Positions 1 through 64,000 of a stretch of DNA of 64,000 nucleotides are shown piece by piece. The stretch comes from Escherichia phage UE-S1: the sequence record ON568341.1. One strand, given 5' to 3'. Every line of letters begins with the position of its first letter. Positions within the stretch are counted from its first letter, which is position 1. The notes beneath the pieces were generated by a model that saw nothing but the letters and a program-made list of their open reading frames with translations, had not been told where the DNA came from and searched no databases. A program made the translations under genes and the position numbers.

Positions 1-27
1 ACGCACATGAAATGAATTTATTTTGAG

Positions 28-55
28 TTGACAAACACATTCAGTACTGTATAAT
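28..55 (+). promoter_or_regulatory. sigma70-like promoter
   Basis: TTGACA(28-33), 16 nt spacer, TGTATAAT(48-55); upstream of 103..657. Confidence 0.5.
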
Positions 56-102
56 GTTTATCAAGGGGATGAACTTCTCATCCCTACAATCGAGGAACGA
101 CC

Positions 103-657
103 ATGATTACTTTTAAGAAAACTGCTAACCACATCCATGAAATCTACATTAACGGTCACAAAGCTGGCCTTCTTCGTTTACTCAGCCATCATCCTGATGT
201 TACTGTATCTGATAATGAACCTAAAGATTGGCGTGTCTTTTTCTTTGGGAAGTACAGTGATTTTCAAGTATCAAACCTGAAGAACATTCGTTCAGTATGC
301 ACGTTAACTGAAATTAAAGAAAAGTTAGTAAAAGCATTGAAAACTAATCCAGATGCAGTTCTTCCACCAGATAATTTTGTAGAGAAAGGTTATGCCTTAG
401 CTCATTTCAAAGATGGCACTATTCAATCTATCAGTACTGCATATGAATATCAATGGACTGAGTACTTCACTTATGGCTCCCGTGAAACTTTGATGGCTTC
501 ACGTAGTAAATTGGAAGAAGTAATAACTATTATAAATGAACGTGAACGTCATTTATATGATAAACCTGAAATGTGGAGTTCAACTTACATTGACCGTATT
601 GACTATGTTATTATGTCTCCAATCTTTGACACTGCTTACTATGATTCTTTGAAATAA
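103..657 (+). CDS. hypothetical protein (184 aa)
   Basis: Long ORF, GAGGA SD-like upstream, promoter upstream. Confidence 0.6.
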   Translation: MITFKKTANHIHEIYINGHKAGLLRLLSHHPDVTVSDNEPKDWRVFFFGKYSDFQVSNLKNIRSVCTLTEIKEKLVKALKTNPDAVLPPDNFVEKGYALAHFKDGTIQSISTAYEYQWTEYFTYGSRETLMASRSKLEEVITIINERERHLYDKPEMWSSTYIDRIDYVIMSPIFDTAYYDSLK

Positions 658-668
658 GGATAACTTAT

Positions 669-845
669 ATGAAACTTCGTACTCGCAATCGTTTGATGGA
701 TGCACTGTACCACGAACAATGTACATTGAATGACACAAAGCGTCAGTTAATGTATACATATCAGTTACCAGCCCGTGCTGCGAAACAACGTGCCAAAGAA
801 TTACTAAAAGAAGCTATCGAGTACTGGGAATCTGATTCGTACTAA
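669..845 (+). CDS. small hypothetical protein (58 aa)
   Basis: ATG with AAGGA 8 nt upstream; fills intergenic gap; below ORF-track cutoff. Confidence 0.35.
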   Translation: MKLRTRNRLMDALYHEQCTLNDTKRQLMYTYQLPARAAKQRAKELLKEAIEYWESDSY

Positions 846-884
846 TATTACGTGAAATGTCACGTTAATTAATTGAGGCGATAA

Positions 885-1136
885 ATGAAAATTTTATTAG
901 TTCTAATACTACTAGTTGTTTTACCATTTACTTTAGTATCACCTGAACTTGCATGGAATGTGTTTGTGTACTTAGTATGTACTATTGTAGTAAATGGTAT
1001 CTTGTTCTTAGTTCTATTCATAAATGGAATAGGACACGGTGGAGGATGGACCAATACTGCTGATATTGTACATAAAACCACTATGTCTTTATTTGTTGTG
1101 TGGAATTTATTCTGGACTTGGTTTGTGTTCTTCTAA
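885..1136 (+). CDS. small hydrophobic membrane protein (83 aa)
   Basis: GAGG SD; strongly hydrophobic sequence (LLVLILLVVLPF...). Confidence 0.45.
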   Translation: MKILLVLILLVVLPFTLVSPELAWNVFVYLVCTIVVNGILFLVLFINGIGHGGGWTNTADIVHKTTMSLFVVWNLFWTWFVFF

Positions 1137-1145
1137 TTAAAAAAT

Positions 1146-1517
1146 ATGAATATAGATTTGAAAGGTGCAACCCGAACTGTTATTCTCATTGGGGAATACG
1201 CTATCAAGATTCCAACTTTCAAAAGCTGGAAGTTATTCTTAACGGGAATGATAGCTAACCTAAATGAACGTTCGTGGATGCAGTACTCCAATCGTAGTGA
1301 CAGTAGTATCTGTCCTACGTTGTGGTCATCATGTACTGGACTAGTAACTGTACAGAAACGTTGTAAGCCAATACATCATAGGGGTTTATTTTGGGTGGAG
1401 TTGTGTGCTTTAGCATTGAATTCAGAGTTAAGTGCTGACTTCTTCTATTCAGATGCGAAGCCAGAAAACTTTGGGTATCTGGGTGGTAAGTTAGTTAAAC
1501 TTGATTATGGAGATTAA
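1146..1517 (+). CDS. protein-kinase-like mini-protein
   Basis: Motifs YAIKIP (VAIK-like), SDAKPENFG (catalytic-loop-like), KLDYGD (DFG-like); too short for a full kinase. Confidence 0.5.
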   Translation: MNIDLKGATRTVILIGEYAIKIPTFKSWKLFLTGMIANLNERSWMQYSNRSDSSICPTLWSSCTGLVTVQKRCKPIHHRGLFWVELCALALNSELSADFFYSDAKPENFGYLGGKLVKLDYGD

Positions 1518-1518
1518 T

Positions 1519-1788
1519 ATGTACGCACTGTATAATAAAGAAAAGAAACAATTTGCTAAGGTTGAAATTTCGATTGATACATTTGATATGTTGGAGTACT
1601 GTATTGTAACGGACCCATATGCTAATTTGTATTACGTTCATGATGACACATCAGTACTGCAACGATTGCTTGAGAGTTCAAAAAGTCAATGTCAGGGAAT
1701 CCATGATGGTTCATCCTATGAAACTCCTGAGTGTTCATATGGCTGTCTGGATGGATATGAGATTGTTAAGTTGGGGATCGTTGAATAA
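1519..1788 (+). CDS. hypothetical protein (89 aa)
   Basis: GGAGA SD 7 nt before ATG 1519; ends just before terminator hairpin. Confidence 0.45.
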   Translation: MYALYNKEKKQFAKVEISIDTFDMLEYCIVTDPYANLYYVHDDTSVLQRLLESSKSQCQGIHDGSSYETPECSYGCLDGYEIVKLGIVE

Positions 1789-1795
1789 AGAAAAG

Positions 1796-1819
1796 GGTTG
1801 ACTTTGGTCAGCCCTTTTT
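1796..1819 (+). terminator. intrinsic terminator hairpin (overlaps promoter -35)
   Basis: GGGTTGAC-tttg-GTCAGCCC stem followed by TTTTT. Confidence 0.55.
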
Positions 1820-1827
1820 GTTATAAT
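1798..1827 (+). promoter_or_regulatory. sigma70-like promoter embedded in terminator
   Basis: TTGACT(1798-1803), 18 nt spacer, TATAAT(1822-1827); upstream of denV. Confidence 0.45.
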
Positions 1828-1855
1828 TTTTTCATCGAAACGTGAGGATGAATAC

Positions 1856-2371
1856 ATGACACGCATTAACTTAGTACACGTTAAAGAACTTGCAGACCAA
1901 CATCTGATGGCTGAATATCGTGAACTACCACGTGTATTTGGTGCTGTACGAAAACACGTTCACGCACGTAAGCGTGTACGTGATTTCAAAATTAACAGTA
2001 CTTATCTGTTAGGTTCAGGTCATGTGACCTTCTTTTACGACAAGTTGCTGTACTTACAGAAGCGTCATATCGATATTGTCAACGAATGTTTGCGTCGTGG
2101 GATGAAGATTCAAAATACTGAAGTAAACGACATTAGCAGCTTCCCTGCTGAGTTTTGTAATGACTATGTACCATCGGAGTCAGAGATTAAAATGTCTCGT
2201 GATCGTTTGATTGAGAAGCTCCAGATGAAGCCTACGTGGTATAAGTTTACTGACGTTGAACGTCCACAGTACGTTAAAGATATTCAGGACGTAAGTAGTA
2301 ATATAGAATCTAGTACGGATATGTTAGACGAAATTGAAGAACAAATCAAAAATGAAATGAATAATTATTAA
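1856..2371 (+). CDS. denV: pyrimidine-dimer DNA glycosylase / endonuclease V (T4 DenV-like)
   Basis: [52 protein letters not shown] matches T4 endonuclease V as recalled; GAGGA SD. Confidence 0.9.
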
Positions 2372-2409
2372 AGGAAAGGATTGACTTCGGTCACATAAAG
2401 GAACATAAC

Positions 2410-2604
2410 ATGTTATTAGTATATTCAAAGCGTTTCTGGATTTCTTTTATTGTACTATCGCTAATCGGCTTCGGTGTGAGTATGCTCTTTTCGTGGAATG
2501 AATTGGGCACATGGTATTATGAAGTCCCGTGGTACATGAAGATAGCTCCTTGTTACGCGGCTTTGTTCGTATCATTCCTTATTGTTGTCTTCAGCGAGGA
2601 TTAG
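2410..2604 (+). CDS. small membrane protein (64 aa)
   Basis: AAGGAA SD-like; two hydrophobic segments. Confidence 0.45.
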   Translation: MLLVYSKRFWISFIVLSLIGFGVSMLFSWNELGTWYYEVPWYMKIAPCYAALFVSFLIVVFSED

Positions 2605-2656
2605 TTGATGTAGTATGTTCTACATCAAAAGTATTTGGATATTTGAGATATAAACA

Positions 2657-2685
2657 TTGACACATGTTCTATCTTTCTGTATTAT
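2657..2685 (+). promoter_or_regulatory. sigma70-like promoter
   Basis: TTGACA(2657-2662), 17 nt spacer, TATTAT(2680-2685), then GTACATCA start region. Confidence 0.5.
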
Positions 2686-2711
2686 GTACATCACCAAATG
2701 AGGAATACAAC

Positions 2712-3071
2712 ATGGCATCTTTAAGTGAAATCGCGGAATACAATCCACTAACAATCTCAACAATTCAACGTACAAAAACTTTTTATTTCCGTCCTGTTGA
2801 TGGATGGAAACGTGGAATGAATAGTGACTATCGAGTACTGGAAGATTCACTCATCGAGCGTATCAACTCTGAACTACAGAAGTATGAAGGTGTTAAAGTT
2901 GTACGTTCAACTTCTCGTTATTTTGAGTACTATATTGAGTCTTTAACAGTAAATGAAAACTCATCATCATCTGTGGATAACACTGATATTCTTCGTAATG
3001 CAGTTGGTCTGTTATGCAACATTGCAGAAGAAATGGGATTAACTATCACAACAATGAGTGAAATAGAATAA
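2712..3071 (+). CDS. hypothetical protein (119 aa)
   Basis: ATG 2712 with TGAGGA SD; track ORF 2664 trimmed to SD-supported start. Confidence 0.55.
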   Translation: MASLSEIAEYNPLTISTIQRTKTFYFRPVDGWKRGMNSDYRVLEDSLIERINSELQKYEGVKVVRSTSRYFEYYIESLTVNENSSSSVDNTDILRNAVGLLCNIAEEMGLTITTMSEIE

Positions 3072-3078
3072 CAAAAAA

Positions 3079-3104
3079 GGGTTGACTTTAGTCAGCCCTT
3101 TTTG
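3079..3104 (+). terminator. intrinsic terminator hairpin with embedded promoter
   Basis: GGGTTGAC-ttta-GTCAGCCC + TTTTT; TTGACT(3082-3087) and TATAAT(3106-3111) overlap. Confidence 0.55.
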
Positions 3105-3139
3105 CTATAATCATTTCATCAACTGATGAGGATAACGAA

Positions 3140-3913
3140 ATGAACCGTACAGAGAAAGCACTCCAAATTGAAAAGAACTTCAACTCCATGATGGCAGCAC
3201 TGGAATGTCTTCTTGATACACAAACTAACTCGATCAACTCGCTGATCGTTTCTGGTAAAGGTGGTGTTGGTAAAACTTACAATGTTGACCAACGGTTACA
3301 GAAAGCTGATGACAACTTTGAAATCGACTACAAGAAAATCAGTGGTAAAGTAACTACTGTAGGTCTGTACGAAGCACTGTATCGTTCACGTCATGCTGCT
3401 TCAGTACTGTTACTTGACGACGTTGATATCTTCTCTGATGAAACGAATATTGATTTGCTTAAAGCTGTATTGGATACTTCTGAGAAGCGTGTAGTGTCTT
3501 ATGCTACATCTGCGAAGTACCTGGAACAGCAGGGTATCCCTAAACAGTTTGAATTCCGTGGTAAAGTAATCTTTCTGACTAACAAAAATCTGTCACAGAT
3601 TGCTAAAGGTAAAAGCAGTTTAGCACCACACATTGATGCACTGATTACTCGTAGTATCTTTGTTGACCTGCAACTGTTCACCAACGAAGAAGTTATGATT
3701 CACATTGAGAATATCATGAACAAAACTAACATCCTTGAGAACAATGGTGTTAACAAAAATGGTTGTAAAGCAATTTTGAACTGGATGTTGAGTAATGAAG
3801 ATCGTCTGCGTTCACCTTCACTGCGTATGCCAGTACTGATCGCTGGACTGTATAATAAATTCCCATATGATTGGGAGTCAATGGCAGAGAATATGTTCCT
3901 TGAGAAAATTTAA
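3140..3913 (+). CDS. P-loop NTPase
   Basis: Walker A SGKGGVGKT, Walker B-like VLLLDDVD; GAGGA SD. Confidence 0.6.
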   Translation: MNRTEKALQIEKNFNSMMAALECLLDTQTNSINSLIVSGKGGVGKTYNVDQRLQKADDNFEIDYKKISGKVTTVGLYEALYRSRHAASVLLLDDVDIFSDETNIDLLKAVLDTSEKRVVSYATSAKYLEQQGIPKQFEFRGKVIFLTNKNLSQIAKGKSSLAPHIDALITRSIFVDLQLFTNEEVMIHIENIMNKTNILENNGVNKNGCKAILNWMLSNEDRLRSPSLRMPVLIAGLYNKFPYDWESMAENMFLEKI

Positions 3914-3921
3914 TTTCCATA

Positions 3922-3950
3922 TTGACAGTACTAACAATGTGTAGTATTAT
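3922..3950 (+). promoter_or_regulatory. sigma70-like promoter for membrane-protein array
   Basis: TTGACA(3922-3927), 17 nt spacer, TATTAT(3945-3950). Confidence 0.5.
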
Positions 3951-3966
3951 ACACTGGAGACACCTG

Positions 3967-4308
3967 ATGCGTATATTTTTTGAATCTAATATAATGCTTG
4001 GTATTACACTGATATACATGTTTGTATTCTTGTTTTATCATTCAATTGTAATTAGTCTTTGGTATTTTAAAAGGAAAATGGTTTTTAAATTATATTCGTA
4101 TGATAATGTATTCTTAGTTGTATATAGTATCATACAAGGTGGATTTGTTCTATTTGGTGTTATGACGTATGTGATTTATAGATTACAAATTGATAACACA
4201 CCATACATTACACAGTATGTTGTGTTCACAGGACTAATCGTATGGTTGTTGGTGTGTATCATGTATTTCATAATTAAAGCTCGTGATAGAATTAAAGGGG
4301 AGTTCTAA
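3967..4308 (+). CDS. small polytopic membrane protein, tandem family member 1
   Basis: ATG 3967 with GGAGA SD; paralog of 4308..4646 (LGITLIYMFVFLFYH..WYFKRK). Confidence 0.55.
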   Translation: MRIFFESNIMLGITLIYMFVFLFYHSIVISLWYFKRKMVFKLYSYDNVFLVVYSIIQGGFVLFGVMTYVIYRLQIDNTPYITQYVVFTGLIVWLLVCIMYFIIKARDRIKGEF

Positions 4309-4646
4309 TGTTAGAATTTTTTAAATCAGATGTGATGCTTAGTATTACATTGATTTATATGTTTGGGTTTTTATTTTATCATATACTAGTTGTAGTTCTA
4401 TGGTATTTTAAAAAGAAAATAGTTTTCAAACTGTATCCACCTAGTAATATTTTATTGTTTCTTTACACACTTATTCAAGGTATGTTTGTGATTGTTGGTG
4501 TTATCACTCACTTAATTTATTGTACTAATCCACATTTAAACTCGATAACACAATATGTTGTTTTCTTTGGGTTGTTCATTTGGTTAGTTGTATACTTAAT
4601 CCATCTCATTATTCATGGTAGAGATAAAATTCGCGGAGACTTCTAA
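4308..4646 (+). CDS. small polytopic membrane protein, family member 2
   Basis: TAATG stop/start overlap; hydrophobic; C-term GRDKIRGDF parallels ARDRIKGEF of member 1. Confidence 0.55.
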   Translation: MLEFFKSDVMLSITLIYMFGFLFYHILVVVLWYFKKKIVFKLYPPSNILLFLYTLIQGMFVIVGVITHLIYCTNPHLNSITQYVVFFGLFIWLVVYLIHLIIHGRDKIRGDF

Positions 4647-4993
4647 TGTTTGAAGCTTATCTTGAGTTTTTAAGGAGTAGTCCAGTTGCACATTCACTTG
4701 CAGGGATTATTCTAACAACTTATGTAACATTTTGGGTAGTTATGTTTATAGGATGGTATTTTAAACGACAATTCTATAAACGTAATGTTGAAGATTTTAT
4801 GAATTCTGCAATTAATCAATCGTTGTTTGCATCAACATTTATTGCATGTATTGTAGCAACACTCACAGGAAAGGTACTACCAGCTTTTTCCGCAGTTTAC
4901 GGTACACTTGGGATGATATGTTTAACTTTTATATTGACCATTAAAATTTGTTGTGTTATGATTGAACTTCGAAACAAGATACCGGAGGAATGA
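4646..4993 (+). CDS. small polytopic membrane protein, family member 3
   Basis: TAATG overlap; WYFKRQ motif; hydrophobic. Confidence 0.5.
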   Translation: MFEAYLEFLRSSPVAHSLAGIILTTYVTFWVVMFIGWYFKRQFYKRNVEDFMNSAINQSLFASTFIACIVATLTGKVLPAFSAVYGTLGMICLTFILTIKICCVMIELRNKIPEE

Positions 4994-5328
4994 TGGAGTA
5001 CTTTATTGATTTACTACCGTGGTATATGAAAGTTAGTACTTTGTACTATATTATTAGTGCTGGATTCTATTTCCTGATGTGGTTCTTTAAACGACCAATT
5101 TCAGTATTCATCTCTGACAACCTACTGCAATTAAAATTACACGCATGGTTTGGTATGTCCATGATTATGCCAATTATTCATTACTCGATGATTAGTAATG
5201 GTTTTCGTTCTAGTGGTGAGCCAGTTGTAATTGTATTTTATTGGGGTTCAACTATAGTATATGTCGGTTTTCTATTGTTCCCGATCATTCATAAATTACG
5301 TGCTAAAGTTCCTGATGCGAGGTACTAA
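4990..5328 (+). CDS. small polytopic membrane protein, family member 4
   Basis: ATGA overlap; hydrophobic; WFFKRP motif. Confidence 0.5.
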   Translation: MMEYFIDLLPWYMKVSTLYYIISAGFYFLMWFFKRPISVFISDNLLQLKLHAWFGMSMIMPIIHYSMISNGFRSSGEPVVIVFYWGSTIVYVGFLLFPIIHKLRAKVPDARY

Positions 5329-5642
5329 TGGATATAGTAACATTGATTTACACGTTGTATTCATTCTATTTTATTATGTGTTGGGTTGGATTTGTATTTG
5401 TACTCAAGATGTTTGATTATGTTGAAAGACAGATAAAAGATTTTTGTATTCCTTTTATCGGTTCAACCATTATTAGTGTTTCTTGTGTGTATTTTTTGGT
5501 GTTTGATCCACCAGATAACACTGCGATGATTGACTTCATGTTACTACCAACCACTATTATTTTTTTATGTAGTCTGATGCCACCTATTAGTCGTGGATTG
5601 ACTGAATTTAGACGCAAACAAAAGCGTAAAAGAGGGATGTAA
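5328..5642 (+). CDS. small polytopic membrane protein, family member 5
   Basis: TAATG overlap; hydrophobic. Confidence 0.5.
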   Translation: MDIVTLIYTLYSFYFIMCWVGFVFVLKMFDYVERQIKDFCIPFIGSTIISVSCVYFLVFDPPDNTAMIDFMLLPTTIIFLCSLMPPISRGLTEFRRKQKRKRGM

Positions 5643-6010
5643 TGGAAATTGCTCTTATTATCTTAACTGCTATGCTGTTTATTAGTACTGTGGTTATAAT
5701 TGGTAAATTCTTTTGTGTATCATTTTTAGAAACGGTATACGATGAAATTGCTGATGATTATGAATTACAAGCCGGATTTTTTATTACGTATTGGCTTAGT
5801 TTATTTTGTCTAGTCATTGCTTGGATTTTGCATATCTTTAAATGGGGTATGGTAGATGGTGATCCTGTCATGGGAATTATTGTTCTAGTGTTTGGTATCC
5901 TTGGTGGTGCAGTGCATAATCTGATGGTTATCTGGCAAACTGTTCAATATGTTTTGGTTCCCTATTTTGAAAAGATGCACAGTACAATTAAAAAACGTAA
6001 ACGAGGTTAG
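5642..6010 (+). CDS. small polytopic membrane protein, family member 6
   Basis: TAATG overlap; hydrophobic. Confidence 0.5.
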   Translation: MEIALIILTAMLFISTVVIIGKFFCVSFLETVYDEIADDYELQAGFFITYWLSLFCLVIAWILHIFKWGMVDGDPVMGIIVLVFGILGGAVHNLMVIWQTVQYVLVPYFEKMHSTIKKRKRG

Positions 6011-6011
6011 T

Positions 6012-6374
6012 ATGAACGGGATAGAATTATCTTTCATTGGTCAATTACTAGTAATGGTGAATACTTTCATTTTCTCATTTATTGCATTGATGTGCATTGG
6101 AAAGTATTTCCACAAACGACCATTATCAAATTTATATGATGTAATAAAAAAGAAATATAGTCCAGCACACACTGTACTTATTAGTAGTTTCAATTTTGGG
6201 TTTGTTGTATTAATAATTGGATTGTTAACATCAACGTCGAATGTACTAATCTTCGGTCTTATGATTTGTTCATTGGTATTAGCAGCAATTATATGTTGTT
6301 TAGTACTGCACCTTGTAGTACTATTATATATAAAGCTCGTTGAAATCCATCAACGTTTAGGGATGAGGAAATAA
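6012..6374 (+). CDS. small polytopic membrane protein, family member 7
   Basis: ATG 6012 with GAGG SD; track ORF 5949 trimmed. Confidence 0.5.
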   Translation: MNGIELSFIGQLLVMVNTFIFSFIALMCIGKYFHKRPLSNLYDVIKKKYSPAHTVLISSFNFGFVVLIIGLLTSTSNVLIFGLMICSLVLAAIICCLVLHLVVLLYIKLVEIHQRLGMRK

Positions 6375-6375
6375 T

Positions 6376-6747
6376 ATGAGTTACCGTGAGATATTTTCCA
6401 TTATTTCAATTATTATGTTCAGTACTGGAACATTGGTGTGGGTATTATATTTTTTCTGTGTAGCACCAGTGTATAATATGTTATGTAATATTAAATCAAG
6501 TGCTGGATATATTACTTTTATGGTCTTTATGGGATATTATTGTCTAAGCATTTTAGGTGTTGTTTTGGTTGTTATATTAGATGTTGGACCGAATAGGGAT
6601 GGTCTGAAAATGTATGAGTTATTAACTATGTTTGGGTGTATGATACCAACAGCACTAATGTTTGTAGCTATTGGTGGTGGATGCATAAAGTTATACAATT
6701 ATTTAAAATCTATTCATCATTCCATTCACAATAAGCGTATGTCATAA
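6376..6747 (+). CDS. small polytopic membrane protein, family member 8
   Basis: GGAAA SD-like; hydrophobic. Confidence 0.5.
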   Translation: MSYREIFSIISIIMFSTGTLVWVLYFFCVAPVYNMLCNIKSSAGYITFMVFMGYYCLSILGVVLVVILDVGPNRDGLKMYELLTMFGCMIPTALMFVAIGGGCIKLYNYLKSIHHSIHNKRMS

Positions 6748-6788
6748 TAAAAATCCAGTACTGAATAGTACTGGACTAATAAGGAGTT

Positions 6789-7439
6789 ATGATGAAATCA
6801 AAATTAGGTTTGTTTTATGGAAACTACTTCATTAAACAGCGTAAATTCATAAAAAAATACTTCTCTACAGAGAAATCTAGTCCTCTAATTTTTAAAAGAC
6901 CAAAATATAATTTTTACTTAGCTGGTGCTAAACAGTCTAAGAAATTCATTACATTTTTAAATAAAAACAAAATTAAAGCTTCTTATGTTGAAACCAGAAA
7001 GAACTCATCAATAATTCCTGGTGATTTTATTGAATACGGATGTTTCAATATTAAGCACAATGATAACACATACTTTATGGATATTGATTGTAATACATCA
7101 AATCTTTTTAACATTGTAATAAATCCATCAAAACAATATAATGTTTATGGTGATTCAATTATCAAATTAATAAGAAACAAAGATTGGTTTGATTTTGAAA
7201 TAAATGTTTTAGATGAAAACTTTGATGAAGTTCCAGTTAATCCTGAAATATGTGATATATTAAACAGTTTAAAAGGTAGTAGCTACAATATACCATCTGA
7301 TTTAATGTTCCAGTACTCATTAATCCATAAAGATATTGAACAGTACATTATGTGTGCTAAAATCTTGAATTATCTGTATGATGAATTTAAAATGAGTTCT
7401 AAAATAACAGCATATACTCTTTATAATATTTCTATATAA
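6789..7439 (+). CDS. hypothetical protein (216 aa, Lys/Asn-rich)
   Basis: AAGGAG SD; long ORF ending at bidirectional terminator. Confidence 0.5.
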   Translation: MMKSKLGLFYGNYFIKQRKFIKKYFSTEKSSPLIFKRPKYNFYLAGAKQSKKFITFLNKNKIKASYVETRKNSSIIPGDFIEYGCFNIKHNDNTYFMDIDCNTSNLFNIVINPSKQYNVYGDSIIKLIRNKDWFDFEINVLDENFDEVPVNPEICDILNSLKGSSYNIPSDLMFQYSLIHKDIEQYIMCAKILNYLYDEFKMSSKITAYTLYNISI

Positions 7440-7450
7440 TTTAAAATATT

Positions 7451-7476
7451 AAAGCCAGCACAAGAGCACTGGCTTT
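7451..7476. terminator. bidirectional terminator hairpin between convergent genes
   Basis: AAAGCCAG-10 nt loop-CTGGCTTT flanked by A/T runs. Confidence 0.5.
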
Positions 7477-7480
7477 AATA

Positions 7481-8626
7481 TTATTTTTTCCAAGGAAGTA
7501 ACGAAGTTGGAATCTTGATAGGTATATTTGATGCAGCAACATCAGGAAAATTTGCATCTCCACAAACATACAAATTATCGATTTCGTCAATCAATAATGT
7601 ATAGTTGTAACTTCTACAAAAACCGCTTAAGCCTCTTCCCTCTAATGCAGATAAATTCATTTCAGTGAATTGAGTTATATATGTTTCATTTGAACCAACA
7701 CCACATTGACCATTAGCATTTATACCACAAGTAAGCAATTTATTATTGTTTTGAATTACACATGATGGTCCAGCAAGGTTCGTACCTAGTTCACCTACAA
7801 CATTAACTTCACCTTTTAATGATAAATTTTGGATCACTGTACTCATAGGGACACGCGATGTATTTCCAACACCTGCTTGTCCTGAGCCATTAGTGGATGC
7901 AACTTTAACAGTACCGTCATTAAGAAAAATATAAGATGTTTCGATGGTATTAACTGCTTGTGTAGCTGTTGTTATTGTCGTATCCTGCTTGAATTTAAGT
8001 ACATTTGTTGTTGTTGAACCAGATATAAATGTAGCACCTGCGTACCAATAGGTTCCATCTTGAAGTACTAAACCAGTACTTCTAATTGAACACCCTGCAC
8101 TGCGAACATTTTCTATATGACTATATGTAAAGGTTGATACGATTGAAGATTCACCATTACCGAACACCCCACCAGTACCTGCACCACAGAAAAACCATTT
8201 ACCGTTTTTCAAAAATACACGCATACAAGCAGAAATAACCACACTATCAATATCACTTGCAGCTACACCAAAATCGGTAAAGAAATGAGTTATATCAATC
8301 CAATTACCACCAGTATTTGATGGGAGATGGGGAATTACAACTCTAGTCCCTGTGTACCAGATTGTATCATCATCTTTAATAACAAGAGTACCTTGAACAC
8401 CACCCCAATACCTTGTTACATTTGTATTAACAAGCCTCCACTCAGTAGATGATTCAGTGGAGCCATTACCACCTTGACCATAAGATGATGAGCCGTGCCA
8501 GTATAAATTTCCATTTTTATCTAAATAAAATTTTGCATCAGCCGAACATTGCAATCTGTATTTGAATACGGTTTTTGGTGCTGGTGCAATATTTGCATAT
8601 TTTAGCATTCTACCAAAAGGTAACAT
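7481..8626 (-). CDS. RCC1-like beta-propeller protein with MLPFGRM tag (paralog 9)
   Basis: N-term MLPFGRMLKYANI; repeats such as CGINANGQCGVGSNET; AAGGAG SD. Confidence 0.7.
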   Translation of the reverse strand: MLPFGRMLKYANIAPAPKTVFKYRLQCSADAKFYLDKNGNLYWHGSSSYGQGGNGSTESSTEWRLVNTNVTRYWGGVQGTLVIKDDDTIWYTGTRVVIPHLPSNTGGNWIDITHFFTDFGVAASDIDSVVISACMRVFLKNGKWFFCGAGTGGVFGNGESSIVSTFTYSHIENVRSAGCSIRSTGLVLQDGTYWYAGATFISGSTTTNVLKFKQDTTITTATQAVNTIETSYIFLNDGTVKVASTNGSGQAGVGNTSRVPMSTVIQNLSLKGEVNVVGELGTNLAGPSCVIQNNNKLLTCGINANGQCGVGSNETYITQFTEMNLSALEGRGLSGFCRSYNYTLLIDEIDNLYVCGDANFPDVAASNIPIKIPTSLLPWKK

Positions 8627-8704
8627 AATTTTTCTCCTTCATTCATTATACTGTATTTAATCCAATTAAGAAAAGCTAGTATCAAGTACTGGCATTTAAA
8701 AGAA
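8627..8704 (-). promoter_or_regulatory. intergenic cassette: terminator hairpin + TAAATA..TATAAT promoter + SD
   Basis: minus strand reads GCCAGTACTTGATACTAGC hairpin ... TTAAATACAGTATAATGAATGAAGGAG-ATG. Confidence 0.5.
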
Positions 8705-9880
8705 TCAAATTGTCGGAAGTGGGAATTCTTTCATCACCGATGAACTGTTTGCTGCAATATTATCAGGAGATTTACCAGCGTAGTATAATTTATTATTAAT
8801 AAACATATATAGCGTTGCATCGTTCCCTGCTACAAGAGAATTACTTTTCTTAAAAATAACCCCTGGGGGTAAAATAGCTTCAACAAATGAACCTGATTCT
8901 CGTGTTGAATTGTTTGCCAATTGACCATTATTATTATAACCAGTACTATAAATTTTACCTGAACTATAATACACAAGACCACGTGTACTAATGTTTTCTA
9001 TACGAATGAATTCACTATCGTCCGGTACTGTAGTTGATAGAACTGGGTATAACTTATAAGCTGATGTTACATTATTATTACCCAATTGACCATAACCTTG
9101 AAAGCCTAGTGCATACATAGGACATGATTCTGGTGTACCTTTTGTTATAATACCAATATAATTCGAACTACAAAAAATATCCACTGCTTCTACAACATTT
9201 GTACCCTTATATTGAACCCAAGGAAATACATATGATTGTTGTTTGCCATTACCCAAAACACCGGAAGTTGTTGTACCTGTACGCCACATTGTATCATCAA
9301 GTTTAATAATCCAGTTAGCAGTTGTTATAGTTGAACAGAATTTTTTAACATTATCAACCAAGTATGTAAATTTATTATAATATGATGCAGTGTTTATTCC
9401 AAATTTAGCACCAGTATTGTCACCTAACAAATATAAACTATTATCTGTACCTAAAATCAAAACATAATCATGACCCACGTATATCTTTTTGATTTTTGAA
9501 ATACCAAATTGTGTAAAATAGCTGGTACATTCAGTGAATATTGTTACATGATTTGATGTATTATTACCTAGCCATTTATCTAAACCACTATAAAAGAACC
9601 TATCATCATTTGTGCGTATTAGACAAAAAGAATTATTTGTACTGCACCAGAAATCTTTGACATTACTATATATTTTTGTCCATTCAGTTACTTGATTAGT
9701 ATGACCTAAACCAAAAATTCCACCATTTTGTAGTCCCATAGCCCATATTGAACCATTTTTATCAAGAAGCATTGTGCATGTAAATGAATACCCACACGCT
9801 GGAGTAACTAATTTAACAAAATTGGGAATATATGGTAAAACTTTATTCCCATAATTCACCATTCTTCCAAAAGGTAACAT
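8705..9880 (-). CDS. RCC1-like beta-propeller protein with MLPFGRM tag (paralog 8)
   Basis: N-term MLPFGRMVNYGNK; STGYNNNGQLANN, LGFQGYGQLGNNN repeats. Confidence 0.7.
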   Translation of the reverse strand: MLPFGRMVNYGNKVLPYIPNFVKLVTPACGYSFTCTMLLDKNGSIWAMGLQNGGIFGLGHTNQVTEWTKIYSNVKDFWCSTNNSFCLIRTNDDRFFYSGLDKWLGNNTSNHVTIFTECTSYFTQFGISKIKKIYVGHDYVLILGTDNSLYLLGDNTGAKFGINTASYYNKFTYLVDNVKKFCSTITTANWIIKLDDTMWRTGTTTSGVLGNGKQQSYVFPWVQYKGTNVVEAVDIFCSSNYIGIITKGTPESCPMYALGFQGYGQLGNNNVTSAYKLYPVLSTTVPDDSEFIRIENISTRGLVYYSSGKIYSTGYNNNGQLANNSTRESGSFVEAILPPGVIFKKSNSLVAGNDATLYMFINNKLYYAGKSPDNIAANSSSVMKEFPLPTI

Positions 9881-9953
9881 ATTCTCTCCTTATTCATTAT
9901 AATATATATTTAATACAAATAATAATGCCAGTACTCAAATACTGGCATTATTA
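9881..9953 (-). promoter_or_regulatory. intergenic cassette: terminator hairpin + promoter + SD
   Basis: GCCAGTATTTGAGTACTGGC hairpin; GTATTAAATATATATTATAATGAATAAGGAG. Confidence 0.5.
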
Positions 9954-11144
9954 TTACAATTGTCTAGGTGTATCCAGAACATATCTATTTGTGCTAGGAC
10001 CGCCATCATCATAAGTTCCGGTTGAATATATATTTTTCATATCAGCAGTTAGAAATGTACGATACGAACCTCTATATATTTTTATTTTATCATACATATT
10101 ATATGTAATTTGTGCTGGCATTGGACATATAGTAAATCTTCCAATAGTCCCCACTGAACCTACCCCCAATGAGCCAGCATAACTACTCGCATTTAAACCA
10201 GTTGCATATACACCAGAACTCGTAACTAGTATACTAGATTGTGATGGGTATCCAGTATGAATTGAATACAAAGTTCCAGGTGGTAATGTCGTACTATTTC
10301 TCCCTAATACAGCAAGTGCCGAACTGGATGTGGTATTATTACCCCATGCACCATTACTTGCTAAACCACCAACTAGGAACTGACGTACACCCGTACTTGG
10401 ATTTTCCACCAAAGCACTGACTGAACCCATTGAGCATCCAGTGTATTGTAACGTTTTTGTGTATGTTGTACTTGGCTGATATAAAGTATATTCATTATAT
10501 AAAGTCCATGTAGTACTGGAACTTATACCGGATGTACCACCACCAATATATAAATTATTTTGTTTATCAAACAACATTACACAGTTATTTGTTGACATTA
10601 TTTGTGCAATATCAACATTAGGTGTTACTGCTTTTACAAATGAACCATCTGTTATTTGTTGAGTTTTTCCAGTACCATCAGCGAATTGTCTAGCCCCACT
10701 CCAACCAGTACTCCATATTGTATTATTATCCATTAAGAAAGTAAACCACGTAGTACCTGCATACATCTGTTTAATTGAAGTACTTGAACTTTGTTTGTAC
10801 AAATTTTCAATATATTGGTTATAACTTAAAAATGATGTAGTACTGGTTGGTAAACCAATATGACTACCAAATCCACAATAGAAATAATTTAAGTCATTAT
10901 CTTGAACTAACAAAGTTCCTTGTGTGATCCAGCAATCATTAACGTTTTCTCTAATTAATGTCCATGTTCTTAATGCAGTGTTGTTTCCTCTCCCAAACTG
11001 CCCAAAACTATTATTACCTCGTGCATATAGTTGACCATCAGTATAAAGTACAACAACATCAGTATCGGTTGTTAGTATTTTCTTAATTTGAAGTGGGATA
11101 GGTACAATATTCCCGTACTTAACCATTCTTGCAAAAGGTAACAT
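9954..11144 (-). CDS. RCC1-like beta-propeller protein with MLPFGRM tag (paralog 7)
   Basis: N-term MLPFARMVKYGNI; ARGNNSFGQFGRGNNT repeat. Confidence 0.7.
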   Translation of the reverse strand: MLPFARMVKYGNIVPIPLQIKKILTTDTDVVVLYTDGQLYARGNNSFGQFGRGNNTALRTWTLIRENVNDCWITQGTLLVQDNDLNYFYCGFGSHIGLPTSTTSFLSYNQYIENLYKQSSSTSIKQMYAGTTWFTFLMDNNTIWSTGWSGARQFADGTGKTQQITDGSFVKAVTPNVDIAQIMSTNNCVMLFDKQNNLYIGGGTSGISSSTTWTLYNEYTLYQPSTTYTKTLQYTGCSMGSVSALVENPSTGVRQFLVGGLASNGAWGNNTTSSSALAVLGRNSTTLPPGTLYSIHTGYPSQSSILVTSSGVYATGLNASSYAGSLGVGSVGTIGRFTICPMPAQITYNMYDKIKIYRGSYRTFLTADMKNIYSTGTYDDGGPSTNRYVLDTPRQL

Positions 11145-11215
11145 ATTTTCCTCCTTTATTCATTATACTATATTTAATCAAAAAGAAAAGCCAGTATCAA
11201 GTACTGGCCTATATT
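11145..11215 (-). promoter_or_regulatory. intergenic cassette: terminator hairpin + promoter + SD
   Basis: GCCAGTACTTGATACTGGC hairpin; GATTAAATATAGTATAATGAATAAAGGAGG. Confidence 0.5.
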
Positions 11216-11953
11216 TTAGACTGAATTGTTAGGATAATATCTCCCCCTTCCCCATATTATTCGCACAGCACCACCACCAGCAGCCGTATAAGAAGAATTA
11301 TCCCATATACTACCACCACCACCATACCTCTTACCAGCACCACCACTACCAGCACCACCATTATATGAACCACCGTAGCTACCACCAATACCATTAGCAC
11401 CTTGAACAATGATACCAGTACCACCACCCGTACCAATGAACGAGGTACTATAGAATGTACCACCCCCACCGCCGCCACCAGCACCATTTTCACCAGTGAT
11501 TGCATCTCCGTTACCACCTTTACCAGTGTAGCCACCAGCACCACCACCAATGACTGCACCACCACTTACACCAGTGTTGCCACCATTACCACCACCATCA
11601 TTAATAGCGTTAGCAGCTTTTCCACCTAGTCCACCAACCGTATATGCACCAGTGAAGCTAACACATAGTTTTTCAGTTCCACGATATAAACCGTTTTCAA
11701 CTGCTGTAGTAGTGTTGGGATGTGTAAGAGAAACACTTAAGTACTCACCACCAGAAACCGGAATATTATTACGCCACGATAAGCCGCCACCAGCACCACG
11801 TTGACCACCCGGCGAAATAACACATACTGATATTTCGGTAACGCCAGCAGGAACTGTAAATTGTGTTGTTCCTATTGTCGTGATTAATTGTTCACCATGT
11901 GGCTTATATTCAATTTTATTCCCGAACTTAACCATTCTTCCAAAAGGTAACAT
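11216..11953 (-). CDS. glycine-rich protein with MLPFGRM tag (paralog 6, non-propeller)
   Basis: N-term MLPFGRMVKFGNK; long GGxGG runs (..GGGNGGNTGVSGG..GAGGGGGGG..). Confidence 0.65.
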   Translation of the reverse strand: MLPFGRMVKFGNKIEYKPHGEQLITTIGTTQFTVPAGVTEISVCVISPGGQRGAGGGLSWRNNIPVSGGEYLSVSLTHPNTTTAVENGLYRGTEKLCVSFTGAYTVGGLGGKAANAINDGGGNGGNTGVSGGAVIGGGAGGYTGKGGNGDAITGENGAGGGGGGGTFYSTSFIGTGGGTGIIVQGANGIGGSYGGSYNGGAGSGGAGKRYGGGGSIWDNSSYTAAGGGAVRIIWGRGRYYPNNSV

Positions 11954-12024
11954 AATTCCCTCCTTTATTTGTTATACTATATTTAATACAAAAAGAAAAG
12001 CCAGTACTCAGTACTGGCATAATG
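11954..12024 (-). promoter_or_regulatory. intergenic cassette: terminator hairpin + promoter + SD
   Basis: GCCAGTACTGAGTACTGGC hairpin; GTATTAAATATAGTATAACAAATAAAGGAGGG. Confidence 0.5.
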
Positions 12025-13167
12025 TCAATAAGTATCCCAAGGTAATGGTGTCTTCCTAAATCCATACCTGGTTGTGCTCGCACCATCACCAGCAATGTAT
12101 CTACCTATACCACATTGGTATAACTCTGTACTACTACATATAGCACCACCTATAGTACCACTACTCCACTGAATTATATTAGAATATGTTATTGGTAAAT
12201 CACTACATTTAGTATATACAGCAACGGTAGAAGCACCACTAATACCACCAAACATACTTCGCTTAGCACCAGTGTAATATATACCATCTGGACTCATAAA
12301 TGCAGAGGTGTAAGTTGTACTGCAATCCACTGGACTTCTTATTGTATTAAGATCGCCTGGATATGTTCTGACACCAAAGGTGTATACATTACCATCAGTT
12401 GTAATACCATTACCTAACTGCCCACTGTTTTGTCCACCACATGTAAGCAACGATGCAGAACCAGAAACAATTGCAGTAGCATTATACGAAGTGCCCATTG
12501 CAATAGAAGCACCAGACAATAGTTTTGGAGTAACAATAGCTGTTGTATTACCCTGGCCTAATTCACCATTTGTGTTTCGTCCCCATGCGTATATGGAAGT
12601 AGTATCCAACCTACATAGTACTGAACCATAACTAAACGTATATCGCATGTCAATTACCGCAGAAGGCAAATTAACCTTAGTTGCAACACTAATAACACCA
12701 CCAGTAACACCACTGTTTGCGTTCATGTTACGACCATATGCATATAAAGAACCATCTGAAGTTTTAATATGCATCATACCATCTGTACAATATAATGCAT
12801 CTATACTCTCCACCGCAACCGGACCCATACTGGTAGTTATATCGGTCCACCCAAGAGTAGTAGTACTAGAAATTAAGTTATTTCCTGCGTATAGTATTCT
12901 ATTATTATTAGTAACTACAACTGTATATCTGGCAGTAACACCAATTAATCGAACATCAGTATATATCTTAGACCACGCACCTAATGAATTGGTGTTTGCA
13001 TCCAAAAAGCCCAACTGCCCATCTGTATTGTATCCAATGCCCCATACATCACCTGCACTGTCCAATAACACTTCATGTGAAAATCCAATCTTAAAATCTT
13101 TTATTGTAGGAACTACCGGATCTGGTGCAATATTCCCGTACTTAACCATTCTAGTAAAAGGTAACAT
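12025..13167 (-). CDS. RCC1-like beta-propeller protein with MLPFGRM tag (paralog 5)
   Basis: N-term MLPFTRMVKYGNI; WGIGYNTDGQLGF, WGRNTNGELGQGN, CGGQNSGQLGNG repeats. Confidence 0.7.
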   Translation of the reverse strand: MLPFTRMVKYGNIAPDPVVPTIKDFKIGFSHEVLLDSAGDVWGIGYNTDGQLGFLDANTNSLGAWSKIYTDVRLIGVTARYTVVVTNNNRILYAGNNLISSTTTLGWTDITTSMGPVAVESIDALYCTDGMMHIKTSDGSLYAYGRNMNANSGVTGGVISVATKVNLPSAVIDMRYTFSYGSVLCRLDTTSIYAWGRNTNGELGQGNTTAIVTPKLLSGASIAMGTSYNATAIVSGSASLLTCGGQNSGQLGNGITTDGNVYTFGVRTYPGDLNTIRSPVDCSTTYTSAFMSPDGIYYTGAKRSMFGGISGASTVAVYTKCSDLPITYSNIIQWSSGTIGGAICSSTELYQCGIGRYIAGDGASTTRYGFRKTPLPWDTY

Positions 13168-13240
13168 AATTCCCTCCCTTATTCATTATAATATATTTAA
13201 TACAAAAAAGAAAAGCCAGTACTTGAGTACTGGCATTATG
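13168..13240 (-). promoter_or_regulatory. intergenic cassette: terminator hairpin + promoter + SD
   Basis: GCCAGTACTTGAGTACTGGC(13215-13234); GTATTAAATATATTATAATGAATAAGGGAGG. Confidence 0.5.
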
Positions 13241-14350
13241 TTATTTTGGTAAATCAATTTTAGTAAAGACTGCAACATCCTCGCTTGCCCCAGGAATGGC
13301 GTAATACGATCCAGTACTATATACATCTCCGTCTTTGGTTAATATTGATGTTAAACCATCACTAAAAAGAACATCCCTAATCTCACTAACTTCAACGGGT
13401 AATTGTAAATTAGTAGCACTATATATTGCACCAGTTTGAGAATTGTTTAATCCCAAACCACGGTTCGCCCCAACACCCTTCTGATATGTACTAGTAATTA
13501 TCATTTGTGTAGCAGTATTTAAGGCAGGTGAATTCGTCATAAACAACGGAGAACTATTAGGCAAAGTACTTGCAGGAACTGCACGAAATGAAGTTGTATC
13601 TGAACTAAGAAAGTTTGGCGTTTGACCACATACGAAATATGATGTACCATTATAGTAATTAAATGCATTACCACCAATGACTGCATCGATTACACCAGAG
13701 CTACGTAATCCCCACGTGTTAATTTGTGTTCGGTTCCCCGTGCCATGCTGACCCCTGTCATTCCACCCAGAACTATATAACTTATTATCTAATGTAATAT
13801 ACATACTGTCATTTGCATTCGTCATTACTTTACGCACATTAGTAGCACATTGAGTTAATGTGTAAATTGATGATGAACCAATACCTAAAGCACCACGATA
13901 TCCATTAGCTCCTGCACCATAGAGTACTGAACTAGTGCTAAGTACAAATATTAAACCATACGAACATACAATATTAGCAATTTCACTCACTGGTATAGCA
14001 CTGGTAAACCAATTAGTTCTTTCAACTAATACTGTGCTGTAAGAAGTAGTTGTAGACGATGTGAACCAATATGTTTCCCCTGATGTCCATATAGTATTAT
14101 CATTTTTAATAATAACAAGTGCACGATCACCTACGAAAAAATTAGAAACATCTGCACTTACTAATATCCATGAAGATACCGTGTTTTTATTACCATTTCC
14201 AGATTCACCACCTTGATTTCTACCTATGTAATATAAATCATGTGAATCAGTTAATAAGAATTGACCCTGTGTAGATGCACCAACTTTAATTATATTTTTA
14301 GGACCAGGTACAATATTCCCATAATCAAACATTCTTACAAAAGGTAACAT
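13241..14350 (-). CDS. RCC1-like beta-propeller protein with MLPFGRM tag (paralog 4)
   Basis: Start set at conserved MLPFVRMFDYGNI (track ORF extends 5 codons upstream); SSGWNDRGQHGTGN repeat. Confidence 0.65.
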   Translation of the reverse strand: MLPFVRMFDYGNIVPGPKNIIKVGASTQGQFLLTDSHDLYYIGRNQGGESGNGNKNTVSSWILVSADVSNFFVGDRALVIIKNDNTIWTSGETYWFTSSTTTSYSTVLVERTNWFTSAIPVSEIANIVCSYGLIFVLSTSSVLYGAGANGYRGALGIGSSSIYTLTQCATNVRKVMTNANDSMYITLDNKLYSSGWNDRGQHGTGNRTQINTWGLRSSGVIDAVIGGNAFNYYNGTSYFVCGQTPNFLSSDTTSFRAVPASTLPNSSPLFMTNSPALNTATQMIITSTYQKGVGANRGLGLNNSQTGAIYSATNLQLPVEVSEIRDVLFSDGLTSILTKDGDVYSTGSYYAIPGASEDVAVFTKIDLPK

Positions 14351-14425
14351 AACTAAAATCTCCATATAATAATTATAATGTATTTACAAAAAAATACCAG
14401 CACATATTTCAGTACTGGTATAATG
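14351..14425 (-). promoter_or_regulatory. intergenic cassette: terminator hairpin + promoter + SD
   Basis: CCAGTACTGAAATATGTGCTGG hairpin; TGTAAATACATTATAAT...GGAG. Confidence 0.45.
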
Positions 14426-15607
14426 TTATGGTAAAATAATAGCTTGTAACGAACTCATACCCAATGTTGGAACACTCGCCTGTGGTGCTGGAGAATTCAA
14501 TTTTGGTGATGAAACCGCATATGACATTCCTGAACCCAAATCTGGATCAAAAACTACAGCACAATAATTCCCACTATATATAAGTCCATTCTTGTATCCT
14601 TGTGCACTTTGAATGCATTTCGTGAACGTACCAATATCTGTAGTGGCATTTATTAAGTTCCTCCCACGATAACCGCAGGTGTATATGAAATTATCATCGC
14701 CTATGTACATACTAGAATCCCCAGAAGAACTACATAGATACGACATATAAGCACGCATGTTTTTAGGAGCAACTGACAATGTACCTGCATAGAATTTATT
14801 ATTCGAACCCGTAATATTACCATCACCCAATGCACCAAAACTTCCCCAGCCAGTACCGTAATATCTCTTATCACTCAAAAATATAATACAGTTGTTATTA
14901 CACATCTTGATTTGATATATCAATGAAGGATCAATCCCAGGGAATGATTCAGTGAATGTTAGAACAGCCGGATCAGTACTAGCATTACATTGATGATATG
15001 TATTAGTACCAGCGGACAAGATTGTTCCATTAGCTAACAGAATTCTCGCAGTACCAGTACCAGCAGTACAAGCAACTGCACTTCCTGCACTTCCGGTGTA
15101 TATTTGTCTGAAAGTAAAGAAACCAACAGTTTTACTTCCCTGCCCACTCCAACCAGTATTATCAACTCCACACGCCCATACTGAACCATCTTGCATGATC
15201 ATCATTACACCAAAGCGTTCTATTGAAATATAAACAATCTTCGTTGTATCAACTGCACTAAATCTAGAAGTTATATCAGTCCATACCTTAACACTTACCG
15301 CCGTCGCACTGGAAGTAGGATCTTCACCAGCTATCATTATCCTCCCATTGTTAGTAAGATACATTGTCTGACTATAACCAGTACTACAAAACTTAACACT
15401 ATCAGTCTCTGGAACTTTTAACCACTCGTTGTAACGTGTTACGTTAGTGTTATTACCTAACTGATAATAGTTATTCATCCCAGATACATATAACACACCA
15501 TCCTTTATTAAACTATAAGTCGCACTATAGTCACTACAGGTATAACGTGTACCCACAGGTGGCTCAACGACGTTCCCGTACTTAACCATTCTCCCAAAAG
15601 GTAACAT
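14426..15607 (-). CDS. RCC1-like beta-propeller protein with MLPFGRM tag (paralog 3)
   Basis: N-term MLPFGRMVKYGNV; TGWGSFGALGDGN, MNNYYQLGNN repeats. Confidence 0.7.
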   Translation of the reverse strand: MLPFGRMVKYGNVVEPPVGTRYTCSDYSATYSLIKDGVLYVSGMNNYYQLGNNTNVTRYNEWLKVPETDSVKFCSTGYSQTMYLTNNGRIMIAGEDPTSSATAVSVKVWTDITSRFSAVDTTKIVYISIERFGVMMIMQDGSVWACGVDNTGWSGQGSKTVGFFTFRQIYTGSAGSAVACTAGTGTARILLANGTILSAGTNTYHQCNASTDPAVLTFTESFPGIDPSLIYQIKMCNNNCIIFLSDKRYYGTGWGSFGALGDGNITGSNNKFYAGTLSVAPKNMRAYMSYLCSSSGDSSMYIGDDNFIYTCGYRGRNLINATTDIGTFTKCIQSAQGYKNGLIYSGNYCAVVFDPDLGSGMSYAVSSPKLNSPAPQASVPTLGMSSLQAIILP

Positions 15608-15680
15608 AATAAAATCTCCGTAATTAAATTATATAGTATTTACAAAAAATACCAGTACATATTTCAGTACTGACCTATTA
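15608..15680 (-). promoter_or_regulatory. intergenic cassette: terminator hairpin + promoter + SD
   Basis: CAGTACTGAAATATGTACTGG hairpin; TGTAAATACTATATAAT...GGAG. Confidence 0.45.
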
Positions 15681-16802
15681 TTAAAAGGGCAACGGTAACT
15701 CAGTAAAAGTACTTACGTCCGGTAAACCATACATTAAATTAGCATCACCACAGTAATACCACTTCGTAGAATCATGTACCACCGATAAACGCTGTGCACA
15801 TAACACTTCCTGTATGTCATTAAACACCATCGGGACTAACTCATATGTATCTGCAAATGAAGATTCACTACCACTCGCATGAAAAGTATTTGTCCCAGCA
15901 TAAAATAACTGATTAGTGTTCTTACCCACAGCAAATGTTATCAAAACCCCATCATTCTCCCATAAAGAAGAAAACTTATCAACACTACCAGAAAGCTCTG
16001 TGTAAGTACTCGTAATGGCACTCGCCGCCGCCGCATTACCCATCTGTTTATTCAAGTTCTGTCCAGCAATAAAATATCTCGTTCGTGCACTAGAATCAGT
16101 ATATAATAACCCAGTGTTCGTAGTCATCATTCCAATGTCCTTAATCGTCATATCAGTCTGTGAATAACTTAGATACGAAGTTAAATTAACATTATTACCC
16201 AACGAACCGTTAGAACTCATGCCACAACGATGTAATATACCACTTGTATCAACGTAGATAGTACTAACTAAACTCGTATACAACTCTTGTACATTATTCG
16301 CAATAAACACAGCAGTCGCCTTATTACTAACCCCACCAAATGATAGGTTATTATCAAATCCCTTAGCGTATAATTGATTATTAGTAGTCAATAATCCAAT
16401 CGTGTAATAAGACATTTTCATATCCCTTACTGTACTCAAATCTACTGCCCCAAATTGATACGTAACATCTGTCCATTTGAAAATCTGTGCACTACCAACA
16501 CCACCCGTTTCAAACCATTTGTCACCACAGTACAATATGCGATTATCCTTAGTAAAGATAACTGTTAACAATCCACTACCACACGCAAACTTTACATCAC
16601 TTCTAACCTTCGTCCAATCAAGTACATAGGTAGTGGTGTTATTACCTATACCTAACTTGCCATAACGGTTATAACCACGCACCCATAAATCACCACTCTT
16701 AGTAATTAATAGTAATGCGTCTCCTGTACTTATTATTCGAAATCCCGAACTAGGATCAGGGGCAATATTCCCGTACTTAACCATTCTCCCAAAAGGTAAC
16801 AT
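15681..16802 (-). CDS. RCC1-like beta-propeller protein with MLPFGRM tag (paralog 2)
   Basis: N-term MLPFGRMVKYGNI; YNRYGKLGIGNNT, MSSNGSLGNN repeats. Confidence 0.7.
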   Translation of the reverse strand: MLPFGRMVKYGNIAPDPSSGFRIISTGDALLLITKSGDLWVRGYNRYGKLGIGNNTTTYVLDWTKVRSDVKFACGSGLLTVIFTKDNRILYCGDKWFETGGVGSAQIFKWTDVTYQFGAVDLSTVRDMKMSYYTIGLLTTNNQLYAKGFDNNLSFGGVSNKATAVFIANNVQELYTSLVSTIYVDTSGILHRCGMSSNGSLGNNVNLTSYLSYSQTDMTIKDIGMMTTNTGLLYTDSSARTRYFIAGQNLNKQMGNAAAASAITSTYTELSGSVDKFSSLWENDGVLITFAVGKNTNQLFYAGTNTFHASGSESSFADTYELVPMVFNDIQEVLCAQRLSVVHDSTKWYYCGDANLMYGLPDVSTFTELPLPF

Positions 16803-16875
16803 ATTTTCCTCCTTTATTCATTATACTATATTTAATACAAAAAGAAATGCCAGTATCAAGTACTGGCATATTAAT
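16803..16875 (-). promoter_or_regulatory. intergenic cassette: terminator hairpin + promoter + SD
   Basis: GCCAGTACTTGATACTGGC hairpin; GTATTAAATATAGTATAATGAATAAAGGAGG. Confidence 0.5.
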
Positions 16876-18024
16876 TCATTGTATAAATGACATATCTACT
16901 TCTGTATAATTAAGAACGTTCTGTCCAGAAATACCACCCATTACTACTATTGCAAGGCCACAATAATATAATTTTCCAGTATCCGTAAGTATAAGTGATC
17001 CAGATGGACTGCGTACCAAATCACACGAACTATTAAAAGAAGTATAAGAAGGAGTATAGGAGTACTGATTATTATTATTACCAACACCTAATTGCCCAAA
17101 CCCATTCGATCCAGAAGCATATAGAACTTCATCTGCTTTGACAATATGTGATGCCATGTTACCAACACAAGTATATAGAGTATAAACTCCTGAACTCAAT
17201 AATGTCGGAGTTTTATATTGTATATCTGTAGATGTAGAAGTACCACCTGTACCAAATTCGTTCCCATATTGTGCACCGAACTGTTTGCCACAAGCGTACA
17301 AATTATTATCCGATTTGATAAAAAATGTACTCTGATAACTTACATTAAAATCTATAACATCCGAAGAAATCATCGTCACCCCAGTAATAGAAGTTTGATT
17401 ACCCGTGCCCAACTGGTAGTAATAGTTAAAACCACAACCCCATAAAGTATTATCTTCTCGCAAATAAATGTTACCAACTGCCTTTTTAACCGAAGTTATA
17501 GTATCTACTCTTTTGAATGTGTTAAAAGAATTAATGTTTGTACCATCACCAAATGATGATATGTTCGATATATTGTTAACTCCACAACAATACAATGTAC
17601 CATCTTTTGTTATCAAATTCACCTTCATATCATAAAAACTACTCATGTATTTTATATCAGAAACATTAACACCACTTGATGTTATCCACGTAGTACAGTC
17701 CGTCCACAAAGTTTTTCTATCAGTTACACCAGTGAATGCCTTCGTGTTACCAGTGATAAAAACTTTTCCAGTACCTTTCTCTTCATACAATTGACAATCA
17801 CTACTGTTATCTTCCAATAGAACTCGTTTAACATTCTCCGCACAAAGAATAAATTTACTCGATGCTACACCTGTACCAGTACCCCAATTCGTCGCAGAAG
17901 ATGCATACAACTTATCAGTATAAGTATCATGAAGATACATAGAATCACTGGAATATATTTTAAAACGCCCTTCTTTCTCAGGTATAATATTCCCGTACTT
18001 AACCATTCTCCCAAAAGGTAACAT
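16876..18024 (-). CDS. RCC1-like beta-propeller protein with MLPFGRM tag (paralog 1)
   Basis: N-term MLPFGRMVKYGNI; GSNGFGQLGVGNNN, FNYYYQLGTGNQT repeats. Confidence 0.7.
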   Translation of the reverse strand: MLPFGRMVKYGNIIPEKEGRFKIYSSDSMYLHDTYTDKLYASSATNWGTGTGVASSKFILCAENVKRVLLEDNSSDCQLYEEKGTGKVFITGNTKAFTGVTDRKTLWTDCTTWITSSGVNVSDIKYMSSFYDMKVNLITKDGTLYCCGVNNISNISSFGDGTNINSFNTFKRVDTITSVKKAVGNIYLREDNTLWGCGFNYYYQLGTGNQTSITGVTMISSDVIDFNVSYQSTFFIKSDNNLYACGKQFGAQYGNEFGTGGTSTSTDIQYKTPTLLSSGVYTLYTCVGNMASHIVKADEVLYASGSNGFGQLGVGNNNNQYSYTPSYTSFNSSCDLVRSPSGSLILTDTGKLYYCGLAIVVMGGISGQNVLNYTEVDMSFIQ

Positions 18025-18060
18025 ATTCCCTCCTTATTCATTATATCATATTTACCCAAA
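18025..18060 (-). promoter_or_regulatory. promoter + SD of first array gene
   Basis: minus strand GGTAAATATGATATAATGAATAAGGAGGG-ATG. Confidence 0.45.
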
Positions 18061-18065
18061 AAACA

Positions 18066-18094
18066 CTTGACACCCTTTCAGTACTGTTGTACAA
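18066..18094 (+). promoter_or_regulatory. sigma70-like promoter (divergent from array)
   Basis: TTGACA(18066-18071), 17 nt spacer, TACAAT(18089-18094). Confidence 0.5.
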
Positions 18095-18120
18095 TAGAAG
18101 GAATATTAGGAGAACTACAT

Positions 18121-18348
18121 ATGACAAATACCCTTAAGTACTACCTCAATACTCTGCCCGACCTAGAGTACGGGAAGTTTCTCGCAGATAGTTCGTGGCT
18201 GATTGAGCTAAAAAAATATAATAGTCCCGGATGCACCCTTATGATGAACAATGCAATTGATACCCTTATAGTGAGTATTTTACATAGCAACATCTACGGG
18301 GATAACAATAAACAATTAACAAAAATCTTAGTACTGCTATCTCTATGA
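18121..18348 (+). CDS. small protein, MNNHKEYY...LLIYRY-type family (75 aa)
   Basis: ATG 18121 with AGGAG SD; C-term hydrophobic ..TKILVLLSL. Confidence 0.5.
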   Translation: MTNTLKYYLNTLPDLEYGKFLADSSWLIELKKYNSPGCTLMMNNAIDTLIVSILHSNIYGDNNKQLTKILVLLSL

Positions 18349-18557
18349 ACACTATGAGCACTGAACAGTTCTACATCAATGCACTACCAACTAAAAGTCT
18401 TCAAGAAAGCTTACTGTATACACAAAAGAATTTTAAAAACTTCAAACGTTGCCCTAAACTACTGAACTCGTACAGGAATAATATTATAAGAAATGTTTTA
18501 CAAGGAGAAGAAAGTATGCAATACTATCACATCCTTATACTTATATTGGAGTACTAA
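18345..18557 (+). CDS. small protein, tandem family
   Basis: ATGA overlap with previous gene; C-term ..YYHILILILEY. Confidence 0.5.
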   Translation: MNTMSTEQFYINALPTKSLQESLLYTQKNFKNFKRCPKLLNSYRNNIIRNVLQGEESMQYYHILILILEY

Positions 18558-18558
18558 T

Positions 18559-18768
18559 ATGAATACTGAACATAAAGAATTCTACACCAAATACCTCAGT
18601 AACGAAGAACAATTGTTTCTAAGAAGTGTATCACCGGTAAGTACCAATACTCAATTCGGTAGAGATTGCTTTAATAATTGTATACGTAGTACCCTAGAAG
18701 CAATCGAATATAATAACAAAAATATTATGTACTCAGGTTTAATAGGACTAATATTCTTCTATGAATAA
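18559..18768 (+). CDS. small protein, tandem family
   Basis: TAATATG junction; MNTEHKEFYTKYL..; C-term LIGLIFFYE. Confidence 0.5.
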   Translation: MNTEHKEFYTKYLSNEEQLFLRSVSPVSTNTQFGRDCFNNCIRSTLEAIEYNNKNIMYSGLIGLIFFYE

Positions 18769-18955
18769 TCATAAAGATTTCTATGGTAGTAAACTACACA
18801 AACATGAACAGCTATCATTCTCTTTAGCACCACCTATGAGAAAGGATAATCTATATTATAATTACGATTTCAGGATGGCGACACGTTATGCAATAGAACA
18901 TCAGTTCCCTGAAACTAAGTACCGCTCTATCCTGAACCTCATCTTTAAGTTCTAA
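18761..18955 (+). CDS. small protein, tandem family
   Basis: MNNHKDFY N-terminus; overlaps previous stop. Confidence 0.5.
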   Translation: MNNHKDFYGSKLHKHEQLSFSLAPPMRKDNLYYNYDFRMATRYAIEHQFPETKYRSILNLIFKF

Positions 18956-19002
18956 AAACAGCACCAGGGTCCGAGTACTTTAACATAGTAAGGCTAATTA
19001 CA

Positions 19003-19188
19003 ATGAATCATATACGCTACTATTACCAACAACTATCCGACAGGGACAAGTACAGCCACAATTCCCATGTATGGTACTACAAACGCGGCAGTATAAGAGA
19101 CAAACAACATTACTTCTGTATTTCTATTAAAGAAGCACTAACAACTAAGTACACGTACAGAGCAGTACTTAAACTAATCTCTATCTAA
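19003..19188 (+). CDS. small protein (61 aa)
   Basis: ORF in tightly packed array; MNHIRYYYQQL. Confidence 0.45.
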   Translation: MNHIRYYYQQLSDRDKYSHNSHVWYYKRGSIRDKQHYFCISIKEALTTKYTYRAVLKLISI

Positions 19189-19196
19189 GGAATACT

Positions 19197-19376
19197 ATGC
19201 AAGAATTCTATATAGAACATATAACCATAAAAGACCGTTTCATGTACCACACCTTCGTGAAATACTACAAACTGGGAACAAAAAGTACTAAAAATATTAA
19301 TCTCAATAGCTGCATTCATTCTGCACTAACAAAAGATAATCCCTTCAGGGAAATCCTCGCACTAGCATCTGTATAA
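19197..19376 (+). CDS. small protein (59 aa), tandem family
   Basis: AAGGAA SD; MQEFYIEHI..; not in ORF track (under 60 aa). Confidence 0.4.
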   Translation: MQEFYIEHITIKDRFMYHTFVKYYKLGTKSTKNINLNSCIHSALTKDNPFREILALASV

Positions 19377-19386
19377 AGGAAACCAA

Positions 19387-20046
19387 ATGAAACTTAATGC
19401 ACACAGCAAACAATACCTTAAGCACTTTAAGTACCTCAACAGTATTCAAGCAGAATCTTTTACACCAGCATATACGTATCACCCTAATGTACTAAAGAAA
19501 CGAAATAAAAAGAAAAAATCCAGAAATGTTCTCGTATCTAAGAACCTCAAATCGTACTTGAAGAAAAATAATATAGCTCTTGCTTTTATTAATATCTATA
19601 ATACTGATTTAAAAGTATTGAGTACTAATACCAGCACAAAAGCACTAAAGAATGCATCTATCTATATACACATGGATAATATCCCGTGCACTATAATTCT
19701 ATCTTCCGGGAATGTATACTTCTTCGGGAATTGTAATAGCACCCATGATATCAGTACTGCACAATTCCAAATCGGAGATATGTACTGCATGGGTTCAGAA
19801 AAAATACACGATAATATGCACTTCTTCCAAAAGCAACGTACTAACGAAACTGATACAGTACTGCAATTCCTCAAAGAACTAGAACACAAAGAATTATCCG
19901 AGGAAGAAGAATTCATGTACAGTACTGTAATCGATAATCCAGGACTCTATAAAAACGCGTACAAACTAACAAAACATGTACAGGAACTTATCAGTACTGA
20001 TAAGAAAATTCATCACCTCATTACGTATATTTCAAACTATGTATAA
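19387..20046 (+). CDS. hypothetical protein (219 aa)
   Basis: AAGGAAA SD; long ORF inside the small-protein array. Confidence 0.5.
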   Translation: MKLNAHSKQYLKHFKYLNSIQAESFTPAYTYHPNVLKKRNKKKKSRNVLVSKNLKSYLKKNNIALAFINIYNTDLKVLSTNTSTKALKNASIYIHMDNIPCTIILSSGNVYFFGNCNSTHDISTAQFQIGDMYCMGSEKIHDNMHFFQKQRTNETDTVLQFLKELEHKELSEEEEFMYSTVIDNPGLYKNAYKLTKHVQELISTDKKIHHLITYISNYV

Positions 20047-20221
20047 AGAATACTACATAGAGAAACTCCCAATGCATCTACAACACCATATACCAAACGT
20101 TGCATTGGGCATAACCGAGCACGCAAAGATAATGTTCCAACAATGTACTAAGTACACGCTCATATACGATGATAATCCATATATGCTGTACTACGTAGTA
20201 ATGCTAACATTCAGGTACTAA
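20039..20221 (+). CDS. small protein, tandem family
   Basis: MYKEYYIEKLPMHLQ..; C-term YYVVMLTFRY; overlaps previous stop. Confidence 0.5.
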   Translation: MYKEYYIEKLPMHLQHHIPNVALGITEHAKIMFQQCTKYTLIYDDNPYMLYYVVMLTFRY

Positions 20222-20222
20222 T

Positions 20223-20402
20223 ATGAATACTTATAAAGAATTCTACCTCTCGTACCTTAATTCCGATATAGTAACATCCAATACATTCAGTACTAAAATT
20301 ATCTATAATGAAGTAATGAAAGAATGTATTAAAGGTGCTATTAACCCTAAAGATACGTATGACTTGTACTATGCAGTACTAACCCTTGTTTTCACGAAAT
20401 AA
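20223..20402 (+). CDS. small protein (59 aa), tandem family
   Basis: TAATATG junction; MNTYKEFYLSYL..YAVLTLVFTK. Confidence 0.4.
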   Translation: MNTYKEFYLSYLNSDIVTSNTFSTKIIYNEVMKECIKGAINPKDTYDLYYAVLTLVFTK

Positions 20403-20410
20403 CACATAAT

Positions 20411-20602
20411 ATGAATAACCACAAAGAATACTACATAGAGAAACTCCCAATGTATCTCCAACACCTTCTACCAACAGAACCATTGCGTATAGAAAAAAAC
20501 TACGAAAAAGACTACTTCATTCAGTGCACTAAATCCTCGATATATATTGAAGACTATAATCGAGTACTGTATCACATCCTTTTACTAATATATAAGTACT
20601 AA
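20411..20602 (+). CDS. small protein, tandem family
   Basis: MNNHKEYYIEKLPMYLQ..YHILLLIYKY. Confidence 0.55.
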   Translation: MNNHKEYYIEKLPMYLQHLLPTEPLRIEKNYEKDYFIQCTKSSIYIEDYNRVLYHILLLIYKY

Positions 20603-20603
20603 T

Positions 20604-20792
20604 ATGAATAACCACAAAGAATACTACACACAATTTCTCCCCAGCATTTTGGAACAATACGCCAGATATAAAGTCCCCCTCGATAACGATTTGGCAGTAC
20701 TGGGATTCAATAACTGCATAGAACGAAGTATAGAAAATAGTAATAGCTATGAACAATTATATAACACTATCCTACTTATATTCAGGTACTAA
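20604..20792 (+). CDS. small protein, tandem family
   Basis: TAATATG junction; MNNHKEYYTQFL..YNTILLIFRY. Confidence 0.55.
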   Translation: MNNHKEYYTQFLPSILEQYARYKVPLDNDLAVLGFNNCIERSIENSNSYEQLYNTILLIFRY

Positions 20793-20793
20793 T

Positions 20794-20982
20794 ATGTATA
20801 AAGAATACTACGCAAAATATTTCCCAATGTATCTCAGAACTAATCTATTAGATAAACCTCGCGATATCAATGCACAAAACGATAAAGTGTACTTTATTAT
20901 GTGCACTAAAGCATGTATACTAGATCATGACAGCTACCATCGAGTACTGTATCATACACTGTACCTAGCTTTCGTATACTAA
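20794..20982 (+). CDS. small protein, tandem family
   Basis: TAATATG junction; MYKEYYAKYFPMYL..YHTLYLAFVY. Confidence 0.5.
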   Translation: MYKEYYAKYFPMYLRTNLLDKPRDINAQNDKVYFIMCTKACILDHDSYHRVLYHTLYLAFVY

Positions 20983-21017
20983 AATGTACTCCGGTTTAAT
21001 AGGACTAATATTCTTCT

Positions 21018-21197
21018 ATGAATAATCATAAAGATTTCTACATAAGCCATCTGGATATAAACTCCCAAATGCTTATACTACTAAACACAATAGATTTCAA
21101 GGATAAGAAAAAGATCCAACAATTCATTGACCATACGGACCGTGCTGTGAACCAAAATTATATGTACTACATTCTCGCCCTAATATACAGGTACTAA
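21018..21197 (+). CDS. small protein (59 aa), tandem family
   Basis: MNNHKDFYISHL..YYILALIYRY. Confidence 0.45.
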   Translation: MNNHKDFYISHLDINSQMLILLNTIDFKDKKKIQQFIDHTDRAVNQNYMYYILALIYRY

Positions 21198-21198
21198 T

Positions 21199-21384
21199 AT
21201 GCATAGAGAATACTATATACAATTTGTTAAAGAAAACTACAAACACGCCGTCCCCGTAAACCCTTTAAATTCTAATGACCCAAGTACTATATTCTTGTTC
21301 CATGACGCAATACGTACAGTACTCAATACTAAAGATGAACAAGTGCAGTACGTATTCTTACTTTTACTTATATACAGACACTAA
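21199..21384 (+). CDS. small protein, tandem family
   Basis: TAATATG junction; MHREYYIQF..FLLLLIYRH. Confidence 0.5.
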   Translation: MHREYYIQFVKENYKHAVPVNPLNSNDPSTIFLFHDAIRTVLNTKDEQVQYVFLLLLIYRH

Positions 21385-21397
21385 AGCACTAACTAAT

Positions 21398-21598
21398 ATG
21401 AATAAAGAATATAAAGACTTCTATATAAGTAAACTAAAAGAAAATGAACAAGCATGGATTCAACCACTAATAATACTTCCATTTAATAGATATTCATTGA
21501 ACCGATGTACCGAGATTGCTATAGACCCTTGTCCTATTAAAGAGAATGTACAATACAATCAGTACTACTATATCTTAATGCTTATATATAGGAAGTAA
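21398..21598 (+). CDS. small protein, tandem family
   Basis: ATG 21398 (TAATATG-type context); MNKEYKDFYISKL..YYILMLIYRK. Confidence 0.5.
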   Translation: MNKEYKDFYISKLKENEQAWIQPLIILPFNRYSLNRCTEIAIDPCPIKENVQYNQYYYILMLIYRK

Positions 21599-22700
21599 TT
21601 AAACACATATAGACAGGGGAAGCTCCGTAGTGGAAGCATTATACAGGCTTTAACATATGTTGCATATGTTAAAATTCAGCCTGGACAAATGCGATCACTA
21701 GGATTCTCCCCAGGCTAAACCCCGTAACTCTACAGAGAAGCCAATAGCTTCTCTTTGTCATAGGTAGTCATAAGTAATCATATATAAACATTTAAGTAAT
21801 CATTCATACGCACGGTAGTGATTAGTATTGAGTACTAGAGTACAGGAATGTTCACGTTTAATCAAGAACGTAGCAGTACTGCCCCAAAAGTATTCAGTAC
21901 TGAAGGTGTCGATATCCCACTAAGTAGGCAGAGGAAGTCTGCCGTACTTTGTAGTTTCCAAGCTCCTTTTCCATTTTTCAAATTACATCAAATGTATTCA
22001 AAAGTAATCACGTAATGATTAGTACTGAATTATTACTTTCACCTTAATTCCAAATACTCTTTTACCCTTCGGGGAAAATCCCATTACCCCTTGAGGCTCC
22101 AGCAAAAAGTTGGAAAGTACTCCATCGTAAATCTGGATCGTAAAAATTTTGGAGTACCTATGAAATAAAAGTTGGATCTTCGAAAGTTGAAATTTACGTT
22201 GGGACATATAGGATTGATGGGATATAATGAGTTTTGTAGAGATACAGATTATACGATTTCAGTACTGAATAATGAAAGAAAGCTATTGACTTTATGATTC
22301 AGTACTGTATAATGTTCTATATAGAGAGATGAGTTGCCGCAAACAATTCATTCACTCTACCTCCTGTCGTGAGACAGTACAGAAAAGATAGTTCCTCCTA
22401 TGGGTGGTACATCTTTTTATAACCTCTTTTTTCGTAATATAAACAGTACTGATATTAACAGAATGGTGTCAGTACTGATTTTAATCTAATACAATACACC
22501 CACCAGCTTGTGCTGGTGGATTATCCACTAACAGTATTCAGTACTACATGATAGTCTTCATCCTCCTAGGGTAACATAGTGAGGGCTATTGTGGGAGTAC
22601 TGAATACTCCTTTCACAAGATAGATCTATGGTATAGTACTGACGGATTTTGGGCGTAGTAAGCCTAGGTTAAATTTAGACGTAGAGATGTCTAGACCTCC

Positions 22701-22830
22701 AGATGGTTGGAAGTAAAGATGGCTATCCCTCTAGGCGGCTGGATGGCTAGATTTCTAGATGGCTGTACTGCTAGACGTTTGGACGGCTAAACGGCTAGAT
22801 GGTTACACGTCTGGAAGTATAGACGGCTAA
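22701..22830. repeat. iteron-like direct repeats (AGAYGGCT / AGATGGTT), CTAG-rich
   Basis: About 8 copies in 130 bp: agatggtt, agatggct, ggatggctag, agatggct, gacggcta, acggctagatggtt, gacggcta. Confidence 0.6.
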
Positions 22831-23452
22831 ATCAAAATTTTTATTCTGTTTTTTCCAATAGTTCCCCTACCGCGTGAGGATGTTTTTCCCCGCAGTATCT
22901 GGTGTTAGATTTTTCTGAATCTGGAATCATTATCTAATAAACTGGGGGCAATGTCAACGGCCTGGATGAATATTTTTAAAAAATAATCTAGTACTAAATT
23001 TTGGGCGTAACTATGCACCCGGTGGGCTTGAGTCTTTCTCGACTTGATGAAATAATTATATCAGTACTGGAAAAATAAAGCAATACCATGGAAGCAAAAA
23101 AGTTTTAATTAATTTGCTTGCTATCCTGGGCCGGACTATGGTACTATATTTCAGTACTGAGAAAGTGCGTTTACCTGCTAGGGTGCGGGAGTGTATCCTT
23201 TTTTTATATCTTGAATTTTGGGCGTAATTCCGCACCCTCTGGGGTTTCCGCTTTCTCGCGTCTATGTAGTAATTATACGCTTTTTTAGTACTGAGTCAAT
23301 AGCCAAAAACAAAATAATTGAAAATAATTTAACGCGTTTAAACGGCCTGTAAAGCCCTGAAATGATTAGAATGGTGCAAATGTATAGCTTAGGTGTATTA
23401 ATGCGTTAGAATGCGTCTGAGGCCGTTTTACGTGGTATAGGGATGATTTAGT

Positions 23453-23547
23453 GGATTGATTCAGTACTGAATAATAGTACTCCTATATAGAAAGATAGTT
23501 CCCCTGGATTGATTCAGTACTGAATAATAGTACTCCTATATAGAAAG
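23453..23547. repeat. tandem direct repeat (2 x 42 bp, 53-bp period)
   Basis: GGATTGATTCAGTACTGAATAATAGTACTCCTATATAGAAAGA at 23453 and 23506. Confidence 0.7.
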
Positions 23548-23579
23548 AAAACTATTTTAAAAGTATTTGTAGAAAGTAC

Positions 23580-23607
23580 TTGCACAGTACTGAAAAAAGC
23601 GTATAAT
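23580..23607 (+). promoter_or_regulatory. early sigma70-type promoter
   Basis: TTGCAC, 16 nt spacer, TATAAT(23602-23607); GTTTTACATC start region then 5' hairpin. Confidence 0.55.
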
Positions 23608-23661
23608 GTTTTACATCGAGAGCGGGAACACTTCCCTACTCACTTTTAAGAGATTAAAACG

Positions 23662-24024
23662 ATGGCGACTCAAATCACTAAAATCATTGCTAACCTGGTT
23701 AACTTCCGCGACGATATGAAAGATCTTCCGGCGGCAACGGTTAAAACTCACATTGACGCATACCGCGAACTGATTAAAATGTTGCCGCTTAAGCGTGAAC
23801 AATACGCCGCTAAACTGATGCTTGATGCGATGATCCATAAGATGATCGCCAGTGATTTGACGATGGTTTATCAGTATATGGGCGAAAATTTCGCGGTGTA
23901 TAGTAAACCAGTACCAGGAATGGAAAGTACAGAAGTATTACACGGTTTAAATTTAAAACAAGATGCATGGGATAATATGCCTCGTTTCCTGGTATGGGCT
24001 GACAGTGGCAAAATTTACGAATAA
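23662..24024 (+). CDS. hypothetical early protein (120 aa)
   Basis: ORF after promoter + leader hairpin; AAGAGA SD-like. Confidence 0.55.
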   Translation: MATQITKIIANLVNFRDDMKDLPAATVKTHIDAYRELIKMLPLKREQYAAKLMLDAMIHKMIASDLTMVYQYMGENFAVYSKPVPGMESTEVLHGLNLKQDAWDNMPRFLVWADSGKIYE

Positions 24025-24037
24025 GTTAAAAATTAGT

Positions 24038-24065
24038 TTGACAGTACTGAATAAAAGCGTATAAT
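24038..24065 (+). promoter_or_regulatory. early sigma70-type promoter
   Basis: TTGACA(24038-24043), 16 nt spacer, TATAAT(24060-24065). Confidence 0.55.
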
Positions 24066-24116
24066 GTTTTACATCAGGTGGGGAATAGTTCCCCACTATA
24101 TAAGAGGATTAAAAAA

Positions 24117-24356
24117 ATGGCTAAATCAAAAATGTTCTTAGGTCACAAAAACAAAACTCATTGGAATGTAAGCCTGTGGATTAATAACGATGAGGGATTG
24201 TATCGGTTGGCCCTGGACTTTATTGCCGCCCATACTAATCGCAATGATGCGGCCCGTCATATGATGTTATTTTTAGAACAGACTGGACAAGATAAAACAC
24301 CGGACGGATTCAAATATAGCACTACTGCGATCCGTGCGGCGATGGTTGGAATGTAA
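24117..24356 (+). CDS. hypothetical early protein (79 aa)
   Basis: ATG 24117 after AAGAGGA SD; paralog of 26157..26396 (KNKTHWNVSLWINN..TPDGFKYSTTAIRAAMVGM). Confidence 0.55.
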   Translation: MAKSKMFLGHKNKTHWNVSLWINNDEGLYRLALDFIAAHTNRNDAARHMMLFLEQTGQDKTPDGFKYSTTAIRAAMVGM

Positions 24357-24442
24357 TAGAATTTATTTAAAGTACTATCATTTTTTTGCGATAGTACTTT
24401 ATAATAGTGTTTTATTCATACACCAACGATAAGGGCAACAGC

Positions 24443-24709
24443 ATGAATATTAAGTATTTTGCGACGCGTGAACAAGCTCGGATCGCCGCACGCCAGGACG
24501 GGGCAACGTTTAAAGATATGGGCGTACAATCGGAACGTGGTAAACGTTGGGCCATTGTAAAGCGTAGTACCGCCAGATCATTACAGTACTGGTTAGCGGC
24601 CTTAAAAAGTCCCGATAGTGTATCGCGTCGAGTGGTAGAAATAAAGCTCGACCGAAAGGGCAACCGCGTGACTGTGTACCGTACTAAAAAGATTGCAGTA
24701 CTTGAATAA
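24443..24709 (+). CDS. hypothetical early protein (88 aa)
   Basis: ATG 24443; paralog of 36151..36546 (FATREQARIAARQ..DRKGNRVTVY). Confidence 0.5.
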   Translation: MNIKYFATREQARIAARQDGATFKDMGVQSERGKRWAIVKRSTARSLQYWLAALKSPDSVSRRVVEIKLDRKGNRVTVYRTKKIAVLE

Positions 24710-24716
24710 AAAGTAC

Positions 24717-24744
24717 TTGCAAACTATGTTTAAAGGCGTATAAT
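24717..24744 (+). promoter_or_regulatory. early sigma70-type promoter
   Basis: TTGCAA(24717-24722), 16 nt spacer, TATAAT(24739-24744); leader hairpin GCGGGAACTCTTCCCGC. Confidence 0.55.
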
Positions 24745-24796
24745 GTTTTACATCGAGAGCGGGAACTCTTCCCGCCTATAACCTGGAGTAATAAAA

Positions 24797-25027
24797 ATGA
24801 CTAATATGTATATGACTGAAGTTAAAACCGTAAAAGATACTACCACGAATAAAACTACTTACTTACAGCGGATCTGTGGTGTATGGCAACGTATCAGCAA
24901 ATCAAAGTACTTTAAATTAACATCATATGCAAACCGTTCGGATTCATTCAGTACTGAAATAAAAGGTAATAAAGTACACCAATACGGCACTTATTATTAT
25001 TACAGCCTGGACGCGATTGCAGTATAA
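24797..25027 (+). CDS. hypothetical early protein (76 aa)
   Basis: ORF after promoter/hairpin; GGAG SD. Confidence 0.5.
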   Translation: MTNMYMTEVKTVKDTTTNKTTYLQRICGVWQRISKSKYFKLTSYANRSDSFSTEIKGNKVHQYGTYYYYSLDAIAV

Positions 25028-25278
25028 TCATATTTTTTGAAAAATTTACAATTGCCGGTATTGACTTATTTTGTCAGTACTGGCATAATGTATTCATTGG
25101 CAGATAAGCCGTAGCCCATAGGGTGCGGGAGTGTATCTATAGAAAAATTAGTTTAGTATAGTTACAATTGTGCACCCGGTGGGTTAGCTGTTGTCATGGG
25201 GTATATTATGCCAGTACTTGATAATGCTGTCAATACTTTTTTTACTATTCAGTACTGAAAACTATTTTTAAAAAGTAC

Positions 25279-25306
25279 TTGCTAACTATGTTTAAAGGCG
25301 TATAAT
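25279..25306 (+). promoter_or_regulatory. early promoter (upstream of tandem promoter pair)
   Basis: TTGCTA, 16 nt spacer, TATAAT(25301-25306). Confidence 0.5.
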
Positions 25307-25400
25307 GTTTTACATCAGGACGGGGAACGAAATAAGTAACCCCGTTAAGTAGTCCAGGAGTAAGACATACGAAAAACTCCCCTGATAAAATAGTTTGACA
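25301..25400. repeat. 100-bp exact repeat (copy 1) carrying structured leader
   Basis: Appears identical by eye to 35214..35313. Confidence 0.7.
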
Positions 25401-25422
25401 AATGTTTTTAAAAGCGTATAAT
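25395..25422 (+). promoter_or_regulatory. early promoter (downstream of tandem promoter pair)
   Basis: TTGACA(25395-25400), 16 nt spacer, TATAAT(25417-25422). Confidence 0.5.
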
Positions 25423-25454
25423 ACTTACATCAACTACTGAATGAGGGTTACAAA

Positions 25455-26066
25455 ATGAAAACTATCACTACTACTACTTTTGTTATGGCTTTTTCTGAAC
25501 TGAACGCAGAACAAAAAACGGCGGCTATCGAACTGGTTCGGGATCGTGAGCGTTCATGTGAGGATAATTTCTTTGCTGAGGGCGTTATCGAGTACTATAA
25601 AGAAACAGTACTACCAGAATACGGCATAGATGAAGCTGAATTGCAATACAGTGGTTTTTGGTCGCAAGGTGACGGTGCATCAATCAGTACTGACAGCGTG
25701 GACGCGGAGAAGTTTTTACGCAAGATTAAAGCGTTAACGAAATATCGTTCTATCCGTCACTTGTTGAATGAAGATGATTTGGCAATGAGTGTAGAACGTT
25801 CACACTCTCGCTACGCACACGAAAACACGGTAAGCGGTTGCGTTGATACTCGCTACACTGATTTAACTGTAAAACAAGCGGCACTTGCTGATGACCTGGA
25901 AAACTTACTGACTGATGCGATCCGTGAATTATCTCGTAAGTTGTACCGTGATTTAGAGAATGCATATGAGGATCAATTCACTACTGAAAACATTACTGCA
26001 CTGATTGAGGGTAACGAATATCAATTCAATGTTATTGATGGCGTAGTGGAATCAATCGAATATTAA
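25455..26066 (+). CDS. hypothetical early protein (203 aa)
   Basis: ORF after dual promoters; GAGGG SD. Confidence 0.55.
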   Translation: MKTITTTTFVMAFSELNAEQKTAAIELVRDRERSCEDNFFAEGVIEYYKETVLPEYGIDEAELQYSGFWSQGDGASISTDSVDAEKFLRKIKALTKYRSIRHLLNEDDLAMSVERSHSRYAHENTVSGCVDTRYTDLTVKQAALADDLENLLTDAIRELSRKLYRDLENAYEDQFTTENITALIEGNEYQFNVIDGVVESIEY

Positions 26067-26078
26067 TTCAAAAAGTAC

Positions 26079-26106
26079 TTGTAAACTAAGTTTAAAAGCG
26101 TATAAT
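26079..26106 (+). promoter_or_regulatory. early sigma70-type promoter
   Basis: TTGTAA, 16 nt spacer, TATAAT(26101-26106); hairpin GCGGGGAGTGGTTCCCCGC. Confidence 0.5.
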
Positions 26107-26156
26107 ACTTTACATCAAGGCGGGGAGTGGTTCCCCGCTCAAACGAGGATTTAAAA

Positions 26157-26396
26157 ATGGCTAGTACTAAAACTTACAACGGACACAAAAACAAAACTCA
26201 TTGGAATGTAAGCCTTTGGATTAATAACGGTGAGTCATTGTATCGGCTTGCACAAAGTTGCATCGCACAAAGTAGAACTAAAGATATTGCTGCGGAATGT
26301 ATGTACCGCAGATTAAAAGCCAACGGTACTACTACAACACCGGACGGATTCAAATATAGCACTACTGCGATCCGTGCTGCAATGGTTGGAATGTAA
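26157..26396 (+). CDS. hypothetical early protein (79 aa)
   Basis: ATG 26157 after ACGAGGA SD; paralog of 24117..24356. Confidence 0.55.
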   Translation: MASTKTYNGHKNKTHWNVSLWINNGESLYRLAQSCIAQSRTKDIAAECMYRRLKANGTTTTPDGFKYSTTAIRAAMVGM

Positions 26397-26453
26397 TATT
26401 CAGTACTGAGATAATGGCGGGTAATAGTTCCCGCCTTTACTGAGGGTTATCTA

Positions 26454-26714
26454 ATGAGTAAAGTAATTAGCTATACAGCACTAAGCAAGACATTATCTAT
26501 TAGCCAGTGCACCGATGGTTATTGGCTATTTGATGAAACGCGTGGCATGAATTTAGCCATGCGTGCAAAAACTGCTGAGGCGGCGTATCTTGAAGCATTG
26601 GAATACTACCAGGAACGTTTAAAGGAAGTAGAAGAAGATTATAAAAGCCTCAAAGCGAAAGTAGATCATTTCGTCGGTCAATTCATCGAGGAAGACGACG
26701 ACAAACAATATTGA
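26454..26714 (+). CDS. hypothetical early protein (86 aa)
   Basis: ORF with GAGGG SD. Confidence 0.5.
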   Translation: MSKVISYTALSKTLSISQCTDGYWLFDETRGMNLAMRAKTAEAAYLEALEYYQERLKEVEEDYKSLKAKVDHFVGQFIEEDDDKQY

Positions 26715-26722
26715 AAAAGTAC

Positions 26723-26750
26723 TTGCAATTAGTTTTCAGTACTGTATAAT
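26723..26750 (+). promoter_or_regulatory. early sigma70-type promoter
   Basis: TTGCAA(26723-26728), 16 nt spacer, TGTATAAT(26743-26750). Confidence 0.55.
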
Positions 26751-26800
26751 GGTTTACATCAAAGGGAGAAATGGTTCTCCCTGGTAATGAGGAAAATAAA

Positions 26801-27022
26801 ATGGCTAATATCACTACTCTTTCCCAACTGGAAGCACTGGTGAAATCTATGCGGGAACATGCCGACAAAATCGGCGTACAAGATCCAGCCGTTTGCTTCT
26901 GCGACGAATTGAATGATGATACACTGGTAATAGCAGAAGTCCAGGACGTTTCTAACTATTCCTCGCGTTACACTGGCGGCGTAGCAAATAAAGGCGACTT
27001 CTGTTTATACCTTACAAAATAA
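26801..27022 (+). CDS. hypothetical early protein (73 aa)
   Basis: ATG 26801 after TGAGGAAA SD and leader hairpin GGGAGAAATGGTTCTCCC. Confidence 0.5.
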   Translation: MANITTLSQLEALVKSMREHADKIGVQDPAVCFCDELNDDTLVIAEVQDVSNYSSRYTGGVANKGDFCLYLTK

Positions 27023-27190
27023 CAACGCGGGGAGATAATAACTCCCCGTTACTTTTTCAGTACTGAATCATTTAATAGACGGATCTCGGCACCCGGTGGG
27101 TTAGTGACTGTTTCGTCTTGATGTAGTAATTATGCCAGTACTGGATGCACTTGTCAACAACTATTTTTCAAATACTTTTTATTAAAATAC

Positions 27191-27218
27191 TTGCAATTAG
27201 TTTTTAAACGCGTATAAT
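27191..27218 (+). promoter_or_regulatory. early sigma70-type promoter
   Basis: TTGCAA(27191-27196), 16 nt spacer, TATAAT(27213-27218). Confidence 0.55.
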
Positions 27219-27265
27219 GTTTTGCATAGGGGGAGCGGTTCCCCTGGTAACTAAGGAATAAGAAA

Positions 27266-27502
27266 ATGCTCGAACAAATCAAATCAACGTCTGCGAATGT
27301 AACGGGAACTGTATCACACTTTACTAGTGATGAATCGCGTGGTGTTCCTTATTGTGCTGTACATGTAAACACTGATGGCAACTACTGGTTTACGGTTTAC
27401 GGATCATATTCATTTGGTCGGCCAGGACATCAAAAAATCCTGGATAAAGTACAGCCAACGGGTAAAAATATCACTGCTGAAATGTTTTATAAAAAATCAT
27501 AA
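27266..27502 (+). CDS. hypothetical early protein (78 aa)
   Basis: ORF after leader hairpin GGGGGAGCGGTTCCCC; AAGGAA SD. Confidence 0.5.
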   Translation: MLEQIKSTSANVTGTVSHFTSDESRGVPYCAVHVNTDGNYWFTVYGSYSFGRPGHQKILDKVQPTGKNITAEMFYKKS

Positions 27503-27507
27503 AGTAC

Positions 27508-27535
27508 TTGATAATAGTTTTTAGTACTGTATAAT
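27508..27535 (+). promoter_or_regulatory. early sigma70-type promoter
   Basis: TTGATA, 16 nt spacer, TGTATAAT(27528-27535). Confidence 0.5.
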
Positions 27536-27586
27536 ATTTTACATCGCAAGGGGGAGCGGTTCCCCCTGGTAACTAAGGATAATAAA

Positions 27587-27886
27587 ATGAAAATTGCAAT
27601 CATCGCCCTGGCTTTATCTGTTTCCTCTTTCGCTGTTAATGCGTCATTAGATGTAAGTAGTGAAAAATTCATTCAGTGCACTGTTGCAATGACCGATGAA
27701 AGTACTGGCGAGATTGTATTAAAGGATTTAGAGATCCAGCCGGAAGCATTTAAAAACGGCCCGTTCCATGAAGAAGACGAAAACGGTAGCACATCAATTT
27801 ATTATGATGCCAGTACTAAACGCGGTTCGGTCACTGTAATGGATACTGAGAAAGTAACGCATACCGGCGTTATTAATTGCCGTTGA
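27587..27886 (+). CDS. small secreted/periplasmic protein (signal peptide)
   Basis: N-term MKIAIIALALSVSSFAVNA-S resembles Sec signal peptide with AxA cleavage site. Confidence 0.5.
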   Translation: MKIAIIALALSVSSFAVNASLDVSSEKFIQCTVAMTDESTGEIVLKDLEIQPEAFKNGPFHEEDENGSTSIYYDASTKRGSVTVMDTEKVTHTGVINCR

Positions 27887-27907
27887 TAGATACTACGGGG
27901 TAACATC

Positions 27908-28138
27908 ATGACTAAGCGAATTGTTTTACTTAACGAAAGCAGTACTACACAACTACTTAACGCCGTGCATTATGATATTGAAACGAGCGTTAATCTTATC
28001 AGTACTGTAGTACTGTTGGACACTGGAAAGGTCGCCAATGATAAAGCGATTGCAGGTATATTAACGGATCTTGAGCCTGGTAGCAGTGCACCAATAACGT
28101 TAAATGGTAAAGTGTTTAATATTTTACTCACTGATTAA
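27908..28138 (+). CDS. hypothetical early protein (76 aa)
   Basis: ORF with GGGG SD-like; followed by terminator. Confidence 0.45.
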   Translation: MTKRIVLLNESSTTQLLNAVHYDIETSVNLISTVVLLDTGKVANDKAIAGILTDLEPGSSAPITLNGKVFNILLTD

Positions 28139-28144
28139 GTACAT

Positions 28145-28166
28145 AGCCCACCTGGTGGGCTTTTTT
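28145..28166 (+). terminator. intrinsic terminator
   Basis: AGCCCACCTGGTGGGCT hairpin + TTTTTT. Confidence 0.6.
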
Positions 28167-28220
28167 GTTTTTGTAGTATCGTAGTACTGAGATACTTTGA
28201 AAATAGTTTTAAGAAAGTAG

Positions 28221-28248
28221 TTGACATTACCGCAGAAAAGCGTAGAAT
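28221..28248 (+). promoter_or_regulatory. early sigma70-type promoter
   Basis: TTGACA(28221-28226), 16 nt spacer, TAGAAT; followed by ~120 nt structured leader. Confidence 0.45.
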
Positions 28249-28371
28249 GTATTACATCAAGACGGGGAGCACTAAGTAGACCGCCAGTAAGTCGAACGAA
28301 AAACTGGACACGTCGAGAAAACTTTGATACACTAATAAACGTAAACTAAACTTTAATTGAGGATTTATAAA

Positions 28372-28854
28372 ATGGCTAATGTAAAATCATTTCTGAAAGC
28401 ACTGATTTCTAACGACACTGCTATTGCGGCTGAATTGCTGGCGGATCTGGATAGCGATACCATGAAAGCAGTACGCAACAATTTTAACATTGCGTACAGT
28501 GAAGCTAAAGAACTGCAAGCCAAAAAGATAGCAGAACTGGAAGAACAGAAAAAAGCCCGTGAAGAAGAACTACAAGCAACGATTGAAAGTATTCAGGCGG
28601 CGGTTGCAGGGTTGGATCTGGAAGTAGTTATTGAAATGGCACATAAAGCACTGGCAGTTAAGTACGGGGAAGATAAGCCAGTAACTAAACCTAAAAAATG
28701 GATTCAGGAACGCGTAACGGTTGTTCTTGATAATGGCGAGGAACATTTAATTCCCGTGCGTGGTAACTGCATTGCGGTAGTTCTGGATGCTATCAAAGAA
28801 AGCGGATTGACTCGCGAGGAATGGATCGAAGCTCACCGCAAAATTGAAGCATAA
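28372..28854 (+). CDS. hypothetical early protein (160 aa)
   Basis: ATG 28372 after TGAGGA SD; track ORF 28357 trimmed. Confidence 0.5.
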   Translation: MANVKSFLKALISNDTAIAAELLADLDSDTMKAVRNNFNIAYSEAKELQAKKIAELEEQKKAREEELQATIESIQAAVAGLDLEVVIEMAHKALAVKYGEDKPVTKPKKWIQERVTVVLDNGEEHLIPVRGNCIAVVLDAIKESGLTREEWIEAHRKIEA

Positions 28855-28875
28855 CAATTAAAGTACTGAATCACT

Positions 28876-28902
28876 AGCCCACTTCTTATAGTGGGCTTTT
28901 TT
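28876..28902 (+). terminator. intrinsic terminator
   Basis: AGCCCAC-ttcttata-GTGGGCT hairpin + TTTTTT. Confidence 0.6.
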
Positions 28903-29129
28903 GTGTTTATCGTTTACCAGTCCACTAGCACCGCCTAGAATCGATTCTAACGCATTAAACTGATTATCTGATGAATAGCCCTAGCTGGTGGCGTTAATGC
29001 CGTTAGAAAGCGATTGAGGACGTTTAAAGTATTTTGCAAAAAGTAATAAAAAGTACTTGCACGATTAAGAGATTAGAGTATAATTAATTACATCAAGACA
29101 AGACACCTTAACTAACTGAGGATATAAAG

Positions 29130-29282
29130 ATGAATACTTATGAACTGGATTGTTTCACTTTACAAGTAATGTCAGTATGCAGTAAAAAAGATTGGTCATC
29201 AAAGGAATTTAAAGCAGTTATTGCGTGTGCAAAACACGGCAAGACTATCAATGAAACGGCATCAATCATTGATAAACTTTAA
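29130..29282 (+). CDS. small early protein (50 aa)
   Basis: TGAGGA SD; preceded by TTGCAC..TATAAT promoter; under ORF-track cutoff. Confidence 0.4.
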   Translation: MNTYELDCFTLQVMSVCSKKDWSSKEFKAVIACAKHGKTINETASIIDKL

Positions 29283-29290
29283 AAAATAGT

Positions 29291-29319
29291 TTGACAATAG
29301 TTTTAAGTACTGCGATAAT
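29291..29319 (+). promoter_or_regulatory. early sigma70-type promoter
   Basis: TTGACA(29291-29296), 17 nt spacer, GATAAT. Confidence 0.45.
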
Positions 29320-29354
29320 ACATACATCAACTACTGAATAGGAATAAAAAAACA

Positions 29355-29582
29355 ATGGCTATCATCATTACTTACGTATCTGGTACTACTGGCACTGCTT
29401 CAACTGTTGCTGTAATTACTAATAAGAAAGGAGCGGAATTACATTTTGCAATGGATAATTGGGCCGTGAAGGAGTTCGGACCGTGGGCAAGTGTAGCATA
29501 CATTGAAACCTATCAAGTGCCATCGATTAGCTTAACTGATTTAGGTGTAGATCGAATCTTATGCCTGGATGAATTAATTTAA
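29355..29582 (+). CDS. hypothetical early protein (75 aa)
   Basis: ORF downstream of promoter; weak SD. Confidence 0.45.
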   Translation: MAIIITYVSGTTGTASTVAVITNKKGAELHFAMDNWAVKEFGPWASVAYIETYQVPSISLTDLGVDRILCLDELI

Positions 29583-29668
29583 AAAAGTACTTGCAAAGTA
29601 AATCGAATAAAGTATAATACATTACATCAAGGGGAGAAAATGGTTCTCCCCACTAAGAGGAAACTAAT

Positions 29669-29812
29669 ATGAAAACTTGTCAATGTGGTAAAAAATCTAT
29701 TACTGGTTTGAAACGGGGCGTTGCACTTTGCCAGTACCATTATAATTTACAAGTATGGGGTAAAGAATGGGCCGATCAAGTGGAAGCAATTAAGAAAGCA
29801 AAAAGTAAGTAA
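29669..29812 (+). CDS. small Cys-containing early protein (47 aa)
   Basis: AGAGGAAA SD after leader hairpin GGGGAGAAAATGGTTCTCCCC; CxC..C pattern. Confidence 0.4.
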   Translation: MKTCQCGKKSITGLKRGVALCQYHYNLQVWGKEWADQVEAIKKAKSK

Positions 29813-29893
29813 AAATATTATCACAGTACTATTGACATAGATTGATAGTACTGGCATAATAGATTTTATCAAGACAACTAAGAGGAAATTAAA

Positions 29894-30238
29894 ATGGCTA
29901 ACATCAATACTATAGCAGCACAAAATATTAACCTGTCTTCTGTTGAAGTTGTACACATTGCCGCCCGGCGTTGGTTCCAGGCGTCTTATGGTAATACTTA
30001 TTTCTCTTTAACGGTAGATGTTGAAATCAATGGCGAATTTATTGAAGTAGTAAACGTGCCGTTCCAATATGGCTACGGGGATCATTTTGACACTGTAGCA
30101 ATGGAAGAATTTAGCAAGGTTATTAATATGGAAGGTAAAGAGTTTTTACGCGGTTCTTATCTTTCCCGTTTTTGCCGTGATAATAATATTACTGTTTATA
30201 GTTCTGTTAGTGATGTTAAACGCAAAAAAGATCTTTAA
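29894..30238 (+). CDS. hypothetical early protein (114 aa)
   Basis: AGAGGAAA SD; paralog of 35732..36055 (shared ..YGYG.. and C-terminal DVKRKKD). Confidence 0.55.
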   Translation: MANINTIAAQNINLSSVEVVHIAARRWFQASYGNTYFSLTVDVEINGEFIEVVNVPFQYGYGDHFDTVAMEEFSKVINMEGKEFLRGSYLSRFCRDNNITVYSSVSDVKRKKDL

Positions 30239-30318
30239 TTAGCTTTACTTTATGCAGATACTTTGATATAGTGTCTGCATAGGGGAAAGAAATTAAATCA
30301 ACTTAAGAGGATAGTAAA

Positions 30319-30588
30319 ATGAAAAATATCAGTACTTTAATCGATGCAGGCACACATGTTCGTCGGTCTATGGTTGCAACCAGTTCTACAAAACAAGTAG
30401 CGAGCGGTTATCTTGTATTTGTGCACGATGGAAAACTCCTGGAACGTTCAATCAATTTTGATGTTAAAAACAATTGCCGTTTTATTATCTTTAAGCGTGA
30501 GCAATATAAAATTGATTTACCAGCAAAGCCCATTAGTGGGGCGTACAACGTGCAATCATTGTTTGAGCGTCAACCATACACCTATTAA
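30319..30588 (+). CDS. hypothetical early protein (89 aa)
   Basis: AAGAGGA SD. Confidence 0.5.
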   Translation: MKNISTLIDAGTHVRRSMVATSSTKQVASGYLVFVHDGKLLERSINFDVKNNCRFIIFKREQYKIDLPAKPISGAYNVQSLFERQPYTY

Positions 30589-30639
30589 TCAAAACAACGT
30601 TAGCGGTCGATTTAGGCCGCTTATACTGGGGATTATATA

Positions 30640-30810
30640 ATGAATACTAATCAAGTACTGAACGAGATTGAAAGCATCATTAAACCGATGAAGCGTACTG
30701 ATGCAATGTTAACACCGGAAGAATGCCGCTTATATGAGCGTTACAGCGTCGAACAAGTCCAGGCAATGGCCCGTATCCGTCCGGTTGCCAGTACTGATAA
30801 GGCGGCGTAA
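30640..30810 (+). CDS. small early protein (56 aa)
   Basis: GGGG SD-like; TAATATG coupling to next gene. Confidence 0.4.
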   Translation: MNTNQVLNEIESIIKPMKRTDAMLTPEECRLYERYSVEQVQAMARIRPVASTDKAA

Positions 30811-30811
30811 T

Positions 30812-31021
30812 ATGCTTACTGTACAGGATAAGATCGACATCTTAAAGGTTAATATGTATGTGATTGATGCCGTACCTGGTAAAGTATTTGCATACGATGA
30901 CACCACTGTAAGCAATTTCTACTATAGCCAGGACGTGGGGGATCTTTCTGTACAGTCGGTTATTGAAAATGTAGTTAATGCAGCGTATGAGCATTTACTT
31001 TCAAATAGTACTTGCAATTAG
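30812..31021 (+). CDS. hypothetical early protein (69 aa)
   Basis: ATG 30812 immediately after upstream stop; track ORF 30734 trimmed. Confidence 0.45.
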   Translation: MLTVQDKIDILKVNMYVIDAVPGKVFAYDDTTVSNFYYSQDVGDLSVQSVIENVVNAAYEHLLSNSTCN

Positions 31022-31090
31022 TTTTCAGTACTGTATAATGTTTTACATGAAGGGGAGAAATAGTACTCCCCACTAATTAAGGAATATGAA

Positions 31091-31237
31091 ATGAAAGCAT
31101 CAAAAAAGAGTAATACTAAGAAAGCATGTTCACCTTTCGCTGGGGTATTCCCTTTACGTTTCGTTGATGAAGTGGTTTCCTACCCGCCGGGCCTTACTCC
31201 TGAGATGGTAGAAAGTTTGCGTAAATCTAAAAAATAA
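31091..31237 (+). CDS. small early protein (48 aa)
   Basis: AAGGAA SD after promoter TTGCAA..TGTATAAT and leader hairpin. Confidence 0.4.
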   Translation: MKASKKSNTKKACSPFAGVFPLRFVDEVVSYPPGLTPEMVESLRKSKK

Positions 31238-31318
31238 TACTTGCAATTAGTTTTTAGTACTGTATAATGTTTTACATGAAGGGGAGAAATGATTCTCCCC
31301 AAGAACAGGAGAAACAAA

Positions 31319-31471
31319 ATGAAACAATACAACGCTCGGTTTGATGTTACTATCGGCAACGGCAAAGGTCAATTCTCTTTCAGTACTCGTAAGAGTTATA
31401 CAGAAAACTTCTTGCGTAATTGTGCACTGACCGCCGCACAAATTAAACATTATTTTCAGGCTAAAAAATGA
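31319..31471 (+). CDS. small early protein (50 aa)
   Basis: ATG 31319 after CAGGAGAAA SD and leader hairpin GGGGAGAAATGATTCTCCCC. Confidence 0.45.
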   Translation: MKQYNARFDVTIGNGKGQFSFSTRKSYTENFLRNCALTAAQIKHYFQAKK

Positions 31472-31706
31472 AATCATTAGCTTATTATAGTTCGGCCCTG
31501 GTCGGTGCATTGATCGCGGCATTGTTAGTAGCTTATCTATTCTTTATGGTGATTTAAATGAATCCTAACGGTATAATTTACAGTACTCCTAAAACGAAAG
31601 CAGATAAAGCTAAAGCACGTAAAGCGAAAGTAAAGGAATACATCAAGCAAGGCATGACACGAAAGGCGGCGATTCTAAAAGCTAAAAATAAATGAAAAAA
31701 GTGGTT

Positions 31707-31744
31707 GACTTCGGTCAGCCATTTTGCTATTATATAATCATTGA
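31707..31744 (+). terminator. terminator hairpin with embedded promoter (composite element)
   Basis: GTGGTTGACTTCGGTCAGCCA + TTTTGCTATTATATAATC; TTGACT inside stem. Confidence 0.5.
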
Positions 31745-31837
31745 GAGATAGCTCACTAGCCCACGGGGTGCGGGAGTGTATCTATTATATAAGCATTGAG
31801 TACTGAAAACTATTTTAAAAGTATTTGCAGAAAGTAC

Positions 31838-31865
31838 TTGCAAACTATCTCAATTGGCGTATAAT
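31838..31865 (+). promoter_or_regulatory. early sigma70-type promoter
   Basis: TTGCAA(31838-31843), 16 nt spacer, TATAAT(31860-31865). Confidence 0.55.
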
Positions 31866-31916
31866 GTTTTACATCGCAAGGGGAAACGGTTTCCCCTAGT
31901 AATAAGGAATAAAATC

Positions 31917-32258
31917 ATGACTATTGCAATTGTACAATCTAACTTTGAAAATGAAATCATCGCCCAAGCACTGCGTTTAAATGATGGTCGGGCCGAAATT
32001 AATTACGGTTTCAATTCAGGCGGTTGTGAAAAATATCAGTACTTTATAACTGCTGATGGCGGTGTCCTGGGTATTAATACAGTTATTGTAAACATTCAGA
32101 AAATTAATTTCAATGATCCAGACGATAGCCAGTTTTACATTATAGGCGTAGACGTGAACTATGAGGATGACTCACTAACTGATGATTACACTGGCGAGAA
32201 GTTAGAAAGTGCATACGGTGAAGATGATTATCAGTCAGTACCAGAAGATTTCGAATAA
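31917..32258 (+). CDS. hypothetical early acidic protein (113 aa)
   Basis: ATG 31917 after TAAGGAAT SD and leader hairpin GGGGAAACGGTTTCCCC. Confidence 0.55.
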   Translation: MTIAIVQSNFENEIIAQALRLNDGRAEINYGFNSGGCEKYQYFITADGGVLGINTVIVNIQKINFNDPDDSQFYIIGVDVNYEDDSLTDDYTGEKLESAYGEDDYQSVPEDFE

Positions 32259-32358
32259 TATTAAAAAATAGTTTGACAATAGATTATAGTACTGTATAAT
32301 AGTTTACATCAAGAAACGGGAAGTAACAGTACTTCCCTACTAACAGAGAGAAAACAAA

Positions 32359-32571
32359 ATGGCTGATATCCGCACTTTACTGAAAAATGCAAAACGAGTT
32401 TTATTTTCTGATCACGAACATTTAAACAAGGATATTACTGGCGTTCGGAATATCAAAGATGTAAAACGTGTTATGGGTATCTATTGCAATATGAAACGTG
32501 TTGGCACGTTCGGTAATAAATTTCTATACCAGGCGGGGGATTACAATTTTACACTGACTATCATTAACTAA
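32359..32571 (+). CDS. hypothetical early protein (70 aa)
   Basis: AGAGAGAAA SD after hairpin; promoter TTGACA..TGTATAAT upstream. Confidence 0.5.
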   Translation: MADIRTLLKNAKRVLFSDHEHLNKDITGVRNIKDVKRVMGIYCNMKRVGTFGNKFLYQAGDYNFTLTIIN

Positions 32572-32653
32572 AAATATTATCACAGTACTATTGACATAGT
32601 TTGATAGTACTGGCATAATAGATTTTATCAACTACACTACTAAGGAATTAAAA

Positions 32654-32833
32654 ATGGCTATCATCGCAAAAACTGAAATCATCGGCCTGGATTCTATCAT
32701 CATGACGTTTGAAGATCAAAAAGGTATGTATGTAGTTTCCTATGGTGATTATGTTCGGGAGTATGAAACAGTAGACGAAGCCTTTGAAAGTTACATTCGC
32801 CAGGTGAATAAAGCATACGACGATTACCGCTAA
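32654..32833 (+). CDS. small early protein (59 aa)
   Basis: TAAGGAAT SD; promoter TTGACA..GGCATAAT upstream. Confidence 0.45.
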   Translation: MAIIAKTEIIGLDSIIMTFEDQKGMYVVSYGDYVREYETVDEAFESYIRQVNKAYDDYR

Positions 32834-32946
32834 AATATATTACCAGTACTATTAAAGATATTGACAACGTTTGATAGTACTGGCATAATAAGTTTTATAA
32901 ACAGTAGTCAAATAGTAGTTAACTTAACAAAAGAGAGAGAAACAAA

Positions 32947-33090
32947 ATGATCGCACTGGATTCATTCATCGATGCAGTTCTGGCAAAAACTGGCGAGGAT
33001 CTGACCGCAGAACAATACGCAATGATCGAGCAATGCCAGCAAGACGGTAAATCGGTGAAAGATACTGTTAAGATTATCCGCAAGATGTAA
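32947..33090 (+). CDS. small early protein (47 aa)
   Basis: AGAGAGAGAAA SD-like; followed by hairpin AGCCCAT..GGTGGGCT. Confidence 0.4.
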   Translation: MIALDSFIDAVLAKTGEDLTAEQYAMIEQCQQDGKSVKDTVKIIRKM

Positions 33091-33196
33091 GATTATAAGC
33101 CCATTAGTTAACGCTGGTGGGCTTTAATCATTTACCCTATACAATGCCAGTACTAAACCGTTTATCTCATTAGAATGCATTACAGGACGTTTAACA

Positions 33197-33394
33197 ATGA
33201 TTAGCATGAAATCAGTACAAAAACAAATAGAAACATTATCAAAAATTAAACGTAAACAGTACTCATTAGAATATAATATCAATGGTAACTATCATCTAAT
33301 GAAAGAGAATAATTTTATCGTCATTGATGAATCATTGCAAATTATTAGTATAGTACTGAAAGCATTAATTAATGATAGAAAAAGGTTAAAATAA
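33197..33394 (+). CDS. hypothetical protein (65 aa)
   Basis: ORF; TAATG coupling to zinc-finger gene. Confidence 0.45.
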   Translation: MISMKSVQKQIETLSKIKRKQYSLEYNINGNYHLMKENNFIVIDESLQIISIVLKALINDRKRLK

Positions 33395-33651
33395 TGGCAG
33401 TAGGATTCGCGAAAGATGGAGCCGAGCAAGATGAGATTAACGCAGTTATTCAAGCCGCCGTTAACCACGCTAGAAAGCAAATTAACGCACAAATAGAATC
33501 ACTGATACATTGCCTCGACTGCGGCGATAAAATCCCTGAGAATCGCCGACAGGCTGTTAAGGGATGTAAGTACTGCATTAATTGCCAAGTGGATCATGAT
33601 AGTACTTTTAAAAGAGATCCGCGTAATTGTTGGCATAGATCTATGAGATAA
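33394..33651 (+). CDS. C4 zinc-finger protein (DksA/TraR-like)
   Basis: C-x2-C (HCLDCGD) ... C-x2-C (KYCINC) spacing typical of DksA/TraR-type zinc fingers. Confidence 0.55.
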   Translation: MAVGFAKDGAEQDEINAVIQAAVNHARKQINAQIESLIHCLDCGDKIPENRRQAVKGCKYCINCQVDHDSTFKRDPRNCWHRSMR

Positions 33652-33715
33652 AAAGTAATTGACAGTACTGAAAGATAGTGTATAATGTTTTATATCTTAA
33701 CTGAGGATAGAAATC

Positions 33716-34072
33716 ATGGGAATACAACATATCACGCGGACCACTGACAATGGCGAGATCACTGGTTATCAAGTACAGGGCAAAGTAGCACAATTGCAGT
33801 ACTGGTTTGTTAAACGTGGAATCATTGCACCGGATCTTGATTATGACCGTGTAGCGTTTATTGATTCTCTTTATGTTGATCCTGATAGTCGGGGCAATGG
33901 TGAAGGTAACGAATTAATGAATGCCTTTATCGATGCCGCCGATGATTCAGATTGTATCATCTTAGAATGCGATACGGGAGAAGATAACGCCTTTAATCTT
34001 AAAGAATGGTACGAAGGATTCGGATTCGAGGTACTGATCGATAGTGAATATCCTATCATGATTTTATCATAG
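33716..34072 (+). CDS. GNAT-family acetyltransferase-like protein
   Basis: LYVDPDSRGNGEGNELMNAF resembles GNAT motif A (R/Q-x-x-G-x-G/A); promoter TTGACA..TGTATAAT upstream. Confidence 0.5.
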   Translation: MGIQHITRTTDNGEITGYQVQGKVAQLQYWFVKRGIIAPDLDYDRVAFIDSLYVDPDSRGNGEGNELMNAFIDAADDSDCIILECDTGEDNAFNLKEWYEGFGFEVLIDSEYPIMILS

Positions 34073-34150
34073 TACTTGCATTTAGTTTTCAGTACTGTTA
34101 TAGTACTTGCATCAAGGGGAAACATCTTCCCCTACTAAGAGGAAATAAAA

Positions 34151-34339
34151 ATGGAAAACTTATCAAGTATTTTAGTACAAGATGATTTCGGTAATCCTGG
34201 AAGTGCTATCATTGTTCGGGGCAATAAAGCAACGTTTGTTATTGCTGGTGGACCCGTACAGCGTAGCATTAAAAATAATGCTGTTACCATTAATAATGTA
34301 CGCTATCGCTTAGATAAAGAATTAATTCATAAACTGTAA
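34151..34339 (+). CDS. hypothetical early protein (62 aa)
   Basis: AAGAGGAAA SD after leader hairpin. Confidence 0.5.
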   Translation: MENLSSILVQDDFGNPGSAIIVRGNKATFVIAGGPVQRSIKNNAVTINNVRYRLDKELIHKL

Positions 34340-34424
34340 AAAAGTACTGGACAATAGATTATAGTACTGTATAATAGTTTACATGAAGGGGAGAAATGAT
34401 TCTCCCCACTAAGAGGAAAGAAAA

Positions 34425-34637
34425 ATGCAAGGTCAACTAATCGTTCGTAAATGGTCTGATACTAACGAAAAACCGTGGGATGTACAATACATCGCCCCAA
34501 ATGGTGAATCCAGATATCAACCAGGTGTAACGCATAGTACTGAGCAATTCGCCGCCGCTCATCGCGAACGTCTGTTACAATCAATGCAGCACGGTTCCGG
34601 TGAAAAATTCATTCAGGATCATTGGCTGAAAGATTAA
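34425..34637 (+). CDS. hypothetical early protein (70 aa)
   Basis: AAGAGGAAA SD after hairpin GGGGAGAAATGATTCTCCCC. Confidence 0.5.
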   Translation: MQGQLIVRKWSDTNEKPWDVQYIAPNGESRYQPGVTHSTEQFAAAHRERLLQSMQHGSGEKFIQDHWLKD

Positions 34638-34723
34638 AAAGTACTTGCACAGTACTGAATAAAGTGTATAATGTTTTATATCGGAAGGGGAATAGTTCCC
34701 CTCCTAACAAAGAGGAAAGTATA

Positions 34724-34897
34724 ATGGTCCAGGTAGAATTAACAGTACTGAAAGATCTGTTTTATCGGATTGGTACTACTGGCGAATATCCGAAGGGTGA
34801 TAATGCAAAACTTTACGTATCACTCGACTTATGGCAACGCGAACAATTAGCAACGGCCTGGCGTAAAGGCAAAGCAGATAGCGAGGTGAAAGCATGA
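34724..34897 (+). CDS. hypothetical early protein (57 aa)
   Basis: ATG 34724 after AGAGGAAA SD; track ORF 34622 trimmed. Confidence 0.45.
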   Translation: MVQVELTVLKDLFYRIGTTGEYPKGDNAKLYVSLDLWQREQLATAWRKGKADSEVKA

Positions 34898-35057
34898 AAG
34901 AATTCTTATTTGAAGTAGTGTTTCAAGGTGTCGGTAATAACCAACTGATTCGAACAAGTGGTTATAATGTTAACCAGGCATGGAATAACATTAAACAAAT
35001 GTACCCGAACGCTATCACATATCGCAACCCGAAAGAAGTTTAAAAATAATTGAAAAA

Positions 35058-35095
35058 GGGATTGACTCCGGTCAGTCCCTTTGCTATTATATACG
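35058..35095 (+). terminator. terminator hairpin with embedded promoter (composite element)
   Basis: AAAAAGGGATTGACTCCGGTCAGTCCCTTTGCTATTATATA. Confidence 0.55.
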
Positions 35096-35191
35096 CATAG
35101 AAACAAATTAGCCCACCGGGTGCATAAATGTATCTATTGTTTGCTGGTGGCTAGTACTATCAAGTACTGAAAACTATTTTTAAAAAAGTAC

Positions 35192-35219
35192 TTGCAAAGT
35201 ATCACGATAAGCGTATAAT
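35192..35219 (+). promoter_or_regulatory. early promoter (upstream of tandem pair)
   Basis: TTGCAA(35192-35197), 16 nt spacer, TATAAT(35214-35219). Confidence 0.55.
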
Positions 35220-35313
35220 GTTTTACATCAGGACGGGGAACGAAATAAGTAACCCCGTTAAGTAGTCCAGGAGTAAGACATACGAAAAACTCCCCTGATA
35301 AAATAGTTTGACA
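35214..35313. repeat. 100-bp exact repeat (copy 2)
   Basis: Appears identical by eye to 25301..25400. Confidence 0.7.
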
Positions 35314-35335
35314 ATAGAAAGTAAACGAGTATAAT
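35308..35335 (+). promoter_or_regulatory. early promoter (downstream of tandem pair)
   Basis: TTGACA(35308-35313), 16 nt spacer, TATAAT(35330-35335). Confidence 0.5.
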
Positions 35336-35368
35336 ACTTACATCAACCACTGATAAGGAAACATTAAA

Positions 35369-35644
35369 ATGCGGACTTTACTTACAGCTAACGAAATCGA
35401 GCAAGTACTGACTACTAATCTGGAACAATGGAAACGTGAAGCAGATATCCAGGCGGTTCAATGCCTTAACGATAAGTTAACGCCAGATGACTTAAGCACG
35501 ATTGTTGATCCACAATTTTATGAAGATATTCACGACACGTCTTTAAGCGTCGAGGATGTACTTGATAAGCACTACATTGATACTGATTTACATGTTTACG
35601 GTCGTAAAAACTTTATCACTATTCACGACATTTACAATACTTAA
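35369..35644 (+). CDS. hypothetical early protein (91 aa)
   Basis: ORF after dual promoters; AAGGAAA SD. Confidence 0.55.
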   Translation: MRTLLTANEIEQVLTTNLEQWKREADIQAVQCLNDKLTPDDLSTIVDPQFYEDIHDTSLSVEDVLDKHYIDTDLHVYGRKNFITIHDIYNT

Positions 35645-35731
35645 GTATTGACAAAGTATCTTAGTACTGTATAATAGTTTACATCAAGCGAGGGGAATGG
35701 TTCCCCTCCTAACAAAGAGAGAGAAATAAAA

Positions 35732-36055
35732 ATGGCTATGATCCTTACCCAGAAAGTAGAACTGAAAATTGTAACCTCCTTTGACATTAAAGTTAATCGG
35801 TGGACTGATAGCCACGGCAATACTTACCACTCCTGCTACGTGTCCGCATTGATTGGTGATCGCTGGGAAGACCTGGGACACGAAACCTTTACATACGGTT
35901 ACGGCACACAAGGCGAGTACACGGGTTTAGAAATCATTAAGGAAACTGTAATAGGTTTCAACCCGAAAGAGAAAGTACTACACAGAATTGAGAAAGAGAT
36001 CAACAAAGAAATTACAGTTCGCTACTACGATGTAAAACGTAAGAAAGACATGTAA
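35732..36055 (+). CDS. hypothetical early protein (107 aa)
   Basis: AGAGAGAGAAA SD after hairpin; paralog of 29894..30238. Confidence 0.55.
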   Translation: MAMILTQKVELKIVTSFDIKVNRWTDSHGNTYHSCYVSALIGDRWEDLGHETFTYGYGTQGEYTGLEIIKETVIGFNPKEKVLHRIEKEINKEITVRYYDVKRKKDM

Positions 36056-36150
36056 TAGAATCCATTTAAAGTACTATTTGACATTGCCCAGATAGTACTT
36101 TATAATAGACTCTAACTTGTAGTACTAACTCAACTAATAGGATGTATACC

Positions 36151-36546
36151 ATGATTACTAAATTCTACGCTACCCGTGAAGCTGCCCGTATTGTTGCACG
36201 CGAGGAAGGAGCAGCATTTAAAGACATGGGCAAAGATGCAACGAAAGGTCAACGCTGGGCCGTACAGTTCAAAGAAATCTCTGATATTGTGAATTCACCT
36301 GAGCCAGTACTGACAGCAGCAGAACTAAAACGAGCGGATATGCTGGCGGCAATACTTGACGCACAAGATGAGTTTATCGCTGACTCTGATATCAAAGTAC
36401 AGGTAAACCACACCGCATGGACTCACGCGGATCACCTGGCAAACCTTAAGCGTCCAAGTGAACTGATTCGCAACCAGAAAGAGATCCGACATGATCGTAA
36501 GGGTAATCGTGTAACAGTATACAGTAAACGCCGCCAGGTTATCTAA
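36151..36546 (+). CDS. hypothetical early protein (131 aa)
   Basis: ATG 36151 after AGGA; paralog of 24443..24709; followed by hairpin GGCGGGA..TCCCGCC + T-run. Confidence 0.55.
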   Translation: MITKFYATREAARIVAREEGAAFKDMGKDATKGQRWAVQFKEISDIVNSPEPVLTAAELKRADMLAAILDAQDEFIADSDIKVQVNHTAWTHADHLANLKRPSELIRNQKEIRHDRKGNRVTVYSKRRQVI

Positions 36547-36607
36547 TAACTTGCAGTACTAACAACACGGCGGGATCAGTTCCCGCCTTTTTTATAGGAC
36601 AAACAAA

Positions 36608-36862
36608 ATGATTAAGGTTCAACTATATAAAGATAACATCTTACGGGTACACTATAAAGCACCTCAGAGAATCATCACAAAGGCCGTACAGCTTGCTAAT
36701 GAGTTTATTAATGGTAACCTATTACCTAGGAAGTTAAGCAACGGAAAACTGCGTGTAATCGACGTGGACACTAACAACAGGATAGTAATCGAGAACACAG
36801 GAAAAATAAACCTATATGAACACCAACAATACAATAAGAAAATAAAACTAATATCACGTTGA
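36608..36862 (+). CDS. hypothetical early protein (84 aa)
   Basis: ORF with AGGA SD-like. Confidence 0.45.
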   Translation: MIKVQLYKDNILRVHYKAPQRIITKAVQLANEFINGNLLPRKLSNGKLRVIDVDTNNRIVIENTGKINLYEHQQYNKKIKLISR

Positions 36863-36915
36863 CAGTACTCAAATGTTTTAGTATTATGTACACATACCAA
36901 CACGGGAGAAACAAA

Positions 36916-37134
36916 ATGAAATTATCTAAAATCGAAAAGAAAACTATTGATGAAGCAGTTAAGCACGGTTATACCTTTCGTAATGATTCACATTTTACCA
37001 ATTTTCAACAGGGGTATCGTACTATTAAAAAACTAATTGACAAAGGTTTATTAGTTGAAGTCAATAATGGGAACGGTATCGAGTATCAGCCAACCCAAGA
37101 CGCATTATCTTTAAAGAAATATAATATTATCTAA
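36916..37134 (+). CDS. hypothetical early protein (72 aa)
   Basis: ATG 36916 after GGGAGAAA; promoter TTGACA(36860)..TATTAT upstream. Confidence 0.5.
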   Translation: MKLSKIEKKTIDEAVKHGYTFRNDSHFTNFQQGYRTIKKLIDKGLLVEVNNGNGIEYQPTQDALSLKKYNII

Positions 37135-37191
37135 TTGACAGTACTCAAATGTTTTAGTACTATATGTACATACCAACACGGGGGAAACAAA

Positions 37192-37434
37192 ATGATTACT
37201 TTAGAAAAACGTATCAAAGAAACTACATCGCTGGTGGAACTGTTAACAGTACTCAAATGTAAAACAACACCATTTAGCACGCCGGACTTTATTAATATGG
37301 TTGATGTTAATGGTCGCTATCGTATCACGGTCGAACAAGGAGCGGCGAAAGTATTCAGTACTAAAAACACGAAGGAAGTGATCCACGCCGTTAATGTTAA
37401 AAAAGTAGTTGCCATTGATAGTAAAGTACTGTAA
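37192..37434 (+). CDS. hypothetical early protein (80 aa)
   Basis: ATG 37192 after GGGGGAAA; promoter/leader duplicated from 36859-36915. Confidence 0.5.
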   Translation: MITLEKRIKETTSLVELLTVLKCKTTPFSTPDFINMVDVNGRYRITVEQGAAKVFSTKNTKEVIHAVNVKKVVAIDSKVL

Positions 37435-37465
37435 TATAGTTTCATTAACTCAAGGAGAACATGCA

Positions 37466-38050
37466 ATGCGTAATTATACTAAATTCATCCGTACACTGTC
37501 AGAAATGGAAACCAACAAAGAGATCCTTTCAGCTTGTCGGTTAGCTGGCCTGGAGATCATCGGTGCTGGTTCTTCCCGTATAGTTTTCGCTTTAAATGAT
37601 CGGTTAGTGATTAAGGTCGCGAATTGTGATGCGGGTGTAGAACAAAATGAAACTGAATGTAAGGTATGGAATTTTTTAGACTATGACCGCCCTCAGTTGA
37701 AACAGTACTTTGCAAAGGTGCATATGCATTTATGCGATCCTGATAATATGTTTATCGTTATGGATCGGTTGAGTACTGCAAGCAAAGGTAGTGTGAAGCA
37801 CGTAAACGCGTGCAATGAATTAAAGTACAATATTAAACGTAATGCAATCGAACGCCATCACCGCTTTGCTGATGCACTACAACACGTCGATGATACATTA
37901 TCAACACTAACGATAAGAGATATCAGAAAACAGAATATCGGCCAGGATCGTAATGGCCTTATTAAAGTACTTGATTACGGTTTAACCTGCAATATCTGGA
38001 ATCAGTACTATAAAAAGCGTGATGTGGCAGCAAGTAAGGTAACACGATAA
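37466..38050 (+). CDS. protein-kinase-like protein (194 aa)
   Basis: G-loop-like GAGSSRIVF, VIKVA lysine motif, RDIRKQNIG catalytic-loop-like, KVLDYG DFG-like; AAGGAGAA SD. Confidence 0.55.
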   Translation: MRNYTKFIRTLSEMETNKEILSACRLAGLEIIGAGSSRIVFALNDRLVIKVANCDAGVEQNETECKVWNFLDYDRPQLKQYFAKVHMHLCDPDNMFIVMDRLSTASKGSVKHVNACNELKYNIKRNAIERHHRFADALQHVDDTLSTLTIRDIRKQNIGQDRNGLIKVLDYGLTCNIWNQYYKKRDVAASKVTR

Positions 38051-38067
38051 AAAAGATTAAAAAAGGG

Positions 38068-38105
38068 ATTGACTCCGGTCAGTCCCTTTGCTATTATATA
38101 TCCAT
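38068..38105 (+). terminator. terminator hairpin with embedded promoter (composite element)
   Basis: AAAAAAGGGATTGACTCCGGTCAGTCCCTTTGCTATTATATA. Confidence 0.55.
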
Positions 38106-38191
38106 TGAGAGATAACTCACTGACCCATAGGGTGCGGAAGTGTATCTATTATATAAGTATTCAGTACTGAAAACTATTTTTAAAAAAGTAC

Positions 38192-38219
38192 TTGCAAACT
38201 ATCTCAATGAGCGTATAAT
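38192..38219 (+). promoter_or_regulatory. early sigma70-type promoter
   Basis: TTGCAA(38192-38197), 16 nt spacer, TATAAT(38214-38219). Confidence 0.55.
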
Positions 38220-38274
38220 GTTTTATATCGAGAGGGGGAAATGGTTCTCCCTAGTACTAAAAGGAATCAAGACG

Positions 38275-38496
38275 ATGACTACTATGACCTGCGTTCACGC
38301 TTCAAATCTTCTGAATGATGCAGCATTTAAAGCAGGTGAAGAATATCAATGCTATCGGGATGAAAATAAAAAAGTTTTTGTAGTTGATAATAATGGTTTC
38401 CATATTGAATTACAATCCGGCTTCACTGGTTTAAATGGTAAATCAGTATGGGGCGTACAGGATGATAAAGGTACATATCATTTTAAACGTAATTAA
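38275..38496 (+). CDS. hypothetical early protein (73 aa)
   Basis: ATG 38275 after AAAAGGAAT SD and leader hairpin GGGGGAAATGGTTCTCCC. Confidence 0.5.
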   Translation: MTTMTCVHASNLLNDAAFKAGEEYQCYRDENKKVFVVDNNGFHIELQSGFTGLNGKSVWGVQDDKGTYHFKRN

Positions 38497-38577
38497 GTAT
38501 TGACAAAGTATATCAGTACTGTATAATAGTTTACATCAAGGGGAGAATGGTTCTCCCCACTAAAAGGAAACAAAATT

Positions 38578-38850
38578 ATGTCCAGCTACTCCGCTACTAT
38601 GATCATTAAAGATATGAACGGTAATCCTACTTCTGCTGGTGGATCATTTGGAAACATTAATTTAGATGGTCGGTTATCCATGCAATCAGCCATCGATGCA
38701 GCGAAAGAAGTTTTTAAGAATGAATGTACTGTTAGTAAGCTGGATTATATGGGTTTCGCTATCGAGAAAACTACTCGTTTTGTGAACTACAAAAATCCAC
38801 TGATGATTGATACTAACCTGAAAGCTAACGAAGTGGGGTACTTATTATGA
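38578..38850 (+). CDS. hypothetical early protein (90 aa)
   Basis: AAAAGGAAA SD after hairpin; promoter TTGACA..TGTATAAT. Confidence 0.55.
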   Translation: MSSYSATMIIKDMNGNPTSAGGSFGNINLDGRLSMQSAIDAAKEVFKNECTVSKLDYMGFAIEKTTRFVNYKNPLMIDTNLKANEVGYLL

Positions 38851-39038
38851 CAGTAGAAGAAGTAAAAAAAGTACTGGCAGTACTACGATATCATAATCAT
38901 TGCAAGGTGAAGAATGATCCTGATTATCTTGATTCATCCCTGGAGGAAGACACCTTGAACGCTATAAGCCATATGCAGACATTAGCAAAGCGTATGACTG
39001 AAAAGAACATGCCGGACTATATCGGAAATAAAATTTAA
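38847..39038 (+). CDS. hypothetical early protein (63 aa)
   Basis: ATGA overlap with previous gene. Confidence 0.45.
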   Translation: MTVEEVKKVLAVLRYHNHCKVKNDPDYLDSSLEEDTLNAISHMQTLAKRMTEKNMPDYIGNKI

Positions 39039-39124
39039 AAAGTACTTGCATTGTAGTTAGATTAACGTATAATGTTTTATATCGAGAGGGGAAATGGTTT
39101 CCCCTCAAGTCCAGGAGATACACC

Positions 39125-39388
39125 ATGAACACTATCGAAATCACTATCAATGCACACGTATACGACAACGTAGTACTGCAAACTACTATGACCGCCAATG
39201 ATACCAGTACTTTGCGGAATACTGTTATTAGTGCTGTATGTGCCGCTATCGGTGATGTATCCCTGGAAAATTCAGAACACATCAACAACGGTTTCACTAT
39301 GTGCAAACGTGATAACGCAAAACATATCATCGTGGAAGGTTACGGCGGTGTAGAATTTAATGTTTATATGAAAAAAGTACTTGCATAA
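39125..39388 (+). CDS. hypothetical early protein (87 aa)
   Basis: CAGGAGA SD after hairpin GGGGAAATGGTTTCCCC. Confidence 0.5.
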   Translation: MNTIEITINAHVYDNVVLQTTMTANDTSTLRNTVISAVCAAIGDVSLENSEHINNGFTMCKRDNAKHIIVEGYGGVEFNVYMKKVLA

Positions 39389-39455
39389 TAACTAAAACAA
39401 AGTATAATGTTTTGCATAGGGGGAGATATCCTCCCCCACTAAAAGGAGTAATAAA

Positions 39456-39680
39456 ATGGCTAACTTTGATGAACTGATGCGGGAAGTAGCTTACCTGGCA
39501 GAAGAGAAGAAATCATTCGATTCTATCTATAACACCGCTCACCGTGATTCAGTACTGGCATGTAACCAGGATCAAAAAGATGAACTAATCGCCACCTATC
39601 ATGAAGCATGGAAGTACTACCGACAATGGGAGAAAGAAGAAAGTGAGTCTACCATTGACGGCCTCAATAATCTAATCTAA
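39456..39680 (+). CDS. hypothetical early protein (74 aa)
   Basis: AAAAGGAG SD after hairpin GGGGGAGATATCCTCCCCC. Confidence 0.5.
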   Translation: MANFDELMREVAYLAEEKKSFDSIYNTAHRDSVLACNQDQKDELIATYHEAWKYYRQWEKEESESTIDGLNNLI

Positions 39681-39756
39681 AAGTTTTATTTCAGTACTAT
39701 TGACATAGCTTGATAGTACTGATGTAATAACTTTACTAACTACAAGGGGAAACATA

Positions 39757-40014
39757 ATGGATCAATTCACACAATATCGGGTAAATCCTCAAGCTATGGC
39801 CTACGTAGAAGACCATAAAACGTTACCAGTACTGCAACCAGTTAAAGGCCGTATCTATCGTGGCCTTGCCTGGGATACGGCCCAGGATGGATATAAAACC
39901 GTCGCCGTGGGTATGTATTGCGGTGATGGTGAATGGTTTGATCCAAATAATCCGGTATCCATTGACAGTACTGAAAAAATGAAATGGGCCGACTACATCG
40001 AAGATATTTCATAA
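39757..40014 (+). CDS. hypothetical early protein (85 aa)
   Basis: AAGGGGAAA SD; promoter TTGACA..GATGTAAT. Confidence 0.5.
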   Translation: MDQFTQYRVNPQAMAYVEDHKTLPVLQPVKGRIYRGLAWDTAQDGYKTVAVGMYCGDGEWFDPNNPVSIDSTEKMKWADYIEDIS

Positions 40015-40104
40015 AAACTATTTGACAGTACTAACCAGTAATGTATAATGTTTTACATAGAGCGGGGGAATAGTTCTCCCGCCAATAGTTTGGAGTAAAA
40101 CATT

Positions 40105-40305
40105 ATGTCTATCGCTATCGCCCTGGTTGAAGTACTGAAAGAAGCTAAAGCCAACCTTATCGACGTAAAGATCCAGGAACTACAAAACGGCTTAATCGGC
40201 TGTACTTGTACCGCTGGTGGAGCGGCAGACTATCGAGAACACGAATCACTCGAATCACTGGTTCGGTATCTTACCATGATCGTTGATGATTGGAGAATCA
40301 TCTAA
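40105..40305 (+). CDS. hypothetical early protein (66 aa)
   Basis: TGGAG SD after hairpin GCGGGGGAATAGTTCTCCCGC. Confidence 0.5.
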   Translation: MSIAIALVEVLKEAKANLIDVKIQELQNGLIGCTCTAGGAADYREHESLESLVRYLTMIVDDWRII

Positions 40306-40322
40306 CAAAAAAGAATAAAAAA

Positions 40323-40360
40323 AGGGATTGACTCCGGTCAGTCCCTTTGCTATTATATAC
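40323..40360 (+). terminator. terminator hairpin with embedded promoter (composite element)
   Basis: AAAAAAAGGGATTGACTCCGGTCAGTCCCTTTGCTATTATATA. Confidence 0.55.
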
Positions 40361-40550
40361 GCATAGACAAAAACTAGCCCACAGGGTGCATAGGTGTATC
40401 CAAAATATATAGTTAATAACGGTGAGTAACTATCTGCTGGTGGAACTAAAACTATTAATAAAAAAGTATTGACAAAGTATATCAGTACTGCAATAATGTA
40501 TCTCGTAGGGCGGCAATGGTGCGACGGCCCACAAAGTTAGGAGATTCACC

Positions 40551-40883
40551 ATGAGTACTTCAATCGCTATCGTTAAAGCTTTCATCCGTACTAATGTTTC
40601 CTCTGTATTCATCGACGGCCTCGACCGTAACGTAGAATACTCAATCATTATCGCACAAACGGCAAACGGTTCTCGGTACATCCTGAATGATAGTGAAGCA
40701 AATCACTACTACTTCACTAAAGCCACTGGCTTTAAACGCATCGATGCTGATGTAGTATACGCTAAGATGAATAAGCTGGTAGACAAGATTAACGCGAAAG
40801 GTACTATCGATTTACAGTACTGGACCGAAACCGATCCAGAATATGGATCTCACCGCTACCTGAATCCAGGTATCAAAATGTAA
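40551..40883 (+). CDS. hypothetical early protein (110 aa)
   Basis: TAGGAGA SD; promoter TTGACA(40470)..TGCAATAAT. Confidence 0.5.
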   Translation: MSTSIAIVKAFIRTNVSSVFIDGLDRNVEYSIIIAQTANGSRYILNDSEANHYYFTKATGFKRIDADVVYAKMNKLVDKINAKGTIDLQYWTETDPEYGSHRYLNPGIKM

Positions 40884-40972
40884 AAAGTACTTGCATAGTA
40901 CTTAGATTCATGTATAATGTTTTACATAGAGAGGGGGAAATGGTTCTCCCTCCTAAATTAAGGAGTTTTATC

Positions 40973-41374
40973 ATGACCTTCTCAATCACTTCCTTCGCTG
41001 ACGTTTTAGTACTGGCCCGGACTTTTGGTAAAGCTGGCCTTGAGCACGCTGTAAGTAATGGTCATATGCACCCTGAATATTGCCGCATCATCGGTAGCTG
41101 CAAACGTTGGGCCGTGTCCCGTAACATTGAGATTGAAAACTTCAATGACGGCAACAACGAATATACAGTTGATGCAGTATTCGAAGCCGTTGATCTCGGC
41201 GGTATCTATAACACTAACCTGAATGATGTGCGTATCGTTCGCACGGGGTTCGGTGCTTATGATGTATCTATCCGTGAAGCTATGGACAAGGGATACATTA
41301 GCAAGGACCAGTTAGCTTACATCATGCAGCAAACTAAGGAACGTAACGAAGCACGTACTATCTTAGGGTTGTAA
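40973..41374 (+). CDS. hypothetical early protein (133 aa)
   Basis: ATG 40973 after TAAGGAG SD and hairpin GAGGGGGAAATGGTTCTCCCTCC. Confidence 0.55.
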   Translation: MTFSITSFADVLVLARTFGKAGLEHAVSNGHMHPEYCRIIGSCKRWAVSRNIEIENFNDGNNEYTVDAVFEAVDLGGIYNTNLNDVRIVRTGFGAYDVSIREAMDKGYISKDQLAYIMQQTKERNEARTILGL

Positions 41375-41442
41375 GCGTTACACATCACCAAACATCATAG
41401 GCCGCCTTGTAGCGGCCTTAACTATATCAGGAGTTCATACAC

Positions 41443-41652
41443 ATGAACTATACAGTATACAGCGTTCTAGGCACTATTGCAGGCGTACATGATAACGTCG
41501 ATGGTGCTATGCGTACAGTACTGCAACAGGTTCCACTAAAGCCTAAGACCATTAAGCAGATGACAGCACGACTAACCAGGGCGACGGCTGGCGTGGAAGT
41601 ATGGCAGGACTATGGGGATACACAGATAATCGTAAGCGTAACGAAGGATTAA
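41443..41652 (+). CDS. hypothetical protein (69 aa)
   Basis: CAGGAG SD; last gene of higher-GC block. Confidence 0.5.
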   Translation: MNYTVYSVLGTIAGVHDNVDGAMRTVLQQVPLKPKTIKQMTARLTRATAGVEVWQDYGDTQIIVSVTKD

Positions 41653-41680
41653 TGCGTAAAAGGATTTAGTACTGATTCAG

Positions 41681-41747
41681 AAAAAAGTCAAGGCGTTTTT
41701 TAAATTATGCGTTAAAAAAATGCATAGGTAATCCCTTGACTTTTTTG
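41681..41747. promoter_or_regulatory. large inverted repeat between early block and LGTNYQE array
   Basis: AAAAAAGTCAAGG (41681-41693) vs CCTTGACTTTTTT (41734-41747); AATGCGTA-like motif three times nearby. Confidence 0.4.
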
Positions 41748-41871
41748 AAATAAAAGGGATTGGACTATGGCAAAATGCGTAGGGGGCTAAAGGGCGGGTA
41801 ACCTTAGCGACTTCGTTAAAGGGGTATTACGAATAAAATGTTATTGACTTTTTATATAAATCGTATAAAAT

Positions 41872-42099
41872 ATGATTGATAATAATTTTAAGGGAGTCCC
41901 TGTGCGTATTTTAACTCAAGCAGAACACCACGAAAGACTTATCAATAACATGGCTATGATAATGTATAAGTCCCATGACCGTGGTATTGCATATAAGCGT
42001 GAATTAGTACTGGAACTATTCATTGGGACTAACTATCAGGAAAGGTATGTCAACGATTGGATTTGGTATTTAATTGAAGATATAACGAGTAAACTATGA
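41872..42099 (+). CDS. LGTNYQE-family small protein (first of tandem array)
   Basis: Motif FIGTNYQERYV; ATG is only 2 nt after TATAAA, so start may be leaderless or internal. Confidence 0.45.
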   Translation: MIDNNFKGVPVRILTQAEHHERLINNMAMIMYKSHDRGIAYKRELVLELFIGTNYQERYVNDWIWYLIEDITSKL

Positions 42100-42290
42100 T
42101 AATTTTAACTAAAGAAGAATATCAATCACTGTTACGTAAAAACTACGTAAAGATTTACAATACAGCCACACACGTAGAACGAATGGAGTTATACCTTTTG
42201 ATTACATTGGGAACTAACTATCAGGAAAGATGGGTGATTCAATATATGGATACATTGAAAAATAAAATATTGTCCACGAGGAAACAATGA
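42096..42290 (+). CDS. LGTNYQE-family small protein
   Basis: ATGA overlap; motif LGTNYQERWV. Confidence 0.55.
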   Translation: MIILTKEEYQSLLRKNYVKIYNTATHVERMELYLLITLGTNYQERWVIQYMDTLKNKILSTRKQ

Positions 42291-42496
42291 AAATCATAAC
42301 ACACAGACAAGCATTGAGTCGTATGGTGAAGTATCTTGAATTGATGGTGTCTATACCAAAGAGCTTACCAAAAACTGAAAGAGAGATACATTCAGCAGAG
42401 TATCGTCTATTAGCAGTACTGAATACTAACTACCAAGATGAATATGTTGACGATTGGATTCTATCATTAATAGAAGATATAAAGAGTAAACTATGA
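42287..42496 (+). CDS. LGTNYQE-family small protein
   Basis: ATGA overlap; motif LNTNYQDEYV. Confidence 0.55.
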   Translation: MKIITHRQALSRMVKYLELMVSIPKSLPKTEREIHSAEYRLLAVLNTNYQDEYVDDWILSLIEDIKSKL

Positions 42497-42708
42497 ATAT
42501 CATTGCGAACTCACATCAATATACCGAACGCGTCGCTGCCAGACAACTTGAAATCCTCATAATATACGAAGAAACTTCTGATTTAAACTTAGCTGAGGTA
42601 TTGGAAAATGAAATACTTTTGGGTGCATTCTTGGGAACAGACTATCAGGAGTATTATGAGGAAAAGTATTTGTCATCTCTTGAGAAATACATCAGGAGTA
42701 AACAATGA
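42493..42708 (+). CDS. LGTNYQE-family small protein
   Basis: ATGA overlap; motif LGTDYQEYYE. Confidence 0.55.
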   Translation: MNIIANSHQYTERVAARQLEILIIYEETSDLNLAEVLENEILLGAFLGTDYQEYYEEKYLSSLEKYIRSKQ

Positions 42709-42932
42709 AACATTTAAGTATAAGAGAGAAGAATAAAATTATCATCAATGTCATGAACCGATATAATCAACTATTGGATAGAGAATACTCAAGTTCATAT
42801 GTGCACAGGATAAACACTACGGATGTACGCATGATGGCTGTACTGGGGACAAACTATCAGGAAAGTTATGTTCATGAGCACATAGTTGCACTCACTAATT
42901 ACATAATGGACAAATGTAATGAACATCATTAA
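42705..42932 (+). CDS. LGTNYQE-family small protein
   Basis: ATGA overlap; motif LGTNYQESYV. Confidence 0.55.
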   Translation: MKHLSIREKNKIIINVMNRYNQLLDREYSSSYVHRINTTDVRMMAVLGTNYQESYVHEHIVALTNYIMDKCNEHH

Positions 42933-43143
42933 TAACTTTGAATACGAGGCCCGTGTTAAGAGTGCCAGAGAAAAAGAGAACACCATTTACTTCACTATGA
43001 TGTACTTACAATGGACTGAAATTGAAGAAAAGGTTGCTGAAGTATGGATGTTGGAATTCATGGGGACGCAGTATCAGAATATGTTTGCGGGTGAGTATAT
43101 CAATGTTCTTATGAAACAAATAGAAAGGAAGGAAAAGAACTAA
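42919..43143 (+). CDS. LGTNYQE-family small protein
   Basis: motif MGTQYQNMFA. Confidence 0.55.
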   Translation: MNIINNFEYEARVKSAREKENTIYFTMMYLQWTEIEEKVAEVWMLEFMGTQYQNMFAGEYINVLMKQIERKEKN

Positions 43144-43179
43144 TGGAGGGATGCTGTACTTTATTTGAACTTTTATATA

Positions 43180-43228
43180 TTCATGAACACATAGTTGCCC
43201 TCACAAATCTAATAAAGGATAAATGTAA
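43180..43228 (+). pseudogene. remnant 3' fragment of an LGTNYQE-family gene
   Basis: ~85% identical by eye to 3' end of 42705..42932 (..HEHIVALTN..DKC..); no start codon. Confidence 0.45.
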
Positions 43229-43486
43229 ATGAAACACTTGACTGATGATGAACATGAAACTATAATTCGTAAACTAACCCCCATCACAAGGATAGTATAC
43301 GGTGATCCCAGCCTTACATGGAACCAAATGCAAGCTAAAGTTAATGAGCTATGGTTGCTGTACTTTATGGGGACTCAATATCAAGATAAGTTTTGCACAG
43401 AATATATCGAACAATTAACGAATGTTATACAGGATAAACTAAATGAACGAATTGTGGAAAAATATGAAAACTTTATCAAGCATTGA
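43229..43486 (+). CDS. LGTNYQE-family small protein
   Basis: motif MGTQYQDKFC; AAAGGA SD. Confidence 0.55.
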   Translation: MKHLTDDEHETIIRKLTPITRIVYGDPSLTWNQMQAKVNELWLLYFMGTQYQDKFCTEYIEQLTNVIQDKLNERIVEKYENFIKH

Positions 43487-43715
43487 GTATCAGACTGCCC
43501 TCTTCTCTCTTCTAAATACCCTCCGCACGAACAATAAACTTTATAATTCCCGTGAAGCTGATATTGTCAACGCTGATGTATATCTTAATAAATTCATTGG
43601 GACTAACTATCAAGAACTGTTTGTTTTACGATATATCTCTGCACTAAGAAACGAAATATCAGATAAAACCCGACAAGCCAGAAGAGAATGGAAGAAACAA
43701 TGCGACACAGACTAA
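43443..43715 (+). CDS. LGTNYQE-family small protein
   Basis: motif IGTNYQELFV; overlaps previous gene end. Confidence 0.5.
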   Translation: MNELWKNMKTLSSIEYQTALFSLLNTLRTNNKLYNSREADIVNADVYLNKFIGTNYQELFVLRYISALRNEISDKTRQARREWKKQCDTD

Positions 43716-43951
43716 ATCACAAAATGTATTGTAAACTATTACAGGAACTGACACAGAAACACTATAATACAATATCTTCCATATTACCCTATGATATCAT
43801 GCGTTTAATTCATAGTGAGGCAGAGATGTTAGTACTGATGACCGGTACTGATAAAATAGCAATCACCAGATCGATAGAGCAATATATTGATGCACACTGT
43901 CAATGTATTAGAACTGAGATATGGAGGCGAGTAAATGAAAGTACTGAATGA
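43688..43951 (+). CDS. LGTNYQE-family small protein (divergent)
   Basis: motif MTGTDKIAITR. Confidence 0.45.
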   Translation: MEETMRHRLNHKMYCKLLQELTQKHYNTISSILPYDIMRLIHSEAEMLVLMTGTDKIAITRSIEQYIDAHCQCIRTEIWRRVNESTE

Positions 43952-44150
43952 GTATCAGTATCATTGGAGGTTACAAACTATAAGAGGGAAAGTTGTTAGT
44001 ATTTCTTTAGACAAGTCTATTGCACAAGAGGACAAATGTGTTATAATAGCTGAAATGAAGTTGGGTGTATTTGTAGGAACAAACTATCAAAACATCTACA
44101 CTGACGTATTATTAAGTGCCTTACGCAACAAGGTGTTATCCAGAGAATGA
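43935..44150 (+). CDS. LGTNYQE-family small protein
   Basis: motif VGTNYQNIYT. Confidence 0.55.
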   Translation: MKVLNEYQYHWRLQTIRGKVVSISLDKSIAQEDKCVIIAEMKLGVFVGTNYQNIYTDVLLSALRNKVLSRE

Positions 44151-44365
44151 GAAAATTAATAGGTTACGAATATGTTAAGCTTCTGAAAACCTGTAGTATT
44201 AGCAGGGTAAAGATTCAATCTGATAAGAGTATTCCTGTTGAACTAAAGTACGCAATGATGGCTGAACTTTATGTAGGTGCACTATTGGGGACAAACTATC
44301 AACAAATGTATGTAGACCTATGGGTTGACGCTCTACAGAAAGAGGTCCAAAGTAAATGCAAATGA
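44147..44365 (+). CDS. LGTNYQE-family small protein
   Basis: ATGA overlap; motif LGTNYQQMYV. Confidence 0.55.
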   Translation: MRKLIGYEYVKLLKTCSISRVKIQSDKSIPVELKYAMMAELYVGALLGTNYQQMYVDLWVDALQKEVQSKCK

Positions 44366-44577
44366 TTCATTTATCTTACTATGAATATCAAAAACGTTTA
44401 AATGCATCAAGAGGTATAAGGATTCAAATCTTCAATAACAAAAGATTGAAATCTGAAGCCAAAAAAATCAAAATCATAGAAGCAGAGTTGTGCAACTTTC
44501 TAGGGACGAACTATCAGGAAGGTAAGATAAAAAACTATCTTAGAGAACTAATGATTAGTATCAAGAGTAAATGTTAG
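44356..44577 (+). CDS. LGTNYQE-family small protein
   Basis: motif LGTNYQEGKI. Confidence 0.55.
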   Translation: MQMIHLSYYEYQKRLNASRGIRIQIFNNKRLKSEAKKIKIIEAELCNFLGTNYQEGKIKNYLRELMISIKSKC

Positions 44578-44581
44578 GCAG

Positions 44582-44839
44582 ATGTACATGAAAATGATTA
44601 AATTATCTCAAGCAAAATATAAAGAACGCCTGGAAAAAATTACACCTAAACTTAATGAAATCCATCACGGAGAAGTCATTAAACACGGAAATAAGATGAT
44701 TATGAAACTTGAGTTAAAGGTGGGTGCATTCATAGGAACAAACTATCAGGAGTATTATGTAGATGAATACATAATCGCACTTAAGAGATACATTGGAAGA
44801 AAACTATATCTACAAACTAAAGAATTGTATTGCAAATAA
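44582..44839 (+). CDS. LGTNYQE-family small protein
   Basis: motif IGTNYQEYYV; true start may be ATG 44588. Confidence 0.5.
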   Translation: MYMKMIKLSQAKYKERLEKITPKLNEIHHGEVIKHGNKMIMKLELKVGAFIGTNYQEYYVDEYIIALKRYIGRKLYLQTKELYCK

Positions 44840-45120
44840 ATGTGAGGTTGATGAACATGCAAATGATTAATTTAAGTAAAGATGAATATACCGAGCGTAT
44901 GACAAAAATTACGCACAAACGTAATACAATCTATCACAACCCAGAAATTCAACACAGTAAGAAAATGATTATGATGCGTGAGTTAAAGATGGGTGTATTC
45001 TTAGGAACAAACTATCAAGATACAGAAGTAAATCGCTTAATCGCGGAGTTACTACTGGAAATCAGAGGTAAGCTGTACTTTCATCAAATGACCCAACCAC
45101 TGAGGTGTACTAAGAAATGA
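44830..45120 (+). CDS. LGTNYQE-family small protein
   Basis: motif LGTNYQDTEV; true start may be an internal ATG near 44857. Confidence 0.5.
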   Translation: MQINVRLMNMQMINLSKDEYTERMTKITHKRNTIYHNPEIQHSKKMIMMRELKMGVFLGTNYQDTEVNRLIAELLLEIRGKLYFHQMTQPLRCTKK

Positions 45121-45332
45121 TCAACATCACATTGCAAGAAAGATTCATCCGAATCAACTATGCAATTACCAAATTAGATGCTACTATAGGATTCCAAAGT
45201 CTACCGTTCCAAACAAGAATGATATTAGAGTGCGAAGCTAAATTGGGTGTACTGTTAGGAACGCAACACCAACAACGATATGTGGAAATCTGGATTGATC
45301 TTTTAACCCAAAATGTACATGAGAAAATGTAA
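45117..45332 (+). CDS. LGTNYQE-family small protein
   Basis: ATGA overlap; motif LGTQHQQRYV. Confidence 0.55.
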   Translation: MINITLQERFIRINYAITKLDATIGFQSLPFQTRMILECEAKLGVLLGTQHQQRYVEIWIDLLTQNVHEKM

Positions 45333-45569
45333 ATGAAAAATGAAATGATATACTTAACGAATGAAGAGTTTCAAGAGAAGATGTTAAAAATCTATGATAA
45401 TACTCTTGAGTACGTTCCAAATCAATCAATATATGAAGTGTCTGCGAATGTATTATTTCAGAAGCTACCATACGTTCTTGGTACTGATAAACAAGAATTT
45501 ATGGTCAAAAATATGATTGAACATCTTATGATGAGTATTAAGGAAAAAGTAAATGCAAAAACAAAATAA
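45333..45569 (+). CDS. LGTNYQE-family small protein
   Basis: TAAATG junction; motif LGTDKQEFMV. Confidence 0.55.
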   Translation: MKNEMIYLTNEEFQEKMLKIYDNTLEYVPNQSIYEVSANVLFQKLPYVLGTDKQEFMVKNMIEHLMMSIKEKVNAKTK

Positions 45570-45816
45570 AATGATATACTTAACACCTGCTGAGTTAACA
45601 GAAAGACTAGTTAAATCCAGAAGATATACAAATCAACTTCCTCACAACCCAAATCAAAGCCCAGCGGAAAGGAGTGCAGAAGTTTTATTCCAATCACTAC
45701 CATACCTTCTTGGAACTAATAGACAAGAGTATCATATCGAACGTATAATTAAATATCTTAAAATTACTATTAAGGAAAAGATACATGCTCAAGAATTTAA
45801 AAATCCTAACAGCTAA
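45553..45816 (+). CDS. LGTNYQE-family small protein
   Basis: motif LGTNRQEYHI. Confidence 0.55.
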   Translation: MQKQNKMIYLTPAELTERLVKSRRYTNQLPHNPNQSPAERSAEVLFQSLPYLLGTNRQEYHIERIIKYLKITIKEKIHAQEFKNPNS

Positions 45817-46027
45817 TGAATATCATAAGATTGTAATGACGACTAATAGTGCAATTTCTAAAAAATCAAATCCCAAATACATACTGGAACACACATTTGA
45901 AGAACGACAATTAACTTTAGTTGAAGCAAAACTTCTTGCACTCCTAGGAACAAACTATCAAGAAGAGTACGTTAGAAAACTAATATACCTTTTAACTAAA
46001 CATATTAGAAAAAAGAAAAACGCATGA
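45785..46027 (+). CDS. LGTNYQE-family small protein
   Basis: motif LGTNYQEEYV. Confidence 0.55.
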   Translation: MLKNLKILTANEYHKIVMTTNSAISKKSNPKYILEHTFEERQLTLVEAKLLALLGTNYQEEYVRKLIYLLTKHIRKKKNA

Positions 46028-46254
46028 AACACTTGACAGATGATGAACATGGGCTTATAGTAATGGATGTAATCAACATCGAATACAAAAAGTTGATACG
46101 CTACCGTTGTTATGAAGATAAGCAACTCGTTCTAGAAGAACAGAAGTTGTTTCGACTCTTAAACACAAACTACCAAGCACAATACGAAGAATCGTATATG
46201 TACCTTTTGGCGAGGAAAGCAAAAAGAGATTATGAAAATTTTAAGCGAAGGTGA
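46024..46254 (+). CDS. LGTNYQE-family small protein
   Basis: ATGA overlap; motif LNTNYQAQYE. Confidence 0.55.
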   Translation: MKHLTDDEHGLIVMDVINIEYKKLIRYRCYEDKQLVLEEQKLFRLLNTNYQAQYEESYMYLLARKAKRDYENFKRR

Positions 46255-46447
46255 TGCAGTAATATTACTTATCGAGAATTCACGTAAATTCGTAAACATA
46301 ACACTGTCTGATATAGATGAAGATGACAAAGAAGTACTGAGAGCAGATTTAAGAGTACTGTTACATCTCGGAACAAACCTACAAGAAAGATATGTAGAGT
46401 TCTACATTGATGAACTTAAAGAATCAGTACTGAAAAGATGCAAATGA
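46232..46447 (+). CDS. LGTNYQE-family small protein
   Basis: motif LGTNLQERYV. Confidence 0.55.
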   Translation: MKILSEGDAVILLIENSRKFVNITLSDIDEDDKEVLRADLRVLLHLGTNLQERYVEFYIDELKESVLKRCK

Positions 46448-46665
46448 AAATCATTACTGACGAAGAATACCTAACAATCATAAATGGACTGTTTTTGAAG
46501 CTATATGCTATTAACATATCAAACCTACCAGATATGGATAAAATTATTAAGAGAAATGAAATCTATGTTCTAGCTACCCTGGGAACTAACTATCAAGAAT
46601 ACGATATTAATGATTATATTAAGACACTTAAACGAGCGATTGAACTAAAATGCCAAAACCACTAG
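46438..46665 (+). CDS. LGTNYQE-family small protein
   Basis: motif LGTNYQEYDI. Confidence 0.55.
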   Translation: MQMKIITDEEYLTIINGLFLKLYAINISNLPDMDKIIKRNEIYVLATLGTNYQEYDINDYIKTLKRAIELKCQNH

Positions 46666-46865
46666 GAACAGCAGAATACATTGAACTCATGGGATTACAC
46701 TTCTCATCCTTTCAGAAACTTATGCGAGAATCAAAGAATGATTTAGAATATACCATCAGAGGTTCAGATTTAAGAATGCTTCTCACCCTAGACACAGATT
46801 CCCAAGAGCGATTTGTCAATGAGCACATTAGAGCACTTTTAATGGAAATTCAAAGTAAACTATGA
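46650..46865 (+). CDS. LGTNYQE-family small protein (divergent)
   Basis: motif LDTDSQERFV. Confidence 0.5.
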   Translation: MPKPLGTAEYIELMGLHFSSFQKLMRESKNDLEYTIRGSDLRMLLTLDTDSQERFVNEHIRALLMEIQSKL

Positions 46866-47077
46866 AGGAAATATCAAACCAAGAGTACTTGGCACTATTC
46901 AGAAAGAATAATCATAAATTTATGGCACTTGATACAAGAACTGATATAGGGGAACTTGAAAAAAATCTTTTGCGTTCAGAGATGATAGTACTGACACTTT
47001 TAGGAACACAGCATCAAGAGAGAACTGTTAATTCATATATTGAGATTCTTACGAAGCTTATACAGGAAAAACTATGA
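46862..47077 (+). CDS. LGTNYQE-family small protein
   Basis: ATGA overlap; motif LGTQHQERTV. Confidence 0.55.
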   Translation: MKEISNQEYLALFRKNNHKFMALDTRTDIGELEKNLLRSEMIVLTLLGTQHQERTVNSYIEILTKLIQEKL

Positions 47078-47295
47078 GAATCATAACACAAACAGACATA
47101 TTTAAGTTAGCAAGAGAACATACATCTGAAATTGATGCTATAGTATCAAAAAGTTACAATGACCCTTATACACAAGATGTACACTACAATGAATTATGGG
47201 TGTATATACTTTTAGGTACAAATTATCAAGAGCAAGCAGTACAGAAGTATTTGACAGCCTTAAGTACTGCTATTGCTAATGGAATAGGTGTTTAA
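47074..47295 (+). CDS. LGTNYQE-family small protein
   Basis: ATGA overlap; motif LGTNYQEQAV. Confidence 0.55.
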   Translation: MRIITQTDIFKLAREHTSEIDAIVSKSYNDPYTQDVHYNELWVYILLGTNYQEQAVQKYLTALSTAIANGIGV

Positions 47296-47539
47296 AATGC
47301 TAGTACTGACAGAACTAGAAATGTATCATAGATTTAACAAGTACTATCATTTACTTAAGCCTATACAGAGGATTAAATGTCCATTTGAAGAGAAACAGGT
47401 ATTAATTTATGAGCATAAGTTATTTGTATCATTAGGTACGAATGAACAAGAGTATTATTTGAAGTTGTACTTAATTACTTTAATTGAATTGATTAATCAC
47501 AAAACTCAGAAAGCTAAGAAATCTAAAAATGAAAACTAA
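47288..47539 (+). CDS. LGTNYQE-family small protein
   Basis: motif LGTNEQEYYL. Confidence 0.55.
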   Translation: MFKMLVLTELEMYHRFNKYYHLLKPIQRIKCPFEEKQVLIYEHKLFVSLGTNEQEYYLKLYLITLIELINHKTQKAKKSKNEN

Positions 47540-47867
47540 TATTCAACTCAAGGTATACATATCTTATGAATCTATATACATCAAATGCAGTCTATGTAAA
47601 GATGTAATGGATTATAAAGGTAAGCCATTCACAATTACTTACAGTCTAACAGGAGGTTTTTATATATCTTTTGTTGATTACGAAAATAAAATATACAAGC
47701 ACATTGATATTAAAGATTTAAGTACCTTGTCAGATGAGGAATACTTTCAAGAATCATTAGTATGGGATTTAGAGTTTCCTATGACATTAGTACACAAAAT
47801 GATAGTTCTAATGAAAGAAACTAAACCTGAGCCGAGTGGTTATGAAGAATTCATTATTGAGTATTAA
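47529..47867 (+). CDS. FQxSLVxD-family protein (first member, interleaved with LGTNYQE array)
   Basis: motif EEYFQESLVWDLEFPM. Confidence 0.55.
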   Translation: MKTNIQLKVYISYESIYIKCSLCKDVMDYKGKPFTITYSLTGGFYISFVDYENKIYKHIDIKDLSTLSDEEYFQESLVWDLEFPMTLVHKMIVLMKETKPEPSGYEEFIIEY

Positions 47868-47879
47868 GAGTACTGATAT

Positions 47880-48095
47880 ATGAAAATATTATCATACAAA
47901 GATTATAGTAAGCTTATCAGTGCTTTGCAACCAGAAATTAGGAGAATTAATTCTCTTCCTGTATCTAATGCAGAATGTACAGTACTGAAAAAAGAGTTAA
48001 TATTAAAACGCACAGTAGGTACTAACTATCAGGATAATAGTGTTCGAGATTTAATTAGAGGGTTAATGAACACAATAAAGGCCAAGTGCCATTGA
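47880..48095 (+). CDS. LGTNYQE-family small protein
   Basis: motif VGTNYQDNSV. Confidence 0.55.
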   Translation: MKILSYKDYSKLISALQPEIRRINSLPVSNAECTVLKKELILKRTVGTNYQDNSVRDLIRGLMNTIKAKCH

Positions 48096-48159
48096 CAGTA
48101 CTTGACGGAGCTTTTCATTACTGATATAGTACACAAACGTTAATCATAGGGTAGAAATT

Positions 48160-48405
48160 ATGTTAAAATTTTTAAATTTCCTTATCGTCTTGTGTATTGT
48201 TCTTGGGATTGCACCGTTTGTACTGGTGTATATGGATTCAGATGAAATGCAAAAGATGAATTGCACAAAGACGGGACAGAGTAGAGAAGAGACGATTCTT
48301 ATGCCTGTTACCGTTATTGTTAATAATATGCCCATTACAAACATGGTCCCTAACCTAACGACAACGTACCAGTACTCTTGTACAGACGGGGAGAGGTGGA
48401 GATGA
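48160..48405 (+). CDS. small membrane protein (81 aa)
   Basis: Hydrophobic N-terminus FLNFLIVLCIVLGIAPFVLV; promoter-like TTGACG-17-TATAGT upstream. Confidence 0.45.
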   Translation: MLKFLNFLIVLCIVLGIAPFVLVYMDSDEMQKMNCTKTGQSREETILMPVTVIVNNMPITNMVPNLTTTYQYSCTDGERWR

Positions 48406-48722
48406 AATTTAATATAGCAAAAACATCGAATGTATGTATATTTGGTTATGCAGATGAGTTAGGTGATCTTGACATTCTTTTGTACAAAAAGGATGGTGTT
48501 ATGCATTTCAAGTACCAGGATGAAGAGGCAGACAATTATCCTTTACCTAATTTAGTACAAATGCAGGAAGAGGAATTATTCCAGTACAGCTTAGTATATG
48601 ACATTGATATTTGCACGATGCCAGTACTAATTAATATTCAAAAAGTGATGCTCGATGTGTTTGATAGGCTAATACAAGGCACACAAGGAAGAACCATATA
48701 TGTCAATGTACAAGACAATTAA
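48402..48722 (+). CDS. FQxSLVxD-family protein
   Basis: ATG 48402 after GGAGAGGTGGAG SD; motif EEELFQYSLVYDIDICTMP. Confidence 0.55.
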   Translation: MKFNIAKTSNVCIFGYADELGDLDILLYKKDGVMHFKYQDEEADNYPLPNLVQMQEEELFQYSLVYDIDICTMPVLINIQKVMLDVFDRLIQGTQGRTIYVNVQDN

Positions 48723-48915
48723 TCAAGAATGGAAGACCCAAAAATACAGAGAATTCAATAGGAATTTTACAAAAGACGAATTGAATATAAAAACAACAGA
48801 ATTTGATATGTTTATTTTTCTCGGAACACGTTCACAGGAGCAATTTGTTCATTATTATATAAATTCGTTGCGAACGGAGATAGTATGCAAAACAAAGGGT
48901 ATTATAAAAAGGTAA
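48700..48915 (+). CDS. LGTNYQE-like small protein (divergent)
   Basis: motif LGTRSQEQFV. Confidence 0.5.
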   Translation: MSMYKTINQEWKTQKYREFNRNFTKDELNIKTTEFDMFIFLGTRSQEQFVHYYINSLRTEIVCKTKGIIKR

Positions 48916-49151
48916 ACCAACATTTGTACGCTACAAAGTACAGGGATTTTTGTTTAAAGGGTGGTGATGAAGATTTTTCTTTGCGATTATCAGAATTTAA
49001 TCTGTTATTTTATCTTGGTACATCGGAACAAGAAGAAATGGCACAGAAATTTATCAAGCACCTTGTACAAAAAATTAATATGCAAATTTTGATGCTTAAG
49101 TTACAGAATGAGATAAATGAATATGAACCCAACAATAGTACTGGATCTTAA
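48885..49151 (+). CDS. LGTNYQE-like small protein (divergent)
   Basis: motif LGTSEQEEMA. Confidence 0.5.
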   Translation: MQNKGYYKKVNQHLYATKYRDFCLKGGDEDFSLRLSEFNLLFYLGTSEQEEMAQKFIKHLVQKINMQILMLKLQNEINEYEPNNSTGS

Positions 49152-49506
49152 AAAAGTAATATTTCTATTGAATGCCAGAAGTGAATTGTATACAGAGTTA
49201 AAAGAGATTAATGCATTTTATCAGAATTTTGTAATCCAAGAGTTCAGTGATTTAATTACAGATGCATTATTTGAATTCTCGGAGAAATACAAAGGAGCCG
49301 AGTTCAGTGTTAAGAATGTATTACGTCCTTTATCTAAGCGTATAATAAAATTGGATCATTTTAAATTTGACAATAAAGATTTATTCAGCTATAATCCTAA
49401 TACAGCTTTATATTTTATTCCTGATTCAGACAAAGATCACCCAATTCATTACGGATGGATTCTGTCGTACATAGAACAAGGAAAGGAGTATCCTATTAAA
49501 TGGTAA
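49117..49506 (+). CDS. hypothetical protein (129 aa)
   Basis: ORF in array; no family motif recognised. Confidence 0.45.
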   Translation: MNMNPTIVLDLKKVIFLLNARSELYTELKEINAFYQNFVIQEFSDLITDALFEFSEKYKGAEFSVKNVLRPLSKRIIKLDHFKFDNKDLFSYNPNTALYFIPDSDKDHPIHYGWILSYIEQGKEYPIKW

Positions 49507-49660
49507 GATTATGGCGTTTAGATTATTACACAATTAATGTAAATTATTTGCTGAGTAATATAAAATCCGATTACAAAATATGGATAAAGAACAGAGATAG
49601 TATGTGTTATGAATTTTATTTAGATTATGCTATCAAACGATTTTTAAGAGAAGAACATTA

Positions 49661-49864
49661 GTGCAAAATAGTAATACGATAACATTAAATGCATTACAGG
49701 ATTCATTATTAGATAGTATTAAGATGTATTACAATATACATTTGAGGGGTGGCATTGATGATTATAATTATTATTTGAGTTTAATTGTAATTGAGCACCT
49801 TTCAGTACAGGACAGGATTTTACATCCTACAAATCCTATGTATCCATCAATAGGTAAATTATGA
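49661..49864 (+). CDS. hypothetical protein (67 aa)
   Basis: ORF; ATGA coupling to next gene. Confidence 0.4.
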   Translation: MQNSNTITLNALQDSLLDSIKMYYNIHLRGGIDDYNYYLSLIVIEHLSVQDRILHPTNPMYPSIGKL

Positions 49865-50418
49865 ATGAGATAGAGTTATTAGCACACAAGATAAGTACAA
49901 TAATGCTTATCCTCAATAACAACCATCCTATATCGCAGATAGATGGAATCCTGAGTCAGAGGACAGGTGGTAGTTTATATTTGTCCATAAACGCAAATAT
50001 CGCAAGGAAATACATTGACATTGGTGATGTTGATGCTGAAATCGAATGTGATACAACTGGAATTGTTGATGTAGGTGCATTAATCAGTTCAAATCCTGTA
50101 TCAGTATCCCCATTGACCAAAGGTGTTAGTACAGGATTCGAAGGATATTTGTGGTATAATGCTAATGATAATTATTTTATATATCAGCATTCCAATACAA
50201 ATTATGATGAAGATAAATTTGAGTTCATTGACCCTTATGATGAAGCTGGAGTATTTCAACAATCATTAATCACAAAACCACATCAAATGATGTATCTAAT
50301 GTTATTCAGTACAATGAATTTGAATCCATTAATTAATGGTTTAAAGTTTTATATTCAATTGAATCTGGTTCATATAGTTTATGATTTATTAATGCAAGGA
50401 TATAGTTATGAAGTATAA
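49861..50418 (+). CDS. FQxSLVxD-family protein (185 aa)
   Basis: motif DEAGVFQQSLITKPHQ. Confidence 0.5.
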   Translation: MNEIELLAHKISTIMLILNNNHPISQIDGILSQRTGGSLYLSINANIARKYIDIGDVDAEIECDTTGIVDVGALISSNPVSVSPLTKGVSTGFEGYLWYNANDNYFIYQHSNTNYDEDKFEFIDPYDEAGVFQQSLITKPHQMMYLMLFSTMNLNPLINGLKFYIQLNLVHIVYDLLMQGYSYEV

Positions 50419-50710
50419 AATGATGTATACTCCAGATATGATTTATGTTGAATTAGAAGACGATGACGACGGGTGGAATTTGATTTATTCAATTAGTTCA
50501 GGTTGGTACATGGCACATTTAAATGATAACAAAGTTACAGATTATTTTGTAGATTTCAACACCTTATCCGATGAAGAATTGTTTCAACAACAATTAGTGA
50601 TTGATACAGGTGGTTATGATGTGTTATTATTAAAAAAGATACAGAAAGCTGTTATTGATTTTAAGCCCAATATGTTGCAAAGGAAATATTATGACATCGA
50701 AGTACAATAA
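50408..50710 (+). CDS. FQxSLVxD-family protein
   Basis: motif DEELFQQQLVIDTGGYD. Confidence 0.55.
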   Translation: MKYKMMYTPDMIYVELEDDDDGWNLIYSISSGWYMAHLNDNKVTDYFVDFNTLSDEELFQQQLVIDTGGYDVLLLKKIQKAVIDFKPNMLQRKYYDIEVQ

Positions 50711-51044
50711 TGTATTTGATATTAAGAAATTAAAAGAATGGGTTTATAGTATTGAAATTGAAGCAATTCCTTATCATAGATACAAACAATATGATTTATG
50801 TAATATAGATATTCGTGAGTTGTACGCATATTATCAGAGTGCATTAGAGATGCATAAGATATTTTTGAGTTCAAATTACATGACACGTTGTAATGATGCT
50901 TTTAAAGAATTTAATAATTATAATTTAGTACAAAAATATGTAGTATCAAAGTACATGTACAATCAAGGAATTAAAGGTTGTATTGAATTCAATTCGGTCT
51001 TTGCTTTAGTTGAGATAATTTTATGCAGTACATGTCTGATTTAG
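50691..51044 (+). CDS. hypothetical protein (117 aa)
   Basis: ATG 50691 after AGGAAA; track ORF 50655 trimmed. Confidence 0.45.
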   Translation: MTSKYNNVFDIKKLKEWVYSIEIEAIPYHRYKQYDLCNIDIRELYAYYQSALEMHKIFLSSNYMTRCNDAFKEFNNYNLVQKYVVSKYMYNQGIKGCIEFNSVFALVEIILCSTCLI

Positions 51045-51520
51045 AGTTTAGTTTAGATGCTGCTTTTAAATTTGTACACAAGATAGAAACAATATATCGT
51101 ACATTATGTGCAATACGATTAGTAACATCTGAACTTGATGTTGGTAAAAGGTATCAGGTATGGAATAACACATTTCTAGACAAAGAGCGTTGTTCAACTG
51201 GGTTTAATATTTTATCATTTAATCCAAGTAATTGTTACCCAGAGAAGCATGAGCGTTATCCGAATGATGACATGTGGTTTGAGTACAAAGAAGATGGTGA
51301 TATGTCGTTCATTGAAGTTCCTGATGATTTTAATGCACAAGATTTAACTGAAGAATGGTGGTTCCAGCAGAATTTAGTCCACGATGATATTGATTTATTT
51401 TTTTATGTAGTATTTAAAATGCTTTATCATAACAAGATAGTACAAGATAGTGTATTTTTTTCATGTCTATATATTGATGATTTGTACAATGAAATTCAAA
51501 TCAACATGCCTGTATCGTAA
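51023..51520 (+). CDS. FQxSLVxD-family protein
   Basis: motif EEWWFQQNLVHDDIDLF. Confidence 0.55.
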   Translation: MQYMSDLEFSLDAAFKFVHKIETIYRTLCAIRLVTSELDVGKRYQVWNNTFLDKERCSTGFNILSFNPSNCYPEKHERYPNDDMWFEYKEDGDMSFIEVPDDFNAQDLTEEWWFQQNLVHDDIDLFFYVVFKMLYHNKIVQDSVFFSCLYIDDLYNEIQINMPVS

Positions 51521-51600
51521 GATATGGGCTTTTTTTGTTTTGGTATTGACATAGAAGTACAAAACTGTTATCATGGGTAATCATTTTAAAGGAGGAATTT

Positions 51601-52134
51601 ATGGCGAGTTTTATGGTTCCAAGTACATACGAAGATGCATCAAGTGCAGTGCATAAGGTTCATCATATTTTTAATTTAATTATTAATGCATCAAAAAATA
51701 AAATGTATGCACCTCTAGTGAAATTTAATAAAAATGAGGAAATTTTTGTTAGTACAGAACAAACGATTTTTCCATATTTCAATAAAGATAGATTATGGTT
51801 CATGCATTCAGTCGCATTACAAAGATATAATATAACAAGATCCAACGAAAATCATAATCCAAGATATTTGCATATATCGTTATACCATCCCGATATTGGA
51901 GAGGATGAATATTTTCAGTACAGCACAGTACACCACCATGAAGATATCTTTGCTGCTATGCTTATTGCTAAATTGAACACCGTTGATTTGGAGAAGCACA
52001 AATACAATAATAAATCATGTAAGATCATAATCCCTGCATTCATAGCTCTTTATGATTATGTGGTGCATAACAAAAAAGATGATACATATGCTTTCAATGA
52101 AGAGTATTTGAATTTTTTTAAGGAGAACATATGA
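51601..52134 (+). CDS. FQxSLVxD-family protein
   Basis: AAGGAGGA SD; motif EDEYFQYSTVHHHEDIF; promoter-like TTGACA-17-TATCAT upstream. Confidence 0.55.
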   Translation: MASFMVPSTYEDASSAVHKVHHIFNLIINASKNKMYAPLVKFNKNEEIFVSTEQTIFPYFNKDRLWFMHSVALQRYNITRSNENHNPRYLHISLYHPDIGEDEYFQYSTVHHHEDIFAAMLIAKLNTVDLEKHKYNNKSCKIIIPAFIALYDYVVHNKKDDTYAFNEEYLNFFKENI

Positions 52135-52661
52135 GCAGTACAACAGTACAGAAAGCAATGACATTCAATGAAATTGGTACATTTAAAGATAAGATCATTG
52201 ATTGCCTTGAATACATGATTTGTAGTAATATTGAGAGTATCGAAATATTTAACAAGAGAAATCGCTCTTACCATATGATGTACACTGCAAAAAATACTGG
52301 TATCATTCCATTTATTTCGGATAGCACAATATGGTACGCATGTGATACGAAAAAATACACAGCAGGTTCGTATAGCGTAGGGTCACATACGGAATTGATT
52401 ATTCCTGAGCATTGTATACAAGAAGAAGAATATTTTCAAATGCAATGTGTACATTCACCATTAGAGTTGTTTAGTTTATATATGATACCGTATATTTCTA
52501 AATGTGTTCATGAGAATAAAGCTCCGTGGAATCATGAATTTGTATCGTTGAAGTTATTGTATAATGTATTAGTAGAATATTATGATTACAGGCACAATGG
52601 TACAATCAGTGATGTATGGGATTTTGAATCGCTAAGGGTGAAAACATACACAGGTGAATGA
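52131..52661 (+). CDS. FQxSLVxD-family protein
   Basis: ATGA overlap; motif EEEYFQMQCVHSPLELF. Confidence 0.55.
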   Translation: MSSTTVQKAMTFNEIGTFKDKIIDCLEYMICSNIESIEIFNKRNRSYHMMYTAKNTGIIPFISDSTIWYACDTKKYTAGSYSVGSHTELIIPEHCIQEEEYFQMQCVHSPLELFSLYMIPYISKCVHENKAPWNHEFVSLKLLYNVLVEYYDYRHNGTISDVWDFESLRVKTYTGE

Positions 52662-53277
52662 TATGACCAGAATTAAAATGTATGATTTGATGCAGTACAG
52701 TAAAATTGCAATTCCAGTACTTAATAAAGTGCTGGATGCATTCATTGCCAAATACCCTGAGAATTCAGAGTTACGCATTCCATTTCGTGTACCAGATAAA
52801 GATGATATATTCCAAGTGAATGTCAGTACACGTGGTATTACATTGCAGCAGAAATACATGGATACAGAATATTATGGAATAAAGTTGGATTCAGTTCAGG
52901 GTTCGAAATCAGCCTATGATTTTTTTGTTCCTAATAATATAGAGTCATGGGAAACAAACATTTCAAAGAAAGATGAAAATGATGTTCCTATTAGCGGTGA
53001 ATTAAACAATAAAGTTTTTTATTATTACGAAACTGATAAATTCCCTGAAGAGTTATATTACAATTCAGAAATGAGTGAAGATGTAGATGCATTTATGTTT
53101 CAATTATCTTTAGTACATGATATCATCGACGTTCAAGAGTTAAGAGCAGAAATCAATTTAGCTAAAGAGTTGTCGGACATGTTGCCACCGTTTAGTATGA
53201 TTTTTTGTGAAGGAGGTTATTTTACAAAAGAAGTGTTTGAACATTTCGTAGATGTTGTAAAAGGGTTGGATATATAG
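52654..53277 (+). CDS. FQxSLVxD-family protein
   Basis: motif DAFMFQLSLVHDIIDV. Confidence 0.55.
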   Translation: MNDMTRIKMYDLMQYSKIAIPVLNKVLDAFIAKYPENSELRIPFRVPDKDDIFQVNVSTRGITLQQKYMDTEYYGIKLDSVQGSKSAYDFFVPNNIESWETNISKKDENDVPISGELNNKVFYYYETDKFPEELYYNSEMSEDVDAFMFQLSLVHDIIDVQELRAEINLAKELSDMLPPFSMIFCEGGYFTKEVFEHFVDVVKGLDI

Positions 53278-53278
53278 T

Positions 53279-53473
53279 ATGCTTACTGATGATATTAAAC
53301 AAAAATACCGTAAGTTTGATTGGTTCACCGACAGTTTCCAGCTTGAATTACTGCATTTGAATATAAGTGAGACATTATGTGCAGAAACACAAGATGAATT
53401 TGATGACAGAGTTCTTAACATAGTAATGCTTTCTTGCTTTAAACATTTTGGTTATTTTTTCGAACAGGATTAA
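53279..53473 (+). CDS. hypothetical protein (64 aa)
   Basis: ORF tightly following previous gene. Confidence 0.4.
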   Translation: MLTDDIKQKYRKFDWFTDSFQLELLHLNISETLCAETQDEFDDRVLNIVMLSCFKHFGYFFEQD

Positions 53474-53481
53474 GGTACAAA

Positions 53482-53997
53482 ATGCATCAACACAAGCATC
53501 ATTCATATGATTTTGCAATTAACATTATGAAGTTCATTCGAGCGTTGGAGGATGGGAAGCTTAGTCATAAGTACAGGAAAGAGGGTAACAATTGGTTCAG
53601 AAATGATTCCGAGTTCAGGAGTCATAACATCGTGTATAGCAATCAGTACAGTGCCAATTACCTACAAGATGTAGTGATGTGTTTTGAATATGTATTGCAG
53701 TTCAGGGGTACAATCCAGAATGAATTAATGGATCACATGTACATCCGATACCTTCCAATGCATAAAGATGAAAATGCATTATTAGGTTCAATATACCAAC
53801 GAGTAAGGGAAATTGAGTGCAGGGATATATTAGATACAGAAGAATCGTATTTCCAGCAATCTCTTATTACTGCACCTGATTCATTACAGGCACATAATTT
53901 GTTTAATACATTACGTCAGAACATCAGTACAGACATATTTTTGTCATTATTGGATTATGATACATTTGTCAAAGATTTAGAGGAAATAGGTTTATGA
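53482..53997 (+). CDS. FQxSLVxD-family protein
   Basis: motif EESYFQQSLITAPDSL. Confidence 0.55.
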   Translation: MHQHKHHSYDFAINIMKFIRALEDGKLSHKYRKEGNNWFRNDSEFRSHNIVYSNQYSANYLQDVVMCFEYVLQFRGTIQNELMDHMYIRYLPMHKDENALLGSIYQRVREIECRDILDTEESYFQQSLITAPDSLQAHNLFNTLRQNISTDIFLSLLDYDTFVKDLEEIGL

Positions 53998-54350
53998 GTA
54001 TATTTTCGGTTTGTGTGGTAAACATAAAAAGTGATGGTAGTTTAATTGAATTTGAACTAGTTGATGACGATTATAATGCATATGGTATTAAAGTACAGGG
54101 CAATGATGTACAGTTCAGTGCAAGAACAGATTATGAAAATCCAGTCCATGTTCCTAATTTCATAGAAGATGAAGCAACCCGATTCCAATACGAAACGGTA
54201 TATGACAATGTACATATGCATATTGTTATGCAACAAAGTTTAGTTCAATTAGTTCCTTTGTTCAGACAAAATATATATGTACACGAGATAACGATTGGTG
54301 GCATAAGTAAATCCGTGTTATTCCGTACAATTGATTCCTATGATATGTAA
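53994..54350 (+). CDS. FQxSLVxD-family protein
   Basis: ATGA overlap; motif EATRFQYETVYDNVHMH. Confidence 0.5.
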   Translation: MSIFSVCVVNIKSDGSLIEFELVDDDYNAYGIKVQGNDVQFSARTDYENPVHVPNFIEDEATRFQYETVYDNVHMHIVMQQSLVQLVPLFRQNIYVHEITIGGISKSVLFRTIDSYDM

Positions 54351-54359
54351 GGAAGTACA

Positions 54360-54908
54360 ATGAGTTTATTAGATACATTAGAAAAAGACAGAAGTGCAAT
54401 TAAGCGTTTAAAAGAGCAAGTACAAAAGATTGTATACAACGTTGATAAGTTTGAGGTTCCCGGAAGATTTGGTGATATTTCCCATACGGAGATCAAATCC
54501 CTGAAGTCAGATTTGTTGATTAAAAATAAAAATGAGTTGATTTTAGTTTTGAGTTCAGATATGATGGGGGCAAGATATGGTTTTAATTCAATATCAGTAC
54601 ATCCTAAGAGTGAAGGGTTATATCTATCACAGGGTTTCAATAGCAACGAGCAGAAGTGTTTTTGTGATGCCGTGCATGATCCTATGAAGTTCAGGAGAAG
54701 TGAAGCCCAAGCGTTATTAGAGCTATCAGACGAAAGTTTGTTTCAGTACAGTACAATATACGACAATGACAAGCTTCGTTGTATGTACGCAGTGAAGCAT
54801 TATGCACATGAGTTCTCTGGATTTGAATACCTTTTAGTCAGAACCAATACAATGTATCTTGATATGTTAGAAGAATACATCGATAAAGTTGTCAATGAGT
54901 ATTACTAA
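54360..54908 (+). CDS. FQxSLVxD-family protein
   Basis: AAGGAAG SD; motif DESLFQYSTIYDNDKL. Confidence 0.55.
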   Translation: MSLLDTLEKDRSAIKRLKEQVQKIVYNVDKFEVPGRFGDISHTEIKSLKSDLLIKNKNELILVLSSDMMGARYGFNSISVHPKSEGLYLSQGFNSNEQKCFCDAVHDPMKFRRSEAQALLELSDESLFQYSTIYDNDKLRCMYAVKHYAHEFSGFEYLLVRTNTMYLDMLEEYIDKVVNEYY

Positions 54909-55069
54909 TGAAAGAGTTATTTGAAGATCAGTTCAATACCTATGTGGATAATATTCTTTATTCCAGTCGTGACAGTCAACGAGGGAATCGTGCTTACAAT
55001 ATTGATTACCTATTAGTGGTACTGAGTTCACAGTACACACACGCTGTACAGAGGATGTATTATGAATAG
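54908..55069 (+). CDS. small hypothetical protein (53 aa)
   Basis: TAATG coupling; under ORF-track cutoff. Confidence 0.3.
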   Translation: MKELFEDQFNTYVDNILYSSRDSQRGNRAYNIDYLLVVLSSQYTHAVQRMYYE

Positions 55070-55265
55070 TTATCACGATATTGCAAAGGAGAAGTTGGAG
55101 TGCAGTTTAGATTACGGTTTAAATGATTTTCTTACATGCACAATGTACAGGAATGATGATTATGAGCAATCCGTAATTTCGTTGCACAGATATTTCGAAA
55201 TAATTTACGCAAGATATCTTAGAAGGTTAGAGGGAATAGGGGATTGGAATTATGATTACGTTTGA
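55062..55265 (+). CDS. hypothetical protein (67 aa)
   Basis: ORF with GAGGA SD-like. Confidence 0.4.
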   Translation: MNSYHDIAKEKLECSLDYGLNDFLTCTMYRNDDYEQSVISLHRYFEIIYARYLRRLEGIGDWNYDYV

Positions 55266-55497
55266 AGAGCCGGAAACAATGAGTCCATATACGATGAAAG
55301 GTTTTGAATTCATGATGGATTCGATTTTGAAGAGTTCGTGTTTAGTACACAATCCTGGATGTGCTACAGTGAGGGAATATCAGGACAATGCATTGCATCG
55401 TGTAATGAATATGTACAGGAATACGAGCCGTAAGCTTTGTGCGATTAAAAGGATTAAAGAAATCAAGGCTTCTAAGATGAATAAAATCAATCCGTGA
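55252..55497 (+). CDS. hypothetical protein (81 aa)
   Basis: ORF overlapping previous stop. Confidence 0.4.
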   Translation: MITFEEPETMSPYTMKGFEFMMDSILKSSCLVHNPGCATVREYQDNALHRVMNMYRNTSRKLCAIKRIKEIKASKMNKINP

Positions 55498-55542
55498 GAT
55501 TTTTGAAATCTTCGTATTCATATATCATAAGGTTTAATAAAA

Positions 55543-56271
55543 ATGAAATATAAAGAATTTTGTATAAAAACATGGATGTACACTGGTGAATTGCTTACGT
55601 GTTGTAATTTGTACAAGCGTGATGTAAACTTCACAAAGGACAAAGTTATCAAGTATGAAAATTCTCAATTTTATTTGATGGATTTTAGTACTGGGTTTCA
55701 TGGTAAATCAACCGAGATGCTGGATTATACATTAATGGATGAGGCGGCACTATTTCAAGAATCATTAGTATTTGATAAGAAGTACATCTGTACATTAGAA
55801 GAGATGATTGAAATTCAGAATAAAATTAAATGTGTTCACAGGGAATGTATTGATAAATGGTGTAAAACTGGTGAAACTGATTTTAGTAATCATTTTAATC
55901 TAGGAGAAAGAGTGATGGAATTTGATTTTTTAATATCAGTGCATACATTCAAGAATACACATCAGTACTTTTGTAATTTAAACAAAGGTGATTTAATGCA
56001 CAGTGCGAATGAGTATATTCATTTTATGGATGGTAAATTCACATTCATTGATTACAGTTCATTACAATATCCACATCAAGATATGCCGGACTATACAATA
56101 ATGAATGAGGCTGAACTATTTCAAGCTTCATTAGTATTTGACAAGAAGTACATCTGTACATTTGAAGAAGTAATTACTATACAAAATGAAATGAAGGAGT
56201 ATGCATCTTTGAATAAACCCAATGAAGGTATTAATCAAGAATACAAATTCAATATAGAGATTCCAAAATGA
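55543..56271 (+). CDS. FQxSLVxD-family protein with internally duplicated domain (242 aa)
   Basis: Two copies: TLMDEAALFQESLVFDKKYICTLEEMIEIQNKIK and TIMNEAELFQASLVFDKKYICTFEEVITIQNEMK. Confidence 0.6.
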   Translation: MKYKEFCIKTWMYTGELLTCCNLYKRDVNFTKDKVIKYENSQFYLMDFSTGFHGKSTEMLDYTLMDEAALFQESLVFDKKYICTLEEMIEIQNKIKCVHRECIDKWCKTGETDFSNHFNLGERVMEFDFLISVHTFKNTHQYFCNLNKGDLMHSANEYIHFMDGKFTFIDYSSLQYPHQDMPDYTIMNEAELFQASLVFDKKYICTFEEVITIQNEMKEYASLNKPNEGINQEYKFNIEIPK

Positions 56272-56627
56272 CATATGATTACTCTATGTACTATTATAAG
56301 TTACCTAAAGGATGGGACTTGTGCTGTAATCTTATTAAGGGAGACTCGGAACATGAGTTGAATTTATATATGCACTACAAAGATTCTTGTTTTAAATTTA
56401 TTCATGTATCACATGATGACTATGACTATGAATCTGAGAGTCTTATAGATTATACAGTACTGGACGATGGCGAACTATTTCAGGAAGCATTAGTGTTTGA
56501 TAAGAATAAGTACTCCTGTACATTTGAAGAAATGGTTTCTTTGCAAACTGAAATGAAGAGATTTGAAAAAGAAAACGTATTTAATCCATCCCCATCAAGA
56601 ACGAATAATTATTATTTCAATATATGA
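56268..56627 (+). CDS. FQxSLVxD-family protein
   Basis: ATGA overlap; motif DGELFQEALVFDKNKYSCTFEE. Confidence 0.55.
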   Translation: MTYDYSMYYYKLPKGWDLCCNLIKGDSEHELNLYMHYKDSCFKFIHVSHDDYDYESESLIDYTVLDDGELFQEALVFDKNKYSCTFEEMVSLQTEMKRFEKENVFNPSPSRTNNYYFNI

Positions 56628-56636
56628 GATTATAAA

Positions 56637-57110
56637 ATGACATTACAGAGTTCATTGGAAAAAGCAAAGAAGATCCATGAGTACATGAATATGGCAAAAG
56701 AAGGTTCAGTTTACGGTGTTTTCAAAGACACAAGTACTCAATATTATGTGCCGGATAACCTCCTTTATAATGACTACTCAGATACAGAAACGTGCGTACT
56801 GGATACCGACCCTAAAGATTATGAATGTTTCATTGATATGCATTATGAGTACATGGTCTATATTAATGATGCAGATATTACCATCTACAGTACTGACAGC
56901 GATTCCGATGACATTATAATTCCGAGTGAAGTTCTGGAAGGTCCGTGGGATAGTGAAGAGTATTACTTCCAACAAAGTACTGTGTATGATGAAGAAGTTT
57001 TAGATGTTATTGTAATTATGTGGTATTTTAAAAGTATTGGTTCTGGGAACTTCTATTTCGATTACAAATACGTAAAGAAAACTGTAGATAACGGTATTAA
57101 CAGGGGTTGA
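56637..57110 (+). CDS. FQxSLVxD-family protein (MSLQSxLEKAK subfamily)
   Basis: motif EEYYFQQSTVYDEEVLDVIVIMWYFKSIG. Confidence 0.6.
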   Translation: MTLQSSLEKAKKIHEYMNMAKEGSVYGVFKDTSTQYYVPDNLLYNDYSDTETCVLDTDPKDYECFIDMHYEYMVYINDADITIYSTDSDSDDIIIPSEVLEGPWDSEEYYFQQSTVYDEEVLDVIVIMWYFKSIGSGNFYFDYKYVKKTVDNGINRG

Positions 57111-57111
57111 A

Positions 57112-57582
57112 ATGAGTTTAGAAAGAGCATTAGAGATTGCGAAGTTAATTGATTTATGCAGCAAAGAAATTGTATCAAATTGTCTCAATGGATATCTATT
57201 CAAGGAAGGTAAATCATATTGTCGAATGAGATACGATGACAGTAGTGAGTATATTCACATGTATGAAGAAGACCTTGATGATTCCGAAATAACACTGAAT
57301 GGGTGTGATGTTAATCTGGAAGATAATTACATTTACTTCAGTCGTGGTGCTGATATTTTAATACAAGAAACATCAATTCAACATGTGAATCCAGATGTAT
57401 ATCTTCCATATTCAGTACTGGATAATGACTGGGGAAGTGAAGAGGTTTACTTTCAGCATAATACTATCTATGATGAAGATGTGCTTGACAAGCTTGTCAT
57501 TCTGTGGTACTTTAAGAACACTGATACTCCCAACTTCTATATGGATTTGGATCTACTACGAGTTATAAAAGAGGATATATGA
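57112..57582 (+). CDS. FQxSLVxD-family protein (MSL subfamily)
   Basis: motif EEVYFQHNTIYDEDVLDKLVILWYFKNT. Confidence 0.6.
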   Translation: MSLERALEIAKLIDLCSKEIVSNCLNGYLFKEGKSYCRMRYDDSSEYIHMYEEDLDDSEITLNGCDVNLEDNYIYFSRGADILIQETSIQHVNPDVYLPYSVLDNDWGSEEVYFQHNTIYDEDVLDKLVILWYFKNTDTPNFYMDLDLLRVIKEDI

Positions 57583-58022
57583 GTTTAGCAAGTGCACTTA
57601 AACTGGCACACAAAATACATCACTTCCACGATAACATAAAAAGTGGGTTTTATGGTGATAAAGTACATACATATGGAAATGAATATTATCTATCAGGTGT
57701 GACAAGATACTCTAATGATATTTTACTTATGGGATGTGATAAAGATAACTTCATGCAGTACACGTCATGTAGCTTATACACTAATTTTATTGTATATATG
57801 CCTGGTGCTAATATTACATTTGACACATCAAATACCTCGGTAGATTTTGGAATACTGGATGGGCCGTGGGGGACTGAAGAGTATTACTTCCAACAGAGTT
57901 TTATTTTCAGCCAAGAAATGCTTGATTCCTTGGTTGTTTTGTGGTACTTTAAGGAATTAGATATAGAACCCTTCTTTATGGACTGGGGGGCGTGTGAGTA
58001 TTTAGAGACAGAGGTATATTAA
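57579..58022 (+). CDS. FQxSLVxD-family protein (MSL subfamily)
   Basis: ATGA overlap; motif EEYYFQQSFIFSQEMLDSLVVLWYFKEL. Confidence 0.6.
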   Translation: MSLASALKLAHKIHHFHDNIKSGFYGDKVHTYGNEYYLSGVTRYSNDILLMGCDKDNFMQYTSCSLYTNFIVYMPGANITFDTSNTSVDFGILDGPWGTEEYYFQQSFIFSQEMLDSLVVLWYFKELDIEPFFMDWGACEYLETEVY

Positions 58023-58510
58023 TGTCATTGCAGAGTGCATTAAAAGAGGCAAAGAAGATTCATGAGTACATGATTATGGTACAGGAAGGTTTAGTGCCTG
58101 GTGTATACAAAACATCAGATACGGAATTCTTTGTTCTGGACAGGGATGATTATGATGAGTCCGAGGTACATGCTGAAACATTAGTTCTGCACACTGATAC
58201 TGGTGATAGTGACAACTGTGAATATCATATGTACAATCAATACATTAGTTATTGCCGTAATGAAGATATTACCATCTACAACACAGATATTGATGCTGAT
58301 GACACTATCATTCCATATTCAGTTCTGGAAGGTCCGTGGGATAGTGAAGAGTATTACTTTCAGAATAGTACTATCTACAGTGAAGAAGAACTGGATGTTA
58401 TTGTGATTATGTGGTACTTTAAAAGTATTGACTCCAGTAGTTTCTATTTTGATTATGAATATGTAGAGAATACAGTAGGAGAAGGTAATGTCATTACAAA
58501 GTGCTCTTGA
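58022..58510 (+). CDS. FQxSLVxD-family protein (MSL subfamily)
   Basis: TAATG overlap; motif EEYYFQNSTIYSEEELDVIVIMWYFKSI. Confidence 0.6.
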   Translation: MSLQSALKEAKKIHEYMIMVQEGLVPGVYKTSDTEFFVLDRDDYDESEVHAETLVLHTDTGDSDNCEYHMYNQYISYCRNEDITIYNTDIDADDTIIPYSVLEGPWDSEEYYFQNSTIYSEEELDVIVIMWYFKSIDSSSFYFDYEYVENTVGEGNVITKCS

Positions 58511-58934
58511 AAAAGCAAAAGAACTACATGGATACTTTGAAGATATAAAGGCAGGAAAGTTCAAAGAAGTATACAAAACCGAGAACGGTAACTACTACAA
58601 AGATGAAATATATAATAATTCCGTTGGTGTAAGGGTTATTCTTGGGTTGAATTCCAATAGTCCTGTGTCGTTTTCTGAATACAATAGAGATGCAGAATTC
58701 ATTAGTTATGTTGAAAATGGTAGCATTCGTTTTATTAATAGACAAAAACCATTAATTTTGAATTATGAAGTTCTGGATGGTCAGTGGAATAATGAAGAGT
58801 ATTACTTCCAAAACAGTACTGTATACGACGATGAAGTACTTGAAGCATTAGTTATTATGTGGTACTTCAAGAGTATTAACTGTCCTCGATTTTATTTGGA
58901 TTTCGAAGAACTTGGTAAAGATCCAGAGGTATAG
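58488..58934 (+). CDS. FQxSLVxD-family protein (MSL subfamily)
   Basis: motif EEYYFQNSTVYDDEVLEALVIMWYFKSI. Confidence 0.6.
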   Translation: MSLQSALEKAKELHGYFEDIKAGKFKEVYKTENGNYYKDEIYNNSVGVRVILGLNSNSPVSFSEYNRDAEFISYVENGSIRFINRQKPLILNYEVLDGQWNNEEYYFQNSTVYDDEVLEALVIMWYFKSINCPRFYLDFEELGKDPEV

Positions 58935-58935
58935 A

Positions 58936-59250
58936 ATGAAAAACTTATTCAGTGTTCAGTACGTTCCAGGTGAAATTAGTTTATTGTATCTCTTTGACCA
59001 TGATAATTCATTATTACTAGTAGTGAAGAAATGCCAAGCTAGTTCGTTTGTTGAATACATTCACGATAATGAATATATACCTGATTTTTTAGAGTGTGAT
59101 TATCACGATGAACATGAATCATTTATTTTCCAGGAATCGCTAGTATGGGATAAGTCGATTAACTTTTTTACGTTAATTGAATTACAAAAGCAGGTGAAAT
59201 ATCATTGGGATTACTTAATTACCCAAGACTACATAGAGATAGAAATATAA
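58936..59250 (+). CDS. FQxSLVxD-family protein
   Basis: ATG 58936; motif SFIFQESLVWDKSINFF. Confidence 0.5.
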   Translation: MKNLFSVQYVPGEISLLYLFDHDNSLLLVVKKCQASSFVEYIHDNEYIPDFLECDYHDEHESFIFQESLVWDKSINFFTLIELQKQVKYHWDYLITQDYIEIEI

Positions 59251-59558
59251 TGACTAAAAATGAATTTGATTCACTTTGTACGGTTTATAATTCATTGACA
59301 GCAATACCTGACTTTATTAATTATATTTCAGCTTTAAATCACATTATGCATAGTTTTGAACAATCATTTGAAGAGAAATATGCTGGAAGAAAAGTTCTAT
59401 GTCATATGACAATGTACTTAGGAGATGGTGAGCCTTACACTACAAGTACTACATGTGAAATAAAAAAATATAATATATTATTGGGAACTATAGAATTCAC
59501 AGTATCCAATGGCGGTAGTTATATGTACTTTAGAGATGGAGTGGTTGAATTATTATGA
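59250..59558 (+). CDS. hypothetical protein (102 aa)
   Basis: TAATG coupling; no family motif. Confidence 0.45.
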   Translation: MTKNEFDSLCTVYNSLTAIPDFINYISALNHIMHSFEQSFEEKYAGRKVLCHMTMYLGDGEPYTTSTTCEIKKYNILLGTIEFTVSNGGSYMYFRDGVVELL

Positions 59559-60004
59559 GTTACGAAAGTGCAATCAAGAAAGCAAATGATATTCTACGCG
59601 TCGTTCAATTCTTCAAAGAAAATCCTGAATACGTAGATGATAAAAACCAAGAGAACGATGAGAGATTGAGACGAAAAATTATCTCTTTATTTGACACTAA
59701 TAAAGATAATTGGAGTCTATGTGAGTTAGCATACGATTATATTTCATTGAACCGAAATGATGATGTAGTTAAGATAGAAAGGCATGAATCAGAAGAATCT
59801 TTTAAAATTTCAGATATTTTATCCCTGAGTACTGAAGAAGGGTACTTCCAGGGTAGCACTCTTTATAATGAAGAAACACTTGACAATCTATGCACATTCA
59901 GTGTAATATATCAGAAATCTGTACTAGATATATTTTATCTTGACACTGCTGAACTGCATACCCTAACCAATTTTGTTACTACCGAAGAGGCTACATTCGA
60001 GTGA
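59555..60004 (+). CDS. FQxSLVxD-family protein
   Basis: ATGA overlap; N-term MSYESAIKKAN; motif EEGYFQGSTLYNEETLDNL. Confidence 0.55.
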   Translation: MSYESAIKKANDILRVVQFFKENPEYVDDKNQENDERLRRKIISLFDTNKDNWSLCELAYDYISLNRNDDVVKIERHESEESFKISDILSLSTEEGYFQGSTLYNEETLDNLCTFSVIYQKSVLDIFYLDTAELHTLTNFVTTEEATFE

Positions 60005-60537
60005 TGAAAGTTAACATTAATGACTTTGATGCATTACAAGATTTATCAAAAAAGATTCGCACCATCGTACCAGTACTTAAAAAATGCAGTACTGGTTTAA
60101 TCGATCCTAGTACTGTTGTTAATGAGAAGTACAATTTTCATCGTGTATTACAGGGGACAGGTGCATTTCAGAAGTGTGAGGTACGTGAGAAACATGTAAT
60201 TGATACATCGTTGTTTTCTATTGGTGCACCTGTGTCAAACAATACTATTTTCCTGGATGCCTCTGGAAATATTCAACAATTAACATTTAAGAAAAGGAAA
60301 AAGAATAATAACATTGGTGTGTACGCGATGAAGTGGGGACAGCCAGCGTTGATGCGTGACATTCACATTCCTAAGTACAATTTCAATGCATTTGAAGAAC
60401 AGTGTTTTCAACTTTCTTGTACTGACCCTGACTATGCTATCATTCAATTCTATATGGAATTGCAGATTGCATTTAATAGTAATTTGTATATTAACTTATT
60501 GGCAATGAACATAGATGAAGTATTCAAAAACATTTAA
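60001..60537 (+). CDS. FQxSLVxD-like protein (divergent)
   Basis: ATGA overlap; motif EEQCFQLSCTDPDYA. Confidence 0.5.
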   Translation: MMKVNINDFDALQDLSKKIRTIVPVLKKCSTGLIDPSTVVNEKYNFHRVLQGTGAFQKCEVREKHVIDTSLFSIGAPVSNNTIFLDASGNIQQLTFKKRKKNNNIGVYAMKWGQPALMRDIHIPKYNFNAFEEQCFQLSCTDPDYAIIQFYMELQIAFNSNLYINLLAMNIDEVFKNI

Positions 60538-60733
60538 TCGAATTGAATACATGAGAACTGTGAGAGCGGTGTGGAATATATGGTACACTACTAAACCAAA
60601 AATGGATTACCATGATTTTAAGCTCTTGTTCTTTGTTGGCTCTAACAAACAGGATGTTGCAATGAAGGGTTATATTCAGCACTTACAGGAACTAATCCAG
60701 AAGAGAATATATGAAAATAATAGACCAAAATGA
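60515..60733 (+). CDS. LGTNYQE-like small protein
   Basis: motif FVGSNKQDVAMKGYIQHL. Confidence 0.5.
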   Translation: MKYSKTFNRIEYMRTVRAVWNIWYTTKPKMDYHDFKLLFFVGSNKQDVAMKGYIQHLQELIQKRIYENNRPK

Positions 60734-60902
60734 CATTGCTAAACTATTCAATATATATTCTACTAGAATGATGCAAACAGATTCATATAGTACTAAATTC
60801 AAAGAGTTGAAAGTACTGATGTACTTGGGAACACAATATCAGGAACAAGTTATTTTAGAATATATTAATTCATTAAAGAAGGATATCCGTGATGTACGAT
60901 GA
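60711..60902 (+). CDS. LGTNYQE-family small protein
   Basis: motif LGTQYQEQVILEYINSL. Confidence 0.55.
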   Translation: MKIIDQNDIAKLFNIYSTRMMQTDSYSTKFKELKVLMYLGTQYQEQVILEYINSLKKDIRDVR

Positions 60903-61452
60903 TTTAGATCTTGCGTTTGAACGCATGAAAATTTTAATGCAATGCAATGAAATGCATGAGACAATCCGTCGCACCAAAGGGATTGAATATACAAGTAAAC
61001 TATTCTCATACGAAAGTCGTCGAGGGATGGATCATTTTTACTGCACTGATTGTTCAAAGTTTTCAGTACTGAAATATTATCATCCTACTGTTTCCAATAA
61101 TAGTTTAATATCCACATATGACGGTGATCTGTTTAGTGTAATGTATGACACATTACATCCATCAATTTCAATATATAAAGATTGCGATAGTAGTCTATCG
61201 TATATAATTGAAGATTACTTATCTCCTAATACTGAAGAGAATATATTTCAAAACAGTGTATTGCATGATGAATTAAGTATAAAATGCATCTATATGTTCA
61301 ATAAGTTAAAAGAATACGTTGATAATAATTACTTAATTGATGAGTTAGCTGTGTTTTCGGTTTCAGTTTTCAATACAAATGATGTTGATATGAAATACTA
61401 TAATGAAATTTGTAAAGTACATAACATGTATAAGGAACTCTTATGCTACTAA
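60889..61452 (+). CDS. FQxSLVxD-family protein
   Basis: motif EENIFQNSVLHDELSIKCIYMF. Confidence 0.55.
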   Translation: MMYDDLDLAFERMKILMQCNEMHETIRRTKGIEYTSKLFSYESRRGMDHFYCTDCSKFSVLKYYHPTVSNNSLISTYDGDLFSVMYDTLHPSISIYKDCDSSLSYIIEDYLSPNTEENIFQNSVLHDELSIKCIYMFNKLKEYVDNNYLIDELAVFSVSVFNTNDVDMKYYNEICKVHNMYKELLCY

Positions 61453-62045
61453 ATGCCAATAAATGTTGTAGTGCAGATGTGCATTTGTTTTTTAAGAAAT
61501 TGGCAAATGATATTATATATATGCAGGAAATGATTTACCACAAACGAACAGATTTAGAAAAAGCATTAGTACAGTTCTCCTTTATGCTTGATGGTGATAT
61601 ATTTCTACATGGTGATACATTGCGAACAGTACTGGACGGAAATTCAAATAGAAGTTTCATTTGTACAAATAATAAATTTTCTTCCACGATGTGCCGTACT
61701 TTTTATAATCCTGATTCGGACTTATATCAAGTGTCGTATTCTAAAGGTGCAGTTGAATCATCATATTGTGATAGTTCAGCTTTAGGTAAAAGTCGTCCAT
61801 ATATGCAATCATTTGAAATTGAACTCATCAGTACTGATGAAGATGCAATGTTCACAAATGATATAACGATGGATCGTGAATCGGCAATGATATATATTAC
61901 AAATTCTATGCATACATTCTTTCAACGATTAGAATTTGATAATGTATATATATCAAATGTAAATATTTTCAATGATCTGTGTCAGTACTTGAAAAGTGTT
62001 TGTGATTTTGATGAAAGCTATTGTAAGCTTTATACTGAGGTATAA
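61443..62045 (+). CDS. hypothetical protein (200 aa), possibly divergent family member
   Basis: Degenerate motif DEDAMFTNDITMD. Confidence 0.45.
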   Translation: MLLNANKCCSADVHLFFKKLANDIIYMQEMIYHKRTDLEKALVQFSFMLDGDIFLHGDTLRTVLDGNSNRSFICTNNKFSSTMCRTFYNPDSDLYQVSYSKGAVESSYCDSSALGKSRPYMQSFEIELISTDEDAMFTNDITMDRESAMIYITNSMHTFFQRLEFDNVYISNVNIFNDLCQYLKSVCDFDESYCKLYTEV

Positions 62046-62050
62046 AACAA

Positions 62051-62413
62051 ATGAACACATTAAGTATTACATACTATACAACTAAAAAATTAATTACTTG
62101 TTTAATATCATTGAAGTCAAAAAATGATGATATGTTTGATATGGCTGCATATGAATTAGAATTATCAGAAGATGGTTTCAAGATCTATGAAGTATATAGC
62201 TATGTTCGTGAAGATGTAATTGACACTACACTAATGCAAGAGGATGAGTTATTCCAAGAAAGTTTAGTATGGGATAATAAGTACGATTGTAACTTTGATT
62301 TCTTATGTTTAATCCAAAAAGAAATGAAAAGAATCTTTGATAATTATCCAATCAAACGTTTCAGTACTGCACCTGAGCAATATAAAAGGATTATATTCAC
62401 CTATGAAGATTGA
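62051..62413 (+). CDS. FQxSLVxD-family protein
   Basis: motif EDELFQESLVWDNKYDCNFDF. Confidence 0.55.
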   Translation: MNTLSITYYTTKKLITCLISLKSKNDDMFDMAAYELELSEDGFKIYEVYSYVREDVIDTTLMQEDELFQESLVWDNKYDCNFDFLCLIQKEMKRIFDNYPIKRFSTAPEQYKRIIFTYED

Positions 62414-62780
62414 ATTTGAAGTTATTACATATAGTATAGGTGATGGTATCCGTTGCTACGTACAAGCAAGGCATATTGTTCCTGATGATAAACTGTCACC
62501 CAAAAGTTTCCTTATTACACAAGAACTCTTAGATATTAACAGAGAGAACAAGTATACATATTATCTCACTAAGGGTTATTGTGGTTCGCGTGGATTTAAT
62601 ATTGTAGCTGTTTCTAGAGATGAAATTGATGATTTAACTGAGTACGGTGAAGAAGAGATGTTCCAGTACAGTACTGTTTTTAATGAACTGGATGTGTTTC
62701 TGTTACGAAAAATACAACACATTATGAAAGAATGTTTGCATCATAAGAGAGGTATTGTATGCGACGTGAATCTGAATTAG
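62403..62780 (+). CDS. FQxSLVxD-family protein
   Basis: ATG 62403; motif EEEMFQYSTVFNELDVF. Confidence 0.55.
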   Translation: MKIEFEVITYSIGDGIRCYVQARHIVPDDKLSPKSFLITQELLDINRENKYTYYLTKGYCGSRGFNIVAVSRDEIDDLTEYGEEEMFQYSTVFNELDVFLLRKIQHIMKECLHHKRGIVCDVNLN

Positions 62781-63100
62781 TTAAAGTAATGTACGCTACT
62801 CATATTAAACTACTACTTGTGAAATTTGATTATAATATAAAACATAATAATTTCTATACGTTGATTCGTGATGAAAATTCATTCTCATTGCGATGCAACA
62901 ATATACAGTGGACGATAAGTGATTTTACTTCACTTGACGAGGGTGAATTATTTCAAGAATCATTAGTTTTTAATAGTAATATAAAAGTTGATATAGAAGC
63001 AATTAAACAGTATCAAATATTATTAAACAAAATTATGGATTGTTATCCATGTGAAATAGGTGGTCATATGCAGTTCAAATCAAAAATGTACGAGTTATGA
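62759..63100 (+). CDS. FQxSLVxD-family protein
   Basis: motif EGELFQESLVFNSNIKV. Confidence 0.55.
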   Translation: MRRESELVKVMYATHIKLLLVKFDYNIKHNNFYTLIRDENSFSLRCNNIQWTISDFTSLDEGELFQESLVFNSNIKVDIEAIKQYQILLNKIMDCYPCEIGGHMQFKSKMYEL

Positions 63101-63107
63101 GGTCTTT

Positions 63108-63644
63108 ATGTTAGATAAAAAAATGAACACTGGAACTCTATACAATCATCTTAAGTTGGATACTTTCGAATCAGCTATCAGTACTGCACAAGATATTATC
63201 GATATTATTAAGTACATTAAAGAAAATAAGTTAAAATGTGTGAAAACACCCGAACGTACAATGTATAAAGATGACTGTATTCACGTATCTGTTGTTAATC
63301 CAAAAGATAAGGATGGTAATAGAGATTTCTATAATAACAGTGAGCAGTTCGAATGTGAATATGATCCAGAATTCAGAGGTGGTTTCATGTGTTACAGTAT
63401 GAAGGATACCTCACACATTGAGATACGTTCATCTAAAGGTGGCATACGTACATTAGAGTTCATTGATATAGTTTTAAATCAGGAATACTACTTTCAACTA
63501 TCATTATTGTTTCCTGCATACGATTTAGGAGTTCTATTCATGTATAAGTACTTTCATGAGCACTGGAATGAAGACTTCTATCTGGACTTAGAAGATTACC
63601 AATTAGTTTGGGAAGAAATGGTAGAACTTCGCAACCACTCTTGA
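63108..63644 (+). CDS. FQxSLVxD-family protein
   Basis: ATG 63108; motif QEYYFQLSLLFPAYDLG. Confidence 0.55.
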   Translation: MLDKKMNTGTLYNHLKLDTFESAISTAQDIIDIIKYIKENKLKCVKTPERTMYKDDCIHVSVVNPKDKDGNRDFYNNSEQFECEYDPEFRGGFMCYSMKDTSHIEIRSSKGGIRTLEFIDIVLNQEYYFQLSLLFPAYDLGVLFMYKYFHEHWNEDFYLDLEDYQLVWEEMVELRNHS

Positions 63645-63670
63645 CACCCACCGATTTTTTGTGATATAAT
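63641..63670 (+). promoter_or_regulatory. sigma70-like promoter
   Basis: TTGACA(63641-63646), 18 nt spacer, TATAAT(63665-63670); hairpin CCCTTTA..TAAAGGG follows. Confidence 0.5.
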
Positions 63671-63703
63671 CCCTTTATATTAATTTTAAAGGGTTATAAC
63701 ACA

Positions 63704-64000
63704 ATGTCCAACGAACTCACATTCACCAATGCACAAAAAATAGCAAAAGACATTATCAGGGTTTATAAATTCCTTGCGAATGTTACTGAAGATTTTTTAA
63801 TTGATAAAAATAAAGTTATTAAGCGAAATGGATACCTTTCCTTTATGGATGGGTTGCTCTATAGTTCAGATGAGTCAGCTTGTAGTATTAGAGTACTTGA
63901 TACTGTACCAAGTGGTGATTTTATTTCATACCATTTTCCAAGTTCAGATAAGTTCAAATACTACAATAGTATTCTCATAGCAGAAGACTTTGATACGATT
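63704..64000 (+). CDS. hypothetical protein (partial, runs off window end)
   Basis: ATG 63704 downstream of promoter; ORF open to window end. Confidence 0.45.
   Translation, partial: MSNELTFTNAQKIAKDIIRVYKFLANVTEDFLIDKNKVIKRNGYLSFMDGLLYSSDESACSIRVLDTVPSGDFISYHFPSSDKFKYYNSILIAEDFDTI

Follow-up and report, generated by a model that had tools for sequence, protein, structure and literature searches.

Early promoters joined to stem-loops are known from T4-like phages, in which such PeSLs (promoter-early stem-loops) have been described for RB49/phi1, T4/PST and KVP40/nt-1 (Arbiol et al. 2010, PMC2839356; Comeau et al. 2014, PMC4122927). Five PeSL subclasses are distinguished, one of them with a stem-loop overlapping the -35 element (PMC2839356), and both promoter and terminator activity have been demonstrated in reporter assays (PMC2839356; PMC4122927). 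Here, we show that a window of 64,000 nucleotides, meaning the whole stretch of DNA analysed, carries a composite element whose predicted build matches the PeSL design in a different phage lineage; the design itself is already known. The phage behind the window is an Asteriusvirus (121Q/PBECO4-like, "Rak2-like") jumbo coliphage, and positions 22-42 kb are its early region, the terminal repeat. The composite-bearing region is mosaic among close relatives.

Like PeSLs, the composites are intergenic, begin from the upstream stop codon with an A/T-rich stretch, and join a near-consensus sigma70 early promoter to a stem-loop that is here predicted to terminate or attenuate transcription. The nt-1 stems (A3-4G3-loop-C3T3-4) resemble the AAAGGG...CCCTTT of the composite, the copies are many and concentrated among small ORFans, and indels between relatives fall at repeated promoter cassettes, which in the window belong to another family. 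In contrast to PeSLs, the composites occur in Asteriusvirus and other Rak2-like jumbo phages rather than in Straboviridae, four of the six are followed by a module of ~50 nt and one or two further promoters (a Shine-Dalgarno sequence and start codon follow only at 1789 and 3073), and they show no indel breakpoints relative to CRJP21 and G17. Moreover, the promoter and terminator activity of PeSLs is experimental, whereas that of the composite is predicted.

Each half of the composite also has a counterpart in E. coli. Its G+C-rich stem, tetraloop (C-UUCG-G at 31696) and U-rich tail are those of an intrinsic terminator, and TTGACT, a spacer of 17-18 nt and TGnTATTAT or TGnTATAAT, with a predicted start at an A 7 nt past the -10, are those of an extended -10 promoter, but the composite packs both signals into the same 40 bp. 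Non-coding early transcripts have been reported from a distant relative, PA5oct, whose terminal repeat gives rise to highly expressed non-coding RNAs detected by RNA-seq (Lood et al. 2020, PMC7318152). The setting is alike, namely non-coding transcripts from the terminal repeat or early region of a jumbo phage reliant on host RNA polymerase (PMC7318152), but the PA5oct RNAs are single-copy, 236-451 nt long, and without sequence or structure similarity to the module; homology between the two was rejected (best score with our covariance model R1, 6.9 bits).

Hairpins overlapping predicted sigma70 promoters

A degenerate 26-mer matched the + strand at six positions (1789, 3073, 31696, 35053, 38060 and 40319) and not once in 100 shuffles; three matches are exact and three carry 3 mismatches, and the 26-nt core is identical in the 35053, 38060 and 40319 copies. 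The six copies listed in the preliminary description are thereby borne out, although their coordinates were 4-11 nt off. In each of the six, the hairpin starts 1-16 nt past the preceding stop codon, and the repeated block that contains the composite measures 93-240 bp, with 77-90% identity between copies. Four copies lie at 31-41 kb amid hypothetical genes of 50-200 aa. Table 1 gives the coordinates of the composites and of the associated modules and promoters.

Table 1 Positions of predicted composites, promoters and RNA modules in the window (strand in brackets; R1, covariance model of the module)
Feature	Position	Hairpin	Promoter	Details
Composite, no box	1789..1827 (+)	1792-1817	-35 1798-1803; 18-nt spacer; -10 TATAAT 1822-1827	1 nt past stop codon of ORF 1501-1788; then RBS and gene 1856-2371
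Composite, no box	3073..3111 (+)	3077-3100	-35 3082-3087; -10 TATAAT 3106-3111	Gene 3140-3913 directly 3'
Diverged module	23009..23083 (-)	5' hairpin AGUC-GAGAAA-GACU	TTGCTT-17-TATAAT, 23083 down to 23046	Box AAGCCCACCGGGUGC-AUAGU-UACGCC
Second convergent pair	23151..23278		Minus unit: -10 in 23262-23278	Weak + unit 23151-23203; minus-strand box 23221-23244
Hairpin-embedded promoter, different type	25053..25143 (+)	CCGGTATTGAC...GTCAGTACTGG	-35 25061-25066; -10 CATAAT 25084-25089	
Module	25094-25143 (+)			Behind the 25053 hairpin-embedded promoter
Module	within 25155..25210 (-)		Own -10 CATAAT inside 25195-25210	Unit 25199 down to 25155
Stand-alone module	27029..27157 (-)		TTGACA-17-CATAAT, 27157 down to 27123	Unit 27121-27072; R1 E 0.013; AGUACUG, then own terminator GGGGAGTTATTATCTCCCC (27047-27029); antisense to every neighbouring gene
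Composite	31696..31733 (+)	31698-31725, GTGGTTGAC-TTCG-GTCAGCCA	-35 31705-31710; -10 TATTAT 31728-31733	
Module	31738..31788 (+)	5' hairpin UGAG-AGAUAG-CUCA		Then UAGCCC-ACG-GGGUGC-GGGAG-UGUAUC; R1 71 bits
Composite	35053..35090 (+)	35055-35082; core stem GGGATTGAC / GTCAGTCCC, loop TCCG	-35 TTGACT 35062-35067; 17-nt spacer; TGc; -10 TATTAT 35085-35090	A-tract first; ~10 nt past upstream stop codon
Module	35095..35140 (+)	No 5' hairpin		Start CAT; UUAGCCC-ACC-GGGUGC-AUAAA-UGUAUC-UAU; R1 37 bits
Second promoter past 35053 box	35192..35219 (+)		AAAAAAGTACTTGCAA-16-TATAAT	A/T-rich UP-like stretch 35168-35190
Third promoter past 35053 box	35308-35335			Ahead of gene starting 35369
Composite	38060..38097 (+)	38062-38089	-35 38069-38074; -10 38092-38097	
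Module	38102..38152 (+)	5' hairpin		Then GACCC-AUA-GGGUGC-GGAAG-UGUAUC; R1 73.8 bits
Composite	40319..40356 (+)	40321-40348	-35 40328-40333; -10 40351-40356	
Module	40361..40406 (+)	No 5' hairpin		AGCCC-ACA-GGGUGC-AUAGG-UGUAUC; R1 39.6 bits

We show that one stretch of ~40 bp is predicted to serve as a near-consensus sigma70 promoter and, read as RNA, to fold into a hairpin like that of a terminator. The proposal that TTGACT in the stem and a -10 located 17-18 nt downstream form a promoter agrees with the spacing found, which is 17 nt to TATTAT in four copies and 18 nt to TATAAT in two, with TGn before each -10. The 35053 hairpin has a fold energy of -19.5 kcal/mol (z -5.6). When 30.5-41.5 kb was scanned, each of the four copies there was called a promoter (10/12 plus TG) as well as a terminator, composites accounting for four of the five terminator-like sites on the + strand; across the window, TTGAC lies in the 5' arm of 7 of the 17 + strand terminator-like sites. 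Outside the window, the G17 record marks homologues of the composite as ARNOLD terminators, and in that of Yersinia phage fHe-Yen9-03 they carry -35/-10 annotation. These independent annotations, together with sequence and covariation, support the earlier suggestion that about 40 bp serve both termination and re-initiation.

A G+C-rich sense hairpin followed by a U-tract, as expected of an intrinsic terminator, was found in every copy, though the U-tract amounts to 3 U in three of them. The T-run announced for the element is thus present in all six but short, being TTT at 35053, 38060 and 40319, TTTT at 31696, and TTTTT at 1789 and 3073. Because the tract must run into the -10 region, it is limited to 3-5 U, and where UUU alone follows the stem, attenuation rather than termination may be its role.

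Phages of Klebsiella, Pectobacterium, Yersinia and Salmonella share the composite at 74-80% identity, and ~450 kb of related DNA holds 83 distinct hairpin-embedded TTGAC promoters. In an alignment of 34 stems, 96.8% of cells are paired and double-sided changes occur at the four outer pairs, while pairs facing the invariant TTGAC change on the 3' side only, via G-U; since these hairpins were pre-selected by fold energy and for containing TTGAC, both the paired fraction and the constancy of TTGAC are inflated, and the double-sided changes are unaffected. The mean hairpin energy is -14.5 kcal/mol for the sense RNA versus -8.9 kcal/mol for the antisense, the sense strand being stronger in 33 of 34. 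Covariation and strand asymmetry together indicate that selection acts on the RNA hairpin and not on sequence identity alone.

A conserved, predicted RNA module downstream of the promoters

Across 398 kb of DNA from related phages, the R1 covariance model recovered 76 modules. The module consists of a covarying 5' hairpin (P1), which some copies lack, followed by an invariant box, RCCC-AYA-GGGUGC-N5-UGUAUC. This is the most conserved non-coding sequence of these early regions, present in at least five named phage genera at about ten per genome. The core lies ~21-25 nt downstream of a predicted sigma70 start site, in constant orientation and on either strand, and 68 of 71 distinct units have a sigma70 match scoring 9/12 or better at the fixed upstream distance, versus 2.5% of random positions. 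The box is coupled to predicted sigma70 promoters generally and is not specific to the terminator. The 8-mer palindrome CAGTACTG, ~80-fold enriched, occurs 8-14 nt past almost all boxes and within many promoters.

P1 is paired in 97.4% of cases, with double changes in four of its four pairs (AU18/GC16/CG14). Its covariation score is 0.33 versus 0.12 in shuffles (0/500 as high), slid controls reach at most 0.04, and the column pairs with the highest mutual information are exactly those of P1; the underlying alignment (A3) was fitted to the structure of the model. Where the second hairpin (P2) closes, 34 sequences have A-U and 33 have G-U, a swap that is neutral only in RNA and so points to an RNA-level reading. 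No covariation was found within the invariant part (CCC/GGG, GGGUGC, UGUAUC), so that its RNA reading is carried solely by the R-U closing pair and the promoter coupling. A third helix for GC-N5-UGUAUC was rejected: mutual information yields no partner, and the pairing AGAUA/UAUCU shows no covariation.

The window carries at least nine modules; the nine found by R1 all lie inside 22-41 kb. The preliminary description had the box following several hairpin copies, which is the case at four of six; after 1789 and 3073, an RBS and gene come directly. Its consensus, taken as a 25-mer with up to 3 mismatches, is matched at 25113, 31758 and 38122 only. The boxes at 35110 and 40376 keep just the first half plus TGTATC (GCATAAATGTATC, GCATAGGTGTATC), and the one at 23176-23203 is degenerate. 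Of the further sites proposed, 31765 turned out to be the same box that trails the 31696 copy, and 25125 does have a box (25113), though behind a different hairpin-embedded promoter, with TTGACT at 25061.

The box of the minus-strand unit in 25155..25210 complements that of the + strand unit, producing a seeming long hairpin at 25094-25200; likewise, convergent units in 23151..23278, the minus-strand one missed by R1 and read off the sequence, produce one at 23150-23265. Both long hairpins (z ~-5) were rejected as single RNAs, being two tail-to-tail convergent units with predicted promoters of their own. Approximately nine units, including the one at 27157-27029 (-), have their own predicted intrinsic terminator and look like stand-alone RNA genes of ~100 nt. 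No terminator follows the four units behind composites, where the module may be a mere long leader of the downstream mRNA. A small RNA, one of the identities suggested earlier for the box, fits best given the promoter at fixed distance, the covarying 5' hairpin and the terminators of some units, but composite copies lack the terminator. A protein-binding site, also suggested, is possible at the RNA level.

The module appears to be undescribed. The window had no match among the 4227 Rfam families at gathering score, nor did relaxing the search to E<=5 over 22.8-25.5 kb and 31.6-40.7 kb return anything relevant, and ARAGORN placed neither tRNA nor tmRNA at the elements. Host mimicry was rejected, as blastn against 5,426 E. 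coli genomes and the PLSDB plasmids found nothing. The literature searched on promoters and small RNAs of Asteriusvirus, RaK2 and GAP32, and on CAGTACTG, contains no description of it. A metagenome scan with CCCNNNGGGTGCNNNNNTGTATC gave almost only chance matches, with at least 5 of 120 loci being clear family members. Two other readings were rejected as well. A mini-ORF (NTG-TAT-C, with GGGUG as Shine-Dalgarno sequence) loses its start codon to UCUGUC or UCCGUC in ~20% of copies and would encode unconserved peptides of 3-21 codons, and a leader of a single gene family is at odds with the genes past the four composite units, which are unrelated to one another.

Possible roles of the composite and its module

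We consider it probable that the composite is a fused terminator/promoter cassette and that the module is an early RNA, and this is our leading explanation. The cassette stands directly past a stop codon, in an early region that would depend on host RNA polymerase. In the sense RNA, the 9-12 bp hairpin and U-rich stretch would act as terminator or attenuator of the upstream transcript; in the DNA, the 5' arm would supply the -35, while the 3' arm and T-run would fill the 17-18 bp spacer, ending in the extended -10 TG. Polymerase coming from upstream would be let go at the promoter or close to it, and a fresh transcript would begin with the A of CAT, 7 nt past the -10. Release combined with a new start would give each block of small early genes a defined, insulated input. 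At four of the six copies in the window, the new transcript would open with the ~50-nt module, made up of a 5'-terminal hairpin that is probably a stabiliser, the 4-bp hairpin RCCC-AYA-GGGU, GC, a purine-rich pentamer and UGUAUC; past the module, a second promoter with an UP element would drive the next gene. At other sites, the module may form a self-contained small-RNA gene with promoter and terminator, or a convergent sense/antisense pair. A hairpin at the 5' terminus protects mRNA from 5'-end-dependent decay, and the position of the module's first hairpin, 2-4 nt from the predicted 5' end, corresponds to the geometry of stabiliser hairpins such as that of the ompA 5' UTR, although such a function accounts for the first helix alone and not for the invariant box.

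As for the box, we tentatively suggest that the module RNA, produced in high copy at the very start of infection, binds protein sequence-specifically and would serve as a decoy or ligand for a host or phage protein rather than as a base-pairing regulator or DNA site. It is conceivable, if somewhat doubtful, that the module, comprising the 5' hairpin, the invariant box and then AGUACUG, represents a new multi-copy family of very early RNAs that titrates or redirects a host or phage protein, with all of the ten or so members per genome lying in the terminal repeat, which enters first, and each standing behind a near-consensus sigma70 promoter. Candidate targets for titration might include a nuclease, an RNA chaperone and RNA polymerase, and the terminator-embedded promoter would then recycle hairpin-released polymerase into making module RNA.

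Alternatively, the box could be a cis signal that modifies the just-started polymerase, either as a promoter-proximal pause or through processive antitermination in the manner of lambda nut, rrn, HK022 put or ops/RfaH, such that transcripts from box promoters would behave differently at downstream terminators. The constant distance of 21-25 nt past the start site and the unchanged orientation suit antitermination. We also take the order of parts, in which invariant sequence comes after a covarying hairpin of variable sequence and purine-rich loop, to resemble boxB-then-boxA of rrn, and the pairing of a promoter-proximal, variable purine-loop hairpin with an invariant single-stranded motif to resemble lambda nut and rrn boxB-boxA-boxC more broadly. 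In contrast to nut and rrn, however, the A3 consensus of the modules contains nothing similar to the boxA consensus (CGCUCUUA / UGCUCUUUAACA), and the next composite hairpin is still terminator-like for the same transcripts. Furthermore, the nine or so units with their own terminator have a strong one within 17-23 nt, and some face a convergent gene, an arrangement in which constitutive antitermination makes no sense. For a pause, GG-N8-TG of the box fits the elemental pause G-11 G-10 ... Y-1 G+1, with the hairpin ending 8-9 nt upstream, but the supposed +1 G varies (UGUAUC / UCUGUC / UAUGUC) in ~20% of copies. Some copies recall ops (GCGGTAGTGTA versus GGCGGTAGCGTG), yet the 12-nt ops site is matched at 8-9 of 11 positions in a few copies and the pentamer is unconserved (AUAAA in many copies, GAAAA and others elsewhere). 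A likeness to consensus pause or ops sites was accordingly rejected as unconserved across copies, and we regard a cis signal of this kind as unlikely.

That the box is a double-stranded DNA operator, at which a phage or host protein bound at +20 to +45 blocks or tunes early promoters, perhaps switching them off, seems improbable to us. The 24-bp core is invariant without covariation, ACCC-N3-GGGT is a short inverted repeat, the box is tightly coupled to promoters, and the enriched palindrome near boxes and promoters suggests a DNA-binding regulator, all of which would suit an operator. However, the A or G opposite an invariant T at the P2 closing pair breaks DNA symmetry while being neutral as an RNA pair, the neighbouring 5' hairpin shows RNA covariation, the box always points the same way with respect to its promoter, and stand-alone copies with their own terminator resemble RNA genes.

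Finally, it is very improbable that composite and box are mainly a recombination linker through which related phages exchange gene cassettes, a role that has been proposed for PeSLs. In favour of a linker, the region is mosaic with repeated blocks, a cassette bearing one unit differs as an indel between the window and CRJP21/121Q, with TTAAAATAA repeats at its flanks, and ~11 of 16 indel breakpoints, on our reading of blastn HSP ends, lie inside repeated promoter cassettes. However, the breakpoints relative to CRJP21 and G17 fall at the other, commoner promoter family (AAAAAGTACTTGCAA-N16-TATAAT plus 5' hairpin), composites 31696, 35053, 38060 and 40319 all sit within colinear alignments with both phages, and covariation and strand asymmetry point to selection on the RNA hairpin. 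The idea that the box marks a recombination module boundary was therefore abandoned. The promoter at 35192..35219, which follows the 35053 box, is itself a member of a repeat family (D1) with at least 22 copies.

Implications for Rak2-like jumbo phages

Rak2-like jumbo phages, with genomes of ~350 kb, are isolated more and more for therapy, and nearly all annotation of their early regions reads "hypothetical". The predicted fusion of terminator and promoter gives a sequence rule by which the early units of these phages can be annotated. Should protein binding prove to be the role of the ~50-base early RNA module, this would add a new component of host takeover or regulation, and also a compact and portable part for synthetic biology, combining an insulator, a strong promoter and a stabilising leader. 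Overall, our results suggest that the PeSL design, known from T4-like phages, is also the standard build of early transcription units in Rak2-like jumbo phages.

Predicted terminator-promoter composites

Megablast of 30-42 kb of the window matched 116 phage records, the top matches (92-96% identity) being Asteriusvirus Escherichia jumbo phages (CRJP21, BAU.Micro_ELP-22, slurp01, phAPEC6, G17, 121Q and PBECO4). Because the homologous DNA forms the first 21 kb of the CRJP21 record, and homologues of the element fall inside the annotated direct terminal repeat of vB_Ec-M-J, CBB, Muenster and fENko-Kae01, these matches identify 22-42 kb as the early, terminal-repeat region. Its genes are on the + strand, 50-200 codons long and nearly all 'hypothetical'. 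The CBB genome paper describes predicted RpoD-like promoters with UP elements clustered in such regions, plus 74 terminators, and its description does not include the present element (PMC5259590).

The six hairpin copies of the preliminary description were recovered: a degenerate 26-mer matched six times on the + strand (Table) and never in 100 shuffles. All six copies begin 1-16 nt past the stop codon of the upstream ORF, and those at 35053, 38060 and 40319 share the same 26-nt core. The -35 TTGACT sits in the 5' arm, with TATTAT or TATAAT 17 nt (four copies) or 18 nt (two) downstream, and the last T and G of the T-run provide the TGn of an extended -10. The folding energy of the hairpin is -19.5 kcal/mol (z = -5.6). 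Across 30.5-41.5 kb (11 kb), the scan tool scored all four copies as promoter and as terminator alike, and they comprise four of the five + strand terminator-like sites. At 1789 and 3073, an RBS and gene come immediately after the composite; these genes (1856-2371 and 3140-3913) lie outside the terminal-repeat early region, and by eye only their products are possibly a T4 endonuclease V-like protein and a P-loop (GKGGVGKT) ATPase.

Reading these copies as fused terminators and promoters is probably right at its core, but the idea is not new. Promoter-early stem-loop cassettes (PeSLs) of T4-like phages combine a sigma70 early promoter with a stem-loop terminator/attenuator, begin at an upstream stop codon in A/T-rich DNA, cluster among ORFans and fall into five subclasses by stem-loop position, -35 overlap among them; their promoter and terminator activity was demonstrated in reporters, and they were put forward as mediators of modular shuffling (PMC2839356; PMC4122927). 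The PeSLs of nt-1 have stems (A3-4G3-loop-C3T3-4) resembling those of the window composites. The composite is a PeSL-type design, itself already known, in a new lineage.

The 104-nt composite is present in 64 phage records and is 74-85% identical in phages of Klebsiella (RaK2, K64-1), Pectobacterium (CBB), Yersinia (fHe-Yen9-03), Salmonella, Cronobacter, Serratia and Erwinia. Its two halves were annotated independently by the authors of two records: that of G17 labels the hairpins as ARNOLD terminators (-13.0 kcal/mol), and that of a Yersinia phage labels -35 and -10 signals on the homologue. Scanning about 450 kb of related phage DNA for TTGAC paired in a hairpin of at least -9 kcal/mol, with a -10 at 16-18 nt, yielded 83 distinct hairpin-embedded promoters. 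We aligned 34 tetraloop members and counted pairs; 96.8% of stem cells were paired and TTGAC was invariant, both partly built in because the sequences were picked for TTGAC and folding. The four outer pairs showed double-sided changes (GC, AU, UA, CG), e.g., GGGATTGAC/GTCAGTCCC, AGTACTTGAC/GTTGAGTACT and GGAGTTGAC/GTTGACTCC, while pairs facing TTGAC changed on the 3' side only (G-C to G-U or U-G to U-A). Covariation scored 0.39 versus 0.22 in shuffles (0/500 as high), and slid controls reached at most 0.14. Owing to wobble pairs, the sense RNA hairpin was stronger than the antisense one in 33 of 34 sequences (means -14.5 versus -8.9 kcal/mol), which is the prediction of a terminator read from the coding strand, not of a DNA cruciform. 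Neither the compensatory changes nor this asymmetry is built in by the choice of sequences. An unbiased scan of the window for hairpin-plus-T signatures gave 17 + strand sites, 7 of which have TTGAC in the 5' arm. Here, sequence and comparison show a cassette in which a near-consensus promoter is fused to an RNA hairpin under selection on the sense strand.

Coordinates and make-up of the promoter cassettes and of the RNA unit
Feature	Coordinates	Strand	Make-up or remark
Composite	1789, 3073, 31696, 35053, 38060, 40319	+	A3-5, 9-bp core stem, tetraloop (TCCG, TTCG, TTTG or TTTA), 3' arm, T3-5
Second promoter cassette	23566-40927, e.g., 26709-26759, 31824-31874, 35178-35228, 38178-38228		At least 22 copies; AAAAAGTACTTGCAA-N16-(G)TATAATGTTTTACAT, then 5' G+C hairpin (GGGGAGAAATGGTTCTCCCC), RBS, start codon
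Unit start			CAU
P1			3-5 bp hairpin, purine-rich loop (AGAUAA, GCGAAA, AGAACA), then 3-4 nt
P2			Second hairpin RCCC-AYA-GGGU
Unit 3' part			GC, purine-rich pentamer, U(G/C/A)(U/C)(A/G)UC, UAU
Tenth unit	about 23221-23278	-	Seen by eye, missed by the covariance model
Own-terminator unit	promoter 27157-27123, unit 27121-27072, terminator 27047-27029	-	Antisense to all neighbours

A predicted promoter-coupled RNA module

The earlier observation was largely right overall, but less accurate for the conserved box it placed behind the composites. The box follows those at 31696, 35053, 38060 and 40319, but not those at 1789 and 3073; its 25-mer consensus fits 25113, 31758 and 38122 only, as 35110 and 40376 retain just AGCCCAYNGGGTGC and TGTATC and 23176 is degenerate, and the supposed further site at 31765 is merely the box behind the 31696 composite. 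An exact-pattern scan of IMG/VR and metagenomes found the box in RaK2, GAP32, CBB, 121Q and uncultured ~350-kb phages, every true copy lying about 21-25 nt past the predicted start site of a sigma70-type promoter, embedded in a terminator hairpin or not.

A covariance model built from 12 copies of the surrounding unit of about 50 nt matched nine sites in the 64-kb window (six on the + strand, three on the - strand), all in 22-41 kb and none outside it. In 398 kb of related phage DNA it detected 76 copies, of which 68 were distinct, and it detected 10-11 within the opening 24 kb of CRJP21. A sigma70 match scoring 9/12 or better stands at a fixed upstream position in 68 of 71 distinct units versus 2.5% of random positions. 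Transcription is predicted to start at the A of CAT, 7 nt past the -10, so P1 would begin 2-4 nt from the 5' end, which is the geometry of 5' stabiliser hairpins. P1 is 97.4% paired with double changes in 4/4 pairs (e.g., AU 18, GC 16, CG 14), its covariation is 0.33 versus 0.12 in shuffles (0/500 as high; slid controls at most 0.04), and its pairs are exactly the top mutual-information column pairs of the alignment. About 20 of the 68 copies, including 35095 and 40361, are without P1. Sequence and comparative evidence shows that the box belongs to a promoter-coupled module, predicted to be transcribed, whose 5' helix covaries.

Units occur in three contexts. About 62%, including the four composite units, stand behind a terminator-embedded promoter and are followed by a UP-like stretch and a second promoter. 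About nine stand behind a plain promoter, followed by AU-rich sequence, an invariant AGUACUG and their own intrinsic terminator; one of these is in the window (Table). Units of this second kind indicate that the module may also serve as a complete gene in its own right, for a predicted RNA of about 100 nt. Others converge in pairs with a promoter for each unit, and complementarity between the two boxes accounts for the pronounced 'long hairpins' seen at 25094-25200 and 23150-23265. The module was without an Rfam match or similarity in E. coli genomes or plasmids, and we found no description in the literature searched. A leader of one gene family was ruled out, since the genes behind the four composite units are unrelated. 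Abundant non-coding RNAs arise from the terminal repeat of the distant relative PA5oct (PMC7318152), but these lack homology to the module.

Several further observations concern the surroundings of the units. GC skew and gene orientation change at about 21900-23300, and window position 22000 aligns with position 78 of the CRJP21 record, whose left genome end this switch point may represent; the first 1.3 kb to its right contain three units in head-to-head and tail-to-tail arrangement, of which two are on the minus strand and one, a weak one, is on the plus strand. Stems of AGCCCAC/GTGGGCT followed by T6, AGCCCAC being the first half of the box, occur in + strand terminator-like hairpins at 28145-28161 and 28876-28897. 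The palindromic octamer CAGTACTG occurs 68 times in the window versus 0.87 expected, an enrichment of about 80-fold (e.g., 22444-22477, 25075-25082, 26737-26744 and 38162-38169). It lies 8-14 nt past nearly every box and, in many early promoters, directly 5' of the -10 or over the -35. Hairpins also use it for their two arms, among them terminator-like stems of the minus-strand gene array (6-17 kb). Possible roles are a DNA site for a regulator or a general motif for RNA stem formation.

Shuffling and other repeats

Comparison of 22-43 kb with CRJP21 and G17 by blastn revealed indel/replacement junctions at 26149/26703, 29098, 29671, 31076/31232, 33669/34090, 34339, 35642-35738 and 38495-38590. 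By our reading, about 11 of 16 junctions fall within copies of a second promoter cassette, much commoner than the composite, and none at the four composites of 31-41 kb, which all lie within colinear alignments with both phages. PeSL-like shuffling is therefore visible in the region, but not at the composite; a recombination linker is among the less likely readings of the module.

An additional cassette of about 320 bp, complete with promoter and unit, is present in CRJP21 and 121Q (window 33383-33394 versus CRJP21 10780-11100); the two genes flanking the site overlap (TAATG) in the window. Because TTAAAATAA direct repeats border the CRJP21 cassette, the difference may reflect insertion of a unit or its loss by microhomology-mediated deletion. 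An 80-nt element is present in two identical copies (25313-25392 and 35226-35305), each just past a second-type promoter and folding into two hairpins within a closed structure (-21 kcal/mol, z -3.3); the copy at 35 kb lies between two promoters and looks non-coding.

Elsewhere, a 79-105 nt repeat (families D8 and D11; nine copies, 8592-18068, about 1.2-kb spacing, minus-strand region) has the look of paralogous genes in tandem whose upstream regions are conserved. A 32-50 nt repeat (GGAACAAACTATCAAGAA core; thirteen copies, 42000-47250, spaced at about 212 bp or multiples of this) resembles a series of short paralogous ORFs. A 144-nt repeat has five copies (56836-58907, about 450-480 bp spacing), between which lies ARAGORN's sole call in the window, an 85-nt 'tRNA-Cys (aca)' (58070-58154) that may be a false positive.

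Possible role of the module

We propose that polymerases from upstream genes would stop in the U-stretch that doubles as promoter spacer, with attenuation instead of termination at composites with only three U past the stem. A new transcript would begin 7 nt past the -10 and be stabilised by the P1 hairpin, and the invariant, non-covarying core may be a sequence-specific binding site on RNA. Our committed guess is that the module would be an early RNA present in high copy and acting as ligand or decoy of a protein. The main rival is a cis-acting pause or antitermination signal; however, own-terminator and convergent copies exist, the presumed pause G is variable and the ops-like pentamer is not conserved. 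A DNA operator is less likely; P2 is unchanging save for its closing pair (A-U in 34 sequences, G-U in 33), a change neutral for RNA but not for a DNA palindrome. The box is more than the preliminary description envisaged, in that it may represent a new family of RNAs, promoter-proximal or small, confined so far to Rak2-like jumbo phages.

Follow-up and report, generated by a model that had tools for sequence, protein, structure and literature searches.

The locus analysed here lies in the genome of Escherichia phage UE-S1 (ON568341.1), between a block of early genes and an array of paralogous genes, and it carries a perfect inverted repeat whose function is the question at hand. The original prediction, made on a stretch of 64,000 nucleotides (the whole of which is called the window below), was that the repeat lies at a boundary between the two gene blocks, where an operator, an antitermination site or a processing site would control the array. 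There is a real boundary at this place, although it is mainly one at the level of the DNA, namely the right end of a direct terminal repeat (DTR) that lies 58 bases beyond the inverted repeat.

The inverted repeat and the genome end

Judged by sequence, the source of the window is an Asteriusvirus, a jumbo coliphage of the 121Q/G17/phAPEC6 kind. A 1-kb stretch around the inverted repeat matches 36 phage records at 87–97% identity (ph0011, phAPEC6, G17, 121Q, PBECO4 and others), all of them Asteriusvirus jumbo coliphages or Salmonella relatives. The main features of the region are as follows.

21923–41804, plus strand: DTR, 19,882 bp in the window, with left and right ends matched to record termini
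40973–41374, plus strand: penultimate DTR gene, 133 aa, phrog_10173, no assigned function
41443–41652, plus strand: last DTR gene, 69 aa, phrog_17833, no assigned function, stop codon TAA at 41650–41652
41681–41693, plus strand: left arm of the inverted repeat, AAAAAAGTCAAGG, comprising an A-tract and the 5′ half of the lower stem
41734–41746, plus strand: right arm, CCTTGACTTTTTT, comprising the 3′ half of the lower stem and a U-tract, and including the cross-genus box TTGACTTTT
41792–41811, no strand assigned: right DTR terminus, GGGCGGGTAACCT|TAGCGAC, cut between 41804 and 41805

Record ends were compared for all records carrying both copies of the DTR. The last base of the right DTR end (...GGGCGGGTAACCT, ending ...AACCT) is identical in seven records, vB_Ec-M-J, E9.1, CRJP21, fEgEco12, G17, WPEC3 and WPEC5, and in these it falls 152 nt past the stop codon of the 69-aa gene, at 41804|41805. 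The left DTR end begins with AGTAGGCAGAGG in all four records checked and corresponds to window position 21923, which is the first base of vB_Ec-M-J, fEgEco12 and E9.1, and also of G17 in reverse complement. Since these record ends coincide, the DTR spans 21923–41804 in the window, and both of its ends are fixed at single-base resolution. The vB_Ec-M-J annotation “Direct Terminal Repeats” (1..21525) likewise ends at window position 41804. In related phages, termini have been set by PhageTerm together with restriction digests (fEgEco12, with a DTR of 20,993 bp; PMC13070987), from read coverage (G17; PMC6563267) and by PhageTerm (Sharanji, with a DTR of 20,668 bp; PMC11895373). Position 41804|41805 is a physical genome end, where terminase presumably cuts, and the boundary at this locus is exactly the right DTR end that is annotated or implied in the records of Asteriusvirus and Rak2-like jumbo phages with published DTRs (G17, fEgEco12, Sharanji, vB_Ec-M-J, fENko-Kae01, Muenster and CBB). 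The papers on fEgEco12, G17, Sharanji, phAPEC6 and CBB give a DTR length or report no DTR; the features discussed below (hairpin, conserved boxes, CT|TAGC cut motif and terminal non-coding tail) are described in none of them. The genes of the DTR are small and all point rightward, many with consensus sigma-70-type promoters; searches of Pfam and PHROGs assigned no function to any of the proteins flanking the inverted repeat.

The inverted repeat sits 58–123 nt inside the right DTR end, in the same intergenic gap as the terminus. On the coding strand, it begins 28 nt past the TAA of the last DTR gene. As predicted, it is genuine: the arms are 100% complementary over 13 bp, with 40 nt between them, and no further copy of either 13-mer occurs anywhere in the window. 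Perfect inverted repeats of at least 13 bp with a loop of at most 60 nt number five in the window, where first-order Markov simulations of the window lead one to expect 0.13 per 64 kb. The repeat is beyond chance, though the genome is rich in inverted repeats. An AATGCGTA motif, said to occur three times around the repeat, does have exact copies at 41651 and 41774, and the third, AATGCATA at 41719, carries one mismatch. The motif is not enriched, with 73 copies at up to one mismatch in the window against 64.6 ± 7.6 expected, and a cluster of three such copies within 131 bp is expected, by estimate, about 0.25 times per window, so the cluster is marginal. Given no enrichment, and a middle copy that the vB_Ec-M-J clade does not conserve, AATGCGTA was rejected as a repeated signal.

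Several other sequences in and around the DTR were observed. The two termini have in common only a 4–5-bp flanking motif, GCTA|...|TAGC; the left flank, ..CACTA|AGTAGG, and the right flank, ..AACCT|TAGCG, form a short inverted motif (21918–21943 and 41800–41809), the corresponding pair in fENko-Kae01 being CCGCTA|...|TAGCC, and both DTR ends, read outward, begin TAGY. A 6-bp hairpin, GGCAGA-ggaag-TCTGCC, begins 4 nt inside the left DTR end. Between the 133-aa and 69-aa genes, a GC-rich hairpin at 41399–41418 (GGCCGC-cttgta-GCGGCC) has no plus-strand U-tract and a terminator-like score on the minus strand only; it may be an mRNA stabiliser or a processing site. RB49/JSE-type T4-like phages encode homologues of the 133-aa protein (about 34% identity), as do ~145-kb coliphages such as A7_1 and phiWec188 (about 70% identity), so the protein is not confined to jumbo phages. 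A hexamer that recurs across the window also has a site just before the hairpin.

41664–41677, no strand assigned: AGTACT-centred motif, ATTTAGTACTGATT

This motif is kept in every Asteriusvirus aligned, and an AGTACT site stands at the equivalent place in Erwinia phage Hallingskeid, in Serratia phage BF and in the IMG/VR contig L024; in jumbo phages of Erwinia, Serratia and Klebsiella, the homologous tails have such sites too. The hexamer is 10–20 times over-represented, with 136 copies inside the DTR against 6.4 expected and a density of 12.5 per kb in the non-coding DNA of the DTR. It frequently takes the form CAGTACTG, placed between the hexamers of consensus promoters (TTGACA..TCAGTACTGTATAAT), or that of the 14-bp palindrome ATTCAGTACTGAAT; examples are at 22286–22313, 38500–38527, 23459–23472 and 23512–23525. 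AGTACT is suspected to be a binding or modification site.

A predicted hairpin in the sense transcript

RNA fold prediction gave the inverted repeat a larger context, in which the two arms close a second stem-loop.

41676–41749, plus strand: whole predicted sense-strand hairpin, consisting of lower stem, internal loop and upper stem
41705–41727, plus strand: upper stem-loop, UUAUGCGUU / AAUGCAUAG, G.U pairs included

The sense RNA of 41676–41752 is predicted to fold into a two-stem hairpin of −23.6 kcal/mol (z = −5.7), and none of 200 shuffles was as stable. The minus strand reaches −16.9 kcal/mol, against −23.6 on the plus strand, and this asymmetry, together with the G.U pairs, indicates a structure at the RNA level and on the sense strand. 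As single-stranded DNA the region folds at −14.1 kcal/mol (z = −4.2), which is also better than shuffles. The layout begins with an A-tract at 41681–86, continues with the stem GUCAAGG/CCUUGAC around the second stem-loop, and ends with UUUUUU at 41741–41746, which comes straight after CCUUGAC and has its A6 counterpart upstream. The hairpin size is 54–70 nt, with stacked stems of 13–16 bp and 9–12 bp and an internal loop between them. The TGCGTTAAAAAAATGCA palindrome that had been noticed inside the loop is no true DNA palindrome, as it needs G.T/G.U wobble; in the sense RNA it does form a 9-bp stem.

In several respects the hairpin resembles an intrinsic terminator, being a stable sense stem-loop with an immediate U-tract, located on the same strand past a stop codon. 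It departs from the compact GC-rich form (stem of 5–14 bp, loop of 3–8 nt) in having 40 nt between the arms and an AU-rich base. A simple terminator scan did not call the hairpin, and the ARNOLD-based annotation of G17 has no terminator at this site. With a d'Aubenton-Carafa-type score, computed from a provisional form of the formula that uses older energy parameters, the hairpin obtains −10.7 and would fail, although short DTR hairpins that are called by ARNOLD also score only about −5 with this provisional formula. Rfam matches were rejected as generic long-hairpin similarity; they comprise bglG-cis-reg (RF03530) at 30.1 bits, against a gathering score of 80, and a miRNA match of 18.6 bits, with no other matches in Rfam. 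The proposed antitermination site thus finds no backing, the sole Rfam similarity that could speak for one being that to bglG-cis-reg, at 30 bits against 80.

Conservation within and beyond Asteriusvirus

The inverted repeat is kept in most Asteriusviruses. The few changes in the arms are uncompensated: the vB_Ec-M-J clade has TTTTAT for TTTTTT in the right arm, and WPEC3 has A for G in the left. The upper stem of the vB_Ec-M-J clade has two broken pairs, again uncompensated, and is shortened to 5 bp with register-shifted flanking pairs; the vB_Ec-M-J variant of the whole hairpin is predicted to fold at −21.2 kcal/mol (z = −5.1). Because there is little variation within Asteriusvirus, and the arm changes are uncompensated, a comparison across genera was needed to look for covariation. 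The RNAalifold consensus across genera, which rests on six sequences only, pairs GCGUUUUUU at 41693–41701 with AAAAAAUGC at 41715–41723 in nine pairs, four of which show compensatory changes, and this T6/A6 inner stem is a competing alternative to the upper stem that the MFE fold of the single sequence predicts.

In JNE01 and Turkey5, the most divergent members, the gap is about 70% identical to that of the window and forms a homologous but diverged segment without the inverted repeat. Both keep the AGTACT site, AGGGATTGGACTATG, TGCGTGGGGG (TGCGTAGGGGG in the window), GGGTAACCT|TAGC and the array promoter. The JNE01 fold at this site shows no significant structure (z about 0 to −0.8), and in Turkey5 the equivalent place is taken by a small AUGCAU hairpin with U6 after it. 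Turkey5 (L015, 706–870) also carries a tandem duplication of about 80 bp that covers the gene end, the AGTACT site and the AUGCAU hairpin with its U6.

Beyond the genus, the 133-aa and 69-aa genes are syntenic together with a tail of 145–152 nt that leads to the terminus, and in jumbo phages of Klebsiella, Serratia and Erwinia the 133-aa gene is found about 19 kb into the record. In Klebsiella phage fENko-Kae01, where PhageTerm places the DTR at 1..19736, the two last DTR proteins are 37–44% identical to those of the window; the homologue of the 69-aa protein, ENKO_050 (37% identity), is likewise encoded by the last DTR gene. The Hallingskeid record begins exactly 152 nt beyond its 69-aa homologue, and the same synteny of the last DTR genes and the tail is seen in Serratia BF, in pEa_SNUABM_19 and in an IMG/VR contig. 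In Klebsiella phage Muenster, for which PhageTerm also gives a DTR end, the 133-aa gene is present and the 69-aa gene absent.

Right-anchored alignment of these tails at the terminus revealed a series of boxes in register. The one at the cut itself, CT|TAGC, is where PhageTerm places the terminus of both fENko-Kae01 and Muenster. The homologous position is the start of the Hallingskeid record, in which only the inner CT is included, and the motif is also found in BF, L024, L041, L046, L080 and L137. Besides L024, four IMG/VR homologues, fHe-Yen9-04 among them, share the terminal core. A degenerate scan of IMG/VR for the box pair returned mostly chance matches, the true homologues being only L041, L046/L114, L080 and L137. 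A second box stands further upstream.

41758–41769, no strand assigned: conserved box GATTGGACTATG, 36–47 nt before the terminus, with an identical 12-mer in fENko-Kae01

Within it, GGACT(A/G)T is in register at 36–43 nt from the end in every lineage but Hallingskeid, which has CTATG only. The third box, TTGACTTTT(C/T)T, coincides with the right arm of the inverted repeat and lies 68–70 nt before the terminus in the window, fENko-Kae01, Hallingskeid and Serratia BF. A AAACCAATACCTTA cassette replaces the TTGAC box in Muenster, JNE01 and Turkey5.

The presence of this box goes together with the hairpin. In all six lineages with a TTGAC/TTAAC-TTTTCT box (the window, vB_Ec-M-J, fENko-Kae01, Hallingskeid, Serratia BF and IMG/VR L024), the 3′ arm of a predicted hairpin stops at the box, UUUU(C/U)U comes next, and the stem sequences differ; in the vB_Ec-M-J clade the U-tract reads UUUUAU, and that of other genera is UUUUCU. 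The z-scores in these six range from −2.4 to −6.3, and in each of them the plus strand is 4–8 kcal/mol more stable than the minus strand, with 1–8 G.U pairs. Comparable hairpins with different stem sequences are thus present in four other genera, those of Hallingskeid for example being AAAUUUUAGA/UCUAAAAUUU and UAUCCC/GGGAUA. The three lineages without the box (JNE01, Turkey5 and Muenster) have no significant structure, and Muenster, which is without the hairpin, has instead a classical annotated terminator after its 133-aa gene. Between the window and fENko-Kae01, the terminal 75 nt are 64% identical and the adjacent coding DNA 63–66%.

The right terminus, ...CT|TAGC with in-register boxes upstream, is accordingly common to jumbo phages of several genera and sequence-specific. 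It provides a simple rule by which Rak2-like genomes deposited as permuted or collapsed assemblies can be oriented and trimmed, as well as a defined target for studying how a terminal repeat of about 20 kb is cut and duplicated. In practice, this context is worth more than the hairpin, which is itself probably routine gene punctuation.

Transcription termination and alternative roles

The position of the hairpin past a stop codon, its A-tract, stem and U-tract layout, its sense bias, its persistence across genera and its absence in Muenster, the one lineage without the last gene, all point to an RNA element at the 3′ end of a transcript. The compensatory changes in the RNAalifold inner stem, the small hairpin with U6 in Turkey5 and the classical terminator of Muenster also speak for this. 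Moreover, with a conserved promoter, a Shine–Dalgarno (SD) sequence and a start codon following, the promoter 98 nt downstream, a transcription-unit boundary is to be expected here. The reading tentatively preferred, which could well be right though at somewhat less than even confidence, is that the hairpin is an atypically long intrinsic terminator and/or a 3′-end-stabilising hairpin that closes early transcription of the DTR. The sense RNA of the last DTR gene would then contain an imperfect hairpin of about 70 nt, with the inverted repeat as its lower stem. This hairpin would stop early transcription by the host RNA polymerase without the aid of a factor, stabilise the 3′ end, or do both. 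Early transcripts from the right DTR copy would end before the genome end, and those from the left copy before the unique region, while the downstream array would be transcribed from its own sigma-70-type promoter, with its first gene read from GTG 41902. The termination or processing activity, the timing of expression and the RNA polymerase used are what we infer from these observations; a literature search found no Asteriusvirus transcriptome. The processing site of the original prediction finds support in part, in that a predicted sense-strand RNA hairpin with a U-tract fits a transcription stop or a processing site where the early block ends.

The T7 early terminator TE closes the early region that is transcribed by the host RNA polymerase. 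As with such intrinsic terminators, a stem-loop and then a U-tract follow the last gene of the early block and a new promoter comes next, and the A-tract mirrors the U-tract as it does in intrinsic terminators with an upstream A-tract. Compared with typical intrinsic terminators, however, the window hairpin is far longer, has two stems and an internal loop, is more AU-rich and goes uncalled by predictors. These same traits, including the structured 40-nt “loop”, count against a terminator, as do the uncompensated arm changes within Asteriusvirus and the lack of significant structure in JNE01. Furthermore, that TTGACTTTT is kept in sequence, and always equally far from the cut, exceeds what a terminator needs.

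It is because of this conservation at a fixed distance that a role in forming the DNA end is a serious, if somewhat unlikely, rival. The repeat, and especially its right arm TTGACTTTT, would act in cis as a signal by which the right DTR boundary is recognised and formed, through terminase or a protein that binds the end, or as a hairpin or cruciform that aids duplication of the repeat during concatemer processing; a hairpin or cruciform role has reportedly been proposed for the concatemer junctions of T7. Consistent with such a role, the repeat lies 58–123 nt inside a mapped terminus, its right arm is a box (AGGTAWTSSTTGACTTTTCT) that four genera share at 68–70 nt from the cut, their neighbouring proteins being no more than 37–44% identical, and further in-register boxes follow (GATTGGACTATG and ...AAGGSSRGTMAYSCT|TAGC). 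GTCAA/TTGAC complementarity recurs in fENko-Kae01, Hallingskeid and Muenster, with a left arm of variable position, and the single-stranded DNA fold beats shuffles (−14.1 kcal/mol, z = −4.2). Yet JNE01, Turkey5 and Muenster lack the repeat and the TTGAC box, having AAACCAATACCTTAG instead, and nevertheless keep the GGACT box and the CT|TAGC terminus. In addition, no copy of an arm (at up to two mismatches) occurs near the left terminus at 21923, identity to fENko-Kae01 over the terminal 75 nt is no greater than in the adjacent coding DNA (64% against 63–66%), and the G.U-dependent stems and plus-strand bias favour RNA.

A broader and quite unlikely version would add the CT|TAGC core and the GGACTATG box to the TTGACTTTT box and the complementary arm before it, to make a cis-acting end signal of about 125 bp, present in Rak2-like jumbo phages of at least five genera, that directs a sequence-specific terminase cut at the right DTR boundary; the hairpin would then be a DNA-level or dual RNA/DNA element. 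Since the DTR carries the earliest genes read by the host polymerase, such a signal might perhaps also pause DNA entry, in a two-step delivery like that of phage T5.

The injection-stop region of T5, described by Davison, is the untranslated end of a terminal repeat and contains inverted repeats with a constant 52-bp spacer and paired DnaA boxes within them (bioRxiv 10.1101/866236). By analogy, the untranslated DTR tail of the window might pause DNA entry after the early (DTR) genes, a very improbable reading. The resemblance lies in an untranslated segment with an inverted repeat at the right end of a long terminal repeat of early genes (here small, with consensus sigma-70 promoters, and all directed inward from the left end), and in arm centres 53 bp apart, or about five helical turns. 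Unlike T5, the window has no DnaA boxes (TTWTNCACA, both strands, 41301–42000), and its tail of 152 nt is roughly ten-fold shorter than the ~1.2 kb of nested repeats in T5, with a single inverted repeat in place of nested arrays. The repeat is also missing in three related lineages, and two-step DNA transfer in these phages was not found in a literature search.

At the RNA level, termination is to be weighed against cleavage. The early mRNAs of T7 carry intergenic processing hairpins for RNase III, and the window hairpin is similar to these in being intergenic, about 60–70 nt long, built of two stems with an internal loop and located in early transcripts. Host RNase III might accordingly cut the interrupted stem of about 25 bp and so fix a stable 3′ end, with the sense-strand stability of the two stacked stems after an early gene in its favour. 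Such a processing or stabilising site is decidedly unlikely, as cleavage has no specific support and a U-tract directly follows the stem, a feature that RNase III sites do not require. In contrast to the T7 hairpins, the one in the window has this 3′ U-tract and occurs just once, where the block ends, and other intergenic hairpins in the DTR are short (20–28 nt).

Finally, the arms could conceivably bind a regulatory protein as an operator, or be a neutral by-product of duplicated −35/hairpin modules, either of which is distinctly improbable. What suggests this is that TTGACTTTTT occurs four times in the window, three of them within 172 bp here (41682, 41736 and 41844), and that hairpin-promoter modules elsewhere in the DTR carry TTGACT inside the stem. 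The third of these TTGACTTTTT copies, however, is simply the −35 of the array promoter, the arms themselves are unique in the window, and other genera conserve the hairpin potential through different sequences. The operator that had been proposed also fails on layout, with half-sites 40 bp apart that overlap no promoter and do not recur at other promoters. The arms were rejected as promoters in their own right, the TTGACT having no acceptable −10 at 16–18 nt from either arm (ATTGGA on the plus strand, TAAATC on the minus strand), and likewise in fENko-Kae01, Hallingskeid and BF.

The promoter and first gene of the array

Under the preferred reading of a 3′-end hairpin that closes the early unit, the array beyond the terminus would start afresh from the following elements.

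41844–41871, plus strand: sigma-70-type promoter of the paralogous array, TTGACT, 16-nt spacer, TAAAAT, 10/12 matches
41902–42099, plus strand: first array gene, 65 aa, phrog_4148, GTG start, SD GGGAG at 41892–41896

The promoter has its −35 TTGACT at 41844–41849 and its −10 TAAAAT at 41866–41871, 40 nt outside the DTR and 98 nt past the repeat, and its hexamers and spacing are kept in JNE01 and Turkey5. These two phages retain promoter and array without the repeat, which, together with the location of a conserved promoter of the array's own outside the DTR, speaks against control of the array by the repeat. It had further been noted that the first array gene begins only 2 nt after a TATAAA box. 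An ATG at 41872 does follow TATAAA at 41864–41869, but the conserved start lies 10 codons downstream, at 41902, and the “TATAAA box” overlaps the −10 of the array promoter. At 41902 the window has GTG, where phAPEC6, G17, 121Q and vB_Ec-M-J have ATG (with a 198-nt CDS annotated), and a frame opened at the upstream ATG would close again two codons later in JNE01 and Turkey5. From this comparison of sequences, ATG 41872 is probably a mis-called start. The start of the first gene is thereby corrected, and the array stands out as a transcription unit of its own, its promoter lying 40 nt beyond the DTR.

More than 20 tandem paralogous genes (65–96 aa, phrog_4148) run from 41902, 98 nt outside the DTR, to 46027 and beyond. 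They share the LGTNYQE motif, many of them have overlapping stop and start codons, and their proteins have no Pfam match. Gene number and content of the array differ among Asteriusviruses. In Salmonella SD-phage records (L019, SD-15_S21, about 860–900), a deletion of about 70 bp removes the array promoter and joins ...CGACTTCGATAAAAGGTCCTATG to the first array gene.

A 32-nt segment at 41715–41746, which includes the 3′ arm of the hairpin, is 72% complementary to the region of the ribosome-binding site of the first array gene (41881–41912). This pairing could be relevant only where transcription from the left DTR copy reads through, and may be a matter of chance in AT-rich DNA. A composite hairpin-promoter module, AAAGGGATTGACTCCGGTCAGTCCCTTTGCTATTATAT, occurs in three identical copies (35055–35092, 38062–38099 and 40321–40358), with variants at 1791, 3075 and 31698. 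It forms a hairpin with a 12-bp stem that is listed as a terminator in the G17 annotation, and its 5′ arm holds the −35 TTGACT of the next promoter.

Follow-up and report, generated by a model that had tools for sequence, protein, structure and literature searches.

Escherichia phage UE-S1 carries a long tandem array of small paralogous genes, and the copies are real protein-coding genes under purifying selection. The window, the whole 64,000-nucleotide stretch that was analysed (ON568341.1), comes from an Asteriusvirus-type jumbo coliphage with about 88% identity to its relatives G17, PBECO4 and 121Q. What the analysis establishes directly is how the genes are arranged, the modelled fold, which positions are conserved, the purifying selection, the orthology, the variation in copy number and the place of the array beside a direct terminal repeat (DTR). 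Judging from sequence and structural model, the array may be transcribed early as one polycistronic unit that encodes diversified small binders for host takeover or anti-defence, a tentative reading to which we give somewhat less than even credence.

A profile built from the open reading frames finds 30 family members in the window, all on the + strand and each in one frame. Twenty-six lie at 41902-48095, two at 48700-49151 and two at 60515-60902. The last pair was absent from the seed alignment and was found at E 2.8e-7 and 7.3e-14. Elsewhere in the window nothing falls below E=1e-3 with this profile except one remnant. With phrog_4148, a profile made independently, 27 of 29 members match at E<=1e-3; the best match reaches E 2e-26 and spans positions 1-72 of the 74 in the profile. 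A sequence-only reading of this DNA had placed about 30 paralogs of about 64-96 aa between 41872 and 48095, with four more at 48.7-49.2 and 60.5-60.9 kb. The tandem family stands and the profile recovers all four outlying copies, but the main block comes to 26 members, one unrelated ORF and one decayed copy, and its proteins to 64-85 aa once start codons are aligned across the family.

41902..42099, + strand: copy 1, 65 aa, GTG start; HMM E 7e-20
42096..42290, + strand: copy 2, 64 aa; HMM E 2e-18; ATGA junction
42287..42496, + strand: copy 3, 69 aa; HMM E 5e-23; ATGA junction
42493..42708, + strand: copy 4, 71 aa; HMM E 2e-18; ATGA junction
42705..42932, + strand: copy 5, 75 aa; HMM E 5e-24; phrog_4148 E 4e-16
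42919..43143, + strand: copy 6, 74 aa; HMM E 4e-22
43143..43229, + strand: decayed copy (remnant), the sole sizeable intergenic gap
43229..43486, + strand: copy 7, 85 aa; HMM E 1e-26; phrog_4148 E 3e-21
43464..43715, + strand: copy 8, 83 aa; HMM E 2e-20
43700..43951, + strand: copy 9, 83 aa; HMM E 1e-17; divergent, with a motif-loop insertion in the alignment
43935..44150, + strand: copy 10, 71 aa; HMM E 5e-23
44147..44365, + strand: copy 11, 72 aa; HMM E 6e-25; phrog_4148 E 3e-20
44362..44577, + strand: copy 12, 71 aa; HMM E 1e-23; ATGA junction
44594..44839, + strand: copy 13, the modelled member, 81 aa; HMM E 4e-27; phrog_4148 E 2e-26; AF2 pLDDT 96.3
44863..45120, + strand: copy 14, 85 aa; HMM E 1e-25
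45117..45332, + strand: copy 15, 71 aa; HMM E 2e-21
45345..45569, + strand: copy 16, 74 aa; HMM E 2e-19
45571..45816, + strand: copy 17, 81 aa; HMM E 1e-21
45785..46027, + strand: copy 18, 80 aa; HMM E 3e-22
46024..46254, + strand: copy 19, 76 aa; HMM E 2e-17
46232..46447, + strand: copy 20, 71 aa; HMM E 9e-21
46444..46665, + strand: copy 21, 73 aa; HMM E 3e-24; phrog_4148 E 4e-22
46650..46865, + strand: copy 22, 71 aa; HMM E 1e-19
46862..47077, + strand: copy 23, 71 aa; HMM E 1e-22
47074..47295, + strand: copy 24, 73 aa; HMM E 5e-23
47297..47539, + strand: copy 25, 80 aa; HMM E 1e-19
47529..47867, + strand: non-member ORF of a second paralog family, 112 aa; phrog_13866/15629; EE-x-FQ-x-S motif census
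47880..48095, + strand: copy 26, 71 aa; HMM E 6e-22; phrog_4148 E 3e-15
48700..48915, + strand: copy 27 (outlying pair), 71 aa; HMM E 7e-19
48885..49151, + strand: copy 28 (outlying pair), 88 aa; HMM E 2e-14
60515..60733, + strand: copy 29 (distal pair), 72 aa; HMM E 3e-7; not in seed
60711..60902, + strand: copy 30 (distal pair), 63 aa; HMM E 7e-14; phrog_4148 E 2e-16; not in seed

The frame segment 43095-43229 of the remnant scores HMM E 8e-4, and 43155-43213 shares 63% DNA identity with the C-terminal half of copy 5. G17 retains a short 53-aa gene at this position. The 112-aa ORF at 47529..47867 has no match to the family HMM.

The main block has 25 junctions between consecutive family members. 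Neighbours had been said to overlap mostly by ATGA or TAATG; ATGA holds for 11, and the others are overlaps of 14-32 nt (8), 1-nt spacers of the form TAAAATG (2) and gaps of 12-23 nt (3), the remaining two being the place of the remnant, an 85-nt gap, and the stretch occupied by the 112-aa ORF. Reading frames are intact in all 30 copies, and starts and predicted coupling are conserved.

The array begins just outside the terminal repeat, about 100 nt from its boundary. The relevant features are:

21923..41804, + strand: equivalent of the ~20-kb DTR, from alignment to relatives' DTRs
41844..41871, + strand: predicted sigma70-like promoter at the array head, TTGACT-16-TAAAAT with an A/T-rich upstream element
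41890..41896, + strand: Shine-Dalgarno AAGGGAG of copy 1

The physical left genome end lies at about 21923, where nt 1 of vB_Ec-M-J aligns, and the inner DTR boundary at about 41804. The DTR of vB_Ec-M-J (21,525 bp) ends 4 nt past the point aligned to window 41800, as does that of fEgEco12, which measures 20,993 bp as established via PhageTerm and restriction digests (PMC13070987). In Asteriusviruses the array falls between homologs of window 41443 and 48160. For CBB, a related phage, it has been proposed that the short ORFs beside the terminal repeat, which have RpoD-like promoters, make up the early host-takeover region (PMC5259590).

The DTR equivalent has at least 20 near-consensus sigma70 promoters, and the predicted head promoter belongs to their class. 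This head promoter is kept in G17, Turkey3 and vB_Ec-M-J, swapped in A4 for another site (TTGACA-17-TATGAT) and deleted in SD-15_S21. No + strand terminator was found within the array, and the predicted late-promoter core ATAAATA occurs 0 times in the whole window against 47 expected. No transcriptome of any Asteriusvirus was found. Copy 1 most likely starts at GTG 41902, since AAGGGAG precedes it and relatives have ATG at the same position; the ATG at 41872 formerly taken as the first start abuts the promoter-like -10 box.

Paralogs share a median identity of 25%. The motif LGTNYQE marks a conserved core, as had been claimed, but the exact string is common to only 6/30 copies; GTNYQ is found in 13/30 and G-T-x-x-Q in 25/30. 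Mean column entropy is 2.86 bits in columns 1-40 against 1.54 bits in motif columns 48-55, which bears out a variable N-terminal half and a conserved C-terminal core. The AlphaFold model of copy 13 is a confident three-helix bundle (pLDDT 96.3; helices 10-29, 35-49 and 56-83) in which a bridge links the N-terminus and the LGT loop. In this model LGTNYQE forms the turn and cap between helices 2 and 3, and the other conserved columns, spaced i, i+3/4, i+7, form the hydrophobic core. Columns outside the core and turn vary among paralogs and orthologs alike. The model and this variation support the proposed conserved scaffold with a diversified surface. Computed pI ranges from 4.5 to 9.9 and net charge from -7 to +9 across copies; the family proteins have no hydrophobic segments. 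A helix-turn-helix DNA-binding protein was considered and rejected; the yardstick was a tri-helical HTH fold whose recognition helix is short, together with structural likeness to known HTH domains.

Codon-level conservation, whose absence would have spoken against real genes, is present. Across orthologs pN lies well under pS (Fisher p 1e-26 to 1e-39), which upholds an extreme expansion of real genes. Pooled omega against five relatives is 0.34-0.39 for the array and 0.24-0.31 for flanking non-family genes; regionally it is 0.43 in the N-half and 0.21-0.28 around the motif. A crude per-site analysis gave no sites under clear positive selection.

Every copy has a positional ortholog in related phages. 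Amino-acid identity between such orthologs is 59-100%, against 26-65% for the nearest paralog in the same genome. The nearest paralog comes from the same genome for 27/30 copies, and adjacent pairs are more alike than non-adjacent ones (29.4% vs 25.4%, p=0.025). Main-block copy number is 20-30 in Asteriusviruses and 13 in a distant syntenic relative with the same flanking genes. The window has 26 copies and G17 has 29; four G17 copies are without ortholog in the window, and copy 26 is missing in G17. Tandem paralogs, copy-number variation and neighbours tending to be closest are the marks of a viral terminal multigene family under birth and death, and the array has all three. Values of dS form a mosaic between adjacent array genes, from 0.02 to above 1. 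Copy 3, one of several strongly divergent alleles in the window, is 59-62% identical to all relatives; against copy 1 its C-half is 72% identical and its N-half 15%. More generally, the N- and C-halves differ in their nearest paralog (Mantel r 0.07), a sign of mosaicism, and AAC is the favoured codon for the motif Asn. The family also occurs in Alcyoneusvirus and uncultured relatives.

The sequence-only reading did not recognise the family. It is already catalogued as phrog_4148 (PHROGs v4), with function unknown, and 35 Asteriusvirus records in GenBank contain it. Hua et al. 2017 had mentioned an array of this kind in 121Q and read it as genome expansion through tandem duplication (PMC5646251). 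The array is known in relatives, published only as existing, its copies annotated "hypothetical protein". No member exceeds any curated cut-off in Pfam-A or NCBIfam, which give only isolated weak single-member matches; no PDB sequence relative and no fold match were found, and a PADLOC defence scan returned three unrelated single-member matches only. A virion or internal head protein was also rejected: none of the 62 phAPEC6 virion proteins identified by mass spectrometry, a method that can miss small proteins, corresponds to an array gene product of 8-10 kDa (PMC7247149 Table 1).

A second paralog family is found in the same phage, with EE-x-[YF]-FQ-x-S-h-V-x-D proteins of 100-240 aa at 47.5-64 kb. 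Like the first it is a large tandem expansion in the same putative early region, and the two are interleaved. In the window, second-family genes lie at 47529 inside the array, at 48378 before 48700/48885, and at 60001 and 60889 flanking 60515/60711. Interleaving occurs in three lineages, L008/L009 included, and Klebsiella phage K64-1 has at least 14 first-family and at least 15 second-family genes in 40 kb. The families are unrelated in a profile-profile comparison (probability 0.2%), and the predicted fold of the second, four strands and two helices, differs from that of the first.

For early timing, coupling, binder function and targets we infer the following model. Host sigma70 RNA polymerase would make one early polycistronic mRNA of about 6.2 kb covering 26 genes, from the promoter 40 nt into unique DNA by the left repeat and by read-through from strong DTR promoters. 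Ribosomes would move from cistron to cistron by termination-reinitiation at ATGA and short overlaps, so that all copies are made together. In each product the hydrophobic core, together with an MK-h-L-T strand at the N-terminus and the L-G-T-N-Y-Q-E turn, would fix the same three-helix bundle; the turn would act as C-cap for helix 2 and as capping box for helix 3. Each would display a different surface, and the retained copies may each have a binding target of their own, most likely among host proteins, for example those attacked in takeover or those of defence systems. Unequal crossing-over and half exchange at the conserved motif would create, remove and reshuffle copies. On a footing short of even confidence, the array would then be an old family of Rak2-like jumbo phages, expanded by birth and death, whose products are small, cytoplasmic and not part of the virion.

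Several observations count against the binder reading. Omega is well below 1 and the crude per-site analysis gave no clear positive selection, a weaker signal than an arms-race interface would lead one to expect. The head promoter is absent in SD-15_S21, and shuffled sequence yields promoter-like sites at least as often as the array region does. For the library of small binders or inhibitors on which the sequence-only reading speculated, no partner and no informative homolog came to light. The family has no sequence or fold similarity to characterised inhibitors in the libraries searched, which cover anti-defence proteins poorly.

The interleaving of the two families in three lineages, and the richness of K64-1 in both, would also fit one joint system in which first-family proteins are cognate partners, chaperones, adaptors or inhibitors of the second. 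This is unlikely: the families are unpaired in number and order, 25 first-family genes run consecutively before the first second-family gene, second-family runs at 49.8-60 kb contain no first-family copy, and no fusion of the two was seen. They may merely share a permissive "accordion" region. Diversified binders could instead be aimed at other phages or mobile elements, or serve superinfection exclusion. The anatomy would be the same, and allele replacement with mosaic dS fits conflict-driven turnover; we consider this quite improbable, and the analyses used here do not separate it from host-directed binding. Given the same low weight is a role in the phage's own processes, the proteins acting as nucleic-acid binders or as small regulators or chaperones for its transcription, translation, replication or assembly. 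They are small, helical and in 15/30 cases basic (pI > 8.5), and coupled equimolar synthesis would fit.

Another alternative is that most of the array is duplicated DNA the phage could do without, each copy having little function, and that it is kept since extra DNA is tolerated or required by a large headful capsid. The tandem-duplication view of 121Q and the "ratchet" idea for extra DNA in large capsids (Hua et al. 2017; PMC5646251) favour it, as do copy numbers from 13 to 30, one decayed copy and an array omega somewhat above that of its neighbours. Intact ORFs in all 30 copies with conserved starts and predicted coupling, strong purifying selection (p<=1e-26), single orthologs retained across species and persistence in Alcyoneusvirus and uncultured relatives make it very unlikely. 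Co-assembly of the paralogs into one hetero-oligomeric structure would explain the predicted translational coupling of 26 cistrons with roughly equimolar output, and helical bundles often oligomerise. It is the most improbable of these readings, since copy number varies among viable relatives, surfaces are not conserved and no array proteins appear in the phAPEC6 virion proteome.

The arrays of other Asteriusviruses (121Q, PBECO4, G17, slurp01 and others) belong to the same family at the same locus, with copy-by-copy orthologs; the window differs by its own complement of copies. Anti-CRISPR and anti-defence loci likewise hold small (<100 aa), often helical, fast-evolving and clustered proteins without database relatives, and are early-expressed, as predicted here. 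Such loci mix unrelated families, often with a regulator gene, whereas the array is one family.

Early host-takeover blocks by terminal repeats include the T5 pre-early region, the SPO1 host-takeover module and the Twort-like Tre genes. Like the array, they consist of many small one-strand genes at or next to a long terminal repeat, with host-type promoters (predicted here). Their genes are mostly unrelated, whereas the array consists of some 30 paralogs that share a fold. It is also placed just beyond the repeat, and its expression is early only by prediction.

Eukaryotic large DNA viruses have terminal families too, such as MGF100/110/360/505 of ASFV and the poxvirus families, known as "genomic accordions". 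These have no homology to the array, whose proteins are much smaller (8-10 kDa). As in the array, their paralogs stand in tandem close to a genome end, copy number differs between isolates, evolution is by birth and death, and a conserved fold goes with divergent sequence; for some of the ASFV and poxvirus families a host-modulating function is established.

The short + strand ORFs between 41 and 50 kb form a continuous run with a common hh-LGTNYQE-x-YV motif. The sequence-only reading had described this run as a tandem array of paralogs, and a family profile search confirms it with small corrections. The profile was seeded with 28 array ORFs and searched against all six-frame segments of the window. 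It finds 30 members of the family (family 1), every one on the + strand. About 30 copies had been expected at 41872-48095; the array is real, but 26 members lie there (41902-48095), in a run that also includes a 112-aa non-member ORF (47529-47867). Four further copies had been seen near 48.7-49.2 and 60.5-60.9 kb, and the profile places them as one pair at 48700-49151 and another at 60515-60902, this last pair being absent from its seed. The only other match is sub-threshold (E 8e-4), a fragment within the array's single sizeable gap. A non-circular check is provided by the independent PHROG profile phrog_4148, which matches 27 of 29 members.

Start codons were set by register with the family N-terminus, M-K-h-L-T. 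With these starts the main-block proteins are 64-85 aa long, against ~64-96 aa as first described. Consecutive members of the main block meet at 25 junctions: ATGA overlaps are found at 11, overlaps of 14-32 nt at 8, a 1-nt spacer at 2, and gaps of 12-23 nt at 3. The remaining two correspond to an 85-nt gap, in which a decayed copy lies, and to the stretch occupied by the 112-aa ORF. The first gene had been started at ATG 41872. Its start is most likely GTG 41902, which lies behind AAGGGAG; relatives carry ATG at the homologous position.

The 112-aa ORF belongs to a second paralog family (family 2), which has an EE-x-FQ-x-S motif and is spread over 47.5-64 kb. Homology between the two families was rejected (hhalign probability 0.2%), as was a T4 Mrh-like identity for the ORF, a weak match not reproduced across family 2. 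A tRNA-Cys predicted by ARAGORN inside another family-2 ORF (58022-58510) is probably a false positive (58070-58154, +); its anticodon, ACA, is unusual. Other repeated genes are seen in the window. Nine tandem paralogs of ~375-395 aa occupy 7481-18024 (-); these may be the ~41-kDa "DNA condensation protein" paralogs detected in phAPEC6 virions (gp003-010, gp549, gp551). Tightly packed ORFs of 104-141 aa at 3922-6747 (+) may be a further small paralog set.

The family-1 paralogs have diverged widely, with a median pairwise identity of 25% (range 11-51%). A single T is the sole invariant residue, while Q and one L exceed 90%. The profile consensus is MKILT..EY.krl.k...kln.I.....l...ek.i...ElkLL.fLGTNYQE.YV..YI..L...I.sKlkE. 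Given the paralog alignment, AlphaFold2 returns a very confident model (pLDDT 96.3, pTM 0.81) with helices at 10-29, 35-49, and 56-83. In it a bridge links residue 6, near the N-terminus, to residue 53 in the LGT loop. From this model and standard helix-capping rules, L-G would terminate helix 2 and T-x-x-Q/E would form the capping box of helix 3. Likewise, the other conserved positions, spaced i, i+3/4, i+7, would make up the hydrophobic core. The remaining columns vary both between paralogs and between orthologs, and the proteins are hydrophilic, spanning pI 4.5-9.9 and net charges of -7 to +9. The earlier description of a conserved scaffold with a diversified surface is therefore supported.

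The motif was also considered as a signal in DNA or RNA in place of a protein feature. This idea is largely discounted: the motif columns show normal or high synonymous divergence (dS 0.45), and Rfam gives no match. A bias toward AAC at the motif Asn is left as some nucleotide-level conservation without explanation.

Nearly all window copies have positional orthologs in the phages G17, slurp01, SD-15_S21, Turkey3, vB_Ec-M-J, and A4, with 59-100% amino acid identity. The closest paralog within the genome reaches only 26-65%. The sequence-only reading would have been undone by a lack of codon-level conservation, and such conservation is strong: pN is far below pS in the array orthologs (Fisher p 1e-26 to 1e-39). 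Pooled omega against five relatives is 0.34-0.39 (Nei-Gojobori), compared with 0.24-0.31 in ~15 non-family neighbour genes. By sequence comparison, then, the copies are real genes under constraint slightly below that of their neighbours. Omega is 0.43 over the first 40 columns, at the N-terminus, and falls to 0.21-0.28 near the motif. Between adjacent array genes dS ranges from 0.02 to >1, which points to allele replacement by recombination as the source of this mosaic divergence.

Copy number in the main block differs among relatives: 26 in the window and in vB_Ec-M-J, 29 in G17, 30 in slurp01, 27 in SD-15, 28 in Turkey3, and 21 in A4. PBECO4 seemed to have lost half the array, but split alignments and sparse annotation account for this. 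Two uncultured relatives, with flanking proteins 41-63% identical to those of the window, carry 13 tandem copies bounded by homologs of the same flanking genes. For 27 of the 30 window copies the nearest relative is a copy in the same genome. Adjacent copies are slightly more similar than non-adjacent ones (29.4% vs 25.4% identity, p 0.025).

The position of the array can be read from relatives with a mapped direct terminal repeat (DTR). In fEgEco12 the DTR is 20,993 bp, confirmed by PhageTerm and restriction digests (PMC13070987). In vB_Ec-M-J it is annotated as 21,525 bp, and the first array gene then follows at 21,624. Both boundaries align to ~41,804 of the window, with the physical left end at ~21,923; this alignment places the array as the first block of unique DNA past the left DTR. 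Near 22 kb, where the physical genome end maps, the GC skew reverses sign. The DTR equivalent (~21923-41804, +) holds dozens of individually spaced small genes, each with a near-perfect sigma70 promoter in front. At least 20 such promoters come close to consensus (TTGACA-16/17-TATAAT, with an upstream element rich in A/T). After many of them come TTTACATCAAG and a GGGGAG...CTCCCC hairpin. At the head of the array stands a predicted site of the same class:

41844-41871, + strand: predicted sigma70-like head promoter, TTGACT-16-TAAAAT

This promoter is kept in G17, Turkey3, and vB_Ec-M-J, replaced by another site in A4, and deleted in SD-15, where the deletion lies at ~2990-3010 of the locus of Salmonella phage SD-15_S21. 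A4 also carries an inserted 272-aa gene (3120-3938 of its locus) that separates the array from the DTR boundary, and one of the uncultured relatives has such a gene too (277 aa).

Within the array no terminator-like site was found on the + strand. The heptamer ATAAATA, predicted as the late-promoter core of the related phages CBB and GAP32 (PMC5259590), is the most depleted 7-mer on both strands of the 64-kb window, with 0 occurrences against 47 expected; TATAAATA likewise has 0 against 16. The depletion of ATAAATA, together with its match to the predicted late core, suggests that late promoters have been purged from this region. The 62 proteins identified in phAPEC6 virions include none from the array (PMC7247149). 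Taken together, the DTR-adjacent position, the promoters, the missing terminators and ATAAATA, and the lack of a virion match point to a predicted non-structural, early, polycistronic unit. A literature search found no transcriptome and no functional data for any Asteriusvirus.

The reading that we favour, tentatively, is that of an early transcript whose products share a scaffold and differ in target. In this model, host RNA polymerase would make one long early transcript, and ribosomes would translate successive cistrons by coupling. Each product would present its own surface on the identical three-helix scaffold and bind its own target, most likely a host protein involved in takeover or anti-defence. 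How the genes are laid out, the modelled fold, the selection, and the place next to the DTR are shown here, and to these the reading adds timing, coupling, binding, and targets, which we infer. A putative role as a library of binders or inhibitors is plausible.

Several other explanations are less likely. Since family 2 is interleaved with family 1, the two might be partners, which we consider improbable. Action against competing phages is a somewhat weaker candidate, and regulatory or nucleic-acid-binding roles inside the phage stand equally low. That the array is near-neutral ballast DNA is more doubtful still; the ORFs are intact, omega is far under 1, and the copies have been retained over the long term, all of which contradict it. 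Least credible is a hetero-oligomeric assembly formed by the copies.

The scaffold reading may be extended by considering how the copies diversify. Similarity matrices for the N- and C-terminal halves are uncorrelated (Mantel r 0.07), and in just 3 of 30 copies do the two halves agree on their nearest paralog. Mosaicism is plainest in copies 1 and 3 (41902..42099 and 42287..42496; C-half 72%, N-half 15%) and copies 16 and 17 (45345..45569 and 45571..45816; N-half 58%, C-half 32%). The motif Asn is encoded by AAC rather than AAT in a ratio of 16:3 (n=19), compared with AAT:AAC 82:40 elsewhere in the same genes (p 3e-5; 42025-48056). This biased AAC leaves a 15-17-nt stretch at the motif (GGNACNAACTATCAR) as the only DNA-level micro-homology common to many copies. 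The uncorrelated halves and the codon bias together suggest, without proving, that halves are exchanged at the motif. It is conceivable, though rather unlikely, that the array serves as a germline-encoded repertoire of mini-binders shuffled by recombination. In that case the LGTNYQE-coding stretch would be used twice, as the turn that fixes the fold and as the sole micro-homology between copies. Unequal crossing-over, with swaps of the helix 1-2 half and the helix 3 half at the motif, would create new surface combinations, and one scaffold would let the phage neutralise shifting host defence or takeover targets.

Should the proteins prove to be binders with specific targets, they would supply new inhibitors acting on E. 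coli proteins or defence systems, along with a three-helix scaffold that is compact and evolvable. If not, the array would be a clean test case for the "capsid ratchet", in which genomes grow via tandem duplication. Selection maintains 30 genes, or ~6.5 kb of coding capacity, that are devoted to one orphan fold. Genomes of this clade are ~80% unannotated, and a family of 30 offers an unusually tractable route to the roles of small early ORFans, of which jumbo phages have hundreds. Most of it can be removed by one deletion, natural variation among the copies serves as a mutational scan of a single scaffold, and a partner screen is possible for each ortholog.

Matches to the region occur in 35 GenBank phage records, at 80-90% identity in 34 and below 80% in one. 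All are Escherichia or Salmonella jumbo phages, assigned, where a genus is given, to Asteriusvirus (G17, Sharanji, slurp01, phAPEC6, PBECO4, and others), and all genes that the match covers are labelled "hypothetical protein". Searched exhaustively with the profile, 1.84 billion representative proteins yield only 90 clusters and no cellular homologs; the named matches are all Asteriusvirus phages or ~350-kb phage contigs within E. coli assemblies. Several members filed under "hypothetical protein [Escherichia coli]" come from 343-360 kb contigs; these contigs are Asteriusvirus genomes in bacterial assemblies through either a carrier state or contamination.

Scans of all members against Pfam, NCBIfam, and PADLOC gave nothing consistent, a profile search found no sequence relative in the PDB, and Foldseek against BFVD returned only family 1 itself, with no informative fold match. 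The family had not been recognised from sequence; that holds for Pfam, NCBIfam, and PADLOC, but it is catalogued as phrog_4148.

More distant members are found in Klebsiella phage K64-1 (Alcyoneusvirus), with at least 14 in small clusters, and on an AT-rich metagenomic contig with 12. Family 1 predates the genus Asteriusvirus. The large neighbour genes on this contig and on one of the uncultured 13-copy relatives (L008) matched no known phage by tblastn. In phages UB and EC.P1, residues 1-70 of a 269-aa ORF are a family-1 domain, and the remainder is a domain encoded as a separate gene in RaK2 and K64-1. Both records annotate two genes at this locus, so either a true fusion or an artefact, from a frameshift or from gene calling, could explain the ORF.

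A sentence on an array in phage 121Q (Hua et al. 2017, PMC5646251), repeated in the phAPEC6 paper, most probably means this array; a literature search found no published work on it beyond these two. The feature, functionally uncharacterised, is thus already known from dozens of deposited genomes, a PHROG entry, and a literature mention. To specialists in jumbo phages it will be no surprise, and it is a striking and tractable orphan family.
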